In this document: piece by piece, positions 1 through 64,000 of the stretch | Layout: each line of letters begins with the position of its first letter | How positions within the stretch are numbered: position 1 is the stretch's first letter | NCBI GenBank assembly: GCA_934120315.1 | Contig: CAKOTX010000001.1 | Coordinates: 137,984 to 201,983 of the forward strand | Direction of reading: 5' to 3' | Length of the DNA: 64,000 nt | From: an uncultured Clostridia bacterium | GTDB taxonomy: Bacteria > Bacillota > Clostridia > TANB77 > CAG-508 | Program-made: the position numbers and the translations under genes | The notes under the pieces: model-generated | The model's database searches: none | What the model was told of the DNA's origin: nothing | The model's input: the letters and a program-made list of their open reading frames with translations, nothing else

Positions 1-378
1 TTAATACGAGCAATAGTTAAATTTTTAATGTTTTTAGACAAGCATGGAATTATGCCAAAGAAGATAATAGAAGCAAGTCCATTCCATACAAGTGTATTTT
101 TAACAAATGTAGGTTCATTAGGAATTGATAGTATATATCATCATATTTATAATTTTGGTACTACTAGTATGTTTTTCTCTATGGGAAAAAAGAAAAAGAG
201 TTATATATATGAAGATGAAGAGTTTAAAGAAGAGAAATGTATTACACTGGCATTTGTTGGTGATGAGAGAATTTGTGATGGATACTATTATGCATCATCA
301 TTTAAACTTTTATCAAAATATTTAAAGAAACCAGAACTTCTAGAAGAAAATGGAGAAGTTGAAAAAGAATTGGTATAA
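1..378 (+). CDS. 3' end of a gene continuing upstream of the window; 2-oxoacid dehydrogenase E2-like acyltransferase catalytic domain
   Basis: Frame is open from base 1 into the ORF at 28..378. FLTNVGSLGI resembles the E2 T-x-S-N-G-G motif, and ITLAFVGDERICDG aligns with the E2 LALSYDHRLIDG region. The catalytic His position reads Glu (DER instead of DHR). Confidence 0.4.
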   Translation, partial: LIRAIVKFLMFLDKHGIMPKKIIEASPFHTSVFLTNVGSLGIDSIYHHIYNFGTTSMFFSMGKKKKSYIYEDEEFKEEKCITLAFVGDERICDGYYYASSFKLLSKYLKKPELLEENGEVEKELV

Positions 379-466
379 ATTATATAAAAAGCCAAAAAGA
401 TGGTAAATTGTAAAATTAAATGCAAAATGCCAAAATAATTCAAAAAAATTCAATAAAGTTGTTGAC

Positions 467-500
467 TTTGTTCTACAAATGTGTTATTATAATTAGGTGT
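467..500 (+). promoter_or_regulatory. sigma-A type promoter (TTGACT-17-TATAAT) for the tRNA
   Basis: ttgactttgttctacaaatgtgttattataat lies immediately upstream of the tRNA. Confidence 0.5.
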
Positions 501-508
501 TAAGAAAT

Positions 509-585
<77 letters not shown>

Positions 586-596
586 TATAACACAAA

Positions 597-628
597 ACAC
601 TTATGTCGATACATAGGTGTTTTTTTAT
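597..628 (+). terminator. rho-independent terminator after the tRNA
   Basis: Stem CACTTATG / CATAGGTG followed by TTTTTTT. Confidence 0.6.
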
Positions 629-668
629 TCTAAAAAAGAGAGTTCATTTAAATGAACTCTCTAATATT

Positions 669-2054
669 TTATTCTTCCCAAAAAGCTTTATAAGTTCTAT
701 AAGCAGTATAAATATCAAATTTACTTGTAACTTCATAAGGAGCGTGCATTGAAAGGACAGGAACACCACAATCAATAACATCAACACCTTTATTAGCTAG
801 GATATATGCGATAGTACCGCCACCGCCAACATCAACTTTACCAAGTTCAGAGATTTGATATCTAATATCATTTTTCTCTAAAACTCTTCTAATCCAAGCA
901 ACGAATTCTGCATTAGCATCAGAAGCACCAGATTTTCCACGAGCCCCTGTATATTTGTTAAGACCAATACCACGTCCTAGGAAAGCTGCATTAGTTCTAT
1001 CAGAAACACTAGAATAAAGTGGATCATAACCTGCATCAACATCAGCAGATAACATTCTAGAGAAGCAGAATACCTTATCTAATAAGTTAGGTCTGTTTTC
1101 TCCAGTTTTGTTCAATAATTCAGAAATGAAATAATCAAACATATGAGATTCCATACCTGTATTACCCATGCTACCAATTTCTTCTTTATCAGATAATATG
1201 CAAACTGCAGTTGTTTTAACATTTTCCAAAGTCATCAAAGCAGATAAAGATGTGTAAGCACATATTTTATCATCTTGACCATAAGCTGCAACCATGCTTC
1301 CATCAAACCCTAAAGAACGAGCTTTGAAAGCTGGAACAACTTCAATTTCTGAACTCAAGAAATCAGCTTCTGTAATATTATATTTTTGATTTAAAATATT
1401 TAAAATATTTAATTTAACTTTTTCAGCACATTTTTCGTCATCATATGGAATGCTTCCAAGTAAAATAGCTAAATCTTCACCATCAATACCATTTTTTAAT
1501 TTTTTCTCCATTTGATCTTGAGCCAAATGAGGTAATAAATCAGAAATTGTGAAAATTGGGTCATTATCATCTTCACCAATATTTATTGTGATTTTTTCGC
1601 CATTAGCTTTTACAATGACTCCGTGTAAACTTAATGGAATTGTTGTCCATTGATATTTTTTAATTCCACCATAATAATGAGTTTTAAAATATGCGAACCC
1701 AGAATCTTCATATAATGGATTTGGCTTTAAATCAAGTCTTGGAGAATCTATGTGAGCTCCAACAATTTGTAACCCATTTTCTAATTTATCAGTTCCAATA
1801 ACAGCTAAATACATACTTTTTTCTCTGTTAATAAAATAAACTTTATCGCCAGGATTTAGTGTTTCATAGCTAGCTAAATCTCTAAAACCGTTAGCTTCAG
1901 CAATTGCTTTAGCTGTAACAACAGCTTCTCTTTCTGTTTTTGATTTATTCATAAAGTTCATATAATTATTGCAATATGAATAAATAGCTTCTTTTTCACG
2001 AGTGTCAATACTTGACCATCCAACTTCTTTTTTGTTAAAAAGTTTTTCTTCCAT
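669..2054 (-). CDS. M18-family aminopeptidase (aminopeptidase I-like, zinc metallopeptidase)
   Basis: 461-aa ORF with full-length resemblance to clostridial aminopeptidase 1 (M18/M42 fold). RBS AAAGGAAG upstream of the ATG. Confidence 0.7.
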   Translation of the reverse strand: MEEKLFNKKEVGWSSIDTREKEAIYSYCNNYMNFMNKSKTEREAVVTAKAIAEANGFRDLASYETLNPGDKVYFINREKSMYLAVIGTDKLENGLQIVGAHIDSPRLDLKPNPLYEDSGFAYFKTHYYGGIKKYQWTTIPLSLHGVIVKANGEKITINIGEDDNDPIFTISDLLPHLAQDQMEKKLKNGIDGEDLAILLGSIPYDDEKCAEKVKLNILNILNQKYNITEADFLSSEIEVVPAFKARSLGFDGSMVAAYGQDDKICAYTSLSALMTLENVKTTAVCILSDKEEIGSMGNTGMESHMFDYFISELLNKTGENRPNLLDKVFCFSRMLSADVDAGYDPLYSSVSDRTNAAFLGRGIGLNKYTGARGKSGASDANAEFVAWIRRVLEKNDIRYQISELGKVDVGGGGTIAYILANKGVDVIDCGVPVLSMHAPYEVTSKFDIYTAYRTYKAFWEE

Positions 2055-2165
2055 TTTATATCTTCCTTTCTTATGTGTTATTTTTTACTGTAGTATATCA
2101 CTTTATGTTTTATTTTTCCATAGATTATTTAAAATATTCCTAAAATGTCAGAAAAATATCTGTCC

Positions 2166-2258
2166 CCAAATTGACACCTTGTCAAGAAAAACACCGACAC
2201 CAAATTGACAAGGCTGTCAAAAAAAACACCGACACCAAATTGACAACAAATTGTCAGC
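2166..2258 (+). promoter_or_regulatory. three phased about-35-bp direct repeats, each containing a TTGACA-N3-4-TGTCAA palindrome (operator-like array)
   Basis: The unit AAAAACACCGACACCAAATTGACAAGGCTGTCAA is repeated about 2.5 times. Palindromes sit at about 2171-2185, 2205-2219 and 2240-2257, in the divergent region between the aminopeptidase and the YhfW-like gene. Confidence 0.55.
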
Positions 2259-2307
2259 ATAAAATACGAAAAAGTGGAAAAAATAGGGTAAAAAGGGAGG
2301 AAAAAGT

Positions 2308-3807
2308 ATGGAATCTTTATGGATAAAAACAACGGAAAATAATGAGATTTTTGAACAATTAAATGATACAAAAAAAGTGGATGTATGTGTAATTGGGGGA
2401 GGATTATTTGGGCTTACTACAGCATATTATTTGACTAAAAATAATATAAATACTATTGTTTTAGAAAAAGGGAGAATTGGAGAGAAGGTTAGTGGAAATA
2501 CAACTGGTAAAATAACTAGTCAACATGATTTGTTTTATGCACATTTAGCTGATGATTATGGATATGATTATGCTCAAAAATATTTAGAGGCTAATGAACA
2601 GGCGATAGAGAATATTAAAAAAATTGTAAAGGATGAACAGATTGATTGTGATTTTTCTGAAGAAAAGTCATATGTGTATACAACAGCAGAAGATGAAGTA
2701 CCTGAAATAGAAAAAGAGGTAGAAGTTGTTAATAAATTAGGAAAAAATGCTAAGTTGGTTTCAAATATAGATTTGCCAATAAAGATAAAGGCGGCTATTG
2801 AGTTTGATGGACAAGCTCAATTCCATCCAAGAAAATATATGCTTGGATTAGCTAATGTTATATCGAAGCAGAATAAGATTTATGAAAATACAACTGTAGT
2901 GGATGTGGAAAAAGATAAAGAGGGATATAAAATTTCTACAGATACAGGAAATGATGTTTATGCAAAACATGTTGTTATAGCAACTCATTTTCCAATTGTA
3001 AATGCACCTGGTTTTTATTTTGTTAAAATGTATCAATCTACTTCATATTTAATTGCAATTGAGACTGAAAGTAAATTGCCAAAGGGAATGTATATCAATG
3101 TTAAAGAGCCAACATATTCTTTTAGAACGGCATTATATGATGGAAAAGAAGTTTTATTAATAGGTGGTGTTGGAAATAAAACAGGTGAGCCTATAACTGA
3201 TGAATTTCATTATAATGAGTTGGAAAAGAAAGCAAAGGAAATGTATCCGGATTGTAAGGTGTTATTTAGATGGGATACGAGAGATTGCATTAGTTTAGAT
3301 AAAATTCCGTATATTGGGGAATTTTCAAACTTGATGAAAAATATATATGTAGGAACAGGGTTTAAAAAATGGGGAATGACTTCTTCAAATGTGGCTGCTA
3401 CTATAGTAACTGATAAAATATTAGGAAAAGAAAATGAGTTTTCTGAGATATTTTCTGCTACAAGGGTAAAGCCTATAAAAAATAGATGGGAAGTTCAAAA
3501 TATGTTGAAACAAACAGTAAATTCAATTGCTTTTAATAAATTTAAAATAGAACCATATAGCATAGATCAAATAGAAAATGATAATGCTGCAATTTTAGAA
3601 ATAAATGGTGAAAATGTTGGAGTTTATAAGGATATAACAGGAAAAATATATGCGGTAAAACCAAATTGCTCACATTTAGGATGTTTGCTCTCATGGAATA
3701 ATGCCGATAAAACTTGGGACTGTCCATGTCATGGAAGTAGATTTGACTATATGGGAAGAAATATCTATGAACCAGCAATTAAAAATTTAGAAATAAAACA
3801 CATTTAA
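2308..3807 (+). CDS. FAD-dependent oxidoreductase fused to a C-terminal Rieske [2Fe-2S] domain (B. subtilis YhfW-like)
   Basis: N-terminal dinucleotide-binding motif VIGGGLFGL. C-terminal Rieske motifs CSHLGC ... CPCHGSRF. RBS AGGGAGG. Confidence 0.75.
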   Translation: MESLWIKTTENNEIFEQLNDTKKVDVCVIGGGLFGLTTAYYLTKNNINTIVLEKGRIGEKVSGNTTGKITSQHDLFYAHLADDYGYDYAQKYLEANEQAIENIKKIVKDEQIDCDFSEEKSYVYTTAEDEVPEIEKEVEVVNKLGKNAKLVSNIDLPIKIKAAIEFDGQAQFHPRKYMLGLANVISKQNKIYENTTVVDVEKDKEGYKISTDTGNDVYAKHVVIATHFPIVNAPGFYFVKMYQSTSYLIAIETESKLPKGMYINVKEPTYSFRTALYDGKEVLLIGGVGNKTGEPITDEFHYNELEKKAKEMYPDCKVLFRWDTRDCISLDKIPYIGEFSNLMKNIYVGTGFKKWGMTSSNVAATIVTDKILGKENEFSEIFSATRVKPIKNRWEVQNMLKQTVNSIAFNKFKIEPYSIDQIENDNAAILEINGENVGVYKDITGKIYAVKPNCSHLGCLLSWNNADKTWDCPCHGSRFDYMGRNIYEPAIKNLEIKHI

Positions 3808-3863
3808 TATATTCAAATTGCTAAAAAGGTGCTATAATAAAAATATTAATTGGAGGAAAATAG

Positions 3864-4436
3864 ATGAATATTTTTGAAACAATATACACTAACTTAATAA
3901 AATTCATAAATAGACCATTATCCAAAGTAATAATTCCTGAAAAAGAGTATAAAGATGTAAAAGATTTAAATCTGAATGAAATAGAAGAATGGAAGAGCAA
4001 ATATGGCATAGGAGGGATTATCTTAGATATTGATGGAACAATAAGACAAGATTTTAAAGATGTTGATTATAGAAATATAAAATGGATACTAAGATTAAAA
4101 AAAGAATTTAAAATATGTATTGTTTCAAATGGAAGTGATAAAAAAATAAAGAAGATGGCTGACAGAATGGAAATTAAATATTTTTCAAATTCTTTTAAAC
4201 CAAGGAGAAAGGCATTTACTAAAGCTGCAAATGAAATGGGATTAGACCCAGAAAATATTCTTGTAATAGGTGATGAATATTTATCAGATGTTTTGGGAGG
4301 TCAAAGAAGTTGCATGTGGACTGCAGTAATAGGCGAAAAAAACTTTAGAAATCAATTGAAAGTAGCAATTAATCAAGAGGAAAAAAAGGTAGAAAATCAA
4401 AATGTAGAAAAAGATAATGTTGAAATTAGATATTAA
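3864..4436 (+). CDS. HAD-superfamily (IIIA, YqeG-like) phosphatase
   Basis: DxDGT motif ILDIDGTI, then VSNGS, then GDEYLSD (HAD motifs I-III). About 190 aa. Confidence 0.6.
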   Translation: MNIFETIYTNLIKFINRPLSKVIIPEKEYKDVKDLNLNEIEEWKSKYGIGGIILDIDGTIRQDFKDVDYRNIKWILRLKKEFKICIVSNGSDKKIKKMADRMEIKYFSNSFKPRRKAFTKAANEMGLDPENILVIGDEYLSDVLGGQRSCMWTAVIGEKNFRNQLKVAINQEEKKVENQNVEKDNVEIRY

Positions 4437-4520
4437 ATATTGGAAATTGTAAAAAAATATTTACAAAAAAAAACCAATTTGCTATAATAAAATTGTATAA
4501 ATAAACGAAGGAGAATAAAT

Positions 4521-5156
4521 ATGGAATACGAAAAATCAGAAGGAGATATAAAATACAGAAGTGCATGTGAAAATGTAAAAAAAATAGTAAATGCAATTAA
4601 ATTCTTGAAAATAAAATATTATCTAGATTTTTCAAAGATTTCTAAAGAAGATGAAGAAAGATTTCAACAGTTAGAAGCAGATTTAGATAGAGTTTCAGAA
4701 GAAAATAATTTAGCTGGACTAAAATCAGAATTGATGAGCGAAGTCAATGCAAAATATGGTCAAAGGAATAATGATGGAGAGCCACAGCCTAAATTTGTTG
4801 ATGATAAATTAATGGCATGCTATGGAGTTATAGATGTTCAAAAAGATGTATTGTCAAAAGGAAAAATAAAAAAAGCAATAAAATGTCAAGAAATATTAAA
4901 ACAATATATCGAAGAATTAGATTCAGAAGAATACAGAAAACTTATAGTTAATTATAAAAGAAGCAAATTAGGGGAATTAAGTAAAACAAATGAAGTTGTA
5001 CATGAAAATAATGAACAATGGATGAAAAAACTGAAATTATGTAGTAGAGAAGAACTAGCAACTCAGAGAAAAGATGCGATGGGAGTCATAAATTTGATCA
5101 GAATAGGAAAACAAAATACACAAGAATTAGAAAGTAGAGAAGAACTAGAAGTATAA
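4521..5156 (+). CDS. hypothetical protein, charged/coiled-coil
   Basis: 211-aa ORF with strong RBS GAAGGAGA. No recognisable motif. Confidence 0.5.
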   Translation: MEYEKSEGDIKYRSACENVKKIVNAIKFLKIKYYLDFSKISKEDEERFQQLEADLDRVSEENNLAGLKSELMSEVNAKYGQRNNDGEPQPKFVDDKLMACYGVIDVQKDVLSKGKIKKAIKCQEILKQYIEELDSEEYRKLIVNYKRSKLGELSKTNEVVHENNEQWMKKLKLCSREELATQRKDAMGVINLIRIGKQNTQELESREELEV

Positions 5157-5176
5157 TAACATAGGAGGAAATAAAA

Positions 5177-5617
5177 TTGGATAGAGCATATGAAGAAGCT
5201 TTTGCTGAAATAGATGAGATATTTAAAATTATGCCGATAGATTTATTAAGTAAAATTCCGGCACAATTTAGGCAAATGATTTCAGAAAATAAAGCAAGAG
5301 ATTATGATGTTAGAATACAAGAACCTTTAGATGAAAGAAATCTAAAAGGAGAAACTGTTGCAATATTAGGACTTATTTATAGAGATTTTTTATCAAGTCC
5401 AGAAGAAAGAGACGAGCTTCAGAAAAGAGATTCTGAAGAATTAGATAGAATTGAAAAAGAAAAAAATGAACAATATGATATTGAAAATGTATTTTCAAAG
5501 AGAAAAAATAAACAAAATGAAGACAGTGAAAGCTCAACAGAGTTAGTTGTTTATAAGGAAAAAGGATTTTTTAGAAAGATATTTAATTTCTTTAAAAACT
5601 TTTTTATAAAAAATTAA
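5177..5617 (+). CDS. hypothetical protein with TTG start; acidic, with an amphipathic Phe/Lys-rich C-terminus
   Basis: AGGAGG sits 8 nt before the TTG. The C-terminus reads GFFRKIFNFFKNFFIKN. Confidence 0.5.
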   Translation: MDRAYEEAFAEIDEIFKIMPIDLLSKIPAQFRQMISENKARDYDVRIQEPLDERNLKGETVAILGLIYRDFLSSPEERDELQKRDSEELDRIEKEKNEQYDIENVFSKRKNKQNEDSESSTELVVYKEKGFFRKIFNFFKNFFIKN

Positions 5618-5710
5618 TAAAAAATGTCGAAATTTATTGACTTATATAAATCTTTTTGCTAAAATAACAGCATAAATCATATATTTATATGTTTTATAAA
5701 TCCGTTTATT

Positions 5711-5758
5711 GAACTAGATAGATTGCTTTTAAGACCAGTTATCTAGTTCTCTTTTTTT
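5711..5758 (+). terminator. rho-independent terminator
   Basis: GAACTAGAT ... ATCTAGTTC followed by CTTTTTTT. Confidence 0.55.
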
Positions 5759-5821
5759 GTCTTAAAATTGTTTACAATTAAATAAATTAAATATATAATT
5801 TGAAGCAAGGGGGAAAAGAAA

Positions 5822-6493
5822 ATGGGAAAATTATTTGTAATAGATGGAACAGATGGAAGTGGAAAACAAACACAATTTGCTAAATTAGAAGAAAGATTAA
5901 CAAAAGATGGAGTGGATTATAAAACAGTTAGTTTTCCAAATTATGATTCACCAAGTTCTTCATTAGTAAAAATGTATTTATCAGGTGAATTCGGAAAAAA
6001 TGCAAAAGATGTTAGTCCATATATAGCTTCTAGTTTCTATGCAGCAGATAGATATGCAACATTTAAAACAGGATATAAAGAATATTATGACAATGGAGGA
6101 ATTATATTAGCAGACAGATATACAACAGCCAATATGGTTCATCAAGCAGGCAAAATTGCAGATAAAACAGAAAGAAAAAAGTTTTTAGATTGGTTATGTG
6201 ATTTTGAATTTAATATGTATGGATTACCAGTTCCAACAGAAGTATTTTTCTTAAATATGCCAGTTGAAAAATCTTTAGAATTGATAAAAAACAGAGAAAA
6301 TAAATTTACACATCAAGCTCAAAAAGATATACATGAGAGTGATCCAAATCACTTAATTGATGCATATCATGCTGCATGCGATGTTGCTAAAGAGTATAAT
6401 TGGTATGAAATAAAATGTATGAATGGAGATAAAATAAGAACTATAGAAGATATTCATGAAGAGATATATAATGAAGTAAAAAAACATATATAA
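5822..6493 (+). CDS. thymidylate kinase-family (Tmk-like) nucleoside monophosphate kinase
   Basis: P-loop IDGTDGSGKQTQ, a DRY-like motif AADRY, and the overall Tmk length (223 aa). Confidence 0.6.
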   Translation: MGKLFVIDGTDGSGKQTQFAKLEERLTKDGVDYKTVSFPNYDSPSSSLVKMYLSGEFGKNAKDVSPYIASSFYAADRYATFKTGYKEYYDNGGIILADRYTTANMVHQAGKIADKTERKKFLDWLCDFEFNMYGLPVPTEVFFLNMPVEKSLELIKNRENKFTHQAQKDIHESDPNHLIDAYHAACDVAKEYNWYEIKCMNGDKIRTIEDIHEEIYNEVKKHI

Positions 6494-6617
6494 TAGCAAA
6501 AATGAAATAACAAGAAAAAACGAGCAAAAAAGAGTAAAATAATGCAAAAACATTCAAAACGCGGAAATAAATTGACCTAATTTGACTGCCAAAAGCTAGA
6601 AAAAGCAAAAACAGAAT

Positions 6618-6645
6618 TTGAAAAATTTCCTAAATTTGGTATAAT
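6618..6645 (+). promoter_or_regulatory. strong sigma-A promoter (TTGAAA-16-TGGTATAAT, extended -10) driving the non-coding unit
   Basis: ttgaaaaatttcctaaatttggtataat. No ORF downstream for about 580 nt. Confidence 0.55.
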
Positions 6646-6652
6646 AAATATC

Positions 6653-7208
6653 GATGGTGCATTATTCTAGTCGTACTATTTATTGTGAGGGTGGGGCTAA
6701 AAATCCACTAAAGGGCATACCGATGAAACTTCTTGTTTGTGCGCGAACTGCCAGGTTTGTGTGTGAGTAGGAAGGAAGAGGTGTGGGTATTATATAATGG
6801 CATATATAAAATCCCATATTTCGTTGAGGCTTAAATTGCATTTTAAGTATAACCTATGTTGAGTGCCAAGACACAAAATACATAGTGTAGCCTGTCTTGA
6901 GTGAATGTATTGGGATTGTGATACTATGAAATTACATTTGCAAAAAGGACTAACAATAAATTAAGTATGTTAAGGAAAACTTCTAGAATGTTTGCTTTAA
7001 AAAGCATAGAAATCTGAGGATTAAGGTACGGACTTAAGTGGCGATCTAGTGTCTTCTGAAATATGTAGATGTTCTTTTAAATGGAAACAGCTATGTAGTA
7101 ATACATAGTAAAGAATAGAGAAATTCAACTAGACCTAAACCGTAAAATTTACTTAGGTTTTACCATCTTGATTTGAATAAAATATAGAGCGACCTTAGGT
7201 CGCCTTTT
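6653..7208 (+). ncRNA. ole: large structured ncRNA; candidate OLE (ornate, large, extremophilic) RNA
   Basis: About 560 nt with no ORF of at least 60 aa in frame with a credible start. It is locally GC-enriched (for example gtgagggtggggctaaaaatccactaaagggcataccgatgaaac and gtgtgtgagtaggaaggaagaggtgtggg). It has its own promoter and an intrinsic terminator, and lies directly upstream of a small 4-TM membrane protein. This is the canonical ole-oapA arrangement of anaerobic Firmicutes. Confidence 0.5.
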
Positions 7209-7215
7209 ATTTACA
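7187..7215 (+). terminator. intrinsic terminator ending the ncRNA
   Basis: GCGACC-TTAG-GGTCGC followed by CTTTTATTT. It sits immediately before the RBS of the gene at 7233. Confidence 0.6.
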
Positions 7216-7232
7216 AAAAGGAGAAAGATAAA

Positions 7233-7754
7233 ATGGCAAAAAAGAAAGAAAAAGAACACTCGAAATGGGAATGGTTTATTGAAGTATGTATAATAACATT
7301 TGTTTTATCTATTTGTTTTTCATACATATCAACAAATGGAGTGTCACACTTAAATTTAGTTGCATCAATATTTATATTAATTGCTGTAATTGCTATAGGA
7401 ATTATATTTGATATTATAGGTGTAGCAGTAACGGTGGCAAATGAACATGAATTTCATGCTAAAGCAACCAAAAAAGTAGATGGTGCTAAAACATCATTAA
7501 AGTTAATAAAAAATGCTTCTAAAGTAGCTAATATTTGTGCTGATGTAATAGGAGATATCTGTGGGGTATTAAGTGGTGCAATAAGTGCAATGATAGCTGC
7601 TAAAATTGCTGAAAAGACAGGAACTAATCTACAATTTGTTATAAGTGCATTAGTTGCCTCATTAACAGTTGGAGGTAAAGCTTTAGGTAAAGAAGTTGCA
7701 AATAAAAATTCTACAAATATTGTACACTTTGTAGGAAAAATATTAAAAAAATAG
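7233..7754 (+). CDS. oapA: small four-TM membrane protein; candidate OapA (OLE-associated protein A)
   Basis: 173 aa with four hydrophobic helices (WFIEVCIITFVLSICF; LVASIFILIAVIAIGIIFDIIGVAV; ICADVIGDICGVLSGAISAMIAA; FVISALVASLTVGG). RBS AAAGGAGA. Lies immediately downstream of the large ncRNA. Confidence 0.5.
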   Translation: MAKKKEKEHSKWEWFIEVCIITFVLSICFSYISTNGVSHLNLVASIFILIAVIAIGIIFDIIGVAVTVANEHEFHAKATKKVDGAKTSLKLIKNASKVANICADVIGDICGVLSGAISAMIAAKIAEKTGTNLQFVISALVASLTVGGKALGKEVANKNSTNIVHFVGKILKK

Positions 7755-7790
7755 AGTTAAACGATTTAATTCGTTTAACTCTATTTTTTT
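7754..7790. terminator. bidirectional terminator between convergent genes
   Basis: AGAGTTAAACGA-tttaat-TCGTTTAACTCT followed by T7. Confidence 0.6.
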
Positions 7791-8769
7791 AACGTTCAGA
7801 ATTATCTGATATTTCATTAGATTGAGTAATATTTGAATTTGATTTTTCTTGTTGTTCTACAAGAGCTTTTATGAATTCTTGTTTACAAGACTTAGTATAT
7901 TCAAAAGCAGATGAACTAGATGAATTTGTATATTCAAAAAGTGCTCTGTAATAAGTTAAACCAGTGTTTATTGCATAACCAAGTTCTGTATTATTTGTAA
8001 AAGAATTTGTTCCTTTTTCATTAACTTCAGCATTTTCAGAATATGCATTAACATATTCATTATCCCAATAAGTTACTTGTTCTGATAAAAGATTTTCTTT
8101 ATCTTTACTAACAGAAATATTCAAAAGACTTCCTCCGTAAATTTCTTTATTATCTTTTGAACTTAGAGAATATCTAACTATTTTATCTCCATTTTCTGCA
8201 GTATCCTCATATAAAGAAAAATCTGAAATTTGCTTAAGAAAAGAGATGTTTTCAGCAGATACTTGTTCTTCATGTGATTTATTGTATTCTGTTGCATATA
8301 CACTTTTTACATAATTCAAAACTTTATCAGGAGTTGTTAAAGAATTGATAATTTCGCTAGTTTCTTCAATTTTAGCTTCATGAAGTTCATTTTCATCTAT
8401 TTTTAGACTATCTCTAAAATCTTTTGTTTTATTTGAATCTTGAGATGTTGCTTCACTTCTAGATATACCTGCTGGCAATAAAGGCTGATTTTTTTGAAAT
8501 TGCATACCTGCTAAAAAAGAAGAAATAGATAATACTCCTGCAGCAAGACCAACTTTTATTCTATTAAATTTTTTCTTGTTTTCTAGCATAAGCTTTTTTT
8601 GTTCTTTAATATATAAATCTTTTCTTTCTTCTGGGGATAATTCTCTATTATGTTTCTTTTCCCAATATTTTATAGCTTTTAAAGTATTTTGTTTGGCCTT
8701 ATTTTTCATATATCTTTTTAAAGGTCCAATATTCTTTTGTTTTCTTTTATTTTTATCCATATTATTCAC
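7789..8769 (-). CDS. hypothetical membrane-anchored protein with a basic cytoplasmic N-terminus, one TM and an extracytoplasmic Ser/Asn/Glu-rich domain
   Basis: 326 aa. The TM segment is VGLAAGVLSISSFLAGMQF. RBS AGGTGA. Confidence 0.55.
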   Translation of the reverse strand: MNNMDKNKRKQKNIGPLKRYMKNKAKQNTLKAIKYWEKKHNRELSPEERKDLYIKEQKKLMLENKKKFNRIKVGLAAGVLSISSFLAGMQFQKNQPLLPAGISRSEATSQDSNKTKDFRDSLKIDENELHEAKIEETSEIINSLTTPDKVLNYVKSVYATEYNKSHEEQVSAENISFLKQISDFSLYEDTAENGDKIVRYSLSSKDNKEIYGGSLLNISVSKDKENLLSEQVTYWDNEYVNAYSENAEVNEKGTNSFTNNTELGYAINTGLTYYRALFEYTNSSSSSAFEYTKSCKQEFIKALVEQQEKSNSNITQSNEISDNSER

Positions 8770-8881
8770 CTAAAAATATTATATCAAATAATTATTTTTT
8801 GTCAATATAATATTAAATTTGCACAATTTATGTAAATGTGATAAAATGTAAATATGAAATAACTTGTAGGAGGTTACTAAT

Positions 8882-9184
8882 ATGAAAAAAACTTTGGCTA
8901 GTCTGGTACGGACACTTCTAGCAATAGCAATTATTGCTATATCTTTTAAGCTCTTCAGCTCGGCTTGGAGCTGGGAGGTATGGGCTCCAAATAATGACTT
9001 GGGTTTCGCAATGGTATGTTTCCTATATTGGGGAGCAGCACTAGGAAGTTTGGCTGGAGTATTTGGCATATCGCCTGTATTCTGGAGTATACTTTTAGGT
9101 GGGCTCGAGATAAAATTGGGGATTGCTACGCAGAAGCAAGCTCAAGCAGACATAAAAAAGTGGGAGGACAAATTCATATGGTAA
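8882..9184 (+). CDS. small membrane protein (hypothetical) of markedly higher GC than its surroundings
   Basis: 100 aa with 2-3 TM segments. RBS GGAGGT. The promoter is TTGCAC-17-TAAAAT upstream. Confidence 0.55.
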   Translation: MKKTLASLVRTLLAIAIIAISFKLFSSAWSWEVWAPNNDLGFAMVCFLYWGAALGSLAGVFGISPVFWSILLGGLEIKLGIATQKQAQADIKKWEDKFIW

Positions 9185-9190
9185 ATGAAA

Positions 9191-9222
9191 GGAGGGTGCA
9201 ATGCACCCTCTTCTATTTTTGT
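9191..9222. terminator. bidirectional terminator between the small membrane gene and ruvA
   Basis: GAGGGTGCA-a-TGCACCCTC followed by TTCTATTTTT. Confidence 0.6.
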
Positions 9223-9824
9223 GTTAGTAAAATTAATCCTTTTTTGATTAATTCTTCAACGGATAATTCATCAACAATAAGATGAGTAAAAGCTTTTTCA
9301 ATATCTTTTCTTGAATAACCAAGAACCATAAGTCCAGAAATTGCTTCTTGAACATTTTCATTAGTTTTAGAAGATTTTAATTTAGCATTTTCTAATTTTT
9401 CTTCATCTAATTCAGATTGTTCAGCTTTTAGTTTATCTTTTAATTCTAATATAATTCTTTGAGCAGATTTGGTTCCAATTCCAGGAACTTGTGTCAATAA
9501 TTTAACATTGTTTGAGATAACTGCAATTGCAAATTCTGATGGTTCGATACAAGAAAGCATAACAAGAGCGCTTTTAGCTCCAACTCCGCTAACTCCAATA
9601 AGTAATTCAAACATTCTTAATTGTTCTTGAGTCTTAAAACCATATATACTAATATCGTCTTCTCTTACTTTTACATATGTAAATACTTTAACGATATCGT
9701 TTATTTCTCCTATACTTTCAATATTATTTTGAGACATAAAAATTTTATAGCCTAATCCATTAATATCTACAACGATATAATTACTTGATTTCATTTCTAA
9801 TGATCCTTTTATATATGCAAACAT
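9213..9824 (-). CDS. ruvA: Holliday junction branch-migration complex subunit RuvA
   Basis: 203 aa. N-terminal OB-fold MFAYIKG...IVVDINGLGYKI, and a helix-hairpin-helix pair LIGVSGVGAKSALVML / LTQVPGIGTKSAQRIILEL. Confidence 0.9.
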   Translation of the reverse strand: MFAYIKGSLEMKSSNYIVVDINGLGYKIFMSQNNIESIGEINDIVKVFTYVKVREDDISIYGFKTQEQLRMFELLIGVSGVGAKSALVMLSCIEPSEFAIAVISNNVKLLTQVPGIGTKSAQRIILELKDKLKAEQSELDEEKLENAKLKSSKTNENVQEAISGLMVLGYSRKDIEKAFTHLIVDELSVEELIKKGLILLTQK

Positions 9825-9867
9825 TTTATTTAATTCCTTTCATATAAATTTTATTTGAATTATATAT

Positions 9868-9922
9868 CAAAAAAAAAATAAACGCAAGAGGCTTACCACA
9901 AAGTGATAAGCCTTTTGCGTGG
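9868..9922 (-). terminator. intrinsic terminator of the minus-strand gene at 9924-10295
   Basis: Long imperfect palindrome ACGCAAGAGGCTTACCAC-AAA-GTGATAAGCCTTTTGCGT, followed on the minus strand by a T-run. Confidence 0.55.
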
Positions 9923-9923
9923 G

Positions 9924-10295
9924 TTAAAAATCAATTTTCATACCCGATTTGTCTCCAGAGAAGGAAATCTTTCCGTGACGAGCCCATTTTTCGGTAAAAA
10001 TAGCTTCTTCATCAACGGGAAATCCTGCAGCGGTGAGAACTTCAAGTAAGTTATGAGGCCCCTCACCACCATAGCCTGCCGTAAGTGGATAGATGCGAAG
10101 CTCTAAAGGAATTGACTTAAGATAACCTTTAATAATTAAAGGAAAATTTTCGTTTGTCAATTCACCAGAACAAAGCAAATGATTGAGATCATATTGAAAT
10201 CTAAATTCATTGGCAACGAAGCCAGATTTCAAAAAAGAAATTGCGTAATCCCGAGCACTGTAACTTGCGGCGGAAATGATAGTAATGCAATCCAT
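9924..10295 (-). CDS. hypothetical cytoplasmic protein (123 aa) with higher-GC codon usage
   Basis: RBS GGAGGT. No motif I can name. Confidence 0.5.
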   Translation of the reverse strand: MDCITIISAASYSARDYAISFLKSGFVANEFRFQYDLNHLLCSGELTNENFPLIIKGYLKSIPLELRIYPLTAGYGGEGPHNLLEVLTAAGFPVDEEAIFTEKWARHGKISFSGDKSGMKIDF

Positions 10296-10466
10296 ATTTA
10301 CCTCCTCGGATTGCGAAACACTACAGTATACTGTATGTGCTTCTGAAAAAATTTCGTATGTACATATTATAACATATATTTATGTCAAATGCAACAATTA
10401 CAAAAAGGTGTTCTTAAATATTGACTTTTTATATTTAAGGATTTATAATATTTTTTATATCGAAAG

Positions 10467-11730
10467 AGAAAGTGAGATGGCAAAAATGAATCAAGCAGAA
10501 CCATTAGCATATAGAATGAGACCCAAAACTTTAGAAGAATATGAAGGACAAGAACATGTAATAGGACCAGGAAAATTATTATATAGAACAATAAAAGCAG
10601 ACAGATTATCAAGTATAATATTATTTGGACCTCCAGGATGTGGTAAGACATCATTAGCAAAGGTTATAAGTGAAACAACAAAATATAAATTTTATAAAAT
10701 AAATGCCGTAACAGCAGGAGTTTCAGACATAAAAAGAATAGTTGAAGAAACAAAGAATTTTATGATGAATCCTGCTGGAAAAAGTATATTATTTATTGAT
10801 GAGATACATAGATTTAATAAATTACAACAAGATGCGTTATTACCATTTGTAGAAAATGGAACAATCATATTAATAGGAGCAACAACAGAAAATCCATATT
10901 TCGAAGTAAACAAAGCTTTAATTTCAAGGTCAATGGTAATAAAATTAGAGCCATTAACAGAAGAAAATATTTATAATATTTTAAAAAGAGCATTAACAAG
11001 TAAAGAAGGCCTTGGAGAATATAGTGTAAAAATAGAAGATAGCACATTAAGAAAAATAGCTGATATTGCAAATGGAGATGTTAGAACCGCATTAAATGGT
11101 TTAGAAGTAGCAGTATTAACTACTAACATGGAATCAGATGGATATATCCATATAACAGATGAAGTAATTAAAAATAGTATTCAAAATAGAAAAGCAATTT
11201 TTGATAAAAATGGAGATACACATTATGATAATATTAGTGCATTTATAAAATCTATGAGAGGTTCAGACCCAGATGCTGTATTATTTTATCTAGCTAGAGC
11301 ACTAAATGGAGGAGAAGATCCTGTATTTTTAGCAAGAAGGATTGTAATTTGTGCATCAGAAGATGTTGGGTTAGCAGATCCACAAGCATTAGTTATTGCG
11401 ACATCTGCAATGCAAGCAGTTCATATGATTGGAATGCCAGAAGCAAGAATTATTTTAGCAGAAGCAGCAGTATATGTTGCAAATTGTAAAAAATCAAATG
11501 CTACATATTTGGGAATAAATAAAGCTTTAGAAGATGTTGCAAATCAAGATACAGGTGAAATTCCAATGCATATAAGAAATGCACCAATAGAAAAAATGAG
11601 AGAACTTGGATATAATGAGGGATATAAATATCCACATGATTATCCAGGACATTGGGTTGAACAACAATATTTGCCAGATAAAATGTTGGGAACGAAGTAT
11701 TATGTGAAAGATGAAAATATAAAAGAATAA
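10467..11730 (+). CDS. rarA: replication-associated recombination protein A (RarA/MgsA), AAA+ ATPase
   Basis: Walker A GPPGCGKTS and Walker B ILFIDEIHRF, plus the C-terminal MgsA helical domain. I take the start as the ATG of MAKMNQ, not the upstream in-frame ATG at 10276. Confidence 0.85.
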
Positions 11731-11780
11731 AAAATTAAAAAATGTCAATAATGTTAATAAGTAGAAAAGGAAATACAATT

Positions 11781-12134
11781 ATGAAGTTAAAAATGAAACT
11801 TGTTGTAGGCTTATTGGCAGGAATAATATGTGGACTTTTTGGAACAGGTGGTGGAATGCTTCTTGTTCCTTATTTTATTTATATCTTAAAAATAGATGCA
11901 AAAGAGGCAAGAGCAACCTCACTTTTTTGCATGTTAATAATGGTAATTGTTAGTGGAATATTTTATTATAAAAGCAATTATATTAATTGGAACTCTGGAA
12001 TATTGTGTGCAATTGGAGGCTGTGTAGGGGGATTTTTAGGTGCAAAAATTTTAAAAAAGGTTCCAGATTATATATTAAAAATTATGTTTTTGATTTTTAT
12101 CTTATATTATTCTTATAGAATGTTATTTTTATAG
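11781..12134 (+). CDS. TauE/SafE-family (DUF81) sulfite/anion exporter, N-terminal half-size subunit
   Basis: 4-TM protein with the Gly-rich motif GLFGTGGGMLLVPYF. RBS AAAGGA. Confidence 0.65.
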   Translation: MKLKMKLVVGLLAGIICGLFGTGGGMLLVPYFIYILKIDAKEARATSLFCMLIMVIVSGIFYYKSNYINWNSGILCAIGGCVGGFLGAKILKKVPDYILKIMFLIFILYYSYRMLFL

Positions 12135-12145
12135 TGGGAGTTACT

Positions 12146-12535
12146 ATGATTCAAATATTAATAGGTGTAGTTGCAGGAATATTTAGTGGTATTGGAATGG
12201 GTGGAGGAACAATATTGATTTTTTTACTTACAACATTTGGTGGACTTGAACAACATATTGCACAAGCAACAAATATGATATATTTTATTCCAACTGCAAT
12301 TTCTGCAATTATAGTGAATTACAAAAATAAGAAAATAAATACAAAATTGGCACTTTTTACATCTGTTTTTGGTGCACTTGGAGCGATAATTGGTGCCAAT
12401 ATTTCTGTACATACAGATGTACAAAAATTAAGAAAATTGTTTGGGATTTTTTTATTAGCAATTGCCATTCATGAAATATATACCTTAATAAAACAGTATA
12501 AACAAAATAAAAAAAGACATACTAAAATCAGTTAA
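12146..12535 (+). CDS. TauE/SafE-family exporter, C-terminal half-size subunit (separately translated)
   Basis: Motif GIGMGGGTILIF. Its own RBS GGGAG lies 7 nt before the ATG. It begins 12 nt after the stop of the first half. Confidence 0.65.
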   Translation: MIQILIGVVAGIFSGIGMGGGTILIFLLTTFGGLEQHIAQATNMIYFIPTAISAIIVNYKNKKINTKLALFTSVFGALGAIIGANISVHTDVQKLRKLFGIFLLAIAIHEIYTLIKQYKQNKKRHTKIS

Positions 12536-12560
12536 ATATTTTAGAAGGTGAGGGATTATT

Positions 12561-12698
12561 ATGAAGTTTGTAAAAGGTTTAGTTGTTGGTGGATTAATTA
12601 CAACAGGTGTTATGATGATGTGGAATGATAATAATATGAGTACAAAAAAGATTGCTAAAACAAGTAAAAAATGGGCTAGAAAAATGGGGATTATGTAA
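12561..12698 (+). CDS. small (45 aa) membrane peptide with a basic C-terminal tail; not in the ORF track
   Basis: MKFVKGLVVGGLITTGVMMMWNDNNMSTKKIAKTSKKWARKMGIM. Strong RBS GGTGAGGG 6 nt upstream. Followed by a terminator. Confidence 0.45.
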   Translation: MKFVKGLVVGGLITTGVMMMWNDNNMSTKKIAKTSKKWARKMGIM

Positions 12699-12704
12699 AA
12701 ATTA

Positions 12705-12739
12705 CTAAAACACCTCAAGCTAAGTTTGAGGTGTTTTAG
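12705..12739. terminator. bidirectional terminator
   Basis: CTAAAACACCTCAA-gctaag-TTTGAGGTGTTTTAG. Confidence 0.6.
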
Positions 12740-14039
12740 TAATTATTTTTTCTATATTACCTATGCTATATAATGGAATATTAATTAGCCAATCTTCTTT
12801 TCTAAAATTAGTCATAGAAGTTCTAACATTAATAGGTGTATTATACTTTTCAACAAATGCTTTTAAACTTTTTGCTTGTAAATTTTCACTTGATTTTACT
12901 TCTATCGGAACATTGTCTTTGCCAAGTTGTACGATAAAATCAATTTCTGCAATTCCTTTTTCGGCTGACCAATAAAACACATTTAATTCTGTACATTCTT
13001 TCAATTGACATAAAACATATTGTTCTGTTAAACTTCCTTTAAATTCTTCAAAAATATTGTTACCCTCTAAAATTGTTTTAGAATCTAAATCCGCCATTGC
13101 AGCTAATAGACCTACATCTAATAGATATAGCTTAAATGCACTAAAATCTTGATACGCAGATAATGGAACCTTACAATTATTTACTCTATTAAGTTGATAA
13201 ACAAGTCCACAATCTATTAGCCATGATAATGCAATTTCATATTCTCTTGCTCTAGCTCCTTCTTTTACTAATCCATATATAAACTTTTTGTTTTCTTTTG
13301 CAAGTTGTGTAGGGATGTTATTCCATAATTGTCTAATTCTTGGAACAATGTTGTTAGGAGCATGCTTAGAAAAATCTTGTTCATAATCTTTTAATAATGT
13401 TTTTTGTATATTGCGAACTTCTATTAAATCTTTTTGCTCTACATAAGAGTTAACTACTTCTGGCATTCCACCAATATAATAATATAATTTTAAATATTCT
13501 TTATATTTGTTATTAAATACATTAATCATATCAAACTCGTTGTTTTTTAATACTTTTAACAAATCATTCTGACCTAAAGCATCTAAAAATTCAAAAAAGC
13601 TTAAAGGCATTAGATCCATAAAATTTACTTTTCCAACAGGAAAAGAAGTTCCTTGATGCATTGCTACTCCTAAAAGCGAACCAGCAGCAACAATATGATA
13701 TTCATTTGCATTTTCATAAAAATATTTTAAAGCTTTTAATGCATTTGGAGTTTCTTGGATTTCATCAAAAATTATTAAAGTATTTTCAGGTTCAATATTT
13801 ACTCCTGATTCAATCTTTAATCCTTGTATTATTTTATCTAAGTCAAACTCTTCATTAAATAAGGTGTTCATTCTTTGATTATTATCAAAATTTATATATG
13901 CGTATTTTTCATAGTATAATTTTCCAAATTCTTTCATAAGCCATGTTTTTCCAACTTGTCTTGCTCCTCTGATTATTAGAGGTTTTCTATTTTTGGAGAT
14001 TTTCCATTCTTTTAATTTTTCCATTTTTTCTCTATACAT
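12720..14039 (-). CDS. AAA-family ATPase with C-terminal DUF4143-type domain
   Basis: Walker A GARQVGKTW and Walker B LIIFDEIQ. About 439 aa, typical of the AAA_14 + DUF4143 architecture. RBS AGGAGAG. Confidence 0.7.
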   Translation of the reverse strand: MYREKMEKLKEWKISKNRKPLIIRGARQVGKTWLMKEFGKLYYEKYAYINFDNNQRMNTLFNEEFDLDKIIQGLKIESGVNIEPENTLIIFDEIQETPNALKALKYFYENANEYHIVAAGSLLGVAMHQGTSFPVGKVNFMDLMPLSFFEFLDALGQNDLLKVLKNNEFDMINVFNNKYKEYLKLYYYIGGMPEVVNSYVEQKDLIEVRNIQKTLLKDYEQDFSKHAPNNIVPRIRQLWNNIPTQLAKENKKFIYGLVKEGARAREYEIALSWLIDCGLVYQLNRVNNCKVPLSAYQDFSAFKLYLLDVGLLAAMADLDSKTILEGNNIFEEFKGSLTEQYVLCQLKECTELNVFYWSAEKGIAEIDFIVQLGKDNVPIEVKSSENLQAKSLKAFVEKYNTPINVRTSMTNFRKEDWLINIPLYSIGNIEKIITKTPQT

Positions 14040-14087
14040 ATATTCACTCTCCTAACATGCTATTTTATTATATTATATCATTATTAT

Positions 14088-14175
14088 TCACAAAAATCAA
14101 ACGACTTTTAAGAAAATTCTCACATTTTCCAAACGACTTTTTCAACATTTAATCACATTTTTCAAACGACTTTAA
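14088..14175. repeat. three direct repeats of a 22-nt motif CACA(T/A)TTT(T/C)CAAACGACTTT with exact 33-bp periodicity
   Basis: Copies start at 14088, 14121 and 14154, in the region immediately upstream of the minus-strand ATPase start. Confidence 0.6.
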
Positions 14176-14230
14176 AAGACTACTAGCAAAATCTACTTGC
14201 CAATAGCCTTTTTTTACTTACATGCTATAA

Positions 14231-14674
14231 TTATTTTTCGCAGCTTTTACAATCATCTTCGCTTCTATCACATGGTTTAAAATCATCACAATCAAGCTCA
14301 ATTCCTCTTAAGCAATTTCCTTCATGATGACATTTAGCGCAAACTTTTACATGCTTTACATTATCTTTCCAAATTTGGATAGCGTATTTTTTGCCTGGGC
14401 AAAGTGGTCCAAATACGAATTCACCTTCACAATCTGTGAATGTATGTGAAACAGGTTTTAATTCTTTTTTACCAAATTTAAAATCAACTTCTACTAATTT
14501 AACAACAGCATCTTTTACTGGTTCTTTAAAGCAATCTCTGATAACACCATAAATTACATCTCTATGGTCATTTGCTAGAGTTATATCTAAATCAAATTGT
14601 TTTCCATCAGCAATGAAACCATCAATATCAACAAATGGATGCATTGGTTCTGGCTTTTTATCCATCATTTCCAT
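14231..14674 (-). CDS. hypothetical cytoplasmic protein with a transthyretin/CarboxypepD_reg-like beta domain and a Cys/His-rich C-terminus
   Basis: VIYGVIRD...VVKLVEV...GEFVFGPLCPGKKYAIQIW, followed by CAKCHHEGNCLRGIELDCDDFKPCDRSEDDCKSCEK. Higher GC than its neighbours. Confidence 0.5.
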   Translation of the reverse strand: MEMMDKKPEPMHPFVDIDGFIADGKQFDLDITLANDHRDVIYGVIRDCFKEPVKDAVVKLVEVDFKFGKKELKPVSHTFTDCEGEFVFGPLCPGKKYAIQIWKDNVKHVKVCAKCHHEGNCLRGIELDCDDFKPCDRSEDDCKSCEK

Positions 14675-14827
14675 ATAAAAAACTTCCTTTCTTTAGGCTT
14701 ACGCCAGTATTAATATATAATATGAACAAAACATGAAATTGCTACTTTAAGATAAAATCTAATAGATGAGTGGAATATTTTTAAAGTATGTTGTATAATG
14801 TAGAACATGGAAAGGAAGAGAAGGAAA

Positions 14828-15619
14828 ATGAATAAAAAAGCAATAGGAATATTTGACTCTGGAGTAGGTGGATTAACAGTATTTGAAGAGATAAGAAAAG
14901 AACTACCAAATGAAAATGTAATATATTTAGGTGATACTAAAAATTTTCCATATGGAAATAAAACTAAAGAAGAAATAATTGAGTTTGCAATTAAAAATAC
15001 AGAAATGTTAATAAATATGGGAGCAAAAATAATTGTAATAGCATGTGGAACAGCTACAAGTCAAGCAATAGATGTAGTAAAAGCAAAATTTGACATACCT
15101 GTTATAGGAATTATAGAGCCAACAGTTGAGTATGTGAAAGAACAGAGGTATAAAAATGTAGGAGTAATTGCGACAGAAGGAACAATCAGAAGTGGGGCAT
15201 GGGAACAAAAATTAAAAGAAAAAATTCCAGATATTAATGTAATTAATAAGGCATGTCCTATGTTAGCAACAATAGCAGAAGAAGGAAAAGCGAAGAGTGA
15301 AGAAGGTAGACGAGTAATAAAAGAATATATGAAACCATTTAAAGATAAGAAAATTGACAAAATTATTTTGGGCTGTACACATTATCCTATTTATGAAGAA
15401 ATCATAAGAGAAGAACTTGGATATAGTGTAGAATTAATAAACACAGGGGTGACAGTTTCAAGGTTTTTGAAATCATATTTGGAGAATAATAATTTAGAAA
15501 ATGCAGAGCCAAAGAAACAAGAAGAAATATATTTAACAAAACCAGAAGATGAATTTAAAGAAATTGCAAAAAATATTATGGGAGTAAATATAAAAATCAG
15601 CAAAATTGTTGACATGTAG
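14828..15619 (+). CDS. murI: glutamate racemase
   Basis: IGIFDSGVGGLTV, VIACGTATS, GCTHYP. Confidence 0.9.
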   Translation: MNKKAIGIFDSGVGGLTVFEEIRKELPNENVIYLGDTKNFPYGNKTKEEIIEFAIKNTEMLINMGAKIIVIACGTATSQAIDVVKAKFDIPVIGIIEPTVEYVKEQRYKNVGVIATEGTIRSGAWEQKLKEKIPDINVINKACPMLATIAEEGKAKSEEGRRVIKEYMKPFKDKKIDKIILGCTHYPIYEEIIREELGYSVELINTGVTVSRFLKSYLENNNLENAEPKKQEEIYLTKPEDEFKEIAKNIMGVNIKISKIVDM

Positions 15620-15672
15620 GCAATTACAAGGTATAATTACAATATGAATTATAGAGGAGGACAACATAAAGA

Positions 15673-16311
15673 ATGGATAAAAATATATTTTCAATTAATG
15701 AAAATAATTATACACAAATGACAGACGAAAAATTAATAGAAAATGTAAAGCAAGAAGACCAAACAGCATTAAACTGCTTGATTGAGAGATATAATGACCT
15801 TGTAACAATGAAAGCAAATAAGTTTTTTATGGTTGGAGCAGAAAAAGAAGATATGATTCAAGAAGGAATGATTGGATTATATAAAGCCATAAAATCATTT
15901 GACACAGAAAAGCAAAATTCATTTAAGACATTTGCTAATATGTGTGTAGAAAGACAATTAATAACAGCTGTAAAAAATTCAAATAGACAAAAACATATTC
16001 CATTAAATTCATCTGTTTCTTTAAATTCCGCAGCATATGAGGATAATGAAGATATGGACAAGATGGATGTTTTAGATATAAAAATAATGAATGATCCTTC
16101 AGATATAATTGCAGATAGAGAATATTTTGAAAATATGGAAAGTAAAATAAAAGAAAATTTGAGTTCATTTGAATTACAAGTATTAAAAGAATATGAAAAA
16201 GGAAAATCTTATGCGGCAATTGCTGAAAAATTGAATGCAAAAGTAAAATCTGTTGATACTGCAATTCAAAGAATTAGGAAGAAAGCTAATAAAATAAAAG
16301 AAAATATATAA
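15673..16311 (+). CDS. sigH: RNA polymerase sporulation/transition-state sigma factor SigH
   Basis: Sigma-70 region 2 LIERYNDLVTMKANKF...EDMIQEGMIGLYKAIKSFD, and region 4 with an HTH at the C-terminus. Confidence 0.85.
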   Translation: MDKNIFSINENNYTQMTDEKLIENVKQEDQTALNCLIERYNDLVTMKANKFFMVGAEKEDMIQEGMIGLYKAIKSFDTEKQNSFKTFANMCVERQLITAVKNSNRQKHIPLNSSVSLNSAAYEDNEDMDKMDVLDIKIMNDPSDIIADREYFENMESKIKENLSSFELQVLKEYEKGKSYAAIAEKLNAKVKSVDTAIQRIRKKANKIKENI

Positions 16312-16345
16312 AAGAGCTATATTAAATGGCTCTTTTTTCTTGGAT
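16312..16345 (+). terminator. intrinsic terminator after sigH
   Basis: AGAGCTATATTAAATGGCTCT followed by TTTTTTC. Confidence 0.6.
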
Positions 16346-16436
16346 AAAATTGCAATAAAAAAATTCCAAATAAGTGTTGCTATTAAATAAAAAAATTGTT
16401 ATAATATGTCGAGAATCAAAAGATGGAGTGTGTAAA

Positions 16437-17528
16437 GTGAAGAAAAATAGAGAGATAGATGAAGAAATACCAAAAGCATTAAGGGGAGACGCAAAAGAAA
16501 AGAAAAAAAATAAAAATGTAAAAAAGGTATTATTAGTATTAGTAATATTGGCAATAATAGGAGTAAGTTCAGGGGGGGTATTATTATATGGACCATATTC
16601 TGGATTTAGGGATTGGCTTATAACAACAGCAATGACCACAATGACACATCAATATTTTGCAACATGGTTTTATGATGATGAGACTATAGAAGCGTCATTG
16701 GCCAAAAACAAAGTAGAAGAAGTAAACGAAATCACTAATACAAATACGATTGTAATAAATAATACAGTAGAAGAAACAGTTTATGAAAATGAATATGAAA
16801 GAGCAGTATTAGAAAAAGATCCTAATAATGATGATTACAAAATAATTGAAATAAATGGAAAAGGTTATAGTGGATATTTAGCTGTAATTTATGATCCTTC
16901 AAGAATAAAAACAGTATATACTAAAAAATTAGGAACAAGTGGACAATATTTAAAACAAATGGCAAAAGACAATGATGCATTAATTGCAATAAATGGTGGA
17001 GGATTTGAAGACCCTAATTTTAATAGTAATGGTTCAGATCCTTTAGGAATTACATTTTCAGGAGGAAAATTAATAACATCAAAAACATGGAATGGTTCAG
17101 GAGGATTAATAGGATTCACAGAAGATAATAAACTTGTTTTAGGAAAAATGACAGTAAAGCAAGCACAAGAAATGAAAGTTAGAGATGGAGTAACATTTGG
17201 ACCATTTTTAATTATAAATGGTAAAAAATCAACAATATTAGGAAATGGTGGTTGGGGAACAGCTCCTCGTACTGCAATTGGACAAAGAAAAGATGGAATT
17301 GTATTATTTTTAGTTATTGATGGTAGAACTGTTACAAAGCCAGGAGCTAATATGAATGATTTAATAGAAATAATGGAAAACTATGGTGCATATAATGCTG
17401 CAAATTTAGATGGTGGAACATCAAGTGCAATGGTAGTTAATGGAGATATAATAAATGATCCAATAGATAGTTCAGGTGCACATAGAACAAGATTTATTTC
17501 AACAGGATTTATATTAACAAAAAAATAG
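16437..17528 (+). CDS. membrane-anchored phosphodiester glycosidase-family protein (DUF2233)
   Basis: Probable GTG start after GGAG. Lys-rich N-terminus, one TM, then motifs AINGGGFE, LVIDGR and ANLDGGTSSAMV. Confidence 0.65.
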   Translation: MKKNREIDEEIPKALRGDAKEKKKNKNVKKVLLVLVILAIIGVSSGGVLLYGPYSGFRDWLITTAMTTMTHQYFATWFYDDETIEASLAKNKVEEVNEITNTNTIVINNTVEETVYENEYERAVLEKDPNNDDYKIIEINGKGYSGYLAVIYDPSRIKTVYTKKLGTSGQYLKQMAKDNDALIAINGGGFEDPNFNSNGSDPLGITFSGGKLITSKTWNGSGGLIGFTEDNKLVLGKMTVKQAQEMKVRDGVTFGPFLIINGKKSTILGNGGWGTAPRTAIGQRKDGIVLFLVIDGRTVTKPGANMNDLIEIMENYGAYNAANLDGGTSSAMVVNGDIINDPIDSSGAHRTRFISTGFILTKK

Positions 17529-17556
17529 ACGTTTAAATATGAAAGGACTGAAAAAA

Positions 17557-18225
17557 ATGGGATTTGTAGTTGCGGTGGATGGACCTGCAGGAAGCGGAAA
17601 AGGAAGTATAACACAAATAGTTGCTGAAAAATTAAATTTAGTAACAATAGATACAGGAGCAATGTATAGATGTGTAACATTAAAAATGTTAGAAGAAAAT
17701 GTAGGGCTTGAGGACTTAGAAAAAATTGCAGAAATATTAAAAAATATAAAAATAGAATTTAAAGAAGAAGAAAATACTAAAAAGGTATTTTTAAATGGTA
17801 AAGATGTAACATTAAAAATAAGAAGCAAAGAAGTAAATGAATTTGTTTCACCAGTATCAACAATAAAAATAGTAAGAGAGCACCTAGCAAACTTACAAAG
17901 AGAGATGGCAAAAACAATCGATGTTATAATGGAAGGAAGAGATATTGGTACAAATGTATTTCCAAATGCAGATGTAAAAATATATTTAGATGCAACACCA
18001 GAAGAAAGAGCACAAAGAAGATTTAAACAAAATAAAGAAAATGGAATTGATATTCCATTTGATGAAATATTAAAAAATGTTAAAGAAAGAGATTATATAG
18101 ACAGTCACAGAGAAATTGCACCATTAAAACAAGCACCAGAAGCTATTTATATAGATTCAACAGGAATGACAATAGATGAAGAAGCAGATGAAGTAATAAA
18201 AATAATAGAAGAAAAGAGAAAATAG
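17557..18225 (+). CDS. cmk: cytidylate kinase
   Basis: VAVDGPAGSGKGS...IDTGAMYR. Confidence 0.9.
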   Translation: MGFVVAVDGPAGSGKGSITQIVAEKLNLVTIDTGAMYRCVTLKMLEENVGLEDLEKIAEILKNIKIEFKEEENTKKVFLNGKDVTLKIRSKEVNEFVSPVSTIKIVREHLANLQREMAKTIDVIMEGRDIGTNVFPNADVKIYLDATPEERAQRRFKQNKENGIDIPFDEILKNVKERDYIDSHREIAPLKQAPEAIYIDSTGMTIDEEADEVIKIIEEKRK

Positions 18226-18226
18226 A

Positions 18227-18781
18227 ATGAAAGAAGAATTTTTAAATTTATTAAGGAGCATTAAAAGAGATGGGATAGAAGAATTGATTTCATTTATAGA
18301 AAGTACAGATTTCTTTACGGCTCCAGCAAGTACAAGATTTCATGGTGACCATCCAGGTGGATTACTAGAACATAGTATGAAAGTATATGAAATATTAGTT
18401 GAAAAAGTAAAAAATGCTTCAATAAAATTAGATGTATCAGAAGATACTCTAAAAATAGTAGCTTTGCTACATGATATATGTAAGGTAAACTTCTACAAAA
18501 TAGATTATAGAAATGCTAAAAATGCATTAGGAGTATGGGAAAAAGTTCCATATTATACAATAGAAGATACAATTCCATATGGACATGGAGAAAAATCTGT
18601 AATGATGATAACAGAATATATGAAGCTAACAAGTGAAGAAAAATATGCAATTCGTTGGCATATGGGATTTACAGAACCAAAAGAAGTGTACAACACAATA
18701 GGGGCAGCATATACAAAATATCCATTAGCACTTCTTGTATTTGAATCAGATTTAGAAGCAACATACTTTTTTAATACATAA
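18227..18781 (+). CDS. HD-domain phosphohydrolase
   Basis: H..HGDH ... LLHDICK metal-binding motifs. 184 aa. Confidence 0.7.
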   Translation: MKEEFLNLLRSIKRDGIEELISFIESTDFFTAPASTRFHGDHPGGLLEHSMKVYEILVEKVKNASIKLDVSEDTLKIVALLHDICKVNFYKIDYRNAKNALGVWEKVPYYTIEDTIPYGHGEKSVMMITEYMKLTSEEKYAIRWHMGFTEPKEVYNTIGAAYTKYPLALLVFESDLEATYFFNT

Positions 18782-18897
18782 GAAGAACATCCAATTTATT
18801 GGATGTTTTTTCTTTAAATGTATTGTAAATATCGACAAAATGATATATAATATTACATCATAAAAACGAAAATAAGTATCTATAAAGGGGAAGAGAG

Positions 18898-21800
18898 ATG
18901 TTAGTAAATAAAGCCATAGAACAAGAATTATATGATGATGCAGGAGAAGAAAGAGTAGAAAAAGCAAGACTATATGTACAAACAGGAAGAACACAATTAG
19001 AAAAAATAAATTATAATGATGAAAATAATTTTGAAATTACTGGTAAAGTTACAGGTCAAGAAGTATATAGAACACATATTTACATAGAAGATGGAGAAAT
19101 TGCAGATGTAACATGTGAATGTATAGATTATCAAAAAAGATATGCTGCATGCAAACATATTGTTGCGACTATGATGGAATTTGCTAATAATAGTAAATAT
19201 GAAGAAATGATAAATCATAAAGATGATATAGATATAAATCAAACTTTAAGAAGTGGAGCAAAATACAGAAGTTTTAAACAAATAGTAAATGAATTTTATA
19301 CAGAAGAAATGCATGAATTAGAACAATCTAATAATTCAGAGGATATGGCAGAAAAAATAAAAATCGAACCTAAATTGATATATGATAAATACACAAATAC
19401 ATTAAGAGTTGAATTTAAAATTGGAAATCAAAGAATGTATAAACTTAAAGATTTAAAAGAATTTTATAATCGTATGTTAACAGGGGAAAAATATAAATAT
19501 GGAAATAAATTGGAATTCGTACATAAAAAAGAAAATTTTGTGGAAGAAGACCAAAAACTTTTAGATTTTATATTAGAACAAGCGGAAATTATAAATTTTG
19601 TAAATTCAGATGCTAATTCAAATTATAGATATTATGGAAAAGCAATGAATGAGAGTTATATATTATTGAATAATAGTGGATTAGATGAGTTTTTCAATAT
19701 ATTAAAATCAAAACAAATAATATTCCAAAAAGAATATGCGGAAGAAAAAGTAGAGCTTGTAGATGAAAATCCTGAATTACATTTTGTAATTCAGAAAAAA
19801 GGAAAAAATGAATATAAAATTGTGCTAAGCCAAAAGATAGATTTAATACGAGATATTGAAATATTGCAAGGAAGAGAAAGTAAATATTTAATATTAGATG
19901 ATAAGATGTATCATTGTAATAAAGAATTTGAAAAAACAATATTAAAACTTATAGAAATGCTAAAAGATAATTTTATAACAGAATTAGTATTTGGAAAAGA
20001 GCAATTGCCAGAATTATTTTCTGTAGTTTTTCCTAAAATGAAAAATGGAATAAAATTTGATGGTATAGATGAAAAACAATTAGAAAAATATCGCCCTAAA
20101 AAATTAGGAGTAAAATTATTTTTAGATTTTGATGAAAATGACCGTATTATTGCAGATGCAAAATTTTGCTATGGTGAAGAAGAGTTTAATCCTTTACAAC
20201 AAAAAATAGAAATAAAATATCCAAGAGATGTTGTGGCAGAAAATAAAGCAATAAATATGTTCAGAAAAACAGGCTTTATGTATTATGCTCAAAAAGAATG
20301 CTTCATACTTCCTGACGAAGAAAAGATATACAATTTCTTGTCAACAGATATAAATGAATATATGCAAAAATTCGAAGTAATGGTAACAGATAATTTTAAA
20401 GCAAAAGAAATAAAACAACCTAAAATAGGAAGTGTGGGAGTAAAGATAGAAAATAATTTACTTACAATTGATTTAGAAGGCTTAAATATTGATGCAAAAG
20501 AATTAGAAGAAATAATGGCAAAATATGAATTGAAAAAGAAATACTATAAACTAAAAGATGGTGGTTTTGTAAGTTTAGAAGAAAATCCAGATATTGAATT
20601 TATAGATAAATTAATGACTGGATTAGATATCAATTATAAAGACTTAGAAAAAGGAAACATTAAATTACCAATAAATAGAAGTTTATATTTAAATCAGTTA
20701 TTAAAAACTCTTCCAGATACACAAATAAGTAAAAATTCTGATTACAAGAAAATTATAAATGGTTTGGATAAAGAAAATGGTGAAGATGATATAAAAATAC
20801 CAGAATCACTAGAAAAAATATTGAGATATTATCAAAAAACAGGATATAAGTGGTTAAAAACATTAGATAATTATAAATTTGGTGGAATTCTTGCAGATGA
20901 CATGGGACTAGGAAAAACAATACAAATGTTATCGATAGTAGCAGGATATATTGATGAGGGGACAGAAAGAAGAGCATCTATTGTAATATGTCCAAGTTCA
21001 CTTACATTAAATTGGCAGAACGAAGCTGAAAAATTTACTAATGGATTAAAAACTTTAGTTATTAGGGGAAATGCACAAGAAAGAAAAGAGCAAATAGCTA
21101 AAATTGGAGAATATGATTTGATTATTACATCATATGATTTACTAAAAAGAGATGTGGATGTGTATAAAGAAGATAAATATCAATTTAGATTTGCAATAGC
21201 AGATGAAGCACAATATTTAAAAAATAGTAACACGCAAAATGCTAAAGCCGTAAAAGAAATATTAGCAGATACAAGATATGCATTAACAGGAACACCGATA
21301 GAAAATTCTTTGGCTGAATTATGGTCAATATTTGATTATATCATGCCAGGATATTTGTTTGGATATAAGAAATTCAAAAATGAATATGAAACACCAATAG
21401 TAAAAGATAACAGTGAAAAAGCAATGAAAAAATTGAAAATGTTAATAGAGCCATTTGTACTAAGAAGAACTAAAAAACAAGTATTAACAGAATTGCCTGA
21501 AAAAACTATTACAGTTTTAAATAATCAAATGAAAGAAGAACAAGAAAAAATATATTTAAATTATTTAGCACAAGCTAAACAAGAAGTTGCAGAAGCAATT
21601 GATGCAAAAGGATTTGAAAGAAGTCATATTCAAGTTTTAGCAGCACTTACAAGATTGCGTCAAATTTGTTGCCATCCAAGTTTATTTATAAGAGATTATA
21701 ATGCTGGAAGTAGTAAGTTAGAGCAATGTGTGGAAATAATAAAAGATGCAACAGAAGCGGGACATAAAATATTATTATTCTCAGGGTATACATCAATGTT

Positions 21801-22221
21801 TGAATTAATCGAAAAAGAATTAAATGCTAATAATATAACATATTTTAAATTAACAGGTTCAACAAAAGTTGATGAAAGAATAAAAATGGTAGATGAATTT
21901 AATGAAAATAAAGATATAAAAGTATTTTTAATTTCACTAAAAGCGGGTGGAACAGGACTTAATTTGACAGGAGCAGATATGGTTATACATTATGATCCTT
22001 GGTGGAATGCATCTGCTGAAAATCAAGCAACAGACAGAGCTTATAGAATTGGTCAGAAAAATAATGTTCAAGTATATAAATTAATAACCAAAAATTCAAT
22101 AGAAGAAAAGATATATGAACTTCAACAGAAAAAAGCAGAATTAATAGATAATATGTTAGATACCAAAACATCATTTATTAATAAATTATCAAAAGAAGAC
22201 ATTATGAAGTTGTTTGAATAA
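18898..22221 (+). CDS. SNF2-family helicase with N-terminal SWIM zinc finger (YwqA/RapA-like)
   Basis: SWIM motif CECIDYQKRYAACKHIV. SNF2 motifs LADDMGLGKT and DEAQYLKN. Helicase C-terminal domain. Confidence 0.85.
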   Translation: MLVNKAIEQELYDDAGEERVEKARLYVQTGRTQLEKINYNDENNFEITGKVTGQEVYRTHIYIEDGEIADVTCECIDYQKRYAACKHIVATMMEFANNSKYEEMINHKDDIDINQTLRSGAKYRSFKQIVNEFYTEEMHELEQSNNSEDMAEKIKIEPKLIYDKYTNTLRVEFKIGNQRMYKLKDLKEFYNRMLTGEKYKYGNKLEFVHKKENFVEEDQKLLDFILEQAEIINFVNSDANSNYRYYGKAMNESYILLNNSGLDEFFNILKSKQIIFQKEYAEEKVELVDENPELHFVIQKKGKNEYKIVLSQKIDLIRDIEILQGRESKYLILDDKMYHCNKEFEKTILKLIEMLKDNFITELVFGKEQLPELFSVVFPKMKNGIKFDGIDEKQLEKYRPKKLGVKLFLDFDENDRIIADAKFCYGEEEFNPLQQKIEIKYPRDVVAENKAINMFRKTGFMYYAQKECFILPDEEKIYNFLSTDINEYMQKFEVMVTDNFKAKEIKQPKIGSVGVKIENNLLTIDLEGLNIDAKELEEIMAKYELKKKYYKLKDGGFVSLEENPDIEFIDKLMTGLDINYKDLEKGNIKLPINRSLYLNQLLKTLPDTQISKNSDYKKIINGLDKENGEDDIKIPESLEKILRYYQKTGYKWLKTLDNYKFGGILADDMGLGKTIQMLSIVAGYIDEGTERRASIVICPSSLTLNWQNEAEKFTNGLKTLVIRGNAQERKEQIAKIGEYDLIITSYDLLKRDVDVYKEDKYQFRFAIADEAQYLKNSNTQNAKAVKEILADTRYALTGTPIENSLAELWSIFDYIMPGYLFGYKKFKNEYETPIVKDNSEKAMKKLKMLIEPFVLRRTKKQVLTELPEKTITVLNNQMKEEQEKIYLNYLAQAKQEVAEAIDAKGFERSHIQVLAALTRLRQICCHPSLFIRDYNAGSSKLEQCVEIIKDATEAGHKILLFSGYTSMFELIEKELNANNITYFKLTGSTKVDERIKMVDEFNENKDIKVFLISLKAGGTGLNLTGADMVIHYDPWWNASAENQATDRAYRIGQKNNVQVYKLITKNSIEEKIYELQQKKAELIDNMLDTKTSFINKLSKEDIMKLFE

Positions 22222-22235
22222 AATAGGAGAAAGAT

Positions 22236-23588
22236 ATGAAAGATTATATAACAATTATAGGAGGTGGCCTTGCAGGATGCGAGGCTGCTTATCAAATTGC
22301 CAAAAAAGGAATAAAAGTTAAATTATATGAAATGAAACCAGTTAAATTTACAGAAGCACATAGTAATGAAAATTTAGCAGAAATAGTATGTAGCAATTCT
22401 TTTAAATCAAATTTACATACAAATGCATGTGGGTTATTAAAAGAAGAACTAAGATATATGGATTCTTTATTAATAAAAATAGCAGATGAAACACAAGTGC
22501 CTGCGGGTCAAGCGTTAGCAGTGGACAGAGAAATATTTCCTAAAAGAGTTACAGAGAAAATTGAGAAAAATCCATTAATAGAAATAATACATGAAGAAGT
22601 AACCGATATAGAAAAAATGGTTAAAGAAGGGATTGTTATTATAGCAACAGGTCCATTAACATCAAAAAGAATGGCAGAAGAAATATCAAAAATAACTGGA
22701 GAAGATAAATTATACTTTTATGATGCGGCAGCACCAATTTTGACAAAAGAAAGTATAGATTTTGATATAGCATTTTTCGGAAATAGATATGACCAAGAAA
22801 AGCAAAAAGATGAAACATTAGAAGATTGGAAAAAAAGATTAGAAAATCAAGATGCAAGTTATATAAATTTGCCGATGAATAAAGAAGAATATGAAAACTT
22901 TTGGCAAGAACTAGTAAATGCAGAAATAGTAACATTACATGAATTTGAAAAAAGAGAAATATTTGAAGGATGTATGCCAATAGAAGTAATGGCTAAAAGA
23001 GGAATTGATACATTAAGATATGGACCATTAAAACCAGTTGGATTTGATGATCCAAGAACAGGAAAAAGACCATATGCAATAGTTCAATTAAGACAAGACG
23101 ATACAGATGGAATTATATATAATATTGTAGGATTCCAAACAAATTTAAAATATGGAGAACAAAAAAGAGTATTTAGCATGATTCCAGGACTAGGGAACGC
23201 TGAGTTTGTTAAATATGGTGTAATGCATAGAAATACATATATAAATTCTACAAAATTATTAGATAATACATATTGTTTAAAGAAAAATGAAAATGTATTT
23301 TTTGCAGGACAAATAACAGGAGTAGAAGGATATGTTGAATCAATTTCATCAGGAATGGTAGCTGCAATAAATGCATGTCAAAAATACTTTGGAAAAGAAA
23401 AAATATTTTTTCCAGAAACAACAATGTTAGGGGCACTTGCAAAATATATTTCAACTGAAAATGATAAATTCCAACCAATGAATGCTAACTTTGGAATTGT
23501 GCCAGAATTAAATGAAAAAATAAGAGATAAAAAATTAAAATATGGTAAGTTAGCAGATAGGGGAATAGCGGATTTAAAGAAATTATAA
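22236..23588 (+). CDS. trmFO: methylenetetrahydrofolate--tRNA-(uracil54-C5)-methyltransferase TrmFO
   Basis: ITIIGGGLAGCEAAY FAD-binding motif and full-length TrmFO/Gid architecture. Confidence 0.9.
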   Translation: MKDYITIIGGGLAGCEAAYQIAKKGIKVKLYEMKPVKFTEAHSNENLAEIVCSNSFKSNLHTNACGLLKEELRYMDSLLIKIADETQVPAGQALAVDREIFPKRVTEKIEKNPLIEIIHEEVTDIEKMVKEGIVIIATGPLTSKRMAEEISKITGEDKLYFYDAAAPILTKESIDFDIAFFGNRYDQEKQKDETLEDWKKRLENQDASYINLPMNKEEYENFWQELVNAEIVTLHEFEKREIFEGCMPIEVMAKRGIDTLRYGPLKPVGFDDPRTGKRPYAIVQLRQDDTDGIIYNIVGFQTNLKYGEQKRVFSMIPGLGNAEFVKYGVMHRNTYINSTKLLDNTYCLKKNENVFFAGQITGVEGYVESISSGMVAAINACQKYFGKEKIFFPETTMLGALAKYISTENDKFQPMNANFGIVPELNEKIRDKKLKYGKLADRGIADLKKL

Positions 23589-23744
23589 ATAGACTTTTTT
23601 CGATACGGAAAAACAAAAAAAGAAAAAAATTTACAAAAATACTTGTAGAAAAAAATCAGTTATGCTAGAATATAAAATGTAGTACAATAGATAAAAAATG
23701 AAAGGAGTTTATTGAGTAATCAAATTACTTGATAATGTTAGGGA

Positions 23745-25370
23745 ATGAACGGTTTAGAAGAAATACAAAAAACAATTGAAAATTTTGCTGAGGAGTCAAA
23801 GCAAACAAAACAACAAATAGCACAAATTGAGAAAAAAAGAGCTCATTTAGCTCATGAAAGAAATGAGATGAAAAAACATAATGCTGCCAGTTGGTCAGTA
23901 GAAATTAATGTGCTTGGAAATCAAATAACAGAATTAGGAAATCAAAGCCAAGAATTACAAAATAAACTCGATGCAAAATATAATGAAGTGAAAAAAGTTG
24001 TAAATTTAATGGTTGATAACCAAGTTGCAGAAAATATAAGAAAAATAAATAAATTAGATGAAGAAATTCAAGAATTAAAAGCTAATATTTCTGAACAAGA
24101 GGAAATAAGAGCAAAATACGAAGCACAAAAGCAAGATTTTTATGAGAGATTTGGAAGGGTTCCTGAACTTTCAGAAAATGCTGTAGAAGAAGAAAAAAAC
24201 CAAGAACAAAAATGTGAACAAGCTAAAGGTGAAATAGAATGTGCACAAGAAATAATAGAAGGAATAAAAGAAGAAATTGCTAGTTTTATAGATGTAAAAC
24301 AAGACTTCAAAAATAGAAATTGGTCAAAATTTATCAAAGAGGAAGTGGAAATTTTACCATTTAGTGTAGAAGATGTTGAGACTGAAGAATTTGAACCAGT
24401 TGAAGAATTAGTAGTAGAGAAAATTGAGCCATTAGAAGAATTAGTTATTGAACCATTTGAAGAAAAAACAGTTAAAGAAAATAAAATAAGAGAGTTTAAA
24501 ACATTTGGAATACAAGCTGAGGAAAAAGATTTACAAAAAGCATGGGATTTTGAATCATATAGTGAGGAAATTCCTGAAACTGAAGATATATTTAATCTTT
24601 CAGAAATCAAACAACCAGCAAGTGTTATAAAAGAAGCAAAAGTTCAAGCACAAGCTGATTATGATATAGAAAAAATTGCACAAGCAATAGTTGATGAGAT
24701 TGTTTCAAAACAATCTCAACCAGTTCAAAATGTTGTTGAACAACCAAAAGAAGAAGAAATAATTGCATTTGAAGAAACAAATACTACTGAAAATGTAGAA
24801 CCAGTATTTGAAGGAAAAATAGCAATTGCTAATATAATAGCTAAGGTAGAGAATGAAGAGATTGTCTACAAAGCGCAAATAAATAATGGAGATGAAATAA
24901 AAGTATATCCAGTTAAATCAACATCTTGGAACATGTTTTTAGATGATAAAGAAAAAAGAAAAGAAATAAAAGAAAAAATAATTAATTATGCTGTTGCACA
25001 ATATAAAGCGTTTGATAAAAATGTAATTAAAAAAATTGATCCAACAGTTTGTGAAGTATTTGAGCAATTCGCTGAAAAATATGGTTATGATGAAAGTGGA
25101 TTAATATATAATTATGCTATGTCATATTCTAATAATGTAGAAAGTGAAAGTGACGAAATGCCAGCAATAACTTATAATTTCTCTTATTTGGAAAGCTTAA
25201 GATTGTCAAAACAAGAAAGGAGAGTTGTTGATAGAATTTGTAAAGAAGCAAGAAAAAATATGTATATAGATGTAATAGGAAATCTTGGAGGATTTGCAAA
25301 AATAAAATTCTTATTTAAAAAGATATTTGCTTCAAATAAAGAAAATGCTTTACCAGAAACAAAATATTAA
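23745..25370 (+). CDS. hypothetical acidic coiled-coil protein (541 aa)
   Basis: N-terminal heptad-rich region (KLDEEIQELKANISEQEEI...), a Glu-rich centre, and a globular C-terminal 150 aa. Confidence 0.55.
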   Translation: MNGLEEIQKTIENFAEESKQTKQQIAQIEKKRAHLAHERNEMKKHNAASWSVEINVLGNQITELGNQSQELQNKLDAKYNEVKKVVNLMVDNQVAENIRKINKLDEEIQELKANISEQEEIRAKYEAQKQDFYERFGRVPELSENAVEEEKNQEQKCEQAKGEIECAQEIIEGIKEEIASFIDVKQDFKNRNWSKFIKEEVEILPFSVEDVETEEFEPVEELVVEKIEPLEELVIEPFEEKTVKENKIREFKTFGIQAEEKDLQKAWDFESYSEEIPETEDIFNLSEIKQPASVIKEAKVQAQADYDIEKIAQAIVDEIVSKQSQPVQNVVEQPKEEEIIAFEETNTTENVEPVFEGKIAIANIIAKVENEEIVYKAQINNGDEIKVYPVKSTSWNMFLDDKEKRKEIKEKIINYAVAQYKAFDKNVIKKIDPTVCEVFEQFAEKYGYDESGLIYNYAMSYSNNVESESDEMPAITYNFSYLESLRLSKQERRVVDRICKEARKNMYIDVIGNLGGFAKIKFLFKKIFASNKENALPETKY

Positions 25371-25389
25371 TAAAAATCTGGTAAAAATA

Positions 25390-25472
25390 TTGACATAACG
25401 AATAAAAGATGATAAAATATAAACCGCGAAGAAATTAGCTATAAACTAGCTATTCCGTAGCGGTTTTTATTT
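25390..25472 (+). promoter_or_regulatory. rpsL promoter (TTGACA-17-TAAAAT) followed by a leader hairpin with a U-tract (possible attenuator)
   Basis: ttgacataacgaataaaagatgataaaat, then AACCGCGAAG...CCGTAGCGGTTTTTATTT. Confidence 0.45.
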
Positions 25473-25521
25473 GTCGAAAAAGCAAATAAAACAAAATAAA
25501 AAGGAAAGAGGTGAAATTTAA

Positions 25522-25935
25522 GTGCCAACAATTAATCAATTAGTAAGAAAAGGAAGACAAACTTCAAAGGCAAAATCTACAGCACCAGCATTACAACATG
25601 GATGGAACTCAAAAAACAAAACATTAACAAATAACAGAGCTCCACAAAAGAGAGGTGTATGTACAGTTGTTAAAACAGTAACACCTAAAAAGCCAAACTC
25701 AGCTTTAAGAAAAGTTGCCAGAGTAAGACTTTCAAATGGTTATGAAGTAACATCTTATATCCCAGGGATAGGACATAACCTACAAGAACACAGTGTAGTT
25801 CTAATCAGAGGAGGAAGAGTAAAAGACCTTCCAGGTGTTAGATACCATATTATCAGAGGAACATTAGATACTGCAGGAGTTAAAGACAGAATGCAAGGTC
25901 GTTCAAAATATGGAGCTAAACGTCCCAAAAAATAA
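25522..25935 (+). CDS. rpsL: 30S ribosomal protein S12 (GTG start)
   Basis: [12 protein letters not shown]...[10 protein letters not shown]. Confidence 0.95.
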
Positions 25936-26091
25936 TGAATAATTTAAAAGATTAGTGCACACAATTTACTAAATTAAGGTACTTAAATTTAGAATAGATT
26001 ATGTAGCACTATACGGGAAGGAAAAACGAAATCTTTCCAGAGTAACTTAGACATTTGTTTAAATGTCAAAAAAGAAAAGGAGTGAAGAATA

Positions 26092-26562
26092 GTGCCAAGA
26101 AGAGGATTTATAGCAAAAAGAGATGTATTACCAGATCCAATTTATAATAGCAAAGTTGTTACAAAATTAATTAACAATATAATGTTAGATGGTAAAAAAT
26201 CAGTTGCTCAAGGCATAGTATATGATGCATTCGATATCATAAAAGAAAAAGAAGGAAAAAATCCATTAGAAGTATTTGAAGCAGCATTAGAAAATGTTAT
26301 GCCAGTTCTTGAAGTAAAAGCAAGAAGAGTAGGTGGAGCAACATACCAAGTACCATTAGAAATTAGACCAGAAAGAAGACAAACTTTAGGTTTAAGATGG
26401 TTAGTAACATATGCTAGAAACAGACATGAAAAAACTATGGCTGAAAAACTAGCAGCTGAAATTATAGATGCAGTAAACGGAAACGGTGGAGCATTCAAGA
26501 AGAAAGAAGATACACATAGAATGGCAGAAGCTAATAAAGCATTTGCACATTATAAATGGTAA
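26092..26562 (+). CDS. rpsG: 30S ribosomal protein S7 (GTG start)
   Basis: [19 protein letters not shown]. Confidence 0.95.
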
Positions 26563-26580
26563 AAAGGGGGAAGAAATAAA

Positions 26581-28665
26581 ATGGCAGGAAGAGCATACCC
26601 ATTAGAAAGAACAAGAAATATAGGAATAATGGCTCACATTGATGCTGGTAAAACAACAACAACAGAGAGAATATTATTCTATACAGGAAAAACACATAAA
26701 ATAGGTGAAGTTCACGAAGGTGCAGCAACAATGGACTGGATGGAACAAGAGCAAGAAAGAGGTATCACAATTACATCTGCAGCAACAACATGTTTCTGGA
26801 AAAATAATAGAATCAATATTATTGATACTCCAGGTCACGTTGACTTTACAGTTGAAGTACAAAGATCTTTAAGAGTACTTGACGGAGCTGTTACAGTATT
26901 AGCTGCAAAAGGTGGAGTTCAACCTCAAACAGAAACTGTTTGGAGACAAGCAGATAAATACCAAGTACCAAGAATGGTATATGTAAATAAAATGGACATC
27001 GTTGGAGCAAACTTTATGCTTTGCGTTGACCAATTAAAAAATAGATTACGTGCAAATCCAGTACCTGTTCAATTACCAATTGGAGCTGAAGATAACTTCA
27101 AAGGAATTGTTGATTTAATTAAAATGAGAGCATTCATCCATAAAGATGATTTAGGAAAAGAAATTGAAGAAACAGACATTCCAGAAGATATGTTAGAAGA
27201 AGCTAAAAAGTGGAGAACAACAATGGTTGAAGCAGCATGTGAACAAGATGAAGAATTAATGATGAAATATTTAGACGGTGAAGAACCATCTGAAGAAGAA
27301 ATCAAAAAGGCCATAAGAAAAGGAACAATAGCAAATCAAATCGTTCCTGTAACATGTGGATCTTCATATAAAAATAAAGGTGTACAAGAATTATTAAACG
27401 CAATAGTTGACTATATGCCATCACCATTAGATATACCACATATCAAAGGTGAAACATTAGATGGTGAACCAACAGAAGCTAAAACTTCTGATAGTGAACC
27501 ATTTGCAGCTTTAGCATTTAAAATTGCAACAGATCCATTCGTAGGAAAACTATGTTTCTTTAGAGTATATTCAGGAACATTAGAAACAGGATCAACAGTT
27601 TTAAATTCAAGCAAAGATAAGAAAGAAAGAATCGGAAGAATTCTACAAATGCACTCAAATCACAGAGAAGATATTGAAAAAGTATATGCTGGTGATATTG
27701 CAGCTGCAGTAGGATTAAAAGATGTTACAACTGGAAATACTTTATGTGATCCAGAACATCCAATAATTCTAGAATCAATGGAATTCCCAGAACCAGTTAT
27801 TGATATAGCTATTGAGCCAAAAGATAAAGCAGCTCAAGAAAAAATGGGAATAGCTTTAGCAAAATTAGCTGAAGAAGACCCAACATTCAAAGCTTACACA
27901 AATCAAGAAACAGGACAAACAATTATCGCTGGTATGGGTGAATTACACCTAGATATCATCGTTGATAGATTAAAGAGAGAATTCCATGTAGAATGTAATG
28001 TAGGTAAACCACAAGTTGCTTACAAAGAAACAATCAGAAATAAAGTAAAAGTTCAAGGTAAATTTATTCGTCAATCTGGTGGTAAAGGACAATACGGTGA
28101 TGTATGGTTTGAAATGGAACCACTAGAACCAGGAAAAGGAATTGAATTCGAAAGCAAAATCGTTGGAGGAGCAGTTCCAAAAGAATATATTAAACCAATT
28201 GAACAAGGAATGAGAGAAGCTGCTGAAAGCGGTATCTTAGCTGGATATCCAGTAATTGACTTCAAAGTATCATTAGTTGATGGTTCTTACCATGAAGTTG
28301 ACTCATCAGAAATGGCATTCAAGATTGCTGCATCTATGGCATTCAAAGAAGGATGTAAACAAGCTAAATCAGTTATCTTAGAGCCAATCATGAAAGTTGA
28401 AATAACAGTTCCAGAAGAATACATGGGAGATGTTATTGGAGATGTAAACTCAAGACGTGGTAGAATGGAAGGAATGGAAGCAAATGATGGAATGCAAGAA
28501 ATTAGAGCATTCATACCATTATCAGAAATGTTTGGTTATGCTACAGACTTACGTTCAAAAACACAAGGTAGAGGAACATACTCTATGGAACCATCTCATT
28601 ATGAAGAAGTTCCAAAATCAGTACTTGAAACAATTGTTGCTTCAAGAGCTAAAAAAGAAGACTAA
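26581..28665 (+). CDS. fusA: elongation factor G
   Basis: [20 protein letters not shown]; 694 aa. Confidence 0.95.
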
Positions 28666-28675
28666 TTTCTTAAAA

Positions 28676-28716
28676 ACACTTGCATTTTCTGGCAAAATGT
28701 TATAAAATGCAAGTGT
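28676..28716 (+). promoter_or_regulatory. 13-bp perfect-stem hairpin in the fusA-tuf spacer (processing, pause or attenuation element)
   Basis: ACACTTGCATTTT-(15 nt)-AAAATGCAAGTGT, with no U-tract after it. Confidence 0.4.
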
Positions 28717-28788
28717 ATAAAGAAGTTATTATTATTAAAAAATATAAAAAAGGCCAGTAAATGGCAAAAAATAAGGAGGAATTTAAAA

Positions 28789-29991
28789 ATGGCAAAAGCA
28801 AAATTTGAAAGAACAAAGCCACACGTTAACATCGGTACTATCGGACACGTAGACCATGGAAAAACAACAACAACAGCTGCTATCACAAAATACTTATCAT
28901 TATTAGGAAAAGCTAAATTCGAAGCTTATGATCAAATCGATGGAGCTCCAGAAGAAAAAGCAAGAGGAATCACAATTAACACAGCTCACGTTGAATATGA
29001 AACAGACAACAGACACTATGCACACGTAGACTGCCCAGGACATGCTGACTATGTAAAGAACATGATCACAGGTGCAGCTCAAATGGATGGTGCAATATTA
29101 GTTGTATCAGCAGCTGATGGACCAATGCCTCAAACAAGAGAACACATCTTATTAGCTAGACAAGTAGGTGTAAAATACATCGTTGTTTACTTAAATAAAT
29201 GTGATATGGTTGATGATCCAGAATTATTAGAATTAGTTGAAATGGAAGTTAGAGACTTATTAACAGAATATGGTTTCCCAGGAGACGAAATTCCAGTTGT
29301 AAAAGGATCTTCATTAAAAGTATTAGAGAGCACATCAACAGATCCTAACGATCCTGTATATGCTCCAATGAAAGAATTAATGGATGCAGTTGATAGCTAT
29401 ATCCCAACACCAGAAAGACCAATCGATCAACCATTCTTAATGCCAGTTGAAGACGTATTCACAATTACAGGACGTGGAACAGTTGCAACAGGTAGAGTAG
29501 AAAGAGGAATCGTTAAAGTTTCTGATGAAGTTGAAATCATCGGTTTATCAACAGAAAGAAAGAAAACTGTTGTTACAGGTGTAGAAATGTTCAGAAAATT
29601 ATTAGACCAAGCTGAAGCTGGAGATAACATTGGAACATTATTAAGAGGTATTGATAGAAAAGACATCGAAAGAGGTCAAGTACTATGTAAACCAGGAACA
29701 ATTCATCCACATACAAAATTTAAATCAGAAGTATACGTTCTAACAAAAGAAGAAGGTGGACGTCATACACCATTCTTCAATGGATATAGACCACAATTCT
29801 ATTTCAGAACAACAGACGTAACAGGTGTTATTGAATTACCTGCTGGAACAGAAATGGTTATGCCAGGTGATAACGTATCAATGACAATTGAATTAATCAC
29901 ACCTATCGCTATCGAAAAAGGATTAAGATTCGCTATTCGTGAAGGTGGTAGAACAGTTGGTTCAGGTGTTGTTGCTGACATTATCGAATAA
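28789..29991 (+). CDS. tuf: elongation factor Tu
   Basis: [13 protein letters not shown]; 400 aa. Confidence 0.95.
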
Positions 29992-30221
29992 TATTTGAAT
30001 TTTAGATAAAGAGAGTTATGATTATTCATAGCTCTTTTTTATTTGTTATATAAATGTAATGAAAAAGTAATATTATTGTAATGTTTTTTTAGAAGAACAT
30101 AATGTATAATATCATTGTAATAATATATTGGAGTTTGCAGAAAAATTGACTTTTTTTACATAATATGTTACAATTAATAATGGTTGATTAAAATGTGAAT
30201 TAAGAAGGGAATGGTATCAAT

Positions 30222-31391
30222 ATGACAATAATAGAAATGTACAATAATAACAAAGAAATAAAAGAATTAGATGAGAATATAGAAAATTACAATGCAGTAG
30301 TAGCTTCTGGAAGAACAGTAGGAGAAGACTATTTTACAAAATTAGAAGAAATGAAAGAAAAACGTGAAAGTATGTCTATTATAAGTGAAGAGAAAATAGA
30401 CCAAAAAGTTGATGAGTATGAGAAAAAAGTAGAAGAATTTGAAAAAAATAATAATAGGATGAAAGAATTATCTGAATTAATTGAATCACATAATTCAGTA
30501 ATAGCAATGGGAAGAAATGTTCCAGAAGAATATTTTGAGCAAATAAATGAATATAAAAAAGAACTATCAGAAATGGAAGAAGTTCCAAAGAATAAAATAA
30601 TGGCATATAAAAGAGAATTAGCAGTAGCATATAAAGAAAAAATTAATACAGCACCTGAAAAAAATAGAAAATATGATGAAGCAAAAGAAAATATTGAAAA
30701 CCAAAGAGCAATGTTTTCATCTGGAAGAAGTGTTGGAGAAGAATATGGAAAACACTTAGAAAATTCCGAAAAACAATTTTCAAATATGAAAAGAATTTCT
30801 GATGCAGATATTGAAAAATGGAAAAAACTTATTGCAGAAGTAGATAAAGAAGACAAAGATGTAGATCAATTAAAAGAACTTATTGATACTCAACAATCAT
30901 TGATTGTTTCTGGAATAATTAGTGGACCAGATGTTATAAAAAAACAAGAAGATCTAAAACAAGAATTAAAAGAAAAAACAATGACAGTAGAAGACTTTGA
31001 AGAAAAAGATGAAATGAATGTTAATAGAGATGTTAATTTAGAGCAAATGACTAATAACATTAGAGATGCGATAGAGAATGAAGAAGAAAGAGCCAAGGAA
31101 CCAGAGGAAGAGATGTTGCCAGCTGTAATAAAAAGGGAAAATATATTATCTAGATTTGGTTCAAAGATTTCAGATACATTTAAAAAGATTGGTAGTAAAA
31201 TTACTGGATTATTTTCAAAGAGAGAAGACAAAAGTAGTAAAGAAAAAACAGATGATGTAAAAGTAGAAGATACTGCAAAGGCATTTAGAGAAGAAATGAA
31301 AAATGTATCAGAAGAATCAAGAGATGATAACTTTGAAGTACCACTTACACCTGAACGTACACAAGTACAAGATAAAGGAGAGACAAGATAA
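30222..31391 (+). CDS. hypothetical Glu/Lys-rich protein with four internal repeats of an SGR-x-VGEEY motif
   Basis: VVASGRTVGEDYF / VIAMGRNVPEEYF / MFSSGRSVGEEYG / LIVSGIISGPDVI, at about 60-70-aa spacing. Confidence 0.55.
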   Translation: MTIIEMYNNNKEIKELDENIENYNAVVASGRTVGEDYFTKLEEMKEKRESMSIISEEKIDQKVDEYEKKVEEFEKNNNRMKELSELIESHNSVIAMGRNVPEEYFEQINEYKKELSEMEEVPKNKIMAYKRELAVAYKEKINTAPEKNRKYDEAKENIENQRAMFSSGRSVGEEYGKHLENSEKQFSNMKRISDADIEKWKKLIAEVDKEDKDVDQLKELIDTQQSLIVSGIISGPDVIKKQEDLKQELKEKTMTVEDFEEKDEMNVNRDVNLEQMTNNIRDAIENEEERAKEPEEEMLPAVIKRENILSRFGSKISDTFKKIGSKITGLFSKREDKSSKEKTDDVKVEDTAKAFREEMKNVSEESRDDNFEVPLTPERTQVQDKGETR

Positions 31392-31402
31392 TAATTTTGA
31401 AA

Positions 31403-31436
31403 AGAAACACAAATTAAAAGTGTTTCTTTTTTTTAT
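31403..31436 (+). terminator. intrinsic terminator
   Basis: GAAACAC-aaattaaaa-GTGTTTC followed by T8. Confidence 0.6.
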
Positions 31437-31534
31437 AAAACTATTGCAATTTTAAGAAAACAATAATAAAATAGAAACATCATGAATAAGAATGAATAAA
31501 ACACAAGGAATCAAACAGGAAAGGAAATGAGACA

Positions 31535-32548
31535 ATGAATATATTACTAGATGCAATGGGAGGAGATAATGCACCAGATGCCAATATTAAAGGAGCATTA
31601 AAAGCAATAAATCAGATAAAAGCCGACATAACATTAATAGGTAAAGAAGAAATAATAAGACAAAAAATTAAAGAGTTTACTGGAAAAGAAATGGAAGAAG
31701 TATCTCCAAAATTCAAAATAAAAAATGCAACAGAAACAATAGAAATGGAAGATCAACCAACAATGGCAATAAAACATAAAAAGGATTCTTCTATGGTAGT
31801 TGGATTTAAAATGCTAAAAGAAGGAGAAGGAGATGTATTTATATCTGCTGGAAATTCTGGAGCATTACTTGCAGGAGCAACATTATTAGTTGGAAGAATA
31901 AAAGGAATAGATAGACCAGCACTTGCTGGAATATTACCAGCATATAAAAGCCAATTACTATTAATAGATTCAGGTTCAAATACAAATTGTAAACCAATAA
32001 ATTTATTACAATTTGCACAAATGTCTACAATTTATTTAAGAAATACATTTGGAATAGAACATCCAGCAATAGGGTTATTGAATATAGGAACAGAAGAGAC
32101 AAAGGGAAATGAATTAGTAAAAGAAAGCTATCAATTACTAAAAGAAAAATCTAAAGAATTAGATATAAACTTTGTTGGAAATGTAGAAGGAAGAGATGCT
32201 TTTTCTGGAAAAATTGATGCTATTGTAACAGATGGATTTACTGGAAATGTATTCTTAAAAGCAGTAGAAGGTTTAGGAAAGTTTGTAAAAAGAACATTAT
32301 CAGAAAGTTTAACTCAGAATTTATTATCAAAAATAGCTGCTGTGCCATGTTTACCTGCAATAAATAGATTTAAGAAAACAATGGATTACAAATCATATGG
32401 AGGAGCTTTATTCTTAGGAGTAAAGAAGCCAGTTGTAAAAGCACATGGAAGTAGTGATGAAAAATTATTTGAATTTACAATTAAACAAGCAGAAAAATTT
32501 GTTGAAAATAAAGCAGTAGATAGGATGATAGAAGAGTTTGAAAAATAA
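31535..32548 (+). CDS. plsX: phosphate acyltransferase PlsX
   Basis: ILLDAMGGDNAP ... full-length PlsX. Confidence 0.9.
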   Translation: MNILLDAMGGDNAPDANIKGALKAINQIKADITLIGKEEIIRQKIKEFTGKEMEEVSPKFKIKNATETIEMEDQPTMAIKHKKDSSMVVGFKMLKEGEGDVFISAGNSGALLAGATLLVGRIKGIDRPALAGILPAYKSQLLLIDSGSNTNCKPINLLQFAQMSTIYLRNTFGIEHPAIGLLNIGTEETKGNELVKESYQLLKEKSKELDINFVGNVEGRDAFSGKIDAIVTDGFTGNVFLKAVEGLGKFVKRTLSESLTQNLLSKIAAVPCLPAINRFKKTMDYKSYGGALFLGVKKPVVKAHGSSDEKLFEFTIKQAEKFVENKAVDRMIEEFEK

Positions 32549-32691
32549 AACCTGAATGGGTAGTACAAAAAATGAAAAAAATTTTAAATATGCTTGACAA
32601 AAATGATAACATATAATATAAATGTTACAGATAATATTTGAATTATTAAATGAAAGATATCATTTAGCACATGAGAGGAGGTGAACTTGTA

Positions 32692-32931
32692 ATGAGTTCA
32701 GAAGAAGTTTTTGAAAAAGTAAAAGGTATAATTGTAGAACAATTAGGTGTTGCTGATACAGCTGTTACAATGGAAGCATCTTTTATAGATGATTTAGGAG
32801 CTGATTCATTAGATATAGTAGAATTAGTTATGGCATTAGAAGAAGAATTTGATATCGAAATTCCAGATGCTGATGCAGAAAAAGTTGTTACAGTAGGAGA
32901 TGTAGTAGACTACATAAAAGAAAATGTATAA
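32692..32931 (+). CDS. acpP: acyl carrier protein
   Basis: [32 protein letters not shown] take the start as the ATG at 32692. Confidence 0.9.
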
Positions 32932-33054
32932 AATAAAAGGAGAACGAATATATTCGTTCTTTTATTATGCTTGTAAACCTAAATTTTTACTAAAAAAACT
33001 TGAAAAAATCGTAAAATAGTATATAATATAGCTATATAAAAATCGGAGGCAATT

Positions 33055-33723
33055 ATGGAAAATTTAGAGGAAAATATTGGGTATACTTTTAAAGATAAAG
33101 AACTATTAAAAAAAGCATTAACACACACATCTTATGCATATGAAAACAATATAGAAAGTAATGAAAAATTGGAGTTTTTAGGAGACAGTATTTTAGAGTT
33201 CGTTTCAAGTGAGTATTTATATAATAATTACATTCAATTAAAAGAAGGAGAAATGACTAAAGTTAGAGCAACAGTGGTTTGTGAAAAAAGTTTATATAAA
33301 GTAGCAAAAAAGCATAATTTTAGTGATTTTTTATATCTTGGAAAATCAGAAAAAGCATCAAATCATGAAGTAAGACCAGCAATTATGGCAGACAGTGTAG
33401 AAGCAGTAATTGCAGCGATGTTTTTAGATGGCGGATTAGAACCAGCTAAGAAATTTATTATAGAAAATCTAAAAGATGAAATAGAAATTGCAAGTAAACA
33501 TGTGGGTCAAAAAGATTATAAAACAGTATTACAAGAAAAATTACAAATCCATGGAGATGTAGAAATAAAATATACGATTTTAAAAGAAATGGGACCAGAT
33601 CATGATAAAACATTTGAAGCACAAGTTGAATGTAATAATAAGAAATTAGCAATCGGAGTAGGAAAGTCAAAGAAACAAGCAGAGATGGAAGCAGCAAGAA
33701 AAGCTTTAGAAAATATAAAATAA
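33055..33723 (+). CDS. rnc: ribonuclease III
   Basis: ERLEFLGDSILE catalytic signature and a C-terminal dsRBD. Confidence 0.9.
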   Translation: MENLEENIGYTFKDKELLKKALTHTSYAYENNIESNEKLEFLGDSILEFVSSEYLYNNYIQLKEGEMTKVRATVVCEKSLYKVAKKHNFSDFLYLGKSEKASNHEVRPAIMADSVEAVIAAMFLDGGLEPAKKFIIENLKDEIEIASKHVGQKDYKTVLQEKLQIHGDVEIKYTILKEMGPDHDKTFEAQVECNNKKLAIGVGKSKKQAEMEAARKALENIK

Positions 33724-33738
33724 GTGGAGGTGAATGTT

Positions 33739-34800
33739 GTGAAAAAACAATATGTAATTCCAGTGTTTGTACCACATTTGGGATGTCCAAATGATTGTAT
33801 TTTTTGTAATCAAAGATCAATAAGTGGACAACAAAAAATGATAACAGGAGAAGATGTAAGAAAAACAATAAATTTTTATTTGGATAATATAAAAGATAAA
33901 GAAGCAAAAAAAGAAGTAGCATTTTTTGGTGGAAGCTTTACAGGAATAGAAGAAGAAAAGCAAGAAGAATTTTTAAAAATTGCATATGAATATATTAAAC
34001 AAGGAAAAATAAATAGTATTAGAATATCAACTAGGCCAGATTATATTAATAAGAAAATTTTAAAAAGATTAAAAAAATATAAAGTAGAAACAATAGAATT
34101 AGGTGTTCAATCTGCAAATGATTATATTTTAAAGAGATGTAATAGAGGTCATACATTTGAAGATGTAAAAAAAGCATCTAAATTAATAAGATGGTATGGA
34201 TTTAAATTAGGACATCAAATGATGGTTGGTTTGCCAGAAAGTACGAGAATAGATGAAATAAATACAGCTAAGGAACTTATAAAATTAAAACCTAAAATGG
34301 TAAGAATATATCCAGTGTTAGTTATAAAAAATACTAAATTAGAAAAAGAATTTCTAGAAGAAAAGTATACTCCTTTAACAGTTGTACAAGCAGTAGAAAC
34401 TTGTAAAGAATTAGTAAGTATGTTTAATAAAAAAGGTATAGAAGTAATAAGAGTAGGACTACAAAATACAGATGAGATAACAGATCCTAATATTGAAGGT
34501 AGTGAAGTTGTTGCAGGTCCATATCATCCAGCATTTAGACAATTAGTTGAATCTGGATTGTGGTATGATGCAATAGTAGCAAGAATTAAACAATTAAATG
34601 TAAAAGTAAAAAAAGTAGAAGTAATTGTAAATCCACAAGATGTAAATAATGTAGTAGGACATAAAAGAGAAAATGTTGAAAAACTAAAAGATATGTATAC
34701 ATTAGATATGATAGTTAAACAAGATGAGAAAGTAAAACCTGGAAAATTAGAATTAGAAGTTTTAGAAAAATATCCGGAATTTTTAGAAGATTATAAATAA
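33739..34800 (+). CDS. radical SAM protein (ELP3/MiaB-like core, CPNDCIFC cluster motif)
   Basis: C-x3-C-x2-C near the N-terminus. Probable GTG start 5 nt after GGAGGTG. Confidence 0.65.
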   Translation: MKKQYVIPVFVPHLGCPNDCIFCNQRSISGQQKMITGEDVRKTINFYLDNIKDKEAKKEVAFFGGSFTGIEEEKQEEFLKIAYEYIKQGKINSIRISTRPDYINKKILKRLKKYKVETIELGVQSANDYILKRCNRGHTFEDVKKASKLIRWYGFKLGHQMMVGLPESTRIDEINTAKELIKLKPKMVRIYPVLVIKNTKLEKEFLEEKYTPLTVVQAVETCKELVSMFNKKGIEVIRVGLQNTDEITDPNIEGSEVVAGPYHPAFRQLVESGLWYDAIVARIKQLNVKVKKVEVIVNPQDVNNVVGHKRENVEKLKDMYTLDMIVKQDEKVKPGKLELEVLEKYPEFLEDYK

Positions 34801-34813
34801 AGGGGAGAAATTT

Positions 34814-35758
34814 ATGGAAAAAAACAAAAGAATAACCAATATATTATTGATAGTGATAGTAATTTTAGTAGTTGTAGGATGTGTTTTAGCATATTTTTAT
34901 TTTACTAAAGATAAAACAAAGCCAATTATAGATCCAGAAGAGAGAAAGGCTTTGTTAAATCAAGAACAATTATTTACAGCAGATAATTATCCTAAAATAG
35001 ATGGTTCAACAGCAACATTACCACTTGCAGAAGCATTTAAAGCTAATTTTACAAAAACAGATATAAAAGATGTAAATGTAACTCATACAAAGACACATAA
35101 TGCATATGTTAATTTGATAAATGGAGATACTGATTTAATATTAGTTACATACCCATCAGAAGATGAGCAAAAATTAGCAAAAGAAAAAAATGTTGAATTA
35201 GAAATTGTACCTATTGTAAAAGAGGCATTTGTATTTTTTGTTAATAAAAGCAATGCTGTAAATAATTTAACATTAGAACAAATTCAAAAAATATATACAG
35301 GACAAATAAAAAGTTGGAAAGATGTTGGAGGAGAAAATCAAAGAATAATACCATTCCAAAGACCTGAAAATTCTGGTAGTCAATCAGGAATGCTATCACT
35401 TGTAATGAAAGGTCAAAAAATGATGGACCCAACAACAGAAACACTAGCATATACAATGGCTGACATAGTAGATGTTATTTCAGATTATAATAATGGAAAA
35501 TATGCAATAGGATATTCATACTATTATTATGCAAATACGATGTATTCAAAAGATAATATGAAATTTTTAGCAGTAGATGGAATAGAGCCAACTTATGATA
35601 ATATTAAAAACGGTTTATATGGTATACAAACAGCCTATTATGCAGTTATAAGAAAAGATGAAGCCAAAGACAGTGATGCAAGAAAATTGCTAGAAGCAAT
35701 GAAATCAGAAAGAGGACAAGAAGTAGCAAAGGAGGCTGGCTATGTTCAAAACTACTAA
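34814..35758 (+). CDS. membrane-anchored PstS-family (PBP type 2) substrate-binding protein
   Basis: N-terminal TM, then DGSTATLPLAEAF and RPENSGSQ-type PBP motifs. No adjacent permease or ATPase genes. Confidence 0.55.
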   Translation: MEKNKRITNILLIVIVILVVVGCVLAYFYFTKDKTKPIIDPEERKALLNQEQLFTADNYPKIDGSTATLPLAEAFKANFTKTDIKDVNVTHTKTHNAYVNLINGDTDLILVTYPSEDEQKLAKEKNVELEIVPIVKEAFVFFVNKSNAVNNLTLEQIQKIYTGQIKSWKDVGGENQRIIPFQRPENSGSQSGMLSLVMKGQKMMDPTTETLAYTMADIVDVISDYNNGKYAIGYSYYYYANTMYSKDNMKFLAVDGIEPTYDNIKNGLYGIQTAYYAVIRKDEAKDSDARKLLEAMKSERGQEVAKEAGYVQNY

Positions 35759-37082
35759 ATCTAAAGTAATATTTGTAGCAATTTTTTGTATTCTATGTAT
35801 AGTGGTAACTGTAGGGTTAGTGCTATATAAAAATATAGAAATAAATGATGAAATTGATGATGGCAATAAGGAAGAGGTAATTACTGACAAAGAAAAGGAT
35901 GTAGCAGGAATTGATGTAAAAGGAACATATAATCAAAATGATTTAATGATAGACGAAAAAAGAACAACAACAGGAAAAGCAGAAGTATTATATAAACAGA
36001 TATATGGTTTAAAAAATAAGATGATACAAGATTCAATAAATGATGAAATAAGAGAAGTAGCACTAAATTGTTATAAAGATAAAGTAAAAGATTTAAACCA
36101 AGTAATAAATGTTTCTGTTAGTATGAGCAAAATGGCTAATTATTCAAATGTATTATCATTAGAAACATATTATGTTGCGAAGAAAGATGATAATGGCGAT
36201 GGAGTATATAGTGGATATAAATGTTTAAATTATGATTTAACAACTGGTGAAAAAATACCAATAAATAAAGTATTTACATCAGATGCTCCAATTGAAGATA
36301 TTTTAAGAGATTCAGCATATTATAGTTTTCTTTCAAATGGAGAACTAGATATGAATTTGGCAGGAGATTTGATAGTAAAAGATTATACTGATATTGAAGA
36401 CAAAGTAGCAGATTTTATATATGCGTATAAAATGGGAAGAATAACAGATTTTTCTTTTTCAACAAATAATATATATATATATTATGGAGATGATGGAATT
36501 GTAACAATAGACATGGAAAAATATGCGGATTATATAGCTATTTATAATAGATATTTGACAAATGAATCTATTTTTGAAGTTAGCAGTATAGGTCTTAAAA
36601 ATTTGTTTACATTAACAGATAGAGAAAAAGATGTATATTATTATACAAATTATCAAAAAGAAAACAATTATTTAATTGATTTATCAATTTCATGTTATGA
36701 CGCAGATGATGAATATATAGCCAAATTTCTTCAAAATAAAATAAAAGATATGGAAGCAGAAATTGAAAAAGTAAAAGCATATGCAAATAAAGATTCTAAC
36801 AAATTTTATATTTTAAATTACCATATCTATGTTTATTTATTAAAAGATAGCTTAACAGCTGATAGATATTTTTGCTATAATGAAGCAGGAAATGTTTATG
36901 ACATGACTGTTCATGATTTTGAAGAGGTGGTTTCAGCTAAAATAAGAAAAGATATAAAAAACAAAATGAATGGTGGAGAGGTACCAGACTTCTTATATGA
37001 TTTCTCAGATGAGTTAAAAGTAGCACCACAAAATGTAACTGAATATTATGATAAAATTACTGGAGAAAAAGCAGTAATTTAG
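35742..37082 (+). CDS. hypothetical membrane-anchored extracytoplasmic protein (possibly DUF3298/DUF4163, RsiV/PdaC-like fold)
   Basis: N-terminal TM. 446 aa, Tyr/Asp-rich. Overlaps the upstream gene by 17 nt. Confidence 0.45.
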   Translation: MFKTTKSKVIFVAIFCILCIVVTVGLVLYKNIEINDEIDDGNKEEVITDKEKDVAGIDVKGTYNQNDLMIDEKRTTTGKAEVLYKQIYGLKNKMIQDSINDEIREVALNCYKDKVKDLNQVINVSVSMSKMANYSNVLSLETYYVAKKDDNGDGVYSGYKCLNYDLTTGEKIPINKVFTSDAPIEDILRDSAYYSFLSNGELDMNLAGDLIVKDYTDIEDKVADFIYAYKMGRITDFSFSTNNIYIYYGDDGIVTIDMEKYADYIAIYNRYLTNESIFEVSSIGLKNLFTLTDREKDVYYYTNYQKENNYLIDLSISCYDADDEYIAKFLQNKIKDMEAEIEKVKAYANKDSNKFYILNYHIYVYLLKDSLTADRYFCYNEAGNVYDMTVHDFEEVVSAKIRKDIKNKMNGGEVPDFLYDFSDELKVAPQNVTEYYDKITGEKAVI

Positions 37083-37137
37083 ATAAATGAATAAAAAGCC
37101 TGTATATTACAAATAATTGTAATATGGAGGCTTTTTT

Positions 37138-37989
37138 ATGAGCACAAAAAATTTAAAAAAGATTATTGTAGAATGGGCGGGAACTGTTCTTGGAGCTGCA
37201 ATAATGGCATTTGGAGTATCTTCGTTTTTATTACCAAATCAGTTATCATCTGGTGGATTTTCAGGTGTTGCAACAATTACTTATTATTTGCTAAATATCC
37301 CAATGGGATTAATGATAATGATATTAAATGTTCCATTATTTATATTTGCAGGATATAAGATAGGAAAAGATTTTTTTATAAAATCTCTTATAGGAACAGC
37401 AAGTTTATCAATATTTATAGATATATTTGATAAGTATCCAGCAGTCACGACAGATAGATTTTTAGCTTGTATATATGGAGGAGCTATAATTGGAATAGGA
37501 ACAGCAGTTATTTTGAGAGTTGGAGCTTCAACTGGTGGAACAGAGTTAATTGCAAATATTATAAAAATATATAATCCATATATTTCTATGAGTAGCTATT
37601 TGACTGCAATAGATATTATTATTATTGCTTTAAATGTAATATTTTTTAAGCATATTGAAATTGGTTTGTATTCTGCAATTGCAATTTATTTATATGGTCA
37701 AATGATAGATATTATATTTGAAGGAGTTTATTATACTAAATTAATGTTTATAATTTCAGATAAAAACGAGGAGATTGCTAAAGAAATAACTCAAGAAGTG
37801 AAAAGGGGAGTTACAGGACTATACGGTAAAGGGATGTTTAAGGAACAGGATAAATTAGTTTTAATATGTGCGGTTTCAAGAGGAGATATATCTAAGATTA
37901 AAGATATAGCTAAAAAAATTGATGAGAGAAGTTTTATAATTATTGCTAATGCAAGAGAAGTGTTAGGAAAAGGATTTAAAGAAGGATAA
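37138..37989 (+). CDS. YitT-family membrane protein (DUF161 + DUF2179)
   Basis: The N-terminus WAGTVLGAAIMAFGVSSFLLPNQLSSGGFSGVATI is typical of YitT. Confidence 0.75.
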   Translation: MSTKNLKKIIVEWAGTVLGAAIMAFGVSSFLLPNQLSSGGFSGVATITYYLLNIPMGLMIMILNVPLFIFAGYKIGKDFFIKSLIGTASLSIFIDIFDKYPAVTTDRFLACIYGGAIIGIGTAVILRVGASTGGTELIANIIKIYNPYISMSSYLTAIDIIIIALNVIFFKHIEIGLYSAIAIYLYGQMIDIIFEGVYYTKLMFIISDKNEEIAKEITQEVKRGVTGLYGKGMFKEQDKLVLICAVSRGDISKIKDIAKKIDERSFIIIANAREVLGKGFKEG

Positions 37990-38020
37990 AAAGCGGAAAA
38001 ATATTTTTTCCGCTTTTTAT
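37989..38020. terminator. bidirectional terminator
   Basis: AAGCGGAAAAATATTTTTTCCGCTT. Confidence 0.6.
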
Positions 38021-39327
38021 GTTCTAGTAATAAGAGTACTAGAAGTGACATTAATATTTGTAGTTACATTAAAATTAGCAGTTTTAAATTTTTCGTGCCA
38101 ATTAAAATCTTCCCATTCTTGATTGGTAGAAAAATGTGAAAGTGCCTTGTTTGAAAAAGCGTCGATATCTATATCATAATCTTGTAACTTTTTAAAATAG
38201 TCTGAATATTTGCTTTCTAAATAAGTTTTAGCAGATTCAGAAAATTTCTGTAATGTGGCATTATCACCATAGTCTATATTATCTTCTAGAGTTACAATAG
38301 AAGCTTGTAAGTTTAATTCTATATTAATATATGGAATATCATCTTTTATATCCACAGAAATTTTAGATTTTTTTGTTGGAGTTAATGATAATTCTATTTT
38401 TTCTTTATTATCACTTGGGTAAGGATTATCAATAGATATAATACAAGTTTTGATTTCATTTTTTAATAATAGGTGACACATAGTTTCAATTGTGTCAAGC
38501 TTACCACACATTTTGTCATTATTAAAGACTGCAATACCTATATTTTCTGTTCCACGCCTTCCTTGAATAGAACTGGTTCCTGCAACAAGTTTTTCTATAT
38601 TAGTAGCTGTATCTGCAACACTCACATTTTCGTTTTCGGTTTGAGACGAGGATTCGGAAGAGCCTGAATTTTCAGAACTATTTTTTTCTTCATTTGATCT
38701 ATTATTAGCATTAAGACCGCCAAGAATTGCGGTACCGTCACTGTTTCTTGTGGAAAGAGTATTAAAAAATTCTCCAATTGTGATATTAGAAAAATAACCA
38801 GTAAATTTATTTGTAAGAGAAAAAGTATCATAATAATTTGTGGTTAATTTTTCAAGATTAGGTTTTATATTGTTTAGATATTCATAAGCATCGCAAGAGC
38901 TAATTATTAAATTTGTAGTAGGTCTAAATTTTTCATTATTTATAAGACTATAAATTTGAGAAGAAATACCTTCTTTGGCAAATTCCTCAGAGAAAACGAC
39001 TAAATTACAATGTGATAAATTAATTTCCTTACCAATGTAACTATTTAATAAATTTATACCACTAAAAATAGAATCTGCTTCTGCTGAAACTAATACAATA
39101 TTATTTGAAGTTTCAGAAGAATTTTGAGGAGAAAATGAACTGGATTTGGTAAATTGGAGTGAGACTTTCATTTTGGCTTTTTCTCCAGTATCAACACCAA
39201 TGGCTAAAACATAAGCTAAATTGAACATGTTTTGATATGAATATGAACTAGAAAAGGCTCCAATAAAAATCAAAAGTAATATTATAAAACTGATAATTGC
39301 AATAGAATTTTTACTTATTTTAACCAC
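38017..39327 (-). CDS. spore germination protein, Ger(x)C family
   Basis: LAIGVDTG N-terminal signature and about 400-aa length typical of GerAC-family proteins. No classic lipobox Cys. Confidence 0.65.
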   Translation of the reverse strand: MVKISKNSIAIISFIILLLIFIGAFSSSYSYQNMFNLAYVLAIGVDTGEKAKMKVSLQFTKSSSFSPQNSSETSNNIVLVSAEADSIFSGINLLNSYIGKEINLSHCNLVVFSEEFAKEGISSQIYSLINNEKFRPTTNLIISSCDAYEYLNNIKPNLEKLTTNYYDTFSLTNKFTGYFSNITIGEFFNTLSTRNSDGTAILGGLNANNRSNEEKNSSENSGSSESSSQTENENVSVADTATNIEKLVAGTSSIQGRRGTENIGIAVFNNDKMCGKLDTIETMCHLLLKNEIKTCIISIDNPYPSDNKEKIELSLTPTKKSKISVDIKDDIPYINIELNLQASIVTLEDNIDYGDNATLQKFSESAKTYLESKYSDYFKKLQDYDIDIDAFSNKALSHFSTNQEWEDFNWHEKFKTANFNVTTNINVTSSTLITRT

Positions 39328-40421
39328 CTCCTCATAGTAGATTTAATAAGTTTTTTTATTGTTGCAAAAAGTAGAACTAAAAAACTTATTCCTATAACTA
39401 ATATAAAGAAAGCATATTTATACACAATATTTGAGTAATATGTGGAAATAGTATAATTTTTTGGTACTAAACTAATAATTAAAACTGCAATTGCTAAAAT
39501 ACCAATAAATAATAGCTCTTTTTTTGAATTAGTTAGTTTTCTTAAAATATTTCCTGAAAATTTAAGATTAATGCTTAAAAAGCTTATAAATGCAATAATC
39601 CATATAAGAAAATATAACGAATCTAGTTTTCTAAAAAATGAACCAAATTCAATATATTTAGTAACTGTGTATAAAGGCATTAATTCATCAGGAGTAGATA
39701 AGCCACTAAACATGAAAATTATTATTGCAAGACTTGCTAGTAAAAATATACAAGATAACACAATTGCATTAATAGATATCTTTTTTATTTGTTCAGGATT
39801 TTTTAGCATTGGTGGCATAAAATATATATAAGCAAGAGCTTGAAAGGCGAACATATTACATAATCCAGAAACAAATGTAGTATATAATCCGTTTCCAAAA
39901 ATAGGATAGATTTTTTCGACATCATAATAAGGTGTATCAGCAAAAAATAGAAATATTAAACTAATAATTATAAATGGAAAAAATATACTAATACTTCTAT
40001 AAACAGCATTGTGTTTCATACAACAAGAAATAACAGCACCAATAAGTAAAAATAGTATAATATAAAATAGTTTTGTAAGTGGGTAATATATAATTTGTAA
40101 AAATGAAGAAAATAAATGTAGTAAAATCCCACCAAAAAATACGAAATATGCAACATAAGCAGTGCCAATTATCCATTTTAATAGATTTCCACCAAGGTAA
40201 TTTGAAATATCTAATAAATCAAATGTAGGAAATTTATTTAAAAAATGGCAGACAACACAAGTAAATATAATAGATATAATTCCGACATAAAGAATGTTTA
40301 ACAAAGAGGCAGAAGAAGTTAAATTAATTATGGACTTAGTTATATTTAAAATTATATGGGTGAAAGTGATTGTTACTAATAATGCTATAGCTTCTTTGTT
40401 ACCGATTTTTGTATTATCCAT
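39315..40421 (-). CDS. spore germination protein, Ger(x)B family (APC-superfamily permease)
   Basis: 368 aa with about 10 TM segments. Overlaps the start of the Ger(x)C gene, forming a gerB-gerC operon. Confidence 0.7.
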   Translation of the reverse strand: MDNTKIGNKEAIALLVTITFTHIILNITKSIINLTSSASLLNILYVGIISIIFTCVVCHFLNKFPTFDLLDISNYLGGNLLKWIIGTAYVAYFVFFGGILLHLFSSFLQIIYYPLTKLFYIILFLLIGAVISCCMKHNAVYRSISIFFPFIIISLIFLFFADTPYYDVEKIYPIFGNGLYTTFVSGLCNMFAFQALAYIYFMPPMLKNPEQIKKISINAIVLSCIFLLASLAIIIFMFSGLSTPDELMPLYTVTKYIEFGSFFRKLDSLYFLIWIIAFISFLSINLKFSGNILRKLTNSKKELLFIGILAIAVLIISLVPKNYTISTYYSNIVYKYAFFILVIGISFLVLLFATIKKLIKSTMRRWLK

Positions 40422-40448
40422 ATAAGCTCCTTTCTAAGATAAAAAATA

Positions 40449-40479
40449 TTCCTACATATTATTTACAAATATGTAGGAA
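40449..40479 (-). terminator. hairpin terminator downstream of the HD gene
   Basis: TTCCTACATAT-tatttacaa-ATATGTAGGAA. Confidence 0.5.
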
Positions 40480-40492
40480 ATATACAAATTAA

Positions 40493-41026
40493 CTATATAT
40501 TAAATTTGAAAATAGTAAATGCAAAAAATACATATGCATATCTAAGAAATTTCTTTTGACATAAGTGAGAACTGCAATATTCATGAAAAGATTTTAAAGC
40601 ACTCATTTTATCAGTAATTGTAATAACAAAACTTTCTTTATATTTAGGAAATTGAAAGAATGTTACAGGCCACATATGTTTTAAAATTATATCTTGTTCT
40701 TTTTCAGTTAAATCACAAATTTTTTTGGCATTTTTTAAAGCAATTTTTGGATGTTCAAATGCATGCCAACCATTTAAATCTTTATAAGAATGTCTCCAAT
40801 CATATAAAAATAAATCATGCAAAATTCCTGCTCTAGCAGCTGCTTTATAATCTAAGTTAAATTTCTTGCAAAATAGGTAAGACCAATATGCAACTTCTAT
40901 ACAGTGATCATAACATGAAGTATCATAATGTTGCCTATAATTCTTCATTTGCAACACTGTTGGATTATTTATTAAATCTTTAACAATTATATAGAATTCT
41001 CTAAGTTCTTTTGTATCCATACTCAT
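40493..41026 (-). CDS. small HD-domain protein (paralog of the gene at 61717-62181)
   Basis: HCIEVAYW...GILHDLFLYD and ILKHMWPVTF...FPKYKESFVITITDKMSALKSF, shared with the second copy. Confidence 0.65.
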   Translation of the reverse strand: MSMDTKELREFYIIVKDLINNPTVLQMKNYRQHYDTSCYDHCIEVAYWSYLFCKKFNLDYKAAARAGILHDLFLYDWRHSYKDLNGWHAFEHPKIALKNAKKICDLTEKEQDIILKHMWPVTFFQFPKYKESFVITITDKMSALKSFHEYCSSHLCQKKFLRYAYVFFAFTIFKFNI

Positions 41027-41128
41027 ACCTCTCTTATCTTATTATACCATATTATATAATGGAATGGAATATGTATGTTGACTTTTTTTATACCACAATA
41101 TATAATTTATTGTAGTTATGGAGGAAAT

Positions 41129-44100
41129 ATGAGTTTAAGAATAATATATGGTAGAGCTGGGACAGGAAAAAGTGAATATTGTTACAGAGAAATTGCAGAA
41201 AAAATAAAATCTGATAATCAAATATTGATAATAACACCAGAACAATTTTCATTTACAGCAGAGAAAAAATTAATGGAAGCAATTGATACAAATGCAGTAT
41301 TTAATGCAGAAGTAGTGACTTTAAGTAGAATGGCATATAGAGTAATAAATGAAATAGGTGGAAGAACTGAGACAAATTTAAGTAAATGCGGAAAAGCAAT
41401 GTTAATTTATTCTATTTTAAATAACAATAAAAAAGAATTAAAATTGATAGGAAAAAATGATGAAAATGTTGATATGCTTGATACTGCTATTACAGAGTTT
41501 AAGAAACATGGAATATCAATTGAGCAATTAAAACAAGAAATAGATAAGCAAGAAGATATATATTTAAAAAATAAATTAACAGATTTAAGTTTAGTGTATG
41601 AAGGATTTGAAAATCAGTTATCTGGAAAATATATAGATGAAACAGATTTGTTAACAATATTGGCGGAAAATATTGAAAATACAGATATGTTTAATAATCA
41701 ATATATTTATATAGATGAATTTGCAGGATTCACAAAACAAGAATATCAAATAATAGAAAAACTAATTTTAGTAGCAAATCAAGTAACAGTAACTATTTGC
41801 ACAGATGAATTACATATACCTAAAAATCCAAATACAGATATATTTTATTCAAATGAAAATACAGTAAATAAATTATTCGAAATAGCTCAAAATTGTGGTA
41901 CAAAAGTTGAAAAAATTAAATTAGAAAATAAGTATAGATTTAAAAGTAATGAATTAAAACATCTAGAAGAAAATCTATATGAAAATAGACCACATAAATA
42001 TACAAATAATGTAGAAAATATAAAACTATTTTTAGCTAAAAATCAATATTCAGAAATAGAAGAAGTAGCTAAAAATATATTAAAATTAGTAAGAGATAAT
42101 GGATATAGATATAAAGATATATCAATAATAACTAAAAATATAGCTAATTATTCAAGCTTAGCTAGAGCAATTTTTGATAAATATGATATACCAATATTTA
42201 TTGATGAAAACAGAGATTTAAATCAAAATATAATAATTCAATACATACTTTCTGTTTTAGAAATATTTACGGAGAATTGGTCTTATGAATCAGTATTTAA
42301 TTATATAAAAACAGGATTTTCAAATATAGAAGAAGACGAAATATTTAAATTAGAAAAATATTGTTTAAAATGGGGAATTAAGCAAAATAAGTGGAAAAAA
42401 GAATTCACATATGGAAAGTATGAAGAAAAAGATAAAACAGAAATTGAAAGATTAGAAAGAATTAGAAAAGACATTGTCAATCCGCTTATTAAATTGAAGT
42501 CAGATATTGATAATGATAAAACAGCAGAAGGAATATCAAAATCAATTTATAAGTTTTTGGTAGAAAAAAATATTGCAGAAAAAATAAATAAGAAAATAGA
42601 GGAATTAGAAAAAATCGGACAAGTTGATTTAATAAAAGAATATCAGAGTAGTTTACAAACCATTTTGGATATTTTAGATGAAATTGTTTTAGTATTCAGT
42701 GATGATAAGATGACAATTGACAAATATGCTCAGATATTAAAAGTAGGATTTAAGAATAGTAATTTAACCAAGATACCAGGAACCCAAGACCAAGTAATAA
42801 TGGGAGATGTAGATAGGTCAAGAAGTCATAAAGTAAAAGCAATATTTATTATAGGATTAAATGATGGAGAATTCCCAAGTGTGCATAAAGACGAAGGATT
42901 TTTGAATGATTTAGATAGAGAAACTTTAAAACAGGATGGAATTGAGTTAGCTAAGGGAACTATTGAAAATTTATATGAAGATAATTTTAATATTTATAAA
43001 GCATTTTCAACAGCAGAAGAAAAACTATATTTATTATATTCATCATCAGATGTTCAAGGAAAAGCATTAAGACCATCAATGTTAATAAATAAAATCAAAA
43101 AAATATATCCAATGTTACAAGAAGAAAGTGATGTAATAGAAACTAAGGCTGAAGTATTAAATAAGAAAACAACATATGATGAATTAATAATTCAATTAAG
43201 CAAGCTGAAAGAACAAGATGAAATTGATAAAGTTTGGTATTATGTATATGATTATTACAAAAAAGATACTGAATGGAATACAAAATTAGAACAAAATTTA
43301 AAGGGCTTAAATTATACTAATATTCCAGAAAAAATTGAGCAAACTAATATTGATAAATTATATGGAAGCACATTAGTTACAAGTATTTCAAAATTAGAAA
43401 GATATAGAAGTTGTCCATTTTCTTATTATTTACAATATGGCTTAAAAATTAAGCCAGAAGAAGAACTAAAAATTCAGACATTAAATACAGGAACTTTTAT
43501 ACATGAGGTTATAGATGAGTTTTTTGGAACAGTGAGAGAAGCGGGAATAGAATTAGCAGAAATAACTGATGAACAATTAGCAGAAATAATAAATAAAATT
43601 ATAGATGATAAATTGAAACAAAGCCAAAATTATATATTTACCTCAACAGCAAAATATAGAGCATTAGTAGTGAGATTGAAAAAGATAATTCAAAAAGCTT
43701 TAAAATACATTATAGGCACACTTGTACAAAGTAGATTTGAAGTGTTAGGAACAGAAGTAGAATTTGGAGAAAAGGGAAAATATAAGCCAATCAGATTAAC
43801 TTTAGAAGATGGAAAAAGAATAGAAATAATAGGAAAAATAGATAGAATTGATACAGCACAAAGTGAAGATGGACGATATTTAAGAATTATAGATTATAAA
43901 TCATCAGCAAAAAATATAGACTTAAATGAAGTATATGCAGGATTACAAATTCAGTTATTAACTTACTTAGATGCAGCTTGCAAAGAAGAAGATTTAATGC
44001 CAGCAGGGGTGTTATATTTTAGTATGTTAGAGCAAATGATAAAAGCTGATAAAAGAATGGAACAAGAAGAAATTGAAGAAAAAATTCGTGCAAATTTCAA

Positions 44101-44485
44101 AATGAAAGGTCTAATACTAGCAGATGTTAATGTGGTAAAATTACATGATAAGAAATTAGAAAAAGGTAGTTCAGCACTTGTTCCAGCATATATAGACAAA
44201 GAAGGAAATTTGAGTGATAAAAAGACAAGTGGAGTAACTGCTGAACAATTTGAAGAATTACAAAAATATATGTATATTGTAATAAAGCAAATATCTAAAG
44301 AAATACTTGGAGGAAACATAGATTTAAAACCATATTATAAAGATAAGAAAACACCATGTAAATATTGTGATTACAAAAGTGTTTGTGGATTCAATATGGG
44401 TGGTTGTGAAAATAACTATAATTATATTGATAAAAAGAGCAAAGAAGAAATTTTGGCAAAAATAAAAAAATGCGAGGGAAAATAG
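41129..44485 (+). CDS. addB: ATP-dependent helicase/nuclease subunit B (AddB/RexB)
   Basis: N-terminal Walker A GRAGTGKS. C-terminal RecB-type nuclease with Fe-S cysteines CKYCDYKSVCGF. RBS GGAGGAAA. Confidence 0.85.
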   Translation: MSLRIIYGRAGTGKSEYCYREIAEKIKSDNQILIITPEQFSFTAEKKLMEAIDTNAVFNAEVVTLSRMAYRVINEIGGRTETNLSKCGKAMLIYSILNNNKKELKLIGKNDENVDMLDTAITEFKKHGISIEQLKQEIDKQEDIYLKNKLTDLSLVYEGFENQLSGKYIDETDLLTILAENIENTDMFNNQYIYIDEFAGFTKQEYQIIEKLILVANQVTVTICTDELHIPKNPNTDIFYSNENTVNKLFEIAQNCGTKVEKIKLENKYRFKSNELKHLEENLYENRPHKYTNNVENIKLFLAKNQYSEIEEVAKNILKLVRDNGYRYKDISIITKNIANYSSLARAIFDKYDIPIFIDENRDLNQNIIIQYILSVLEIFTENWSYESVFNYIKTGFSNIEEDEIFKLEKYCLKWGIKQNKWKKEFTYGKYEEKDKTEIERLERIRKDIVNPLIKLKSDIDNDKTAEGISKSIYKFLVEKNIAEKINKKIEELEKIGQVDLIKEYQSSLQTILDILDEIVLVFSDDKMTIDKYAQILKVGFKNSNLTKIPGTQDQVIMGDVDRSRSHKVKAIFIIGLNDGEFPSVHKDEGFLNDLDRETLKQDGIELAKGTIENLYEDNFNIYKAFSTAEEKLYLLYSSSDVQGKALRPSMLINKIKKIYPMLQEESDVIETKAEVLNKKTTYDELIIQLSKLKEQDEIDKVWYYVYDYYKKDTEWNTKLEQNLKGLNYTNIPEKIEQTNIDKLYGSTLVTSISKLERYRSCPFSYYLQYGLKIKPEEELKIQTLNTGTFIHEVIDEFFGTVREAGIELAEITDEQLAEIINKIIDDKLKQSQNYIFTSTAKYRALVVRLKKIIQKALKYIIGTLVQSRFEVLGTEVEFGEKGKYKPIRLTLEDGKRIEIIGKIDRIDTAQSEDGRYLRIIDYKSSAKNIDLNEVYAGLQIQLLTYLDAACKEEDLMPAGVLYFSMLEQMIKADKRMEQEEIEEKIRANFKMKGLILADVNVVKLHDKKLEKGSSALVPAYIDKEGNLSDKKTSGVTAEQFEELQKYMYIVIKQISKEILGGNIDLKPYYKDKKTPCKYCDYKSVCGFNMGGCENNYNYIDKKSKEEILAKIKKCEGK

Positions 44486-44488
44486 AAT

Positions 44489-45322
44489 ATGAGAGATTTA
44501 TCAAATGAGAATATTGTACATGTTAAAAAAGATGGGATAGAATATTTACAATTTAGAAAATTGTTAGAATATGATGATATAATAAAACATGCATATGGAA
44601 TAGGGTTAGACAGAAATTATAGAACATCTAGAGATAAAGTAGATGACGAAAAATACAAGAAAGCACTTAATGACTATGATGAATTATGTTCTGCAATAGG
44701 AGTAGATTATAAAAACTGTGTAAAGCCAACTCAAAAACATACTAAAACAGTTAAAAATGTGGTTCACAAAATTAATATAGAAGAACCAGATTTGGGAGTG
44801 GAAGAGTATAAAGATACAGATGGTTTAATAACAGATAAAAAGAATATTGTTTTAGGAACAACTAATGCAGATTGTATATTACTATTATTTTTTGATCCGA
44901 TAAAAAGAGTAATTGCTAATGTGCATTCAGGGTGGAGAGGCACATTGCAAAGAATATCAATAGAAGCGGTTAATAAAATGCAAGCAGATTATGGATGTAA
45001 GGTGGAAGATATTATTTGCTGTATATGTCCAAGTATTAGAAAATGCCATTTTTTAGTGCATCAAGATGTACAAGAACCATTTTATAATGAATTTAAAGAT
45101 TTAAAAGAAATAGATGAAATAATAGTTCCAGTGCCAGGAGAAGACAGATGGTCTATTGATACAGTTAAAATAAATGAAGTAATTCTAAGACAAGCTGGAT
45201 TAAAACAAGAAAATATAATAGATTGCGGAATTTGTAGTGTATGTAATTCAGATTTGATTCATTCATTTAGAGTGGAAAAAGAAGGCTATGGTCTTGGTAC
45301 AGCAATTATAGAATTGTGCTAA
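44489..45322 (+). CDS. pgeF: YfiH/PgeF-family (DUF152, LACC1-like) peptidoglycan editing factor / purine nucleoside phosphorylase
   Basis: NADCILLLFFDP...ANVHSGWRGT...CICPSIRKCHF. Confidence 0.8.
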   Translation: MRDLSNENIVHVKKDGIEYLQFRKLLEYDDIIKHAYGIGLDRNYRTSRDKVDDEKYKKALNDYDELCSAIGVDYKNCVKPTQKHTKTVKNVVHKINIEEPDLGVEEYKDTDGLITDKKNIVLGTTNADCILLLFFDPIKRVIANVHSGWRGTLQRISIEAVNKMQADYGCKVEDIICCICPSIRKCHFLVHQDVQEPFYNEFKDLKEIDEIIVPVPGEDRWSIDTVKINEVILRQAGLKQENIIDCGICSVCNSDLIHSFRVEKEGYGLGTAIIELC

Positions 45323-45341
45323 AATATATGAGAGGTGAAAT

Positions 45342-46262
45342 ATGATAATACCAGAAAAATTAAATAAAGGAGATGTTATTGGAGTTGTTGCACCATCAAG
45401 TCCAATAATAGGAGATAATATAGAAGAAATAGAAAGAGCAAAAAGCATTATAGAAAATTTAGGATTCAAAGTTAAATTTTCAAAGAATTTGTTTTCTAAT
45501 ACAAATGGTTATAGCAGTACAGCTAAAGAAAAAGCTGAAGACATAAATGAGATGTTTTCAGACAAAGAAGTTAAAATGATATGGTGTGCAAAAGGTGGAA
45601 ACAATAGCAATTCTACATTTGAATATTTAGATTTTGAAAATATAAAAAGAAATCCTAAAATAATTTGTGGATATAGTGATATTACATCATTAACTAATAT
45701 TATTACTGATAAAACAGGGTTAGTTACATTTAGTTCAACAAATTTTAAGACTATTGCAACAGATGAAACTGATTATAGCCTGAAAGAAGTTTTAAAAAGA
45801 TTTGTAGAAAAAAGTTTAGAATTAGGAACAAAAAATGAATGTTATGATGCAATAAGAAGTGGAATAGCTGAAGGAGAATTAATAGGCGGAAACTTAAATT
45901 TGACAAGTGGTTTAGTAGCCGGAAAATATTCTATTGATTTTACAGATAAAATTTTATTTTTGGAAGAATTAGGATTTGAAACTGAACCAGCAGGAGCAAG
46001 TAATTTTTTATATTATATGAAGCAAAATGGAGTATTTGAAAAAGTAAAAGGAATCTGGCTTGGAAATTATACACATGAAAGTGGAATAAAATTAGAAAAA
46101 ATATTACTTGATACAATTGGTGATGAATTTAAAGGTCCTATTATTCATTCAGAAAATTTTGGACATATAGAAAATAAAACAGTAATTCCAATTGGAACAA
46201 GAGCAAGAATTGATACAAATCAAGAGGTAAAAATAAAACTATTAGAAAAATGTATAAAATAG
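45342..46262 (+). CDS. S66-family LD-carboxypeptidase (LdcA/MccF-like)
   Basis: N-terminal GDVIGVVAPSSP. 306 aa. Confidence 0.8.
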   Translation: MIIPEKLNKGDVIGVVAPSSPIIGDNIEEIERAKSIIENLGFKVKFSKNLFSNTNGYSSTAKEKAEDINEMFSDKEVKMIWCAKGGNNSNSTFEYLDFENIKRNPKIICGYSDITSLTNIITDKTGLVTFSSTNFKTIATDETDYSLKEVLKRFVEKSLELGTKNECYDAIRSGIAEGELIGGNLNLTSGLVAGKYSIDFTDKILFLEELGFETEPAGASNFLYYMKQNGVFEKVKGIWLGNYTHESGIKLEKILLDTIGDEFKGPIIHSENFGHIENKTVIPIGTRARIDTNQEVKIKLLEKCIK

Positions 46263-46282
46263 TACAAAAGAAGGGGAAGTAA

Positions 46283-47650
46283 ATGAGTATAAGAGAAAAA
46301 ATATATGAATTAAAGAATTTTAATAAAATATTGCATACAACATTCAATCCATATGAACCAGGAGTTGCAAGAATATATTTGATACCACCTAAGTTTTCAA
46401 TGTTTAAATCAGTTTCAAGTGTAGTACTGGTTAATGGACATGATATTATTCCACTTAGAGAATCATGGGCAATTTTATTATCAATTTTTATAGAAGAAGT
46501 AAATAAATATTCTGGAAAAGAAATAACAAAAGAAGAACTAGAGAAAATTGTAGAAAAAACAGTTAAAAGAACAAAAAGAATATATGGAATTTTTTTAAAA
46601 GATGATGTTATAAAAAAAGATTTATGGGACATAGTTAATACATTAAAAAGTATTGCAATAGGTGAAGATGTAAGCAATAAAATACAAAAAGTAAGTATTA
46701 GTCAATATGCAAAACATATGAGTGCACCACATAGAATGGATTTGATGATAAGCAGCATGGAGAAAGATGGAAATTGGAACTGCAATCAAAAATGTGTACA
46801 TTGTTATGCAGCTGGACAGAAACAAGGAAATCAAAAAGAGTTAACAACAGCAGAATGGAAGAAAATAATAGATAAGTGTAGAGCTGTATGTATACCTCAA
46901 ATTACATTTACTGGTGGTGAACCAACAATGAGAAAAGATTTGGTGGAACTAGTAAATTATTCAAAATGGTTTGTAACAAGATTGAATACAAATGGGGTAT
47001 TATTAACCAAAGAGCTTTGTAATAAGTTGTATAAAGCTAGTTTGGATAGTGTTCAAATAACTTTATATTCAAGTAACAAAGAAATACATAATAAATTAGT
47101 TGGAGCAGAAAATTTTGAAAGAACTGTTCAAGGAATAAAAAATGCATTAGAAGCAGGATTGAATGTTAGTGTAAATACGCCTTTATGCACATCAAATCAA
47201 GAGTATAAAGAGACATTAAAATTCTTGAATGAACTTGGTGTAAAATATGTATCTTGTTCAGGTTTAATTGTTACTGGAAATGCTAAAAAAGAGGATTCAA
47301 AACAATTACAATTATCAAAAGATAAATTATATGAAATTTTAAAAGAAGCGGTAAGTTATTGTAATGACACCTTAATGGAGATTAGTTTTACATCACCAGG
47401 TTGGATTGAAAATGAAAAAATAGCAAAACTTGGATTAGATATTCCATCATGCGGAGCATGCATGAGCAATATGGCGATAACTCCAAATGGAAATGTAGTT
47501 CCATGTCAAAGCTGGTTATCAAATGATGGAGTATTAGGAAATATGTTAAAAGATAAATGGAAAGATATATGGCAATCAAAAAAGTGCAAAAATATTAGAA
47601 GTATAAATACAAAAGTTACAGGAAAATGTTTGTTAAAAGGGGAAAAGTAA
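46283..47650 (+). CDS. radical SAM enzyme with a long N-terminal extension and a C-terminal SPASM/twitch Cys cluster (peptide/protein-modifying type)
   Basis: CNQKCVHCYA (C-x3-C-x2-C) at about residue 167. C-terminal cluster SCGACMSNMAITPNGNVVPCQSW...KCKNIRSINTKVTGKC. About 150 aa of N-terminal non-rSAM domain. Confidence 0.7.
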   Translation: MSIREKIYELKNFNKILHTTFNPYEPGVARIYLIPPKFSMFKSVSSVVLVNGHDIIPLRESWAILLSIFIEEVNKYSGKEITKEELEKIVEKTVKRTKRIYGIFLKDDVIKKDLWDIVNTLKSIAIGEDVSNKIQKVSISQYAKHMSAPHRMDLMISSMEKDGNWNCNQKCVHCYAAGQKQGNQKELTTAEWKKIIDKCRAVCIPQITFTGGEPTMRKDLVELVNYSKWFVTRLNTNGVLLTKELCNKLYKASLDSVQITLYSSNKEIHNKLVGAENFERTVQGIKNALEAGLNVSVNTPLCTSNQEYKETLKFLNELGVKYVSCSGLIVTGNAKKEDSKQLQLSKDKLYEILKEAVSYCNDTLMEISFTSPGWIENEKIAKLGLDIPSCGACMSNMAITPNGNVVPCQSWLSNDGVLGNMLKDKWKDIWQSKKCKNIRSINTKVTGKCLLKGEK

Positions 47651-47651
47651 A

Positions 47652-48653
47652 ATGAATAAAAAAATTAAAATTGTATTATTAGTGCTATTTTTTCTTGCGT
47701 TATTAATGTTACCTCATAAAAGTTTTGCGAAAGATTTAGACGAAATTTTAAATTATACAACAACAGTAGATCCAAGAGATGATGGCACATTAGATATTAA
47801 ATATCATATTGAATGGAAAGTTTTAGATTCAACAGCAGAGGGCCCATTAAAATGGGTTACAATAGGAATACCAAATCAACATGTTGATGAAATTAAAAAG
47901 TTAACAAATAATATTAGTAATATAAAATATATGGTTGATAATGGAAATTATGTAAGAATAGATTTTGCGAAGAGCTATAATGCGGGAGAAGTCGCAGAAT
48001 TTGAATTTAGTTTGCATCAAAGCTATATGTATTCACTTGATAATTCTAAAGGAAAAATTACATATGAGTTTACACCAGGTTGGTTTTCTGATATAAAAGT
48101 AGACCAAGCTGTAATACAGTGGAAGGCGGATAATATAAAGAAACATAATGGAAAAACAAATGGCTCTTATATTGTTTGGAAAAAGAAATTAGGAAAAGGT
48201 AAGAAAATTACAGCTAAAGTAGAATATTCAGTTTCTAATTTTCAACTAGATTATGTAACTGAAAAAGATAATAAAACTACAATTGGTTCAACCAAAACAA
48301 GTTATAGCAATCAAAAGAATAATGGTAGCAGTTCTTTTTCTGCAATGTTCATAGGAGTAATGTTAATAATTGTAATAGCATTAATTATTATTTTGCAAGT
48401 TGTTTCTCCAACACCATATTATATGCATAGTGGGTATGGATATTATGGAAGACCTTTTGGATTTTATCATCATGACATTTTTGGTGGACCACCACCAAGA
48501 GGAGGCCCATATGATGGAATGTTTGGAGGAGATTCTTTTGGAGGAGGAAGCGATAATAGTGGAAGCTCTTGTGCATGTGCGTGTGCTTGTGCTGGTGGTG
48601 GAAGAGCTGGTTGTGCCAAAAAGGATTTCTATGGAACAAATTTGAAAGTGTAG
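47652..48653 (+). CDS. secreted/membrane protein with DUF2207-like topology and a C-terminal Gly-rich tail containing a CACACACA run
   Basis: Signal peptide KIVLLVLFFLALLMLPHKSFA. TM segment MFIGVMLIIVIALIIIL. Tail GGPPPRGGPYDGMFGGDSFGGGSDNSGSSCACACACAGGGRAGCAKK. Its start abuts the rSAM stop. Confidence 0.6.
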   Translation: MNKKIKIVLLVLFFLALLMLPHKSFAKDLDEILNYTTTVDPRDDGTLDIKYHIEWKVLDSTAEGPLKWVTIGIPNQHVDEIKKLTNNISNIKYMVDNGNYVRIDFAKSYNAGEVAEFEFSLHQSYMYSLDNSKGKITYEFTPGWFSDIKVDQAVIQWKADNIKKHNGKTNGSYIVWKKKLGKGKKITAKVEYSVSNFQLDYVTEKDNKTTIGSTKTSYSNQKNNGSSSFSAMFIGVMLIIVIALIIILQVVSPTPYYMHSGYGYYGRPFGFYHHDIFGGPPPRGGPYDGMFGGDSFGGGSDNSGSSCACACACAGGGRAGCAKKDFYGTNLKV

Positions 48654-48671
48654 AAAATTTGTTGAAAACAC

Positions 48672-48819
48672 TTGACATATCATAAAAATATGATATAATA
48701 TTTAGCGTAAAAAACACATAAAGAGGAGTTTAAATGGAAGTGCCTTGAAACCAAAGGAATTGAGGTCCAGATAGATTAAGATACTTTATGGAAGTTATAA
48801 CAAAAGGGAGGAAAAGAAA
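48672..48819 (+). promoter_or_regulatory. rpsB promoter (TTGACA-17-TATAAT) plus about 110-nt leader containing a 4-codon uORF (MEVP) with a strong RBS
   Basis: ttgacatatcataaaaatatgatataat, then AAGAGGAG-tttaa-ATGGAAGTGCCTTGA. Confidence 0.4.
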
Positions 48820-49596
48820 ATGGCAGTAGTTGCAATGAAACAATTACTAGAAGCTGGTGTTCACTTTGGACATCAAACAAGAAGATGGGATCCAAGAATG
48901 GCTGAATACATATTCCAAGCTAGAAATGGTATTCACATCATCGATTTACAAAAAGCTTCAAAGAAAATTGATGAAGCATATGAATTCATCAAAGAACAAG
49001 TAGAAGAAGGAAAAACAGTTCTATTTGTAGGAACAAAAAAACAAGCTCAAGAATGCATGAAAGAAGCAGCAATCAAGAGTGGAATGTTCTATGTAGATCA
49101 AAGATGGTTAGGAGGAATGCTAACAAACTTTGATACAATTCAAAAAAGAATTCAAAGATTAAAAGATCTTGAAACAATGGAACAAGATGGTACATTTGAT
49201 GTATTACCTAAAAAAGAAGTAATAATACTAAAAAAAGAAATGGAAAAACTAGAAAAGAACCTTGGTGGAATCAAAGAAATGGACAAATTACCAGGAGTTA
49301 TATTCTTAGTAGATCCTAAAAAAGAAAGAATAGCTATATTAGAAGCTAAAAAATTAGGAATTCCAACAGTAGGAATTGTAGATACAAACTGCAATCCAGA
49401 AGATTTAGATTACCCAATTCCAGGAAATGACGACGCTATAAGAGCTGTTAAATTAATAGCAGACGTTATGGCAAACGCAGTTATTGAAGGAAAACAAGGT
49501 GAAAGCTTTGAAACAGCAGAAGAACAAGATGTAACAGAAGAAGCAGAAACAATGGAACAAGTTGTTGCTGAAGCTGAAGAAAAAGTTGAAGAATAA
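48820..49596 (+). CDS. rpsB: 30S ribosomal protein S2
   Basis: [20 protein letters not shown]. Confidence 0.95.
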
Positions 49597-49670
49597 TATA
49601 AATGTTAAAATAAAAGAGTGGGGCTCTAACTGCTCTACTCTTTTTTAAAATAAAGAGGAGGAATGTAAAA

Positions 49671-50546
49671 ATGGTTACAGCCGCATTAGTTAAAGAGCTT
49701 AGAGAAAAAACAGGTGCAGGAATGATGGACTGCAAAAAAGTATTAACAGAAACAGATGGAGATTTAGAAAAAGCATCTGAACTTTTACGTGAAAGAGGAA
49801 TAGCAAAAGCTGCTAAAAAATCAGGAAGAGTAGCAGCAGAAGGACTTGTAGAAGCATATATATCAGAAGACGAAAAAGTTGGAGCAATAGTAGAAGTTAA
49901 CTCAGAAACAGATTTCGTTGGAAAAAATGAAGAATTTAAAGCATTTGTAATGGATGTTGCAAAACAAGTAGTAAAAAATAATCCAGCAACAGTTGAAGAT
50001 TTATTAGCAGAACCTTCAGTAGCAGAAGAAGGAAAAACAGTACAAGAAGTATTAGTTGGAAAAATTGCTACAATTGGTGAAAACATCACAATCAGAAGAT
50101 TTGCAAGATTTGAAACAGCAGATGGTTTAATTGAAAAATATATTCACGGAGATGGAAAAATTGCAGTTTTAGTTAACATGAAAAATGGAAACAAAGAATT
50201 AGCAAAAGATATCTGTATGCAAATTGCAGCAGCAAGACCTGAATATGTAAGTAGAGAACAAGTTCCAGCTGAAAGATTAGAAAAAGAAAAAGAAATCTTA
50301 AAAGCTCAAACAATGAATGAAGGTAAACCAGAAGCTATTGCTGAAAAAATCGTTATGGGAAGAATTAATAAATTCTATGAAGAAATTTGTTTAGTTGATC
50401 AAGAATTTGTTAAAGATTCAAGCATGAAGGTTTCTCAAGTATTAAAAGATGCTTCAGTAGTAGAATTTGCTAGATTTGAAAAAGGTGAAGGAATCGAGAA
50501 AAAAGAAGAAAACTTTGCTGAAGAAGTTATGAAACAATTACAATAA
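49671..50546 (+). CDS. tsf: elongation factor Ts
   Basis: VKELREKTGAGMMDCKKVLTE. Confidence 0.95.
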   Translation: MVTAALVKELREKTGAGMMDCKKVLTETDGDLEKASELLRERGIAKAAKKSGRVAAEGLVEAYISEDEKVGAIVEVNSETDFVGKNEEFKAFVMDVAKQVVKNNPATVEDLLAEPSVAEEGKTVQEVLVGKIATIGENITIRRFARFETADGLIEKYIHGDGKIAVLVNMKNGNKELAKDICMQIAAARPEYVSREQVPAERLEKEKEILKAQTMNEGKPEAIAEKIVMGRINKFYEEICLVDQEFVKDSSMKVSQVLKDASVVEFARFEKGEGIEKKEENFAEEVMKQLQ

Positions 50547-50639
50547 GAAATTAGGGAATTAGATATAATCTAGTTCTCTTTTATTTTTGCTTTATTTTTA
50601 AAATAAAGTATGTTATAATACAGCAGAGGAGAAAAGATT

Positions 50640-51395
50640 ATGAAATTAATATCATGGAATGTAAATGGAATAAGAGCATGTATAACAAAAGGATTTAAAG
50701 AATTTTTTGAAGCAATTGATGCAGATATATTTTGTTTGCAAGAAACAAAATGCCAACCTGGACAAGTTGAATTAGAATTTGAAGGATATAAAAGTTATTG
50801 GAATAGTGCAGAAAGAAAAGGATATTCAGGAACAGCAATATTTACAAAAAAAGAACCATTAAAAGTAAGTTATGGAATCGGAATTGAAGAACATGACAAA
50901 GAAGGAAGAGTAATAACACTAGAATTTGAAAAATTCTACATGGTAACGATTTATACGCCAAATGCAAAAAGAGAATTAGAAAGATTGGATTACAGAATGA
51001 TTTGGGAAGATGAAGTAAGAAAATATTTATTAAAATTAAATGAAACTAAACCAGTAATAATGTGTGGAGACTTAAATGTAGCACATGAAGAAATTGACTT
51101 GAAAAATCCAAAAACAAATAGAGGTAATGCAGGATTCACTGATGAAGAAAGAGGAAAAATGACAGAACTATTAAATGCAGGTTTTGTAGATAGTTTTAGA
51201 TATTTATACCCAGATAAGACTGATAGTTATAGCTGGTGGTCATATATGGGACATGCAAGAGAGAAAAATGTAGGATGGAGAATTGATTATTTTATAACTT
51301 CAAAAGATATAGAAAGAAATATTAAAGAAGCAACAATTTATCCAGATATATTTGGAAGTGATCACTGTCCAGTAGGACTAGAAATAGAATTATAG
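50640..51395 (+). CDS. xth: exodeoxyribonuclease III (Xth/ExoA family AP endonuclease)
   Basis: MKLISWNVNGIRA...FCLQETK...GDLNVAHEEIDL...SDHCPV. Confidence 0.9.
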   Translation: MKLISWNVNGIRACITKGFKEFFEAIDADIFCLQETKCQPGQVELEFEGYKSYWNSAERKGYSGTAIFTKKEPLKVSYGIGIEEHDKEGRVITLEFEKFYMVTIYTPNAKRELERLDYRMIWEDEVRKYLLKLNETKPVIMCGDLNVAHEEIDLKNPKTNRGNAGFTDEERGKMTELLNAGFVDSFRYLYPDKTDSYSWWSYMGHAREKNVGWRIDYFITSKDIERNIKEATIYPDIFGSDHCPVGLEIEL

Positions 51396-51405
51396 GAGGA
51401 AATAT

Positions 51406-52545
51406 ATGAACGAAATAAAGAAAAATCTTTCGAAGTGGATGTACTGGTTTTTATTAGCTGTTTCAGTTATTTTAGTATATAAATTTTTAGATAATTTTAC
51501 TCAAATAGGAAATGCAATAAAAAGTTTTTTTGATACAATTGCACCATTTTTAGCAGGAACATTATTAGCATATTTGTTATATATACCAGCATCAAGAATA
51601 GAGAAAAAAATTGAAAAATCAAAAAGAAAATTTTTAAAGAAAAAGGCAAGAGGAATAAGTGTATTTATAACATTTGTAATAGCAATATTGTTGATAATCA
51701 TATTAGTAAATGTAATATTGCCAGTGGTAACAGAAAGTGTAATAGAATTAGTAAATAACTTTCAAGGATATTGGAATACTGCCGTCCAAAGAGTAAATGA
51801 CTTGCCAGAAGATTCAATATTAAAAAGTGAAAAGGTAACAGAAACCATAAAAGAAATAGGGGATAATATACAAAATATAGACTTAAAACAATATATAAAT
51901 CCTGAGAAAATAACTGGATATATAAAAAGTGTTATAGGTGTTGCTAGTGGAATATTTGATATATTTGTAGCAATAATTGTATCTGTATATATATTATTAC
52001 AAAGAGGACAAATAATGAGATTTTTCAGAAGATTATCGACAGCAATATTTGATGAAAAAATTTGTAATAAAATAGAAGAATATATAAATAGTACAAACAA
52101 TATATTTTATAAATTTATTAGTGGGCAATTAATTGATGCTGTGGTTGTTGGAATTATGGTTACAATCGCAATGAGTATAATAGGAGTAAAATATGCAGTT
52201 TTACTTGGATTCTTAATTGGATTATTTAATATAATTCCATATTTTGGAGCAATAATTGCTGTAGGAATAAGTATATTAATTACAATAATAACAGGAGGAC
52301 TTTCACAAGCAATTATTATGGCAATTGTAGTAATTGTGTTACAACAAATTGATTCGAATATAATAAATCCAAAGATAATAGGGGATTCTTTAGAAATAAG
52401 CCCTTTGATAGTAATATTTGCAGTAACAATTGGAGGTGCTTATTTTGGAGTACTAGGAATGTTTTTGGCAGTACCAGTAGCTGCTGTATTAAAAATAGTA
52501 ATAAATGATTGGGTAAATTATAAAAACGAAAATAAATATGTTTAA
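51406..52545 (+). CDS. AI-2E family transporter (UPF0118/PerM-like)
   Basis: 379 aa with about 8 TM segments. The conserved IPYFGAII...G region is typical of the family. Confidence 0.7.
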   Translation: MNEIKKNLSKWMYWFLLAVSVILVYKFLDNFTQIGNAIKSFFDTIAPFLAGTLLAYLLYIPASRIEKKIEKSKRKFLKKKARGISVFITFVIAILLIIILVNVILPVVTESVIELVNNFQGYWNTAVQRVNDLPEDSILKSEKVTETIKEIGDNIQNIDLKQYINPEKITGYIKSVIGVASGIFDIFVAIIVSVYILLQRGQIMRFFRRLSTAIFDEKICNKIEEYINSTNNIFYKFISGQLIDAVVVGIMVTIAMSIIGVKYAVLLGFLIGLFNIIPYFGAIIAVGISILITIITGGLSQAIIMAIVVIVLQQIDSNIINPKIIGDSLEISPLIVIFAVTIGGAYFGVLGMFLAVPVAAVLKIVINDWVNYKNENKYV

Positions 52546-52582
52546 AAAAAGTATTGAAAAATAAGTAAAAAAATGGTAATAT

Positions 52583-52613
52583 AAACTCATGCTGTACAGC
52601 ATGAGTTTTTTAT
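52583..52613 (+). terminator. intrinsic terminator
   Basis: AAACTCATGCTGTACAGCATGAGTTTTTTA. Confidence 0.65.
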
Positions 52614-52766
52614 CTATGTAGTTCATATGCATAGAACAATTTTGTACAAACAAATTTATGTCATATTAATTTAGGTCGCTTTTGTCGCTAAATTACAATC
52701 AAAGTAAAAAGAAGGCACATATCAGGTTGTAATTTTTTACGGTGCTGTAGGGAAAGAGGTGTGAAC

Positions 52767-53033
52767 ATGGAAAAAGAAATGATTGTAAAATTTGAAGAAT
52801 ATTTAAATAAAATGAAACAAAAGCAATTGAGAATAAGACAAAATGGTTTTATGATGAATCAGTTTTTTATAGAAAAATTGATGTACAAAATACAAGATGA
52901 TATATTAAGCTTAAGAGACAAAGATAAAGATGTATATTTATCGTTAAATTTAAATCAAGTTTATCAAGTGGAAATTGGTGAAAAGCAAATTATTTTATTC
53001 TTAGATAATGATACTGAAATTCAATTGAGTTAA
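52767..53033 (+). CDS. hypothetical small protein (88 aa)
   Basis: RBS AGAGGTG 5 nt before the ATG. No recognisable motif. Confidence 0.45.
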   Translation: MEKEMIVKFEEYLNKMKQKQLRIRQNGFMMNQFFIEKLMYKIQDDILSLRDKDKDVYLSLNLNQVYQVEIGEKQIILFLDNDTEIQLS

Positions 53034-53036
53034 TAT

Positions 53037-53076
53037 AAAAATAAGATTTTCTTCTTTTAGAAAATCTTATTTTTGT
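53037..53076. terminator. bidirectional terminator
   Basis: ATAAGATTTTC-ttctttta-GAAAATCTTAT followed by TTTTG. Confidence 0.6.
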
Positions 53077-53283
53077 TTAGTTTTTTGCTCTCATATTTTC
53101 TAAAGCCAATTTATCATTTTCATCAAGATTATCTAAACTATACTTAAGTAAAGTAATTACAGTCTTATTAAATGAAAGATTTTTTATAGTGGCTAAATTT
53201 TGTACGTCTTCAACAATATTATCTGGTAATCGTAAAGTCTTGCTAACACCGCTATGATTCTCGGGTATTTTTAAACTATTCAT
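53077..53283 (-). CDS. small ribbon-helix-helix (Arc/MetJ/CopG-like) DNA-binding protein
   Basis: VSKTLRLPDNIVEDVQNLATIKNLSFNKTVITLLKYSL fits the beta-strand plus two-helix RHH pattern. RBS AAGGAGGA. Confidence 0.5.
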   Translation of the reverse strand: MNSLKIPENHSGVSKTLRLPDNIVEDVQNLATIKNLSFNKTVITLLKYSLDNLDENDKLALENMRAKN

Positions 53284-53365
53284 AAGTATCCTCCTTATGC
53301 AATTATTTTATAACAAAAAGTAAAATAAATATGCACCCAATTATAGGTGCATATTCCAATATATT

Positions 53366-53929
53366 CTATTTTTTAGATTTCTTTTTTAGGAATATTGAAA
53401 TTGATATTATAAGAAGAATAGCAACTATAATTGCTATAACTCCAGGCCAACCTAATACTGCAACAATTTTACTTCCTAAAGACATTATAATTCCTGCTAA
53501 AACTACGCCAAGTGCAACAGCAGAAATACTTGTTTTAAAATCAAGATTTAAAAAGCTAGCTGCTAATGTACCAGTCCATGCGCCTGTTCCAGGTAAAGGA
53601 ATTCCTACAAATAAAAGTAATGCCCAAAATATTCCACTATTTCCTGCTGATGCTTTAAGTTTTTCTCCACCTTTTTCACCTTTTTCTAAACACCAAGTGA
53701 AAAATTTTCCTATTATTTTTTTATCTTTTCCCCATTCAAGGACTTTTCTTGCAAATAAATAAATTATAGGAACGGGAAGCATATTTCCTATTATTGCTAT
53801 TGGATAATATAAAAATATATTAAGCCCAAGACCTTCAGCAATTGGTATAGCTCCTCTTAGTTCTACAATAGGAACCATAGAAACTACAAAAACTATAAGG
53901 TATTTTATTAATAATGGTAAACTTGCCAT
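53366..53929 (-). CDS. small multidrug export-related membrane protein family (PF06695-like)
   Basis: Conserved VELRGAIP motif. 187 aa, 4-5 TM segments. RBS AAGGAGGA. Confidence 0.6.
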   Translation of the reverse strand: MASLPLLIKYLIVFVVSMVPIVELRGAIPIAEGLGLNIFLYYPIAIIGNMLPVPIIYLFARKVLEWGKDKKIIGKFFTWCLEKGEKGGEKLKASAGNSGIFWALLLFVGIPLPGTGAWTGTLAASFLNLDFKTSISAVALGVVLAGIIMSLGSKIVAVLGWPGVIAIIVAILLIISISIFLKKKSKK

Positions 53930-54285
53930 ATTTTCCTCCTTAAAAATTAACTTATTCTATTTTACTATAACATATAAAAAAGTCAAGGAAAATAGAATAA
54001 AAAATTTGAATAAAAAACATTGACAAACTTGTCTTAAATATGTTATTATAAATAATGTATGACTTTAAATAAAAATGGATATTTGTGCCATTTTTAGAAA
54101 GAAAAAAATTTAATTCACAATTGTTAAAAATTAGAAAAATAAGAATTAGATATATGGAAGTAAAATGTAGGAGTTGTGGAAGCAGACAATATCTGAAAAT
54201 TTATGAAAATATATAATAAGAAGAGATTTTTCTAAATAAAATAAAACATTTAAATCTGCTTAATATTTTTTAAGGAGTGATTTGT

Positions 54286-57200
54286 TTGAAAATCAAAGAT
54301 GTTCAGTTCGGAAGAACAACTCGTAAAGACTTTTCAAAAGTTGGAGATTACATTGAAATGCCAAACCTAATAAAAGTTCAAAAAGACTCTTATGATTGGT
54401 TTGTAGAAGAAGGACTTGGAGAAGTATTAAAAGATATTTCACCAATAATTGACTACTCAGGAAATTTAGTTCTAGAATTTTTCGATTATTACATGGAAGA
54501 CAAAACAAAATATACTGAAGAAGAAGCAAAAGAAAGAGATGCTACATATTCAACAAGATTACACGTAAAAGTAAGATTAATTAACCGTGAATCTGGAGAA
54601 ATAAAAGAGCAAGAAATTTATTTAGGTGATTTTCCATTAATGACAGAAAGTGGAACATTCATTATTAATGGTGCAGAAAGAGTTGTAGTAAGCCAATTAG
54701 TTCGTTCACCAGGATGCTACTATGACGAGATATTTGACACAAAAACAGGAAAGAAAACTTATACATCAACAGTAATGCCATTAAGAGGTGCTTGGATTGA
54801 ATACGAAACAGATGGAAATGATATGTTCTGGGTACGTGTTGATAGAACAAGAAAAATACCAGTAACAACATTATTAAGAGCCATTGGATTAGTATCAGAT
54901 GACCAAATCAGATCATTATTTGGAGAAGAAAATTTATTAGAAACAACAATTCAAAAAGATCCAATTAAAACAAACGAAGAAGCATTAATAGAAATTTATA
55001 AGAAATTAAGACCAGGAGAATTACCAACAGTAGAAGCCGCAAGAAGCTTATTTAATGGATTATTCTTTGATAATAGAAGATATGATTTAGCAAAAGTAGG
55101 AAGATATAAATTCAACCAAAAATTAAGCATTGCAAATAGAATCAAAAATAAAGTTGCATTTGATGACATCATGGATAAAGAAACTGGAGAAGTATTTGTA
55201 GCAGCTGGAGAAATAATTACACCAGAAGTTGCAGAAGATATTCAAAATGCAGGAATAAATATAGTAGATTTAAAAATTGGTGACAAAAAAGTTAGAGTAA
55301 TAGGAAATGGAATTGTAAATATTCACAAAGTATTACCAAATGTAGATTTAAGTAGCTTACATTTCAAAGAAGATGTAAATTATGAAGTATTGAAAAACAT
55401 TATGGAAAATACAAGTGAAGAAGATTTAGTAAGTACAATTAAAGAAAGATATGATGAATTAGTACCAAAACATATTACAACAGAAGATATGATTGCATCA
55501 GTAAACTACTTATTAAATATGTATAATGGATTAGGAAAGAAAGATGATATAGATCATTTAGCTAACCGTAGAATAAGATGTGTTGGAGAATTATTACAAA
55601 ATCAATTTAGAATTGGTTTAACAAGACTTGAAAGAGTTGTTCGTGAAAGAATGACAATACAAGACTTAGATGTTATAACACCACAAACATTAATTAATAC
55701 CAAACCAATAACATCATCAATAAGAGAATTCTTTGGAAGTTCACAATTATCACAATTCATGGACCAAACAAACCCACTTTCAGAATTAACACATAAAAGA
55801 AGAATTTCAGCATTAGGACCTGGAGGACTTTCAAGAGAAAGAGCTGGATTCGAGGTACGTGATATTCACTATACACACTATGGTAGACTATGTCCAATTG
55901 AATCTCCAGAAGGACCAAACATTGGATTAATTTCAGCATTGTCATCATTTGCAAATATTAATGAATATGGATTTATCGAAACACCATATAGAAAAATAGA
56001 TCCAGAAACACATAGAGTTACAGATATTGTTGAATACATGAGTGCAGATGTAGAAGATAATTATACAATAGCTCAAGCATCTGAACCAATGGATGAAAAC
56101 GGAGAATTTATTAACAAACGTGTACGTGTAAGACGTAGAAATGAAATTATCGAAGTAGATAAAAATGAAGTTCAATATATAGATGTATCACCAAAACAAT
56201 TAGTATCAATAGCTGCAGCCATGATACCATTCTTAGAGAACGATGATGCTAAGAGATCATTGATGGGATCAAACATGCAACGTCAAGCTGTTCCATTAAT
56301 GACAACAGAAGCTCCAATAATTGCAACAGGTATAGAATACAGAGCTGCAATGGATTCAGGAATATTAGTTCTAGCTGAAGACGATGGAGTTGTAGAAAAA
56401 GTTACTAGTGATAGTATTACAATGAAATATAATAATGGAAAAACTGTTATCCACAAATTACGTAAGTTCAAGAGAACAAATGGTGGAACATGTATAAACC
56501 AAAGACCTATAGTAAGAAAAGGTGAAATGGTTAAAAAAGGTGATGCCTTAGCAGATGGACCTGCAACAAAAGATGGAGAAATGGCATTAGGTAAAAATAT
56601 GCTTGTTGCATTCTCTACATGGGAAGGTTATAACTACGAGGATGCTATTCTTTTAAATGAAAGATTAGTACAAGAAGATATATTCACATCAATTCACATT
56701 GAAGAATATGATTGTGAATGCCGTGATACAAAACTAGGTGCAGAAGAAATCACAAGAGATATTCCAAATGTTGGTGATGATGCATTAAAAGACCTAGATG
56801 AAAACGGAATTATAAGAATTGGTGCAGAAGTAAGACCTGGAGATATATTAGTTGGTAAAGTAACTCCAAAAGGAGAAACAGAACTAACAGCAGAAGAAAG
56901 ATTACTTCGTGCTATATTTGGAGAAAAAGCTAGAGAGGTAAGAGATACATCACTTCGTGTACCACATGGTGAAGCTGGAACAATAGTTGATGTAAAAATC
57001 TTTACAAGAGATAATTCAGAAGAATTAGGCCCTGGAGTAAATCAAGTAATTAGATGTTATATTGCAACTAAGAGAAAAATATCAGTTGGTGATAAAATGG
57101 CTGGACGTCATGGTAACAAAGGTGTAATTTCAAGAATATTACCAAAAGAAGATATGCCATTCTTACCAGATGGAACACCAATAGACATTTTATTAAACCC

Positions 57201-58002
57201 ATTAGGTATACCATCTCGTATGAACTTAGGACAAATCCTAGAAGTTCACTTAGGTGCTGCTGCAAGAGCATTAGGATACAAAGTATCAACACCAGTATTT
57301 GATGGTGCATCAGAACCAGAAATAGAAGAATTATTAAAAGAAGCTGGATTAACACCAGATGGAAAACAAACTTTATATGATGGTAGAACAGGAGAAGCAT
57401 TTGACAAACCAATTACAGTTGGTGTTATGTATATGTTAAAGCTACATCACTTAGTTGATGATAAAATACATGCTCGTTCAACTGGACCATACTCATTAGT
57501 AACACAACAACCACTTGGAGGTAAAGCTCAATTCGGTGGACAACGTTTCGGAGAGATGGAAGTTTGGGCACTAGAAGCATATGGTGCAGCATATACATTA
57601 CAAGAAATTTTAACAGTAAAATCAGATGATACTGTTGGACGTGTTAAAGCATATGAAGCAATTGTTAAAGGTGAAAATATTCCTGAACCAGGAGTTCCAG
57701 AAAGCTTTAAAGTTCTTGTAAAAGAATTACAAGCATTAGGATTAGACATTAAATTATATTCTGAAAATAATGAAGAACTAGAATTAAAAGAACATATTGA
57801 AGACGGAATTGATTATGATGAAACATCAGAAGGAAAAACATTAACAGAAGATGATGTTTTAATTCATGAAGACTTAGAAGATGGATATTCTGAAGAAGAT
57901 GAAGAAATGGCTGATGATGAAGACGAAGATAATGATGAATTATTTAATGATGATGATTTAGATGATGATGAAGATATCTACGGAAAAGATGATATGGAAT
58001 AA
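54286..58002 (+). CDS. rpoB: DNA-directed RNA polymerase subunit beta
   Basis: Probable TTG start 8 nt after AAGGAG. Conserved beta-subunit motifs throughout. About 45-aa acidic C-terminal tail ([24 protein letters not shown]...). Confidence 0.95.
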
Positions 58003-58024
58003 ATTAATTAAATAGATTTTCAAA

Positions 58025-58076
58025 AGTATTTAGGCGACGGAAAGGTTTGCAAGAGCAGAGGTTAGACCTAAATACT
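58025..58076 (+). promoter_or_regulatory. GC-rich hairpin in the rpoB-rpoC spacer (candidate RNase III or processing site)
   Basis: AGTATTTAGG-(32 nt GC-rich)-CCTAAATACT. Confidence 0.4.
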
Positions 58077-58123
58077 GTTTGAAAATTACCCAAAAAATTT
58101 AAGAAGGGGGACATCTAATAAAG

Positions 58124-61100
58124 ATGGATGAATTAGAGATATTCAACAAAATAAAAATAGGAATTGCATCAGATGAAAAAATAAGAGAATGGTCAAAAGG
58201 TGAAGTAAAAAAACCAGAGACTATAAACTATAGAACATTAAAACCAGAAAAAGATGGTTTATTTTGTGAAAAAATATTTGGACCAACAAAAGACTGGGAA
58301 TGTCATTGTGGTAAATATAAAAGAGTAAGATATAAAGGTATAGTTTGTGATAGGTGTGGTGTTGAAGTAACAAAGGCAAAAGTAAGAAGAGAAAGAATGG
58401 GACACATTGAACTTGCTGCACCAGTTGCACATATTTGGTATTTCAAAGGAATTCCAAGTAGAATTGCCCTAATGCTAGATGTATCACCAAGAAATCTTGA
58501 AAAAGTTATTTATTTTGCTTCTTATATCGTAACAGATAAAGGAACTTCAGGATTAGAAAAATGCCAAGTTTTAAATGAAAAAGAATACCATGATGCAGAA
58601 GAAAAATATGGTAAAAAATCATTTAAAGCAGAAATGGGTGCTGAAGCAATAAGGAAATTATTAGCAGAAATCGATTTAGATAAATTAACTGCTGAAATTG
58701 AAAAAGACTTAGAAACAGCAAGTGAACAAAGAAAAGCAAAATTAATAAAAAGACTAGATACAGTAGAAGCATTTAGAAATTCAGGAAATAGACCTGAATG
58801 GATGGTAATGAATGTTGTGCCAGTAATTCCACCTGATTTAAGACCAATGGTTCAATTAGACGGTGGTAGATTTGCAACATCAGACTTAAATGATTTATAT
58901 AGAAGAGTAATAAACAGAAATAACAGATTAAAGAGATTACTTGAACTTGGAGCACCAGAAATCATTGTAAGAAATGAAAAAAGAATGTTACAAGAATCAG
59001 TAGATGCTTTAATTGATAACTCAAGACGTGGAAGACCTGTTACAGGTGCTGGAAACAGACCATTAAAATCTTTATCAGATTTATTAAAAGGAAAACAAGG
59101 TAGATTCCGTCAAAACTTATTAGGAAAAAGAGTTGACTACTCAGGTCGTTCTGTAATCGTAGTAGGACCTGAATTAAAACTATATCAATGTGGACTTCCA
59201 AAAGAAATGGCAATAGAATTATTCAAACCATTTGTAATGAGAGAATTAGTGGGAAGACACTTAGCACACAATATTAAGAGTGCAAAAAGAATGGTAGAAA
59301 GATTAAGTCCAGAAGTATGGGGAATCCTAGAAGAAGTTATTAAAGATCACCCAGTAATGCTTAACCGTGCTCCTACACTACACAGACTAGGTATACAAGC
59401 ATTTGAACCAGTATTAGTAGAAGGTAGAGCAATCAAGTTACATGCATTAGTATGTGAAGCTTTCAACGCTGACTTCGATGGTGACCAGATGGCTGTTCAC
59501 TTACCATTAACACCAGAAGCACAAGCAGAATCAAGATATTTAATGCTTGCAACAAATAACTTATTGAAACCACAAGATGGTAAGCCAGTAGCTGTACCAA
59601 GACTAGACATGATTTTAGGAAGTTATTATTTAACAATGACATTAGATGGAGAATTAGGAGAAGGAAAATATTTCAAAGATCCTGATGAAGCATTAATGGC
59701 TTTCCAAAACAAAGTAGTTTCAATACATGCAAAAATCTTTGTAAGAGTAAGCAAAGAAATTGATGGAGAAATCAAAACTAAGAAAATTCCTACAAGTGTT
59801 GGTAGAATTATCTTTAACCAAGGTATTCCACAAGACTTAGGATTTATAGATAGAAAAGAAGATCCATTCCAATACGAAATTGATTTCCCAGTTATGAAGA
59901 AGTCAATGGGAACAATTATTGAAAGAGTAATTGATAAACATGGATTAACAGAATCTGCAGAAGTAATTGATTATATCAAAGCTTTAGGATTCAAATATTC
60001 AACAGTTGCAGGTATCACATTCTCAGTAGCAGATGTTGAAGTACCAGCAGCAAAGAAAGAAATATTAGCAGAAGCTGATAAACAAGTTGAAAAAGTTAGA
60101 AACCAATATAGAAGAGGTTTAATAACAGATGATGAAAGATATCAATCAGTTGTTAACATCTGGGAAAAGGCTACAAACGATGTAAGTAAAGCAATGGAAG
60201 AAAACTTTGATGACTTGAACCCAATATACATGATGGTTAAATCAGGAGCCCGTGGTAACATGAACCAATTAAGACAAATTGCAGGTATGCGTGGACTTAT
60301 GGCTAGTACAACTGGTAAAGCAGTTGAAATTCCAATTAAGTCATGTTTCCGTGAAGGTCTAGATGCATTGGAATACTTCATATCATCACATGGTGCTCGT
60401 AAAGGACTTTCAGATACAGCTTTAAGAACAGCAGACTCTGGATACTTAACAAGAAGATTAGTAGATGTATCACAAGATATCATTGTTAGAGAACATGATT
60501 GTGGAACAGATGAAGGATTAATGTTAGAGGATATTAAAGATGGAAATCAAGTTGTAGAAGGTCTAGAAGAAAGACTAGAAGGAAGATATCCATTAAATGA
60601 TATTACAAATCCAACAACTGGAGAATTAATTGTTGATACAAATACAATGATAAATAAAGAAATTGCAAAACAAATAGTAGATGCAGGAATTACACAAGTT
60701 TTTGTACGTTCAGTAATTGGATGTAGAGGAAAACATGGTGTATGTCAAAAATGCTATGGTATGGGATTAGCAAGAAGAGAATTAGTATCAATTGGTGAAT
60801 CTGTTGGTATTATTGCAGCTCAATCAATTGGTGAACCTGGTACACAGTTAACCATGAGAACAATTCACTCTGGTGGTGTTGCTGGTGTTGCTGATATCAC
60901 TCAAGGTCTTCCAAGAGTTGAGGAAATCTTTGAAGCTAGAAAACCAAAGGGTGTTGCAGTAATTACAGAAATTGATGGTAAAGTAAAAATTTCTGAATCT
61001 AAGAAGAAATTAGAAGTAATTGTAACTTCTAGTGATGATTCAAGAACATATACAATACCATTTGGATCAAAATTAAAAGTTAAAGATGGAGACGAAGTAA

Positions 61101-61681
61101 AAGCTGCACAACCACTTATTGAAGGTTCTATAAACCCAGCTGAAATTTTAGCAATAAAAGGTCCAGAGGGAGTTTATGAATATGTAATTTCTGAAATTCA
61201 AAAAGCATATAGAAGCCAAGGTGTTGATATTAATGATAAACACGTTGAAGTAATTGCAAGACAAATGCTTAGAAAGATGAGAGTTGAGGATGGTGGAGAT
61301 ACAGATATGTTCCCAGGATCTTTGGTGGATATGTATGAATTCTCAGATAAGAATAAAGCTGCTATTGCAGAAGGAAAACGTCCTGCAACTGGTAAGAGAG
61401 CATTACTAGGAATTACAAAAGCTTCTCTTGCAACAGATAGCTTCTTATCAGCTGCATCATTCCAAGAAACAACAAGAGTATTAACAGAAGCAGCAATTAA
61501 AGGTAAGGAAGATGATTTATTAGGATTAAAAGAAAATGTAATCATTGGTAAATTAATTCCTGCTGGTACTGGTATGAAGAGATATCAAGATGTTCAAATA
61601 AAAGTTGAAGGTCAAGATGAAGTTACTACTAGTGAAGAGACAGAAGAACAAGCTGAAACAGAAAATAATGATATAGCATAA
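58124..61681 (+). CDS. rpoC: DNA-directed RNA polymerase subunit beta'
   Basis: Zinc-binding [23 protein letters not shown]. Catalytic NADFDGDQM. Confidence 0.95.
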
Positions 61682-61683
61682 CT

Positions 61684-61719
61684 AAAAAGAGGAAACTTTT
61701 AATGGAGTTTCCTCTTTTA
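61684..61719. terminator. bidirectional terminator after rpoC
   Basis: AAAAGAGGAAACT-tttaatgg-AGTTTCCTCTTTT. Confidence 0.65.
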
Positions 61720-62181
61720 AGCTATTTTAAAAATATAAAAAGCACAATATGTAGACCATTCCTTAAAAGCACAGTATTTATCGACAAGAGTTACAATAAA
61801 GCTTTCTAAATATTTAGGAGGAGAAAAAGTAAGAGGCCACATGTGTTTTAAAATAATATCTTCTTCTTTTTCATTTAAAATAAAAAGTTTTTTTGCATTT
61901 TCTAAAGCTTGTTTAGGATGATTTTGAATATGATTTTTAGGTCTTATCAATTTGTCTTCACAATCGTAAAAGAAAAAATCATGAAGTAAGGCTGCTCGTG
62001 TTGCGGATTTATAGTCTAATTTAAGGAATTTACATATATTATAAGTGCGAAAAGCAACTGAAATGCAATGTTCAAATCTGGTATAAGCATAGTGATGTTT
62101 GTAGTGTTTTAAATCTTGAAAAGCTTCTGTATAAATAATCTTATTAATTAAACTAAAAAAATCATCATTAGTATTTTTCAT
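61717..62181 (-). CDS. small HD-domain protein (second paralog)
   Basis: HCISVAFRTY...ALLHDFFFYD and ILKHMWPLTFSPPKYLESFIVTLVDKYCAFKEW. Confidence 0.65.
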   Translation of the reverse strand: MKNTNDDFFSLINKIIYTEAFQDLKHYKHHYAYTRFEHCISVAFRTYNICKFLKLDYKSATRAALLHDFFFYDCEDKLIRPKNHIQNHPKQALENAKKLFILNEKEEDIILKHMWPLTFSPPKYLESFIVTLVDKYCAFKEWSTYCAFYIFKIA

Positions 62182-62420
62182 AAATACACCTCTAGATAAA
62201 TTTTAACATATTTTTTTCAAAAAAGTAATTGTAAAATTTACCAAGAAATCTATAAAAATTTATAATTTAAAATAGATATGCAACAAAATTTGAGATAAAA
62301 TGCAGAAAAGACTTGATTTTATGTGAATAAAATGATATAATTTGTATTATAAAATTTTTAGGAGGTTTTTATATGTATAACATTTATGTCCGCAGAGATA
62401 ATTCTTAGTTTGAGGTAAAC

Positions 62421-62741
62421 TTGGACAAAGATTTGAGCTATTCGTATTCTATTGAAGAAATAGAAAAGTTTAGTGAAAAATTGAAAATCCCAGTTGAACA
62501 AGTAGCAATACTTGCTGCTATTATACAGAGGGCAGCAGAAGACTTGAAGTTGGAAGAACCTGAGTGGCTACAGAAAGATTTTGATATTAGTAGTTTTGAC
62601 TTAGGCCAATCAATGGAGAGTTATAAAGGACTTGTAATTAATAGGAATGTGGATATGGAGATAGTCTTAGATAGATTGGCTGTCGAAAATCCAGAAAAAG
62701 TGGTAGATGTTAAAAATTTAGAGAATCTGTTTTGTGATTAA
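62421..62741 (+). CDS. hypothetical acidic protein (106 aa) with probable TTG start, preceded by an 11-codon uORF
   Basis: GAGGT 4 nt before the TTG. Upstream is GGAGG-tttttat-ATG encoding MYNIYVRRDNS then stop. Higher GC than its surroundings. Confidence 0.4.
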   Translation: MDKDLSYSYSIEEIEKFSEKLKIPVEQVAILAAIIQRAAEDLKLEEPEWLQKDFDISSFDLGQSMESYKGLVINRNVDMEIVLDRLAVENPEKVVDVKNLENLFCD

Positions 62742-62762
62742 GTAATTACAAAGATTTAGATT

Positions 62763-62806
62763 AGACCTGTTATACTTAGCAATAAGTATGGCAGGTCTTT
62801 TCCATT
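62763..62806 (+). terminator. intrinsic terminator
   Basis: AGACCTG...CAGGTCT followed by TTTCC. Confidence 0.5.
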
Positions 62807-62920
62807 TGGATAAAATAGAAAAACTTGACAAAAAGCCTATTTAGAAGTATACTATAATAGTATAAAAAGGCAAATAAACAATATAATAAGATTGTAGAAA
62901 AGTCTTAAGAAAGGACATTT

Positions 62921-64000
62921 ATGTCAGGAAATAATAATAGAAAAATATTTGATAATTTAGTATCAAGAACAAAAATCTATTTAGTAATAATTTTTATATT
63001 ATTAGTATTAATATCGTGCTTAAAAATTCAAATGATAATTCCTTCAATTATCATTTATTTAGTGATTTTAGGGTACACATATTTTGCAAATAATAAAAGA
63101 AAAAGTGAAATTTCAGAGCAACTACAGGATTTAACATTAACAGTGGATTCTGCAGCTAAAAGTAGTTTAATAAATGCACCATTTCCATTAATCATAATAG
63201 AAACAGATGGAAATGTTGTATGGAAAAGTTCAAGATTTATTACTGAATTTGCAAATATAGACATTAACAATTATATAAGTGATTTAATAATTGACATTAA
63301 AGATGAAATAGAAAAAAATAAGAATCCAAAAATAAAATCAATAATAAGAAATATCGAAATAGGAAAGAAAAAATATAAAGTTCAATGTGAATTTGCTAAA
63401 ACAAAGAAAAGTGAAAGAAAAAAAGTAGCAGAATATATGATGATTCTTTATTTTATTGATGAAACAGAAAAATATGATTTAAGACAAGAAAATGAAGATA
63501 AAAAAACATGTGTTGGAATAATTATGGTAGATAATTATGAAGAAGTAATGCAAAGAGTTGATGCAGAGCAAAAAACACAGTTGATGGCAAAAGTAGAAAG
63601 TACTGTATATGATTGGGTAAATGAAACGAATGGAATATTAGTAAAAGAAGATAGAGATACTTATGTATATATATTTGAACAAAGATATTTATCTAAAATT
63701 AAAGATGACAAATTTGCAATATTAGATACAATTAAAAATATAGTAAGAAAAGATAAAATGCAATTGACCCTAAGTATAGCAATATCAAATGAAGGTGAAA
63801 CTGATAGAGAAGTTTATAAATCAGCATCAGCAGCAATGGATGTTATACTTGGTAGAGGTGGAGATCAAGCTGTAATAAGAGAAAATGGAAAATATCAATT
63901 CTTTGGTGGAAAAGTTGAAGAAGTTGAAAAAAGAACTAAAGTAAAAGCAAGGATTGTAGCACATGCATTAGAAGAACTAATGTCAGAATGTGATAAAGTA
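62921..64000 (+). CDS. gdpP: cyclic-di-AMP phosphodiesterase GdpP (YybT family), 5' portion running off the window; not in the ORF track
   Basis: No stop through the end of the window. Two N-terminal TM helices, a PAS-like region, then the degenerate GGDEF domain (GIIMVDNYEEV...LTLSIAISNEGETDREVYKSA...GRGGDQAV). RBS AAAGGA. Confidence 0.75.
   Translation, partial: MSGNNNRKIFDNLVSRTKIYLVIIFILLVLISCLKIQMIIPSIIIYLVILGYTYFANNKRKSEISEQLQDLTLTVDSAAKSSLINAPFPLIIIETDGNVVWKSSRFITEFANIDINNYISDLIIDIKDEIEKNKNPKIKSIIRNIEIGKKKYKVQCEFAKTKKSERKKVAEYMMILYFIDETEKYDLRQENEDKKTCVGIIMVDNYEEVMQRVDAEQKTQLMAKVESTVYDWVNETNGILVKEDRDTYVYIFEQRYLSKIKDDKFAILDTIKNIVRKDKMQLTLSIAISNEGETDREVYKSASAAMDVILGRGGDQAVIRENGKYQFFGGKVEEVEKRTKVKARIVAHALEELMSECDKV

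What the first reader, a model, noticed from the sequence alone, without database searches (positions are those of the whole stretch)
6618..7754. About 560-nt ORF-free, GC-enriched transcript unit with its own promoter and terminator, directly upstream of a 4-TM small membrane protein: candidate OLE RNA / OapA ribonucleoprotein locus
Between the Tmk-like gene and the gene at 7233 there are about 740 nt with no credible ORF. Inside this stretch is a strong extended -10 promoter (TTGAAA-16-TGGTATAAT at 6618-6645) and, about 560 nt later, a clean intrinsic terminator (GCGACC-TTAG-GGTCGC plus a U-tract at 7189-7215). The enclosed sequence is far more GC-rich and purine-patterned than the flanking intergenic DNA, for example GTGAGGGTGGGGCTAAAAATCCACTAAAGGGCATACCGATGAAAC and GTGTGTGAGTAGGAAGGAAGAGGTGTGGG. 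This is what a large structured RNA looks like in a 28% GC genome. The gene immediately downstream encodes a 173-aa protein with four transmembrane helices. OLE RNA is about 600 nt, is restricted to anaerobic or extremophilic Firmicutes, and is almost always followed by oapA, which encodes a small 4-TM protein that binds it. The position downstream of a Tmk-like gene, rather than in the ispA/dxs neighbourhood seen in Bacillus, would be an unusual context. If it is not OLE, it is an unclassified large ncRNA, which would be of higher interest.
Basis: partly seen in the sequence, partly recalled or inferred. Interest (0 to 1): 0.8.

Follow-up and report, generated by a model that had tools for sequence, protein, structure and literature searches.

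The report
OLE RNA gene with oapA partner

Summary
Window 6638-7182 (+) matches the Rfam OLE model (RF01071) end to end at 306.2 bits (gathering score 50, E 3e-86). 120 of 128 model pairs are standard pairs here. An alignment of 69 OLE copies from related genomes shows clear covariation: 52 pairs changed on both sides, against 33 in shuffles and 10-22 in slid controls.

The 173-aa gene at 7233-7754 is oapA:
- 40% identity (E 9e-30) to a published OapA sequence
- four membrane helices and an invariant DxxxD motif (DVIGD 104-108)

The promoter (6618-6645) sits at a fixed distance from the OLE 5' end in nearly all relatives. The terminator hairpin (7189-7203) is real, but only 16 of 77 relatives have one. 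It leaves no room for an oapA promoter, so oapA must be read through it.

The Tmk-like upstream gene recurs in 37 of 80 related loci. The RNA is a short form: P7 is short, the distal P9 with its GGCC kissing loop is missing, and the P13 tip is truncated. This resembles the published 'variant 1'. The family is known; interest is low to moderate.

The parts
5822..6493 (+). Tmk-like (thymidylate kinase family) gene directly upstream of ole; a recurrent neighbour in this clade
   Evidence: Pfam PF02223, 58.6 bits (cut-off 27); it falls below the NCBIfam dTMP-kinase equivalog cut-offs. A homolog lies directly upstream of ole, on the same strand, in 37 of 80 related loci.
6618..6645 (+). Dedicated sigma-A-type promoter of ole: -35 TTGAAA (6618-6623), extended -10 TGgTATAAT (6637-6645). 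The predicted transcription start is about 6652-6653, at the conserved GAUGGUGCA.
   Evidence: 11 of 12 consensus matches plus TG. Position and hexamers are conserved in nearly all 68 relatives. The start site is inferred, not measured.
6638..7182 (+). OLE RNA gene (Rfam RF01071), short form. The Rfam match begins in the -10 box; the RNA itself probably begins near 6653.
   Evidence: 306.2 bits, E 3.3e-86, model 1-616. 120 of 128 model pairs are standard pairs. Covariation in 69 sequences.
6664..6670 (+). 5' strand of a long-range helix, AUUCUAG, complementary to CUAGAAU at 6983-6989. It is a candidate for the P3 helix, which is not in the Rfam model.
   Evidence: Read from the sequence. Both strands are invariant in the 69 sequences, and the minimum-free-energy fold pairs them. 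Because nothing varies, there is no covariation evidence. The P3 assignment is by position, from the description in PMC12265935.
6690..6709 (+). P4 hairpin with the conserved A-rich loop CUAAAAAU, one of the RNA-RNA dimer contacts in the cryo-EM structures
   Evidence: Model helix 1 is 100% paired and the loop is invariant. The dimer role is taken from PMC12265935.
6729..6773 (+). P5/P5.1 long hairpin; its loop UGCCAG carries GCCA, complementary to UGGC in the P6.1 loop (AAUGGC, about 6798-6803)
   Evidence: helix 2: 20 pairs, 8 changed on both sides. Both loops are invariant. The kissing-loop role is from PMC12265935.
6829..6846 (+). P7, much shortened: 29 model positions are replaced by 2 nt
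   Evidence: cmscan alignment and alignment with the C. acetobutylicum OLE.
6891..6950 (+). P9, truncated. The distal arm (P9.3/L9.3, with the GGCC palindromic kissing loop) is absent: 46 model positions are replaced by 5 nt.
   Evidence: The window and its 24 closest relatives lack the arm; 44 further relatives keep it, all with GGCC.
7051..7072 (+). P13, shortened: a 5-bp stem with one U-U mismatch and an 8-nt loop UGAAAUAU. The 5' single-nucleotide bulge and the 3 bp that form the OapB site in H. halodurans are missing.
   Evidence: cmscan alignment. In the close relatives the loop core varies as GAAA, GUGA, GCAA, GUAA and GAGA, that is GNRA. OapB site definition: PMC7936274.
7189..7212 (+). 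Intrinsic-terminator-like hairpin GCGACC-TTA-GGTCGC plus a U tract, between ole and oapA
   Evidence: It is found in only 16 of 77 relatives. It ends 7 nt before the oapA ribosome-binding site, so there is no room for a separate oapA promoter.
7220..7223 (+). oapA ribosome-binding site, GGAG, 9 nt before the ATG
   Evidence: Read from the sequence.
7233..7754 (+). oapA, the OLE-associated membrane protein A: 173 aa, four transmembrane helices, DVIGD at residues 104-108
7744..7791 (.). Long AT-rich inverted repeat after oapA, a terminator-like hairpin shared with the convergent gene 7789-8769 (-)

Best explanation
This is an ole-oapA locus, the genes for the OLE ribonucleoprotein of Bacillota.

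A dedicated sigma-A-type promoter (6618-6645) starts transcription at about 6653. It produces an OLE RNA of roughly 530-560 nt that folds into the family's conserved multi-helix architecture. Part of the transcription stops at the hairpin at 7189-7212 and releases free OLE RNA. The rest reads through and is the only evident source of oapA mRNA. That arrangement would give much RNA and little protein.

OapA is a four-helix membrane protein with a CNNM/CorB-like fold and an invariant DxxxD motif. By analogy with H. halodurans, it binds OLE RNA and anchors it at or in the membrane. There the particle helps the cell cope with stress; in H. halodurans the stresses are alcohols, cold, excess Mg2+ and poor carbon sources.

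This copy is a reduced form. P7 is short, the distal P9 arm with its GGCC dimerising kissing loop is gone, and the OapB site on P13 is cut back. This fits the published 'variant 1' of small-genome gut Clostridia, which also tend to lack OapB and OapC.

Shown here: family membership of the RNA and the protein, the conserved structure, the conserved promoter, the synteny and the truncations. Inferred: the transcription start, termination and read-through, RNA-protein binding, membrane location and physiological role.
For: RNA:
- Rfam OLE at 306.2 bits (gathering 50), full model coverage; the only family with E <= 1 in 6400-9300.
- 120 of 128 model pairs are standard pairs in the window.
- On 69 related sequences, 90.6% of cells pair, against 33-49% when partners are slid. 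52 pairs are changed on both sides, against 33.2 +/- 2.3 in shuffles (0 of 500 reach it) and 10-22 when slid.
- Minimum-free-energy z-score is -3.49.
- An OLE-homologous sequence lies directly upstream of the oapA homolog in 77 of 80 related loci by nhmmer, and the Rfam OLE model hits there in 11 of 11 loci scanned.
- The promoter is conserved in position and sequence.

OapA:
- 40% identity over 165 aa (E 9e-30) to the OapA sequence in Supplementary Table 4 of Kretsch et al. 2025.
- D104 and D108 (the DxxxD motif) are invariant in 69 diverse family representatives.
- The protein has no proline, matching the published absence of the CNNM proline.
- It hits CNNM PF01595 below threshold (19.6 bits), and 45 of 69 relatives hit it at E <= 0.01. 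This is the published behaviour of OapA.

Short form. The variant description and the absence of OapB/OapC in the TANB77 and RF39 clades are from PMC11332333.
Against: - There is no expression data, so the transcript ends, the read-through and the RNA:protein ratio are inferences.
- The terminator is absent in most relatives. The attenuator idea may therefore be local or unimportant, and plain co-transcription may be the rule.
- Function is extrapolated from one distant model organism, H. halodurans.
- The loss of the P9 kissing loop and of the canonical OapB site means the assembly could differ from the studied complexes.
- A profile built from OapA relatives finds no PDB chain by sequence, even at E <= 10. 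The CNNM link therefore rests on the fold and on sub-threshold Pfam scores.
- Clade membership (TANB77) could not be checked, because no GTDB taxonomy is available in these tools.
Confidence: 0.92

Rival explanations
1. The region is only a long structured 5' leader of the oapA mRNA that controls oapA expression in cis. It is not a separate functional RNA.
For: No promoter fits between the terminator and the oapA ribosome-binding site. Most relatives have no terminator between ole and oapA. So OLE is physically the 5' part of the oapA transcript.
Against: The sequence is a full-length member of the OLE family. In H. halodurans, OLE RNA is an abundant RNA that binds OapA, OapB and OapC and localises to the membrane (PMC12265935). 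About 40% of its positions are invariant across the 69 sequences, and many helices covary. That is far more conservation than known leaders need. Co-transcription and a function in trans are compatible.
Confidence: 0.04
2. It is a decaying OLE remnant in a shrinking genome. It is still recognisable by the model but no longer functional, as the lost P9 arm, short P7 and cut-back P13 might suggest.
For: Two large deletions relative to the model and a shortened P13. At 306 bits it scores lowest among the 12 copies scanned with Rfam, where relatives score 310-359.
Against: The same short form is kept in the 24 closest relatives from distinct genomes. Compensatory changes occur in the remaining helices. 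The promoter is conserved. oapA is intact, with all family-invariant residues. The other dimer-contact loops (P4 A-rich loop, P5.1 GCCA, P6.1 UGGC) are invariant.
Confidence: 0.03
3. It is an unclassified large ncRNA that only superficially resembles OLE.
For: None found.
Against: E 3e-86 against the OLE model, with end-to-end coverage and the family's signature loops. A bona fide oapA lies downstream.
Confidence: 0.005

Closest known systems
OLE RNA (Rfam RF01071) with OapA of Halalkalibacterium halodurans, the genetic and biochemical model system
   Same: Same RNA family and same order, ole then oapA on one strand. OapA has four TM helices and DxxxD. The P4 A-rich loop, the P5.1/P6.1 complementary loops, P10-P12, the four-way junction P12.2/P13/P14/P15 and the P14.1 GNRA loop (GUAA) are all present.
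   Different: [quoted passage not shown] Here ole has its own conserved promoter, lies after a tmk-like gene, and is followed by convergent genes. P7 is short, distal P9 is absent, and the P13 OapB site is truncated. No OapB test was run, and no OapC or bS21 homolog lies in the 64-kb window, which says nothing about the rest of the genome.
Clostridium acetobutylicum OLE RNA (577 nt), whose dimer was solved by cryo-EM (Kretsch et al. 2025, PMC12286853)
   Same: 58.5% identity over the 489 positions where both sequences have a base. The P4 loop and the P5.1/P6.1 loop sequences used for dimer contacts are shared.
   Different: The window lacks the P9.3 arm and its L9.3 GGCC loop, which forms the symmetric intermolecular kissing loop, bridge B3. 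P7 is about 30 nt shorter.
'Variant 1' OLE RNAs of the TANB77 clade (Fernando and Breaker 2024, PMC11332333)
   Same: Shorter P7 and P9 and missing nucleotides at the end of P13. The relatives are uncultured gut Clostridia MAGs, one with a 1.55-Mb chromosome. This fits the reduced-genome hosts described.
   Different: P8 is not visibly shorter than in the Rfam model. The authors assigned variants by bit score against their own model, which I could not run. Within this clade only a sub-lineage (25 of 69) has lost the whole distal P9; I did not see that split described in the parts of the paper I read.
CNNM/CorB/CorC/MpfA Mg2+ transporters (Pfam PF01595; PDB 7M1U, 7CFG)
   Different: OapA has no CBS or CorC-HlyC domains. 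It has four rather than three TM helices and a DxxxD motif, and it lacks the conserved CNNM proline. It falls below the Pfam gathering score, and a family profile finds no PDB chain by sequence. It is not a member of the CNNM family as Pfam defines it.

Membership tests
OLE RNA (Rfam RF01071) | Covariance-model score above the curated gathering score, over the full model | tested here: met
   306.2 bits against 50; model positions 1-616; E 3.3e-86.
OLE RNA (Rfam RF01071) | The conserved multi-helix secondary structure is kept by compensatory changes | tested here: met
   120 of 128 pairs are standard in the window. In 69 sequences, 52 pairs are changed on both sides, against 33.2 +/- 2.3 in shuffles and 10-22 when slid; 90.6% of cells pair, against 33-49%. 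Caveat: all sequences come from one clade, and the structure was projected from the Rfam model.
OLE RNA (Rfam RF01071) | Signature conserved sequences: P4 loop CUAAAAAU, P5.1 GCCA and P6.1 UGGC loops, GGAAAAC (P10), and the UUCUAG/CUAGAA long-range complement | tested here: met
   All are present in the window and invariant in the 69 sequences.
OLE RNA (Rfam RF01071) | The gene lies immediately upstream of oapA on the same strand | tested here: met
   The OLE match ends at 7182 and oapA starts at 7233. An OLE-homologous sequence lies upstream of oapA in 77 of 80 related loci.
OLE RNA (Rfam RF01071) | The host is an anaerobic or extremophilic member of Bacillota | tested here: met
   Indirect: the 80 closest loci are all from records titled uncultured Clostridium, Clostridia, Eubacteriales, Clostridiaceae or Bacillota, except one titled only 'uncultured bacterium' (L039). 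Several titles point to gut samples: human (Hadza, Nepal), rabbit, chicken and goat. The window's own origin is not given.
OLE RNA (Rfam RF01071) | Full-length form: long P9 arm ending in a palindromic kissing loop (L9.3; GGCC, GAUC or AGCU), dimer bridge B3 | tested here: not met
   46 model positions are replaced by 5 nt, and there is no GGCC in distal P9. The arm is absent when aligned with the C. acetobutylicum OLE. Published variant classes also have reduced P9, so this excludes the 'full-length' class, not the family.
OLE RNA (Rfam RF01071) | OapB site: P13 closed by a GNRA tetraloop, with a single-nucleotide bulge 3 bp below it | tested here: not met
   The window has a 5-bp stem and the loop UGAAAUAU. 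The bulge and the upper 3 bp are missing. A GNRA core persists and varies as GNRA in the relatives. Published for variant 1.
OLE RNA (Rfam RF01071) | A stable, abundant transcript of about 600 nt, located at the membrane | not testable with these tools
   Needs RNA-seq, a Northern blot or imaging.
OapA (OLE-associated protein A) | Sequence similarity to an OapA named in the literature | tested here: met
   BLASTP: 40% identity, 65% positives, 165 aa, E 9e-30, against the OapA in Supplementary Table 4 of PMC12286853. That sequence was machine-read from a PDF and may carry small errors.
OapA (OLE-associated protein A) | Four predicted transmembrane helices | tested here: met
   Hydrophobic spans at about 12-37, 34-71 and 101-123. 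Long helices in the model at 11-38, 42-68, 95-129 and 134-158. The fourth helix falls below my hydropathy cut-off, so it rests on the model alone.
OapA (OLE-associated protein A) | DxxxD motif | tested here: met
   DVIGD at 104-108. D104 and D108 are invariant in 69 diverse representatives.
OapA (OLE-associated protein A) | CNNM-like fold with sub-threshold PF01595 similarity and no conserved CNNM proline | tested here: met
OapA (OLE-associated protein A) | Binds OLE RNA and brings it to the membrane | not testable with these tools
   Needs binding assays or imaging.
OLE 'variant 1' (Fernando and Breaker 2024) | Shorter P7 and P9 than full-length OLE | tested here: met
OLE 'variant 1' (Fernando and Breaker 2024) | Shorter P8 | tested here: inconclusive
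   P8 (6852-6883) is about as long as in the Rfam model, with 3 non-standard pairs. The authors' full-length consensus was not available.
OLE 'variant 1' (Fernando and Breaker 2024) | Bit score of 310-390 against the authors' own covariance model | not tested
   Their model is not in these tools. The Rfam score (306) is not comparable.
OLE 'variant 1' (Fernando and Breaker 2024) | Host in the TANB77 clade, lacking OapB and OapC | not testable with these tools
   No GTDB taxonomy and no whole genome are available. No OapC or bS21 homolog was found in the 64-kb window, and there is no L7Ae-type ORF next to rpoC or rpsL. These are weak indications only.
CNNM / CorB / CorC / MpfA transporters (PF01595) | Score above the Pfam gathering threshold; CBS-pair and CorC-HlyC domains | tested here: not met
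   19.6 bits against 28.4, and no other domain in 173 aa. The protein works like, or is related to, the CNNM transmembrane domain, but it is not a family member.

The most novel reading that the evidence does not exclude
The window and its 24 closest relatives form a lineage whose OLE RNA has lost the whole P9.3/L9.3 arm. In the cryo-EM structures this arm makes one of the RNA-RNA dimer contacts (the GGCC kissing loop, bridge B3). The lineage keeps the P4, P5.1 and P6.1 contact loops, an intact OapA and a dedicated promoter. If these RNAs are functional, they are a natural experiment. Either bridge B3 and the P9 'arch' are dispensable, which would define a minimal OLE core of about 530 nt, or the particle assembles differently in these small-genome gut Clostridia. 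The recurrent tmk-like neighbour could also reflect a functional link to nucleotide metabolism that has not been described.
Probability: 0.3. Interest if true: 0.4.

Novelty: already known. Interest (0 to 1): 0.25.

Why it matters
OLE RNA is one of the largest and best-conserved bacterial non-coding RNAs whose biochemical function is still unknown. Recent work proposes that it spans the membrane as a dimer. One more copy adds little, since more than 2,800 genomes are already known to carry it, and a standard Rfam scan finds this one.

What this locus adds is modest. It documents a compact natural form with its own promoter, and it lacks the P9 kissing-loop arm and the canonical OapB site. It comes from organisms reported to lack OapB and OapC. 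Such minimal forms are useful for deciding which parts of the RNA are essential and as smaller targets for structural work. For genome annotation, the 740-nt 'empty' gap should be labelled ole, and the 173-aa gene of unknown function should be labelled oapA.

Tried and rejected
- PDB sequence searches with the 173-aa protein (phmmer, E <= 1) and with a 69-sequence family profile (E <= 10) found nothing. The CNNM link had to come from the fold.
- The first AlphaFold2 run, with 30 close homologs, gave pLDDT 61.9 and was not used. A 69-sequence diverse alignment gave 93.2.
- The search for homologous proteins returned 6,605 relatives, but the 120 listed were all unnamed metagenome proteins. There was no name-based link to OapA. 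I took an OapA sequence from the supplement of PMC12286853 instead.
- I tested whether the ole-oapA terminator is a conserved attenuator. It is not: 16 of 77 relatives have one by my strict hairpin scan, which may miss weak ones.
- I looked for OapC and bS21 in the window by tblastn, using the sequences from the same supplement. No hit better than E 3.5. The small ORF after rpoC (62421-62741) has no Pfam match.
- NCBIfam and PHROGs gave nothing useful for OapA or the flanking unknown genes.
- A literature search for OLE RNA together with thymidylate kinase found no paper in the searched library.
- I did not evaluate the OapC kink-turn (J4a/5 with J6/7), because the published figure with exact positions is not held as text.
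- Helix names follow PMC12265935 and were assigned by position and loop sequence, not from a figure.
Full report
**Observation**

The stretch between the Tmk-like gene (5822-6493) and the ATG at 7233 has no ORF longer than 53 aa on either strand. It holds the best sigma-70-type site of the region: TTGAAA at 6618-6623, a 16-nt spacer and TATAAT at 6640-6645, with TG at 6637-6638. It also holds a G+C-rich hairpin, GCGACC-TTA-GGTCGC at 7189-7203, followed by CTTTTATTT.

The window is 28.5% G+C. The candidate RNA is 33.6% and its first 150 nt are 43.2%. The 560-nt unit folds more stably than 100 dinucleotide shuffles (z = -3.49). The only slip is the terminator loop, which is TTA, not TTAG.

**What the RNA is**

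A scan of the whole window against Rfam 15 gives two hits at gathering level: a tRNA at 509-582 and OLE (RF01071) at 6638-7182 on the + strand. The OLE hit scores 306.2 bits against a gathering score of 50, with E 3.3e-86, and covers model positions 1-616. A permissive scan of 6400-9300 finds nothing else.

I projected the model's structure onto the window. Of 128 pairs, 120 are standard pairs.

**Related loci and covariation**

I fetched 80 loci that encode relatives of the downstream protein from a collection of species-representative genomes. nhmmer finds an OLE homolog directly upstream of that gene in 77 of them; the other three have the gene at or near a contig end. Rfam confirms OLE in 11 of 11 loci tested, at 310-359 bits.

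I aligned 69 full-length copies (A1) and counted the projected structure on them:
- 90.6% of cells pair, against 33-49% when partners are slid by 1-3 columns.
- 52 pairs carry changes on both sides, against 33.2 +/- 2.3 in 500 shuffles (none reach it) and 10-22 when slid.

Helices P5, P6, P6.1, P7, P9, P13, P14 and P14.1 all show compensatory changes. The caveat is that all sequences come from one clade and the structure came from the Rfam model. With a CM E-value of 1e-86, this is corroboration rather than the main evidence.

**What the protein is**

The 173-aa product has hydrophobic spans at about 12-37, 34-71 and 101-123. It has a DVIGD motif at 104-108 and no proline.

I obtained an OapA sequence from Supplementary Table 4 of Kretsch et al. 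2025. BLASTP gives 40% identity over 165 residues, E 9e-30, with shared FDI..IGVA, FHA, GAK, DVIGDI.G..SG and LTVGGKA blocks.

The family is large: 1,103 50%-identity cluster representatives at E <= 1e-3. In 69 diverse representatives D60, D104, G107, D108, G115, K149 and K153 are invariant, and 45 of them match PF01595 at E <= 0.01.

**Transcription**

The -10 box is invariant at four of its six positions (T, A, T and the final T) and is TATAAT or TATACT in every copy. Nearly all 68 relatives also have a TTG-type -35 hexamer at the right spacing, 6-9 nt before the conserved GAUGGUGCA that begins the OLE consensus. A dedicated promoter is therefore a conserved feature of ole in this clade. The 5' end of the RNA is probably set by initiation near 6653; this is inferred.

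The terminator is different. A strict scan finds a hairpin plus T tract between ole and oapA in only 16 of 77 relatives. Many close relatives have just 27-60 nt there. In the window the T tract ends at 7212 and the GGAG ribosome-binding site is at 7220-7223, so no promoter fits in between. oapA must be expressed by read-through from the ole promoter or from further upstream.

The simplest model is one ole-oapA transcription unit. Here a leaky terminator would raise the ratio of free OLE RNA to oapA mRNA. This is inference, and its lack of conservation argues against giving it much weight.

**Which kind of OLE**

I used the helix names of Lyon and Breaker 2025 (PMC12265935), assigned by position and loop sequence. 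The window keeps these elements:
- the P4 hairpin with its A-rich loop CUAAAAAU
- the P5.1 loop GCCA and the complementary P6.1 loop UGGC
- P8, P10 and P11
- the P12 helices, the four-way junction, and P14.1 with a GUAA loop
- the invariant complement AUUCUAG (6664-6670) / CUAGAAU (6983-6989), a likely P3

Three parts are reduced:
- **P7.** 29 model positions are replaced by 2 nt.
- **P9.** 46 model positions are replaced by 5 nt. An alignment with the C. acetobutylicum OLE used for cryo-EM (sequence) shows that the missing piece is the P9.3 arm with its loop ...UUUAGGCCUAAG.... Kretsch et al. show that this loop (L9.3, GGCC covarying with GAUC or AGCU) forms a symmetric intermolecular kissing loop, bridge B3 of the OLE dimer. 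Among the 69 aligned copies, the window and its 24 closest relatives lack the arm. The other 44 keep it, always with GGCC.
[quoted passage not shown] Here it is a 5-bp stem with the loop UGAAAUAU. The bulge and the upper 3 bp are gone. The loop core still varies as GAAA, GUGA, GCAA, GUAA and GAGA among the close relatives, so a GNRA-type loop may persist.

These reductions match the published 'variant 1': shorter P7-P9 and loss of the nucleotides at the P13 end. It is commonest in TANB77, a clade of uncultured gut bacteria with reduced genomes that lack OapB and OapC. The relatives found here are uncultured gut Clostridia MAGs, one with a complete 1.55-Mb chromosome. I could not verify GTDB placement or run the authors' model. 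P8 is not visibly shorter than in the Rfam model. I therefore call it variant-1-like.

**Context**

The upstream gene is a thymidylate-kinase-family protein (PF02223, 58.6 bits) that falls below the NCBIfam dTMP-kinase equivalog cut-offs. Its homolog sits directly upstream of ole, on the same strand, in 37 of 80 related loci. In 20 loci ruvA lies downstream, and it is convergent with oapA in 19 of them.

So the arrangement is typical of this clade. According to PMC12265935, ole typically clusters with genes for fundamental processes. I found no paper that links OLE RNA to thymidylate kinase. Whether the linkage is functional is unknown.

**Mechanism**

- Shown: RNA and protein family membership, conserved structure, promoter, synteny and truncations.
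- From established knowledge of the family (PMC12265935, PMC11332333, PMC12286853): OapA binds OLE RNA and brings it to the membrane. OLE RNA dimerises. In H. halodurans the particle is needed under alcohol, cold, Mg2+ and carbon-source stress. Its biochemical activity is unknown.
- Inferred for this locus: the same RNP forms, probably without OapB and OapC, and without the P9 kissing loop.

**Verdict**

The element belongs to a known family, a standard Rfam scan detects it, and a similar short form is already described in the literature. I rate it already known, interest 0.25. The only modestly new points are the clean split within the clade between copies with and without the L9.3 arm, the conserved dedicated promoter, and the recurrent tmk-like neighbour.

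Noticed in passing
window 8800-9220: A 100-aa small membrane protein gene (8882-9184, +) with its own promoter-like site, GGAGG ribosome-binding site and a G+C-rich terminator hairpin (about 9190-9219). It is 42.6% G+C in a 28.5% window. It has no Pfam, NCBIfam or PHROG match. It is absent from all 80 related loci, including L001, whose neighbouring genes are 90-99% identical. It looks like a recent insertion between oapA and ruvA.
   Followed up: partly
window 7789-8769 (-): A 326-aa protein convergent with oapA, with no Pfam, NCBIfam or PHROG match. Only L001 has a homolog (55% identity, while flanking genes are 95-99%). In several of the closest relatives ruvA follows within about 650 nt of the oapA stop (for example L016, L018, L028). 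It is either fast-evolving or a lineage-specific insertion.
   Followed up: partly
L080 5206-5565: The OLE copy matches window-OLE positions 2-112 and 286-531 with nothing in between. About 170 nt, from the 3' half of P5 through P8, are missing. It may be a more drastic natural deletion (variant-2-like) or an assembly artefact.
   Followed up: no
L042 5797-6507, and probably the other loci with 230-450 nt between OLE and the aligned part of oapA (L036, L039, L041-L049, L053-L080): In L042, OapA carries a Lys/Glu-rich N-terminal extension of about 65 aa (236 aa in total). This explains part of the larger ole-oapA spacing; about 240 nt of spacer remain.
   Followed up: partly
window 11742-12535: Two adjacent half-size TauE/SafE ORFs: 130 aa matching profile positions 124-237, then 133 aa matching positions 2-112. 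The C-terminal half is encoded first. It is either a split or permuted pair of half-transporters, or a rearranged gene.
   Followed up: no
window 25522-29991 and 54277-61681: rpsL, rpsG and two long ORFs (26581-28665 and 28789-29991; fusA and tuf by position, not scanned) lie about 25 kb away from the two long ORFs at 54277-61681 (rpoB and rpoC by size and sequence, not scanned). From memory, Bacillus subtilis has them contiguous with ybxF (OapC) in between. No L7Ae-type ORF is next to either block here, and the ORF after rpoC (62421-62741) has no Pfam match.
   Followed up: partly
window 4521-5617: Two Glu/Lys-rich ORFs of unknown function (211 and 146 aa) upstream of the tmk-like gene. They are conserved in position in about 16-18 related loci but only at 30-74% identity, far below their neighbours.
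   Followed up: no
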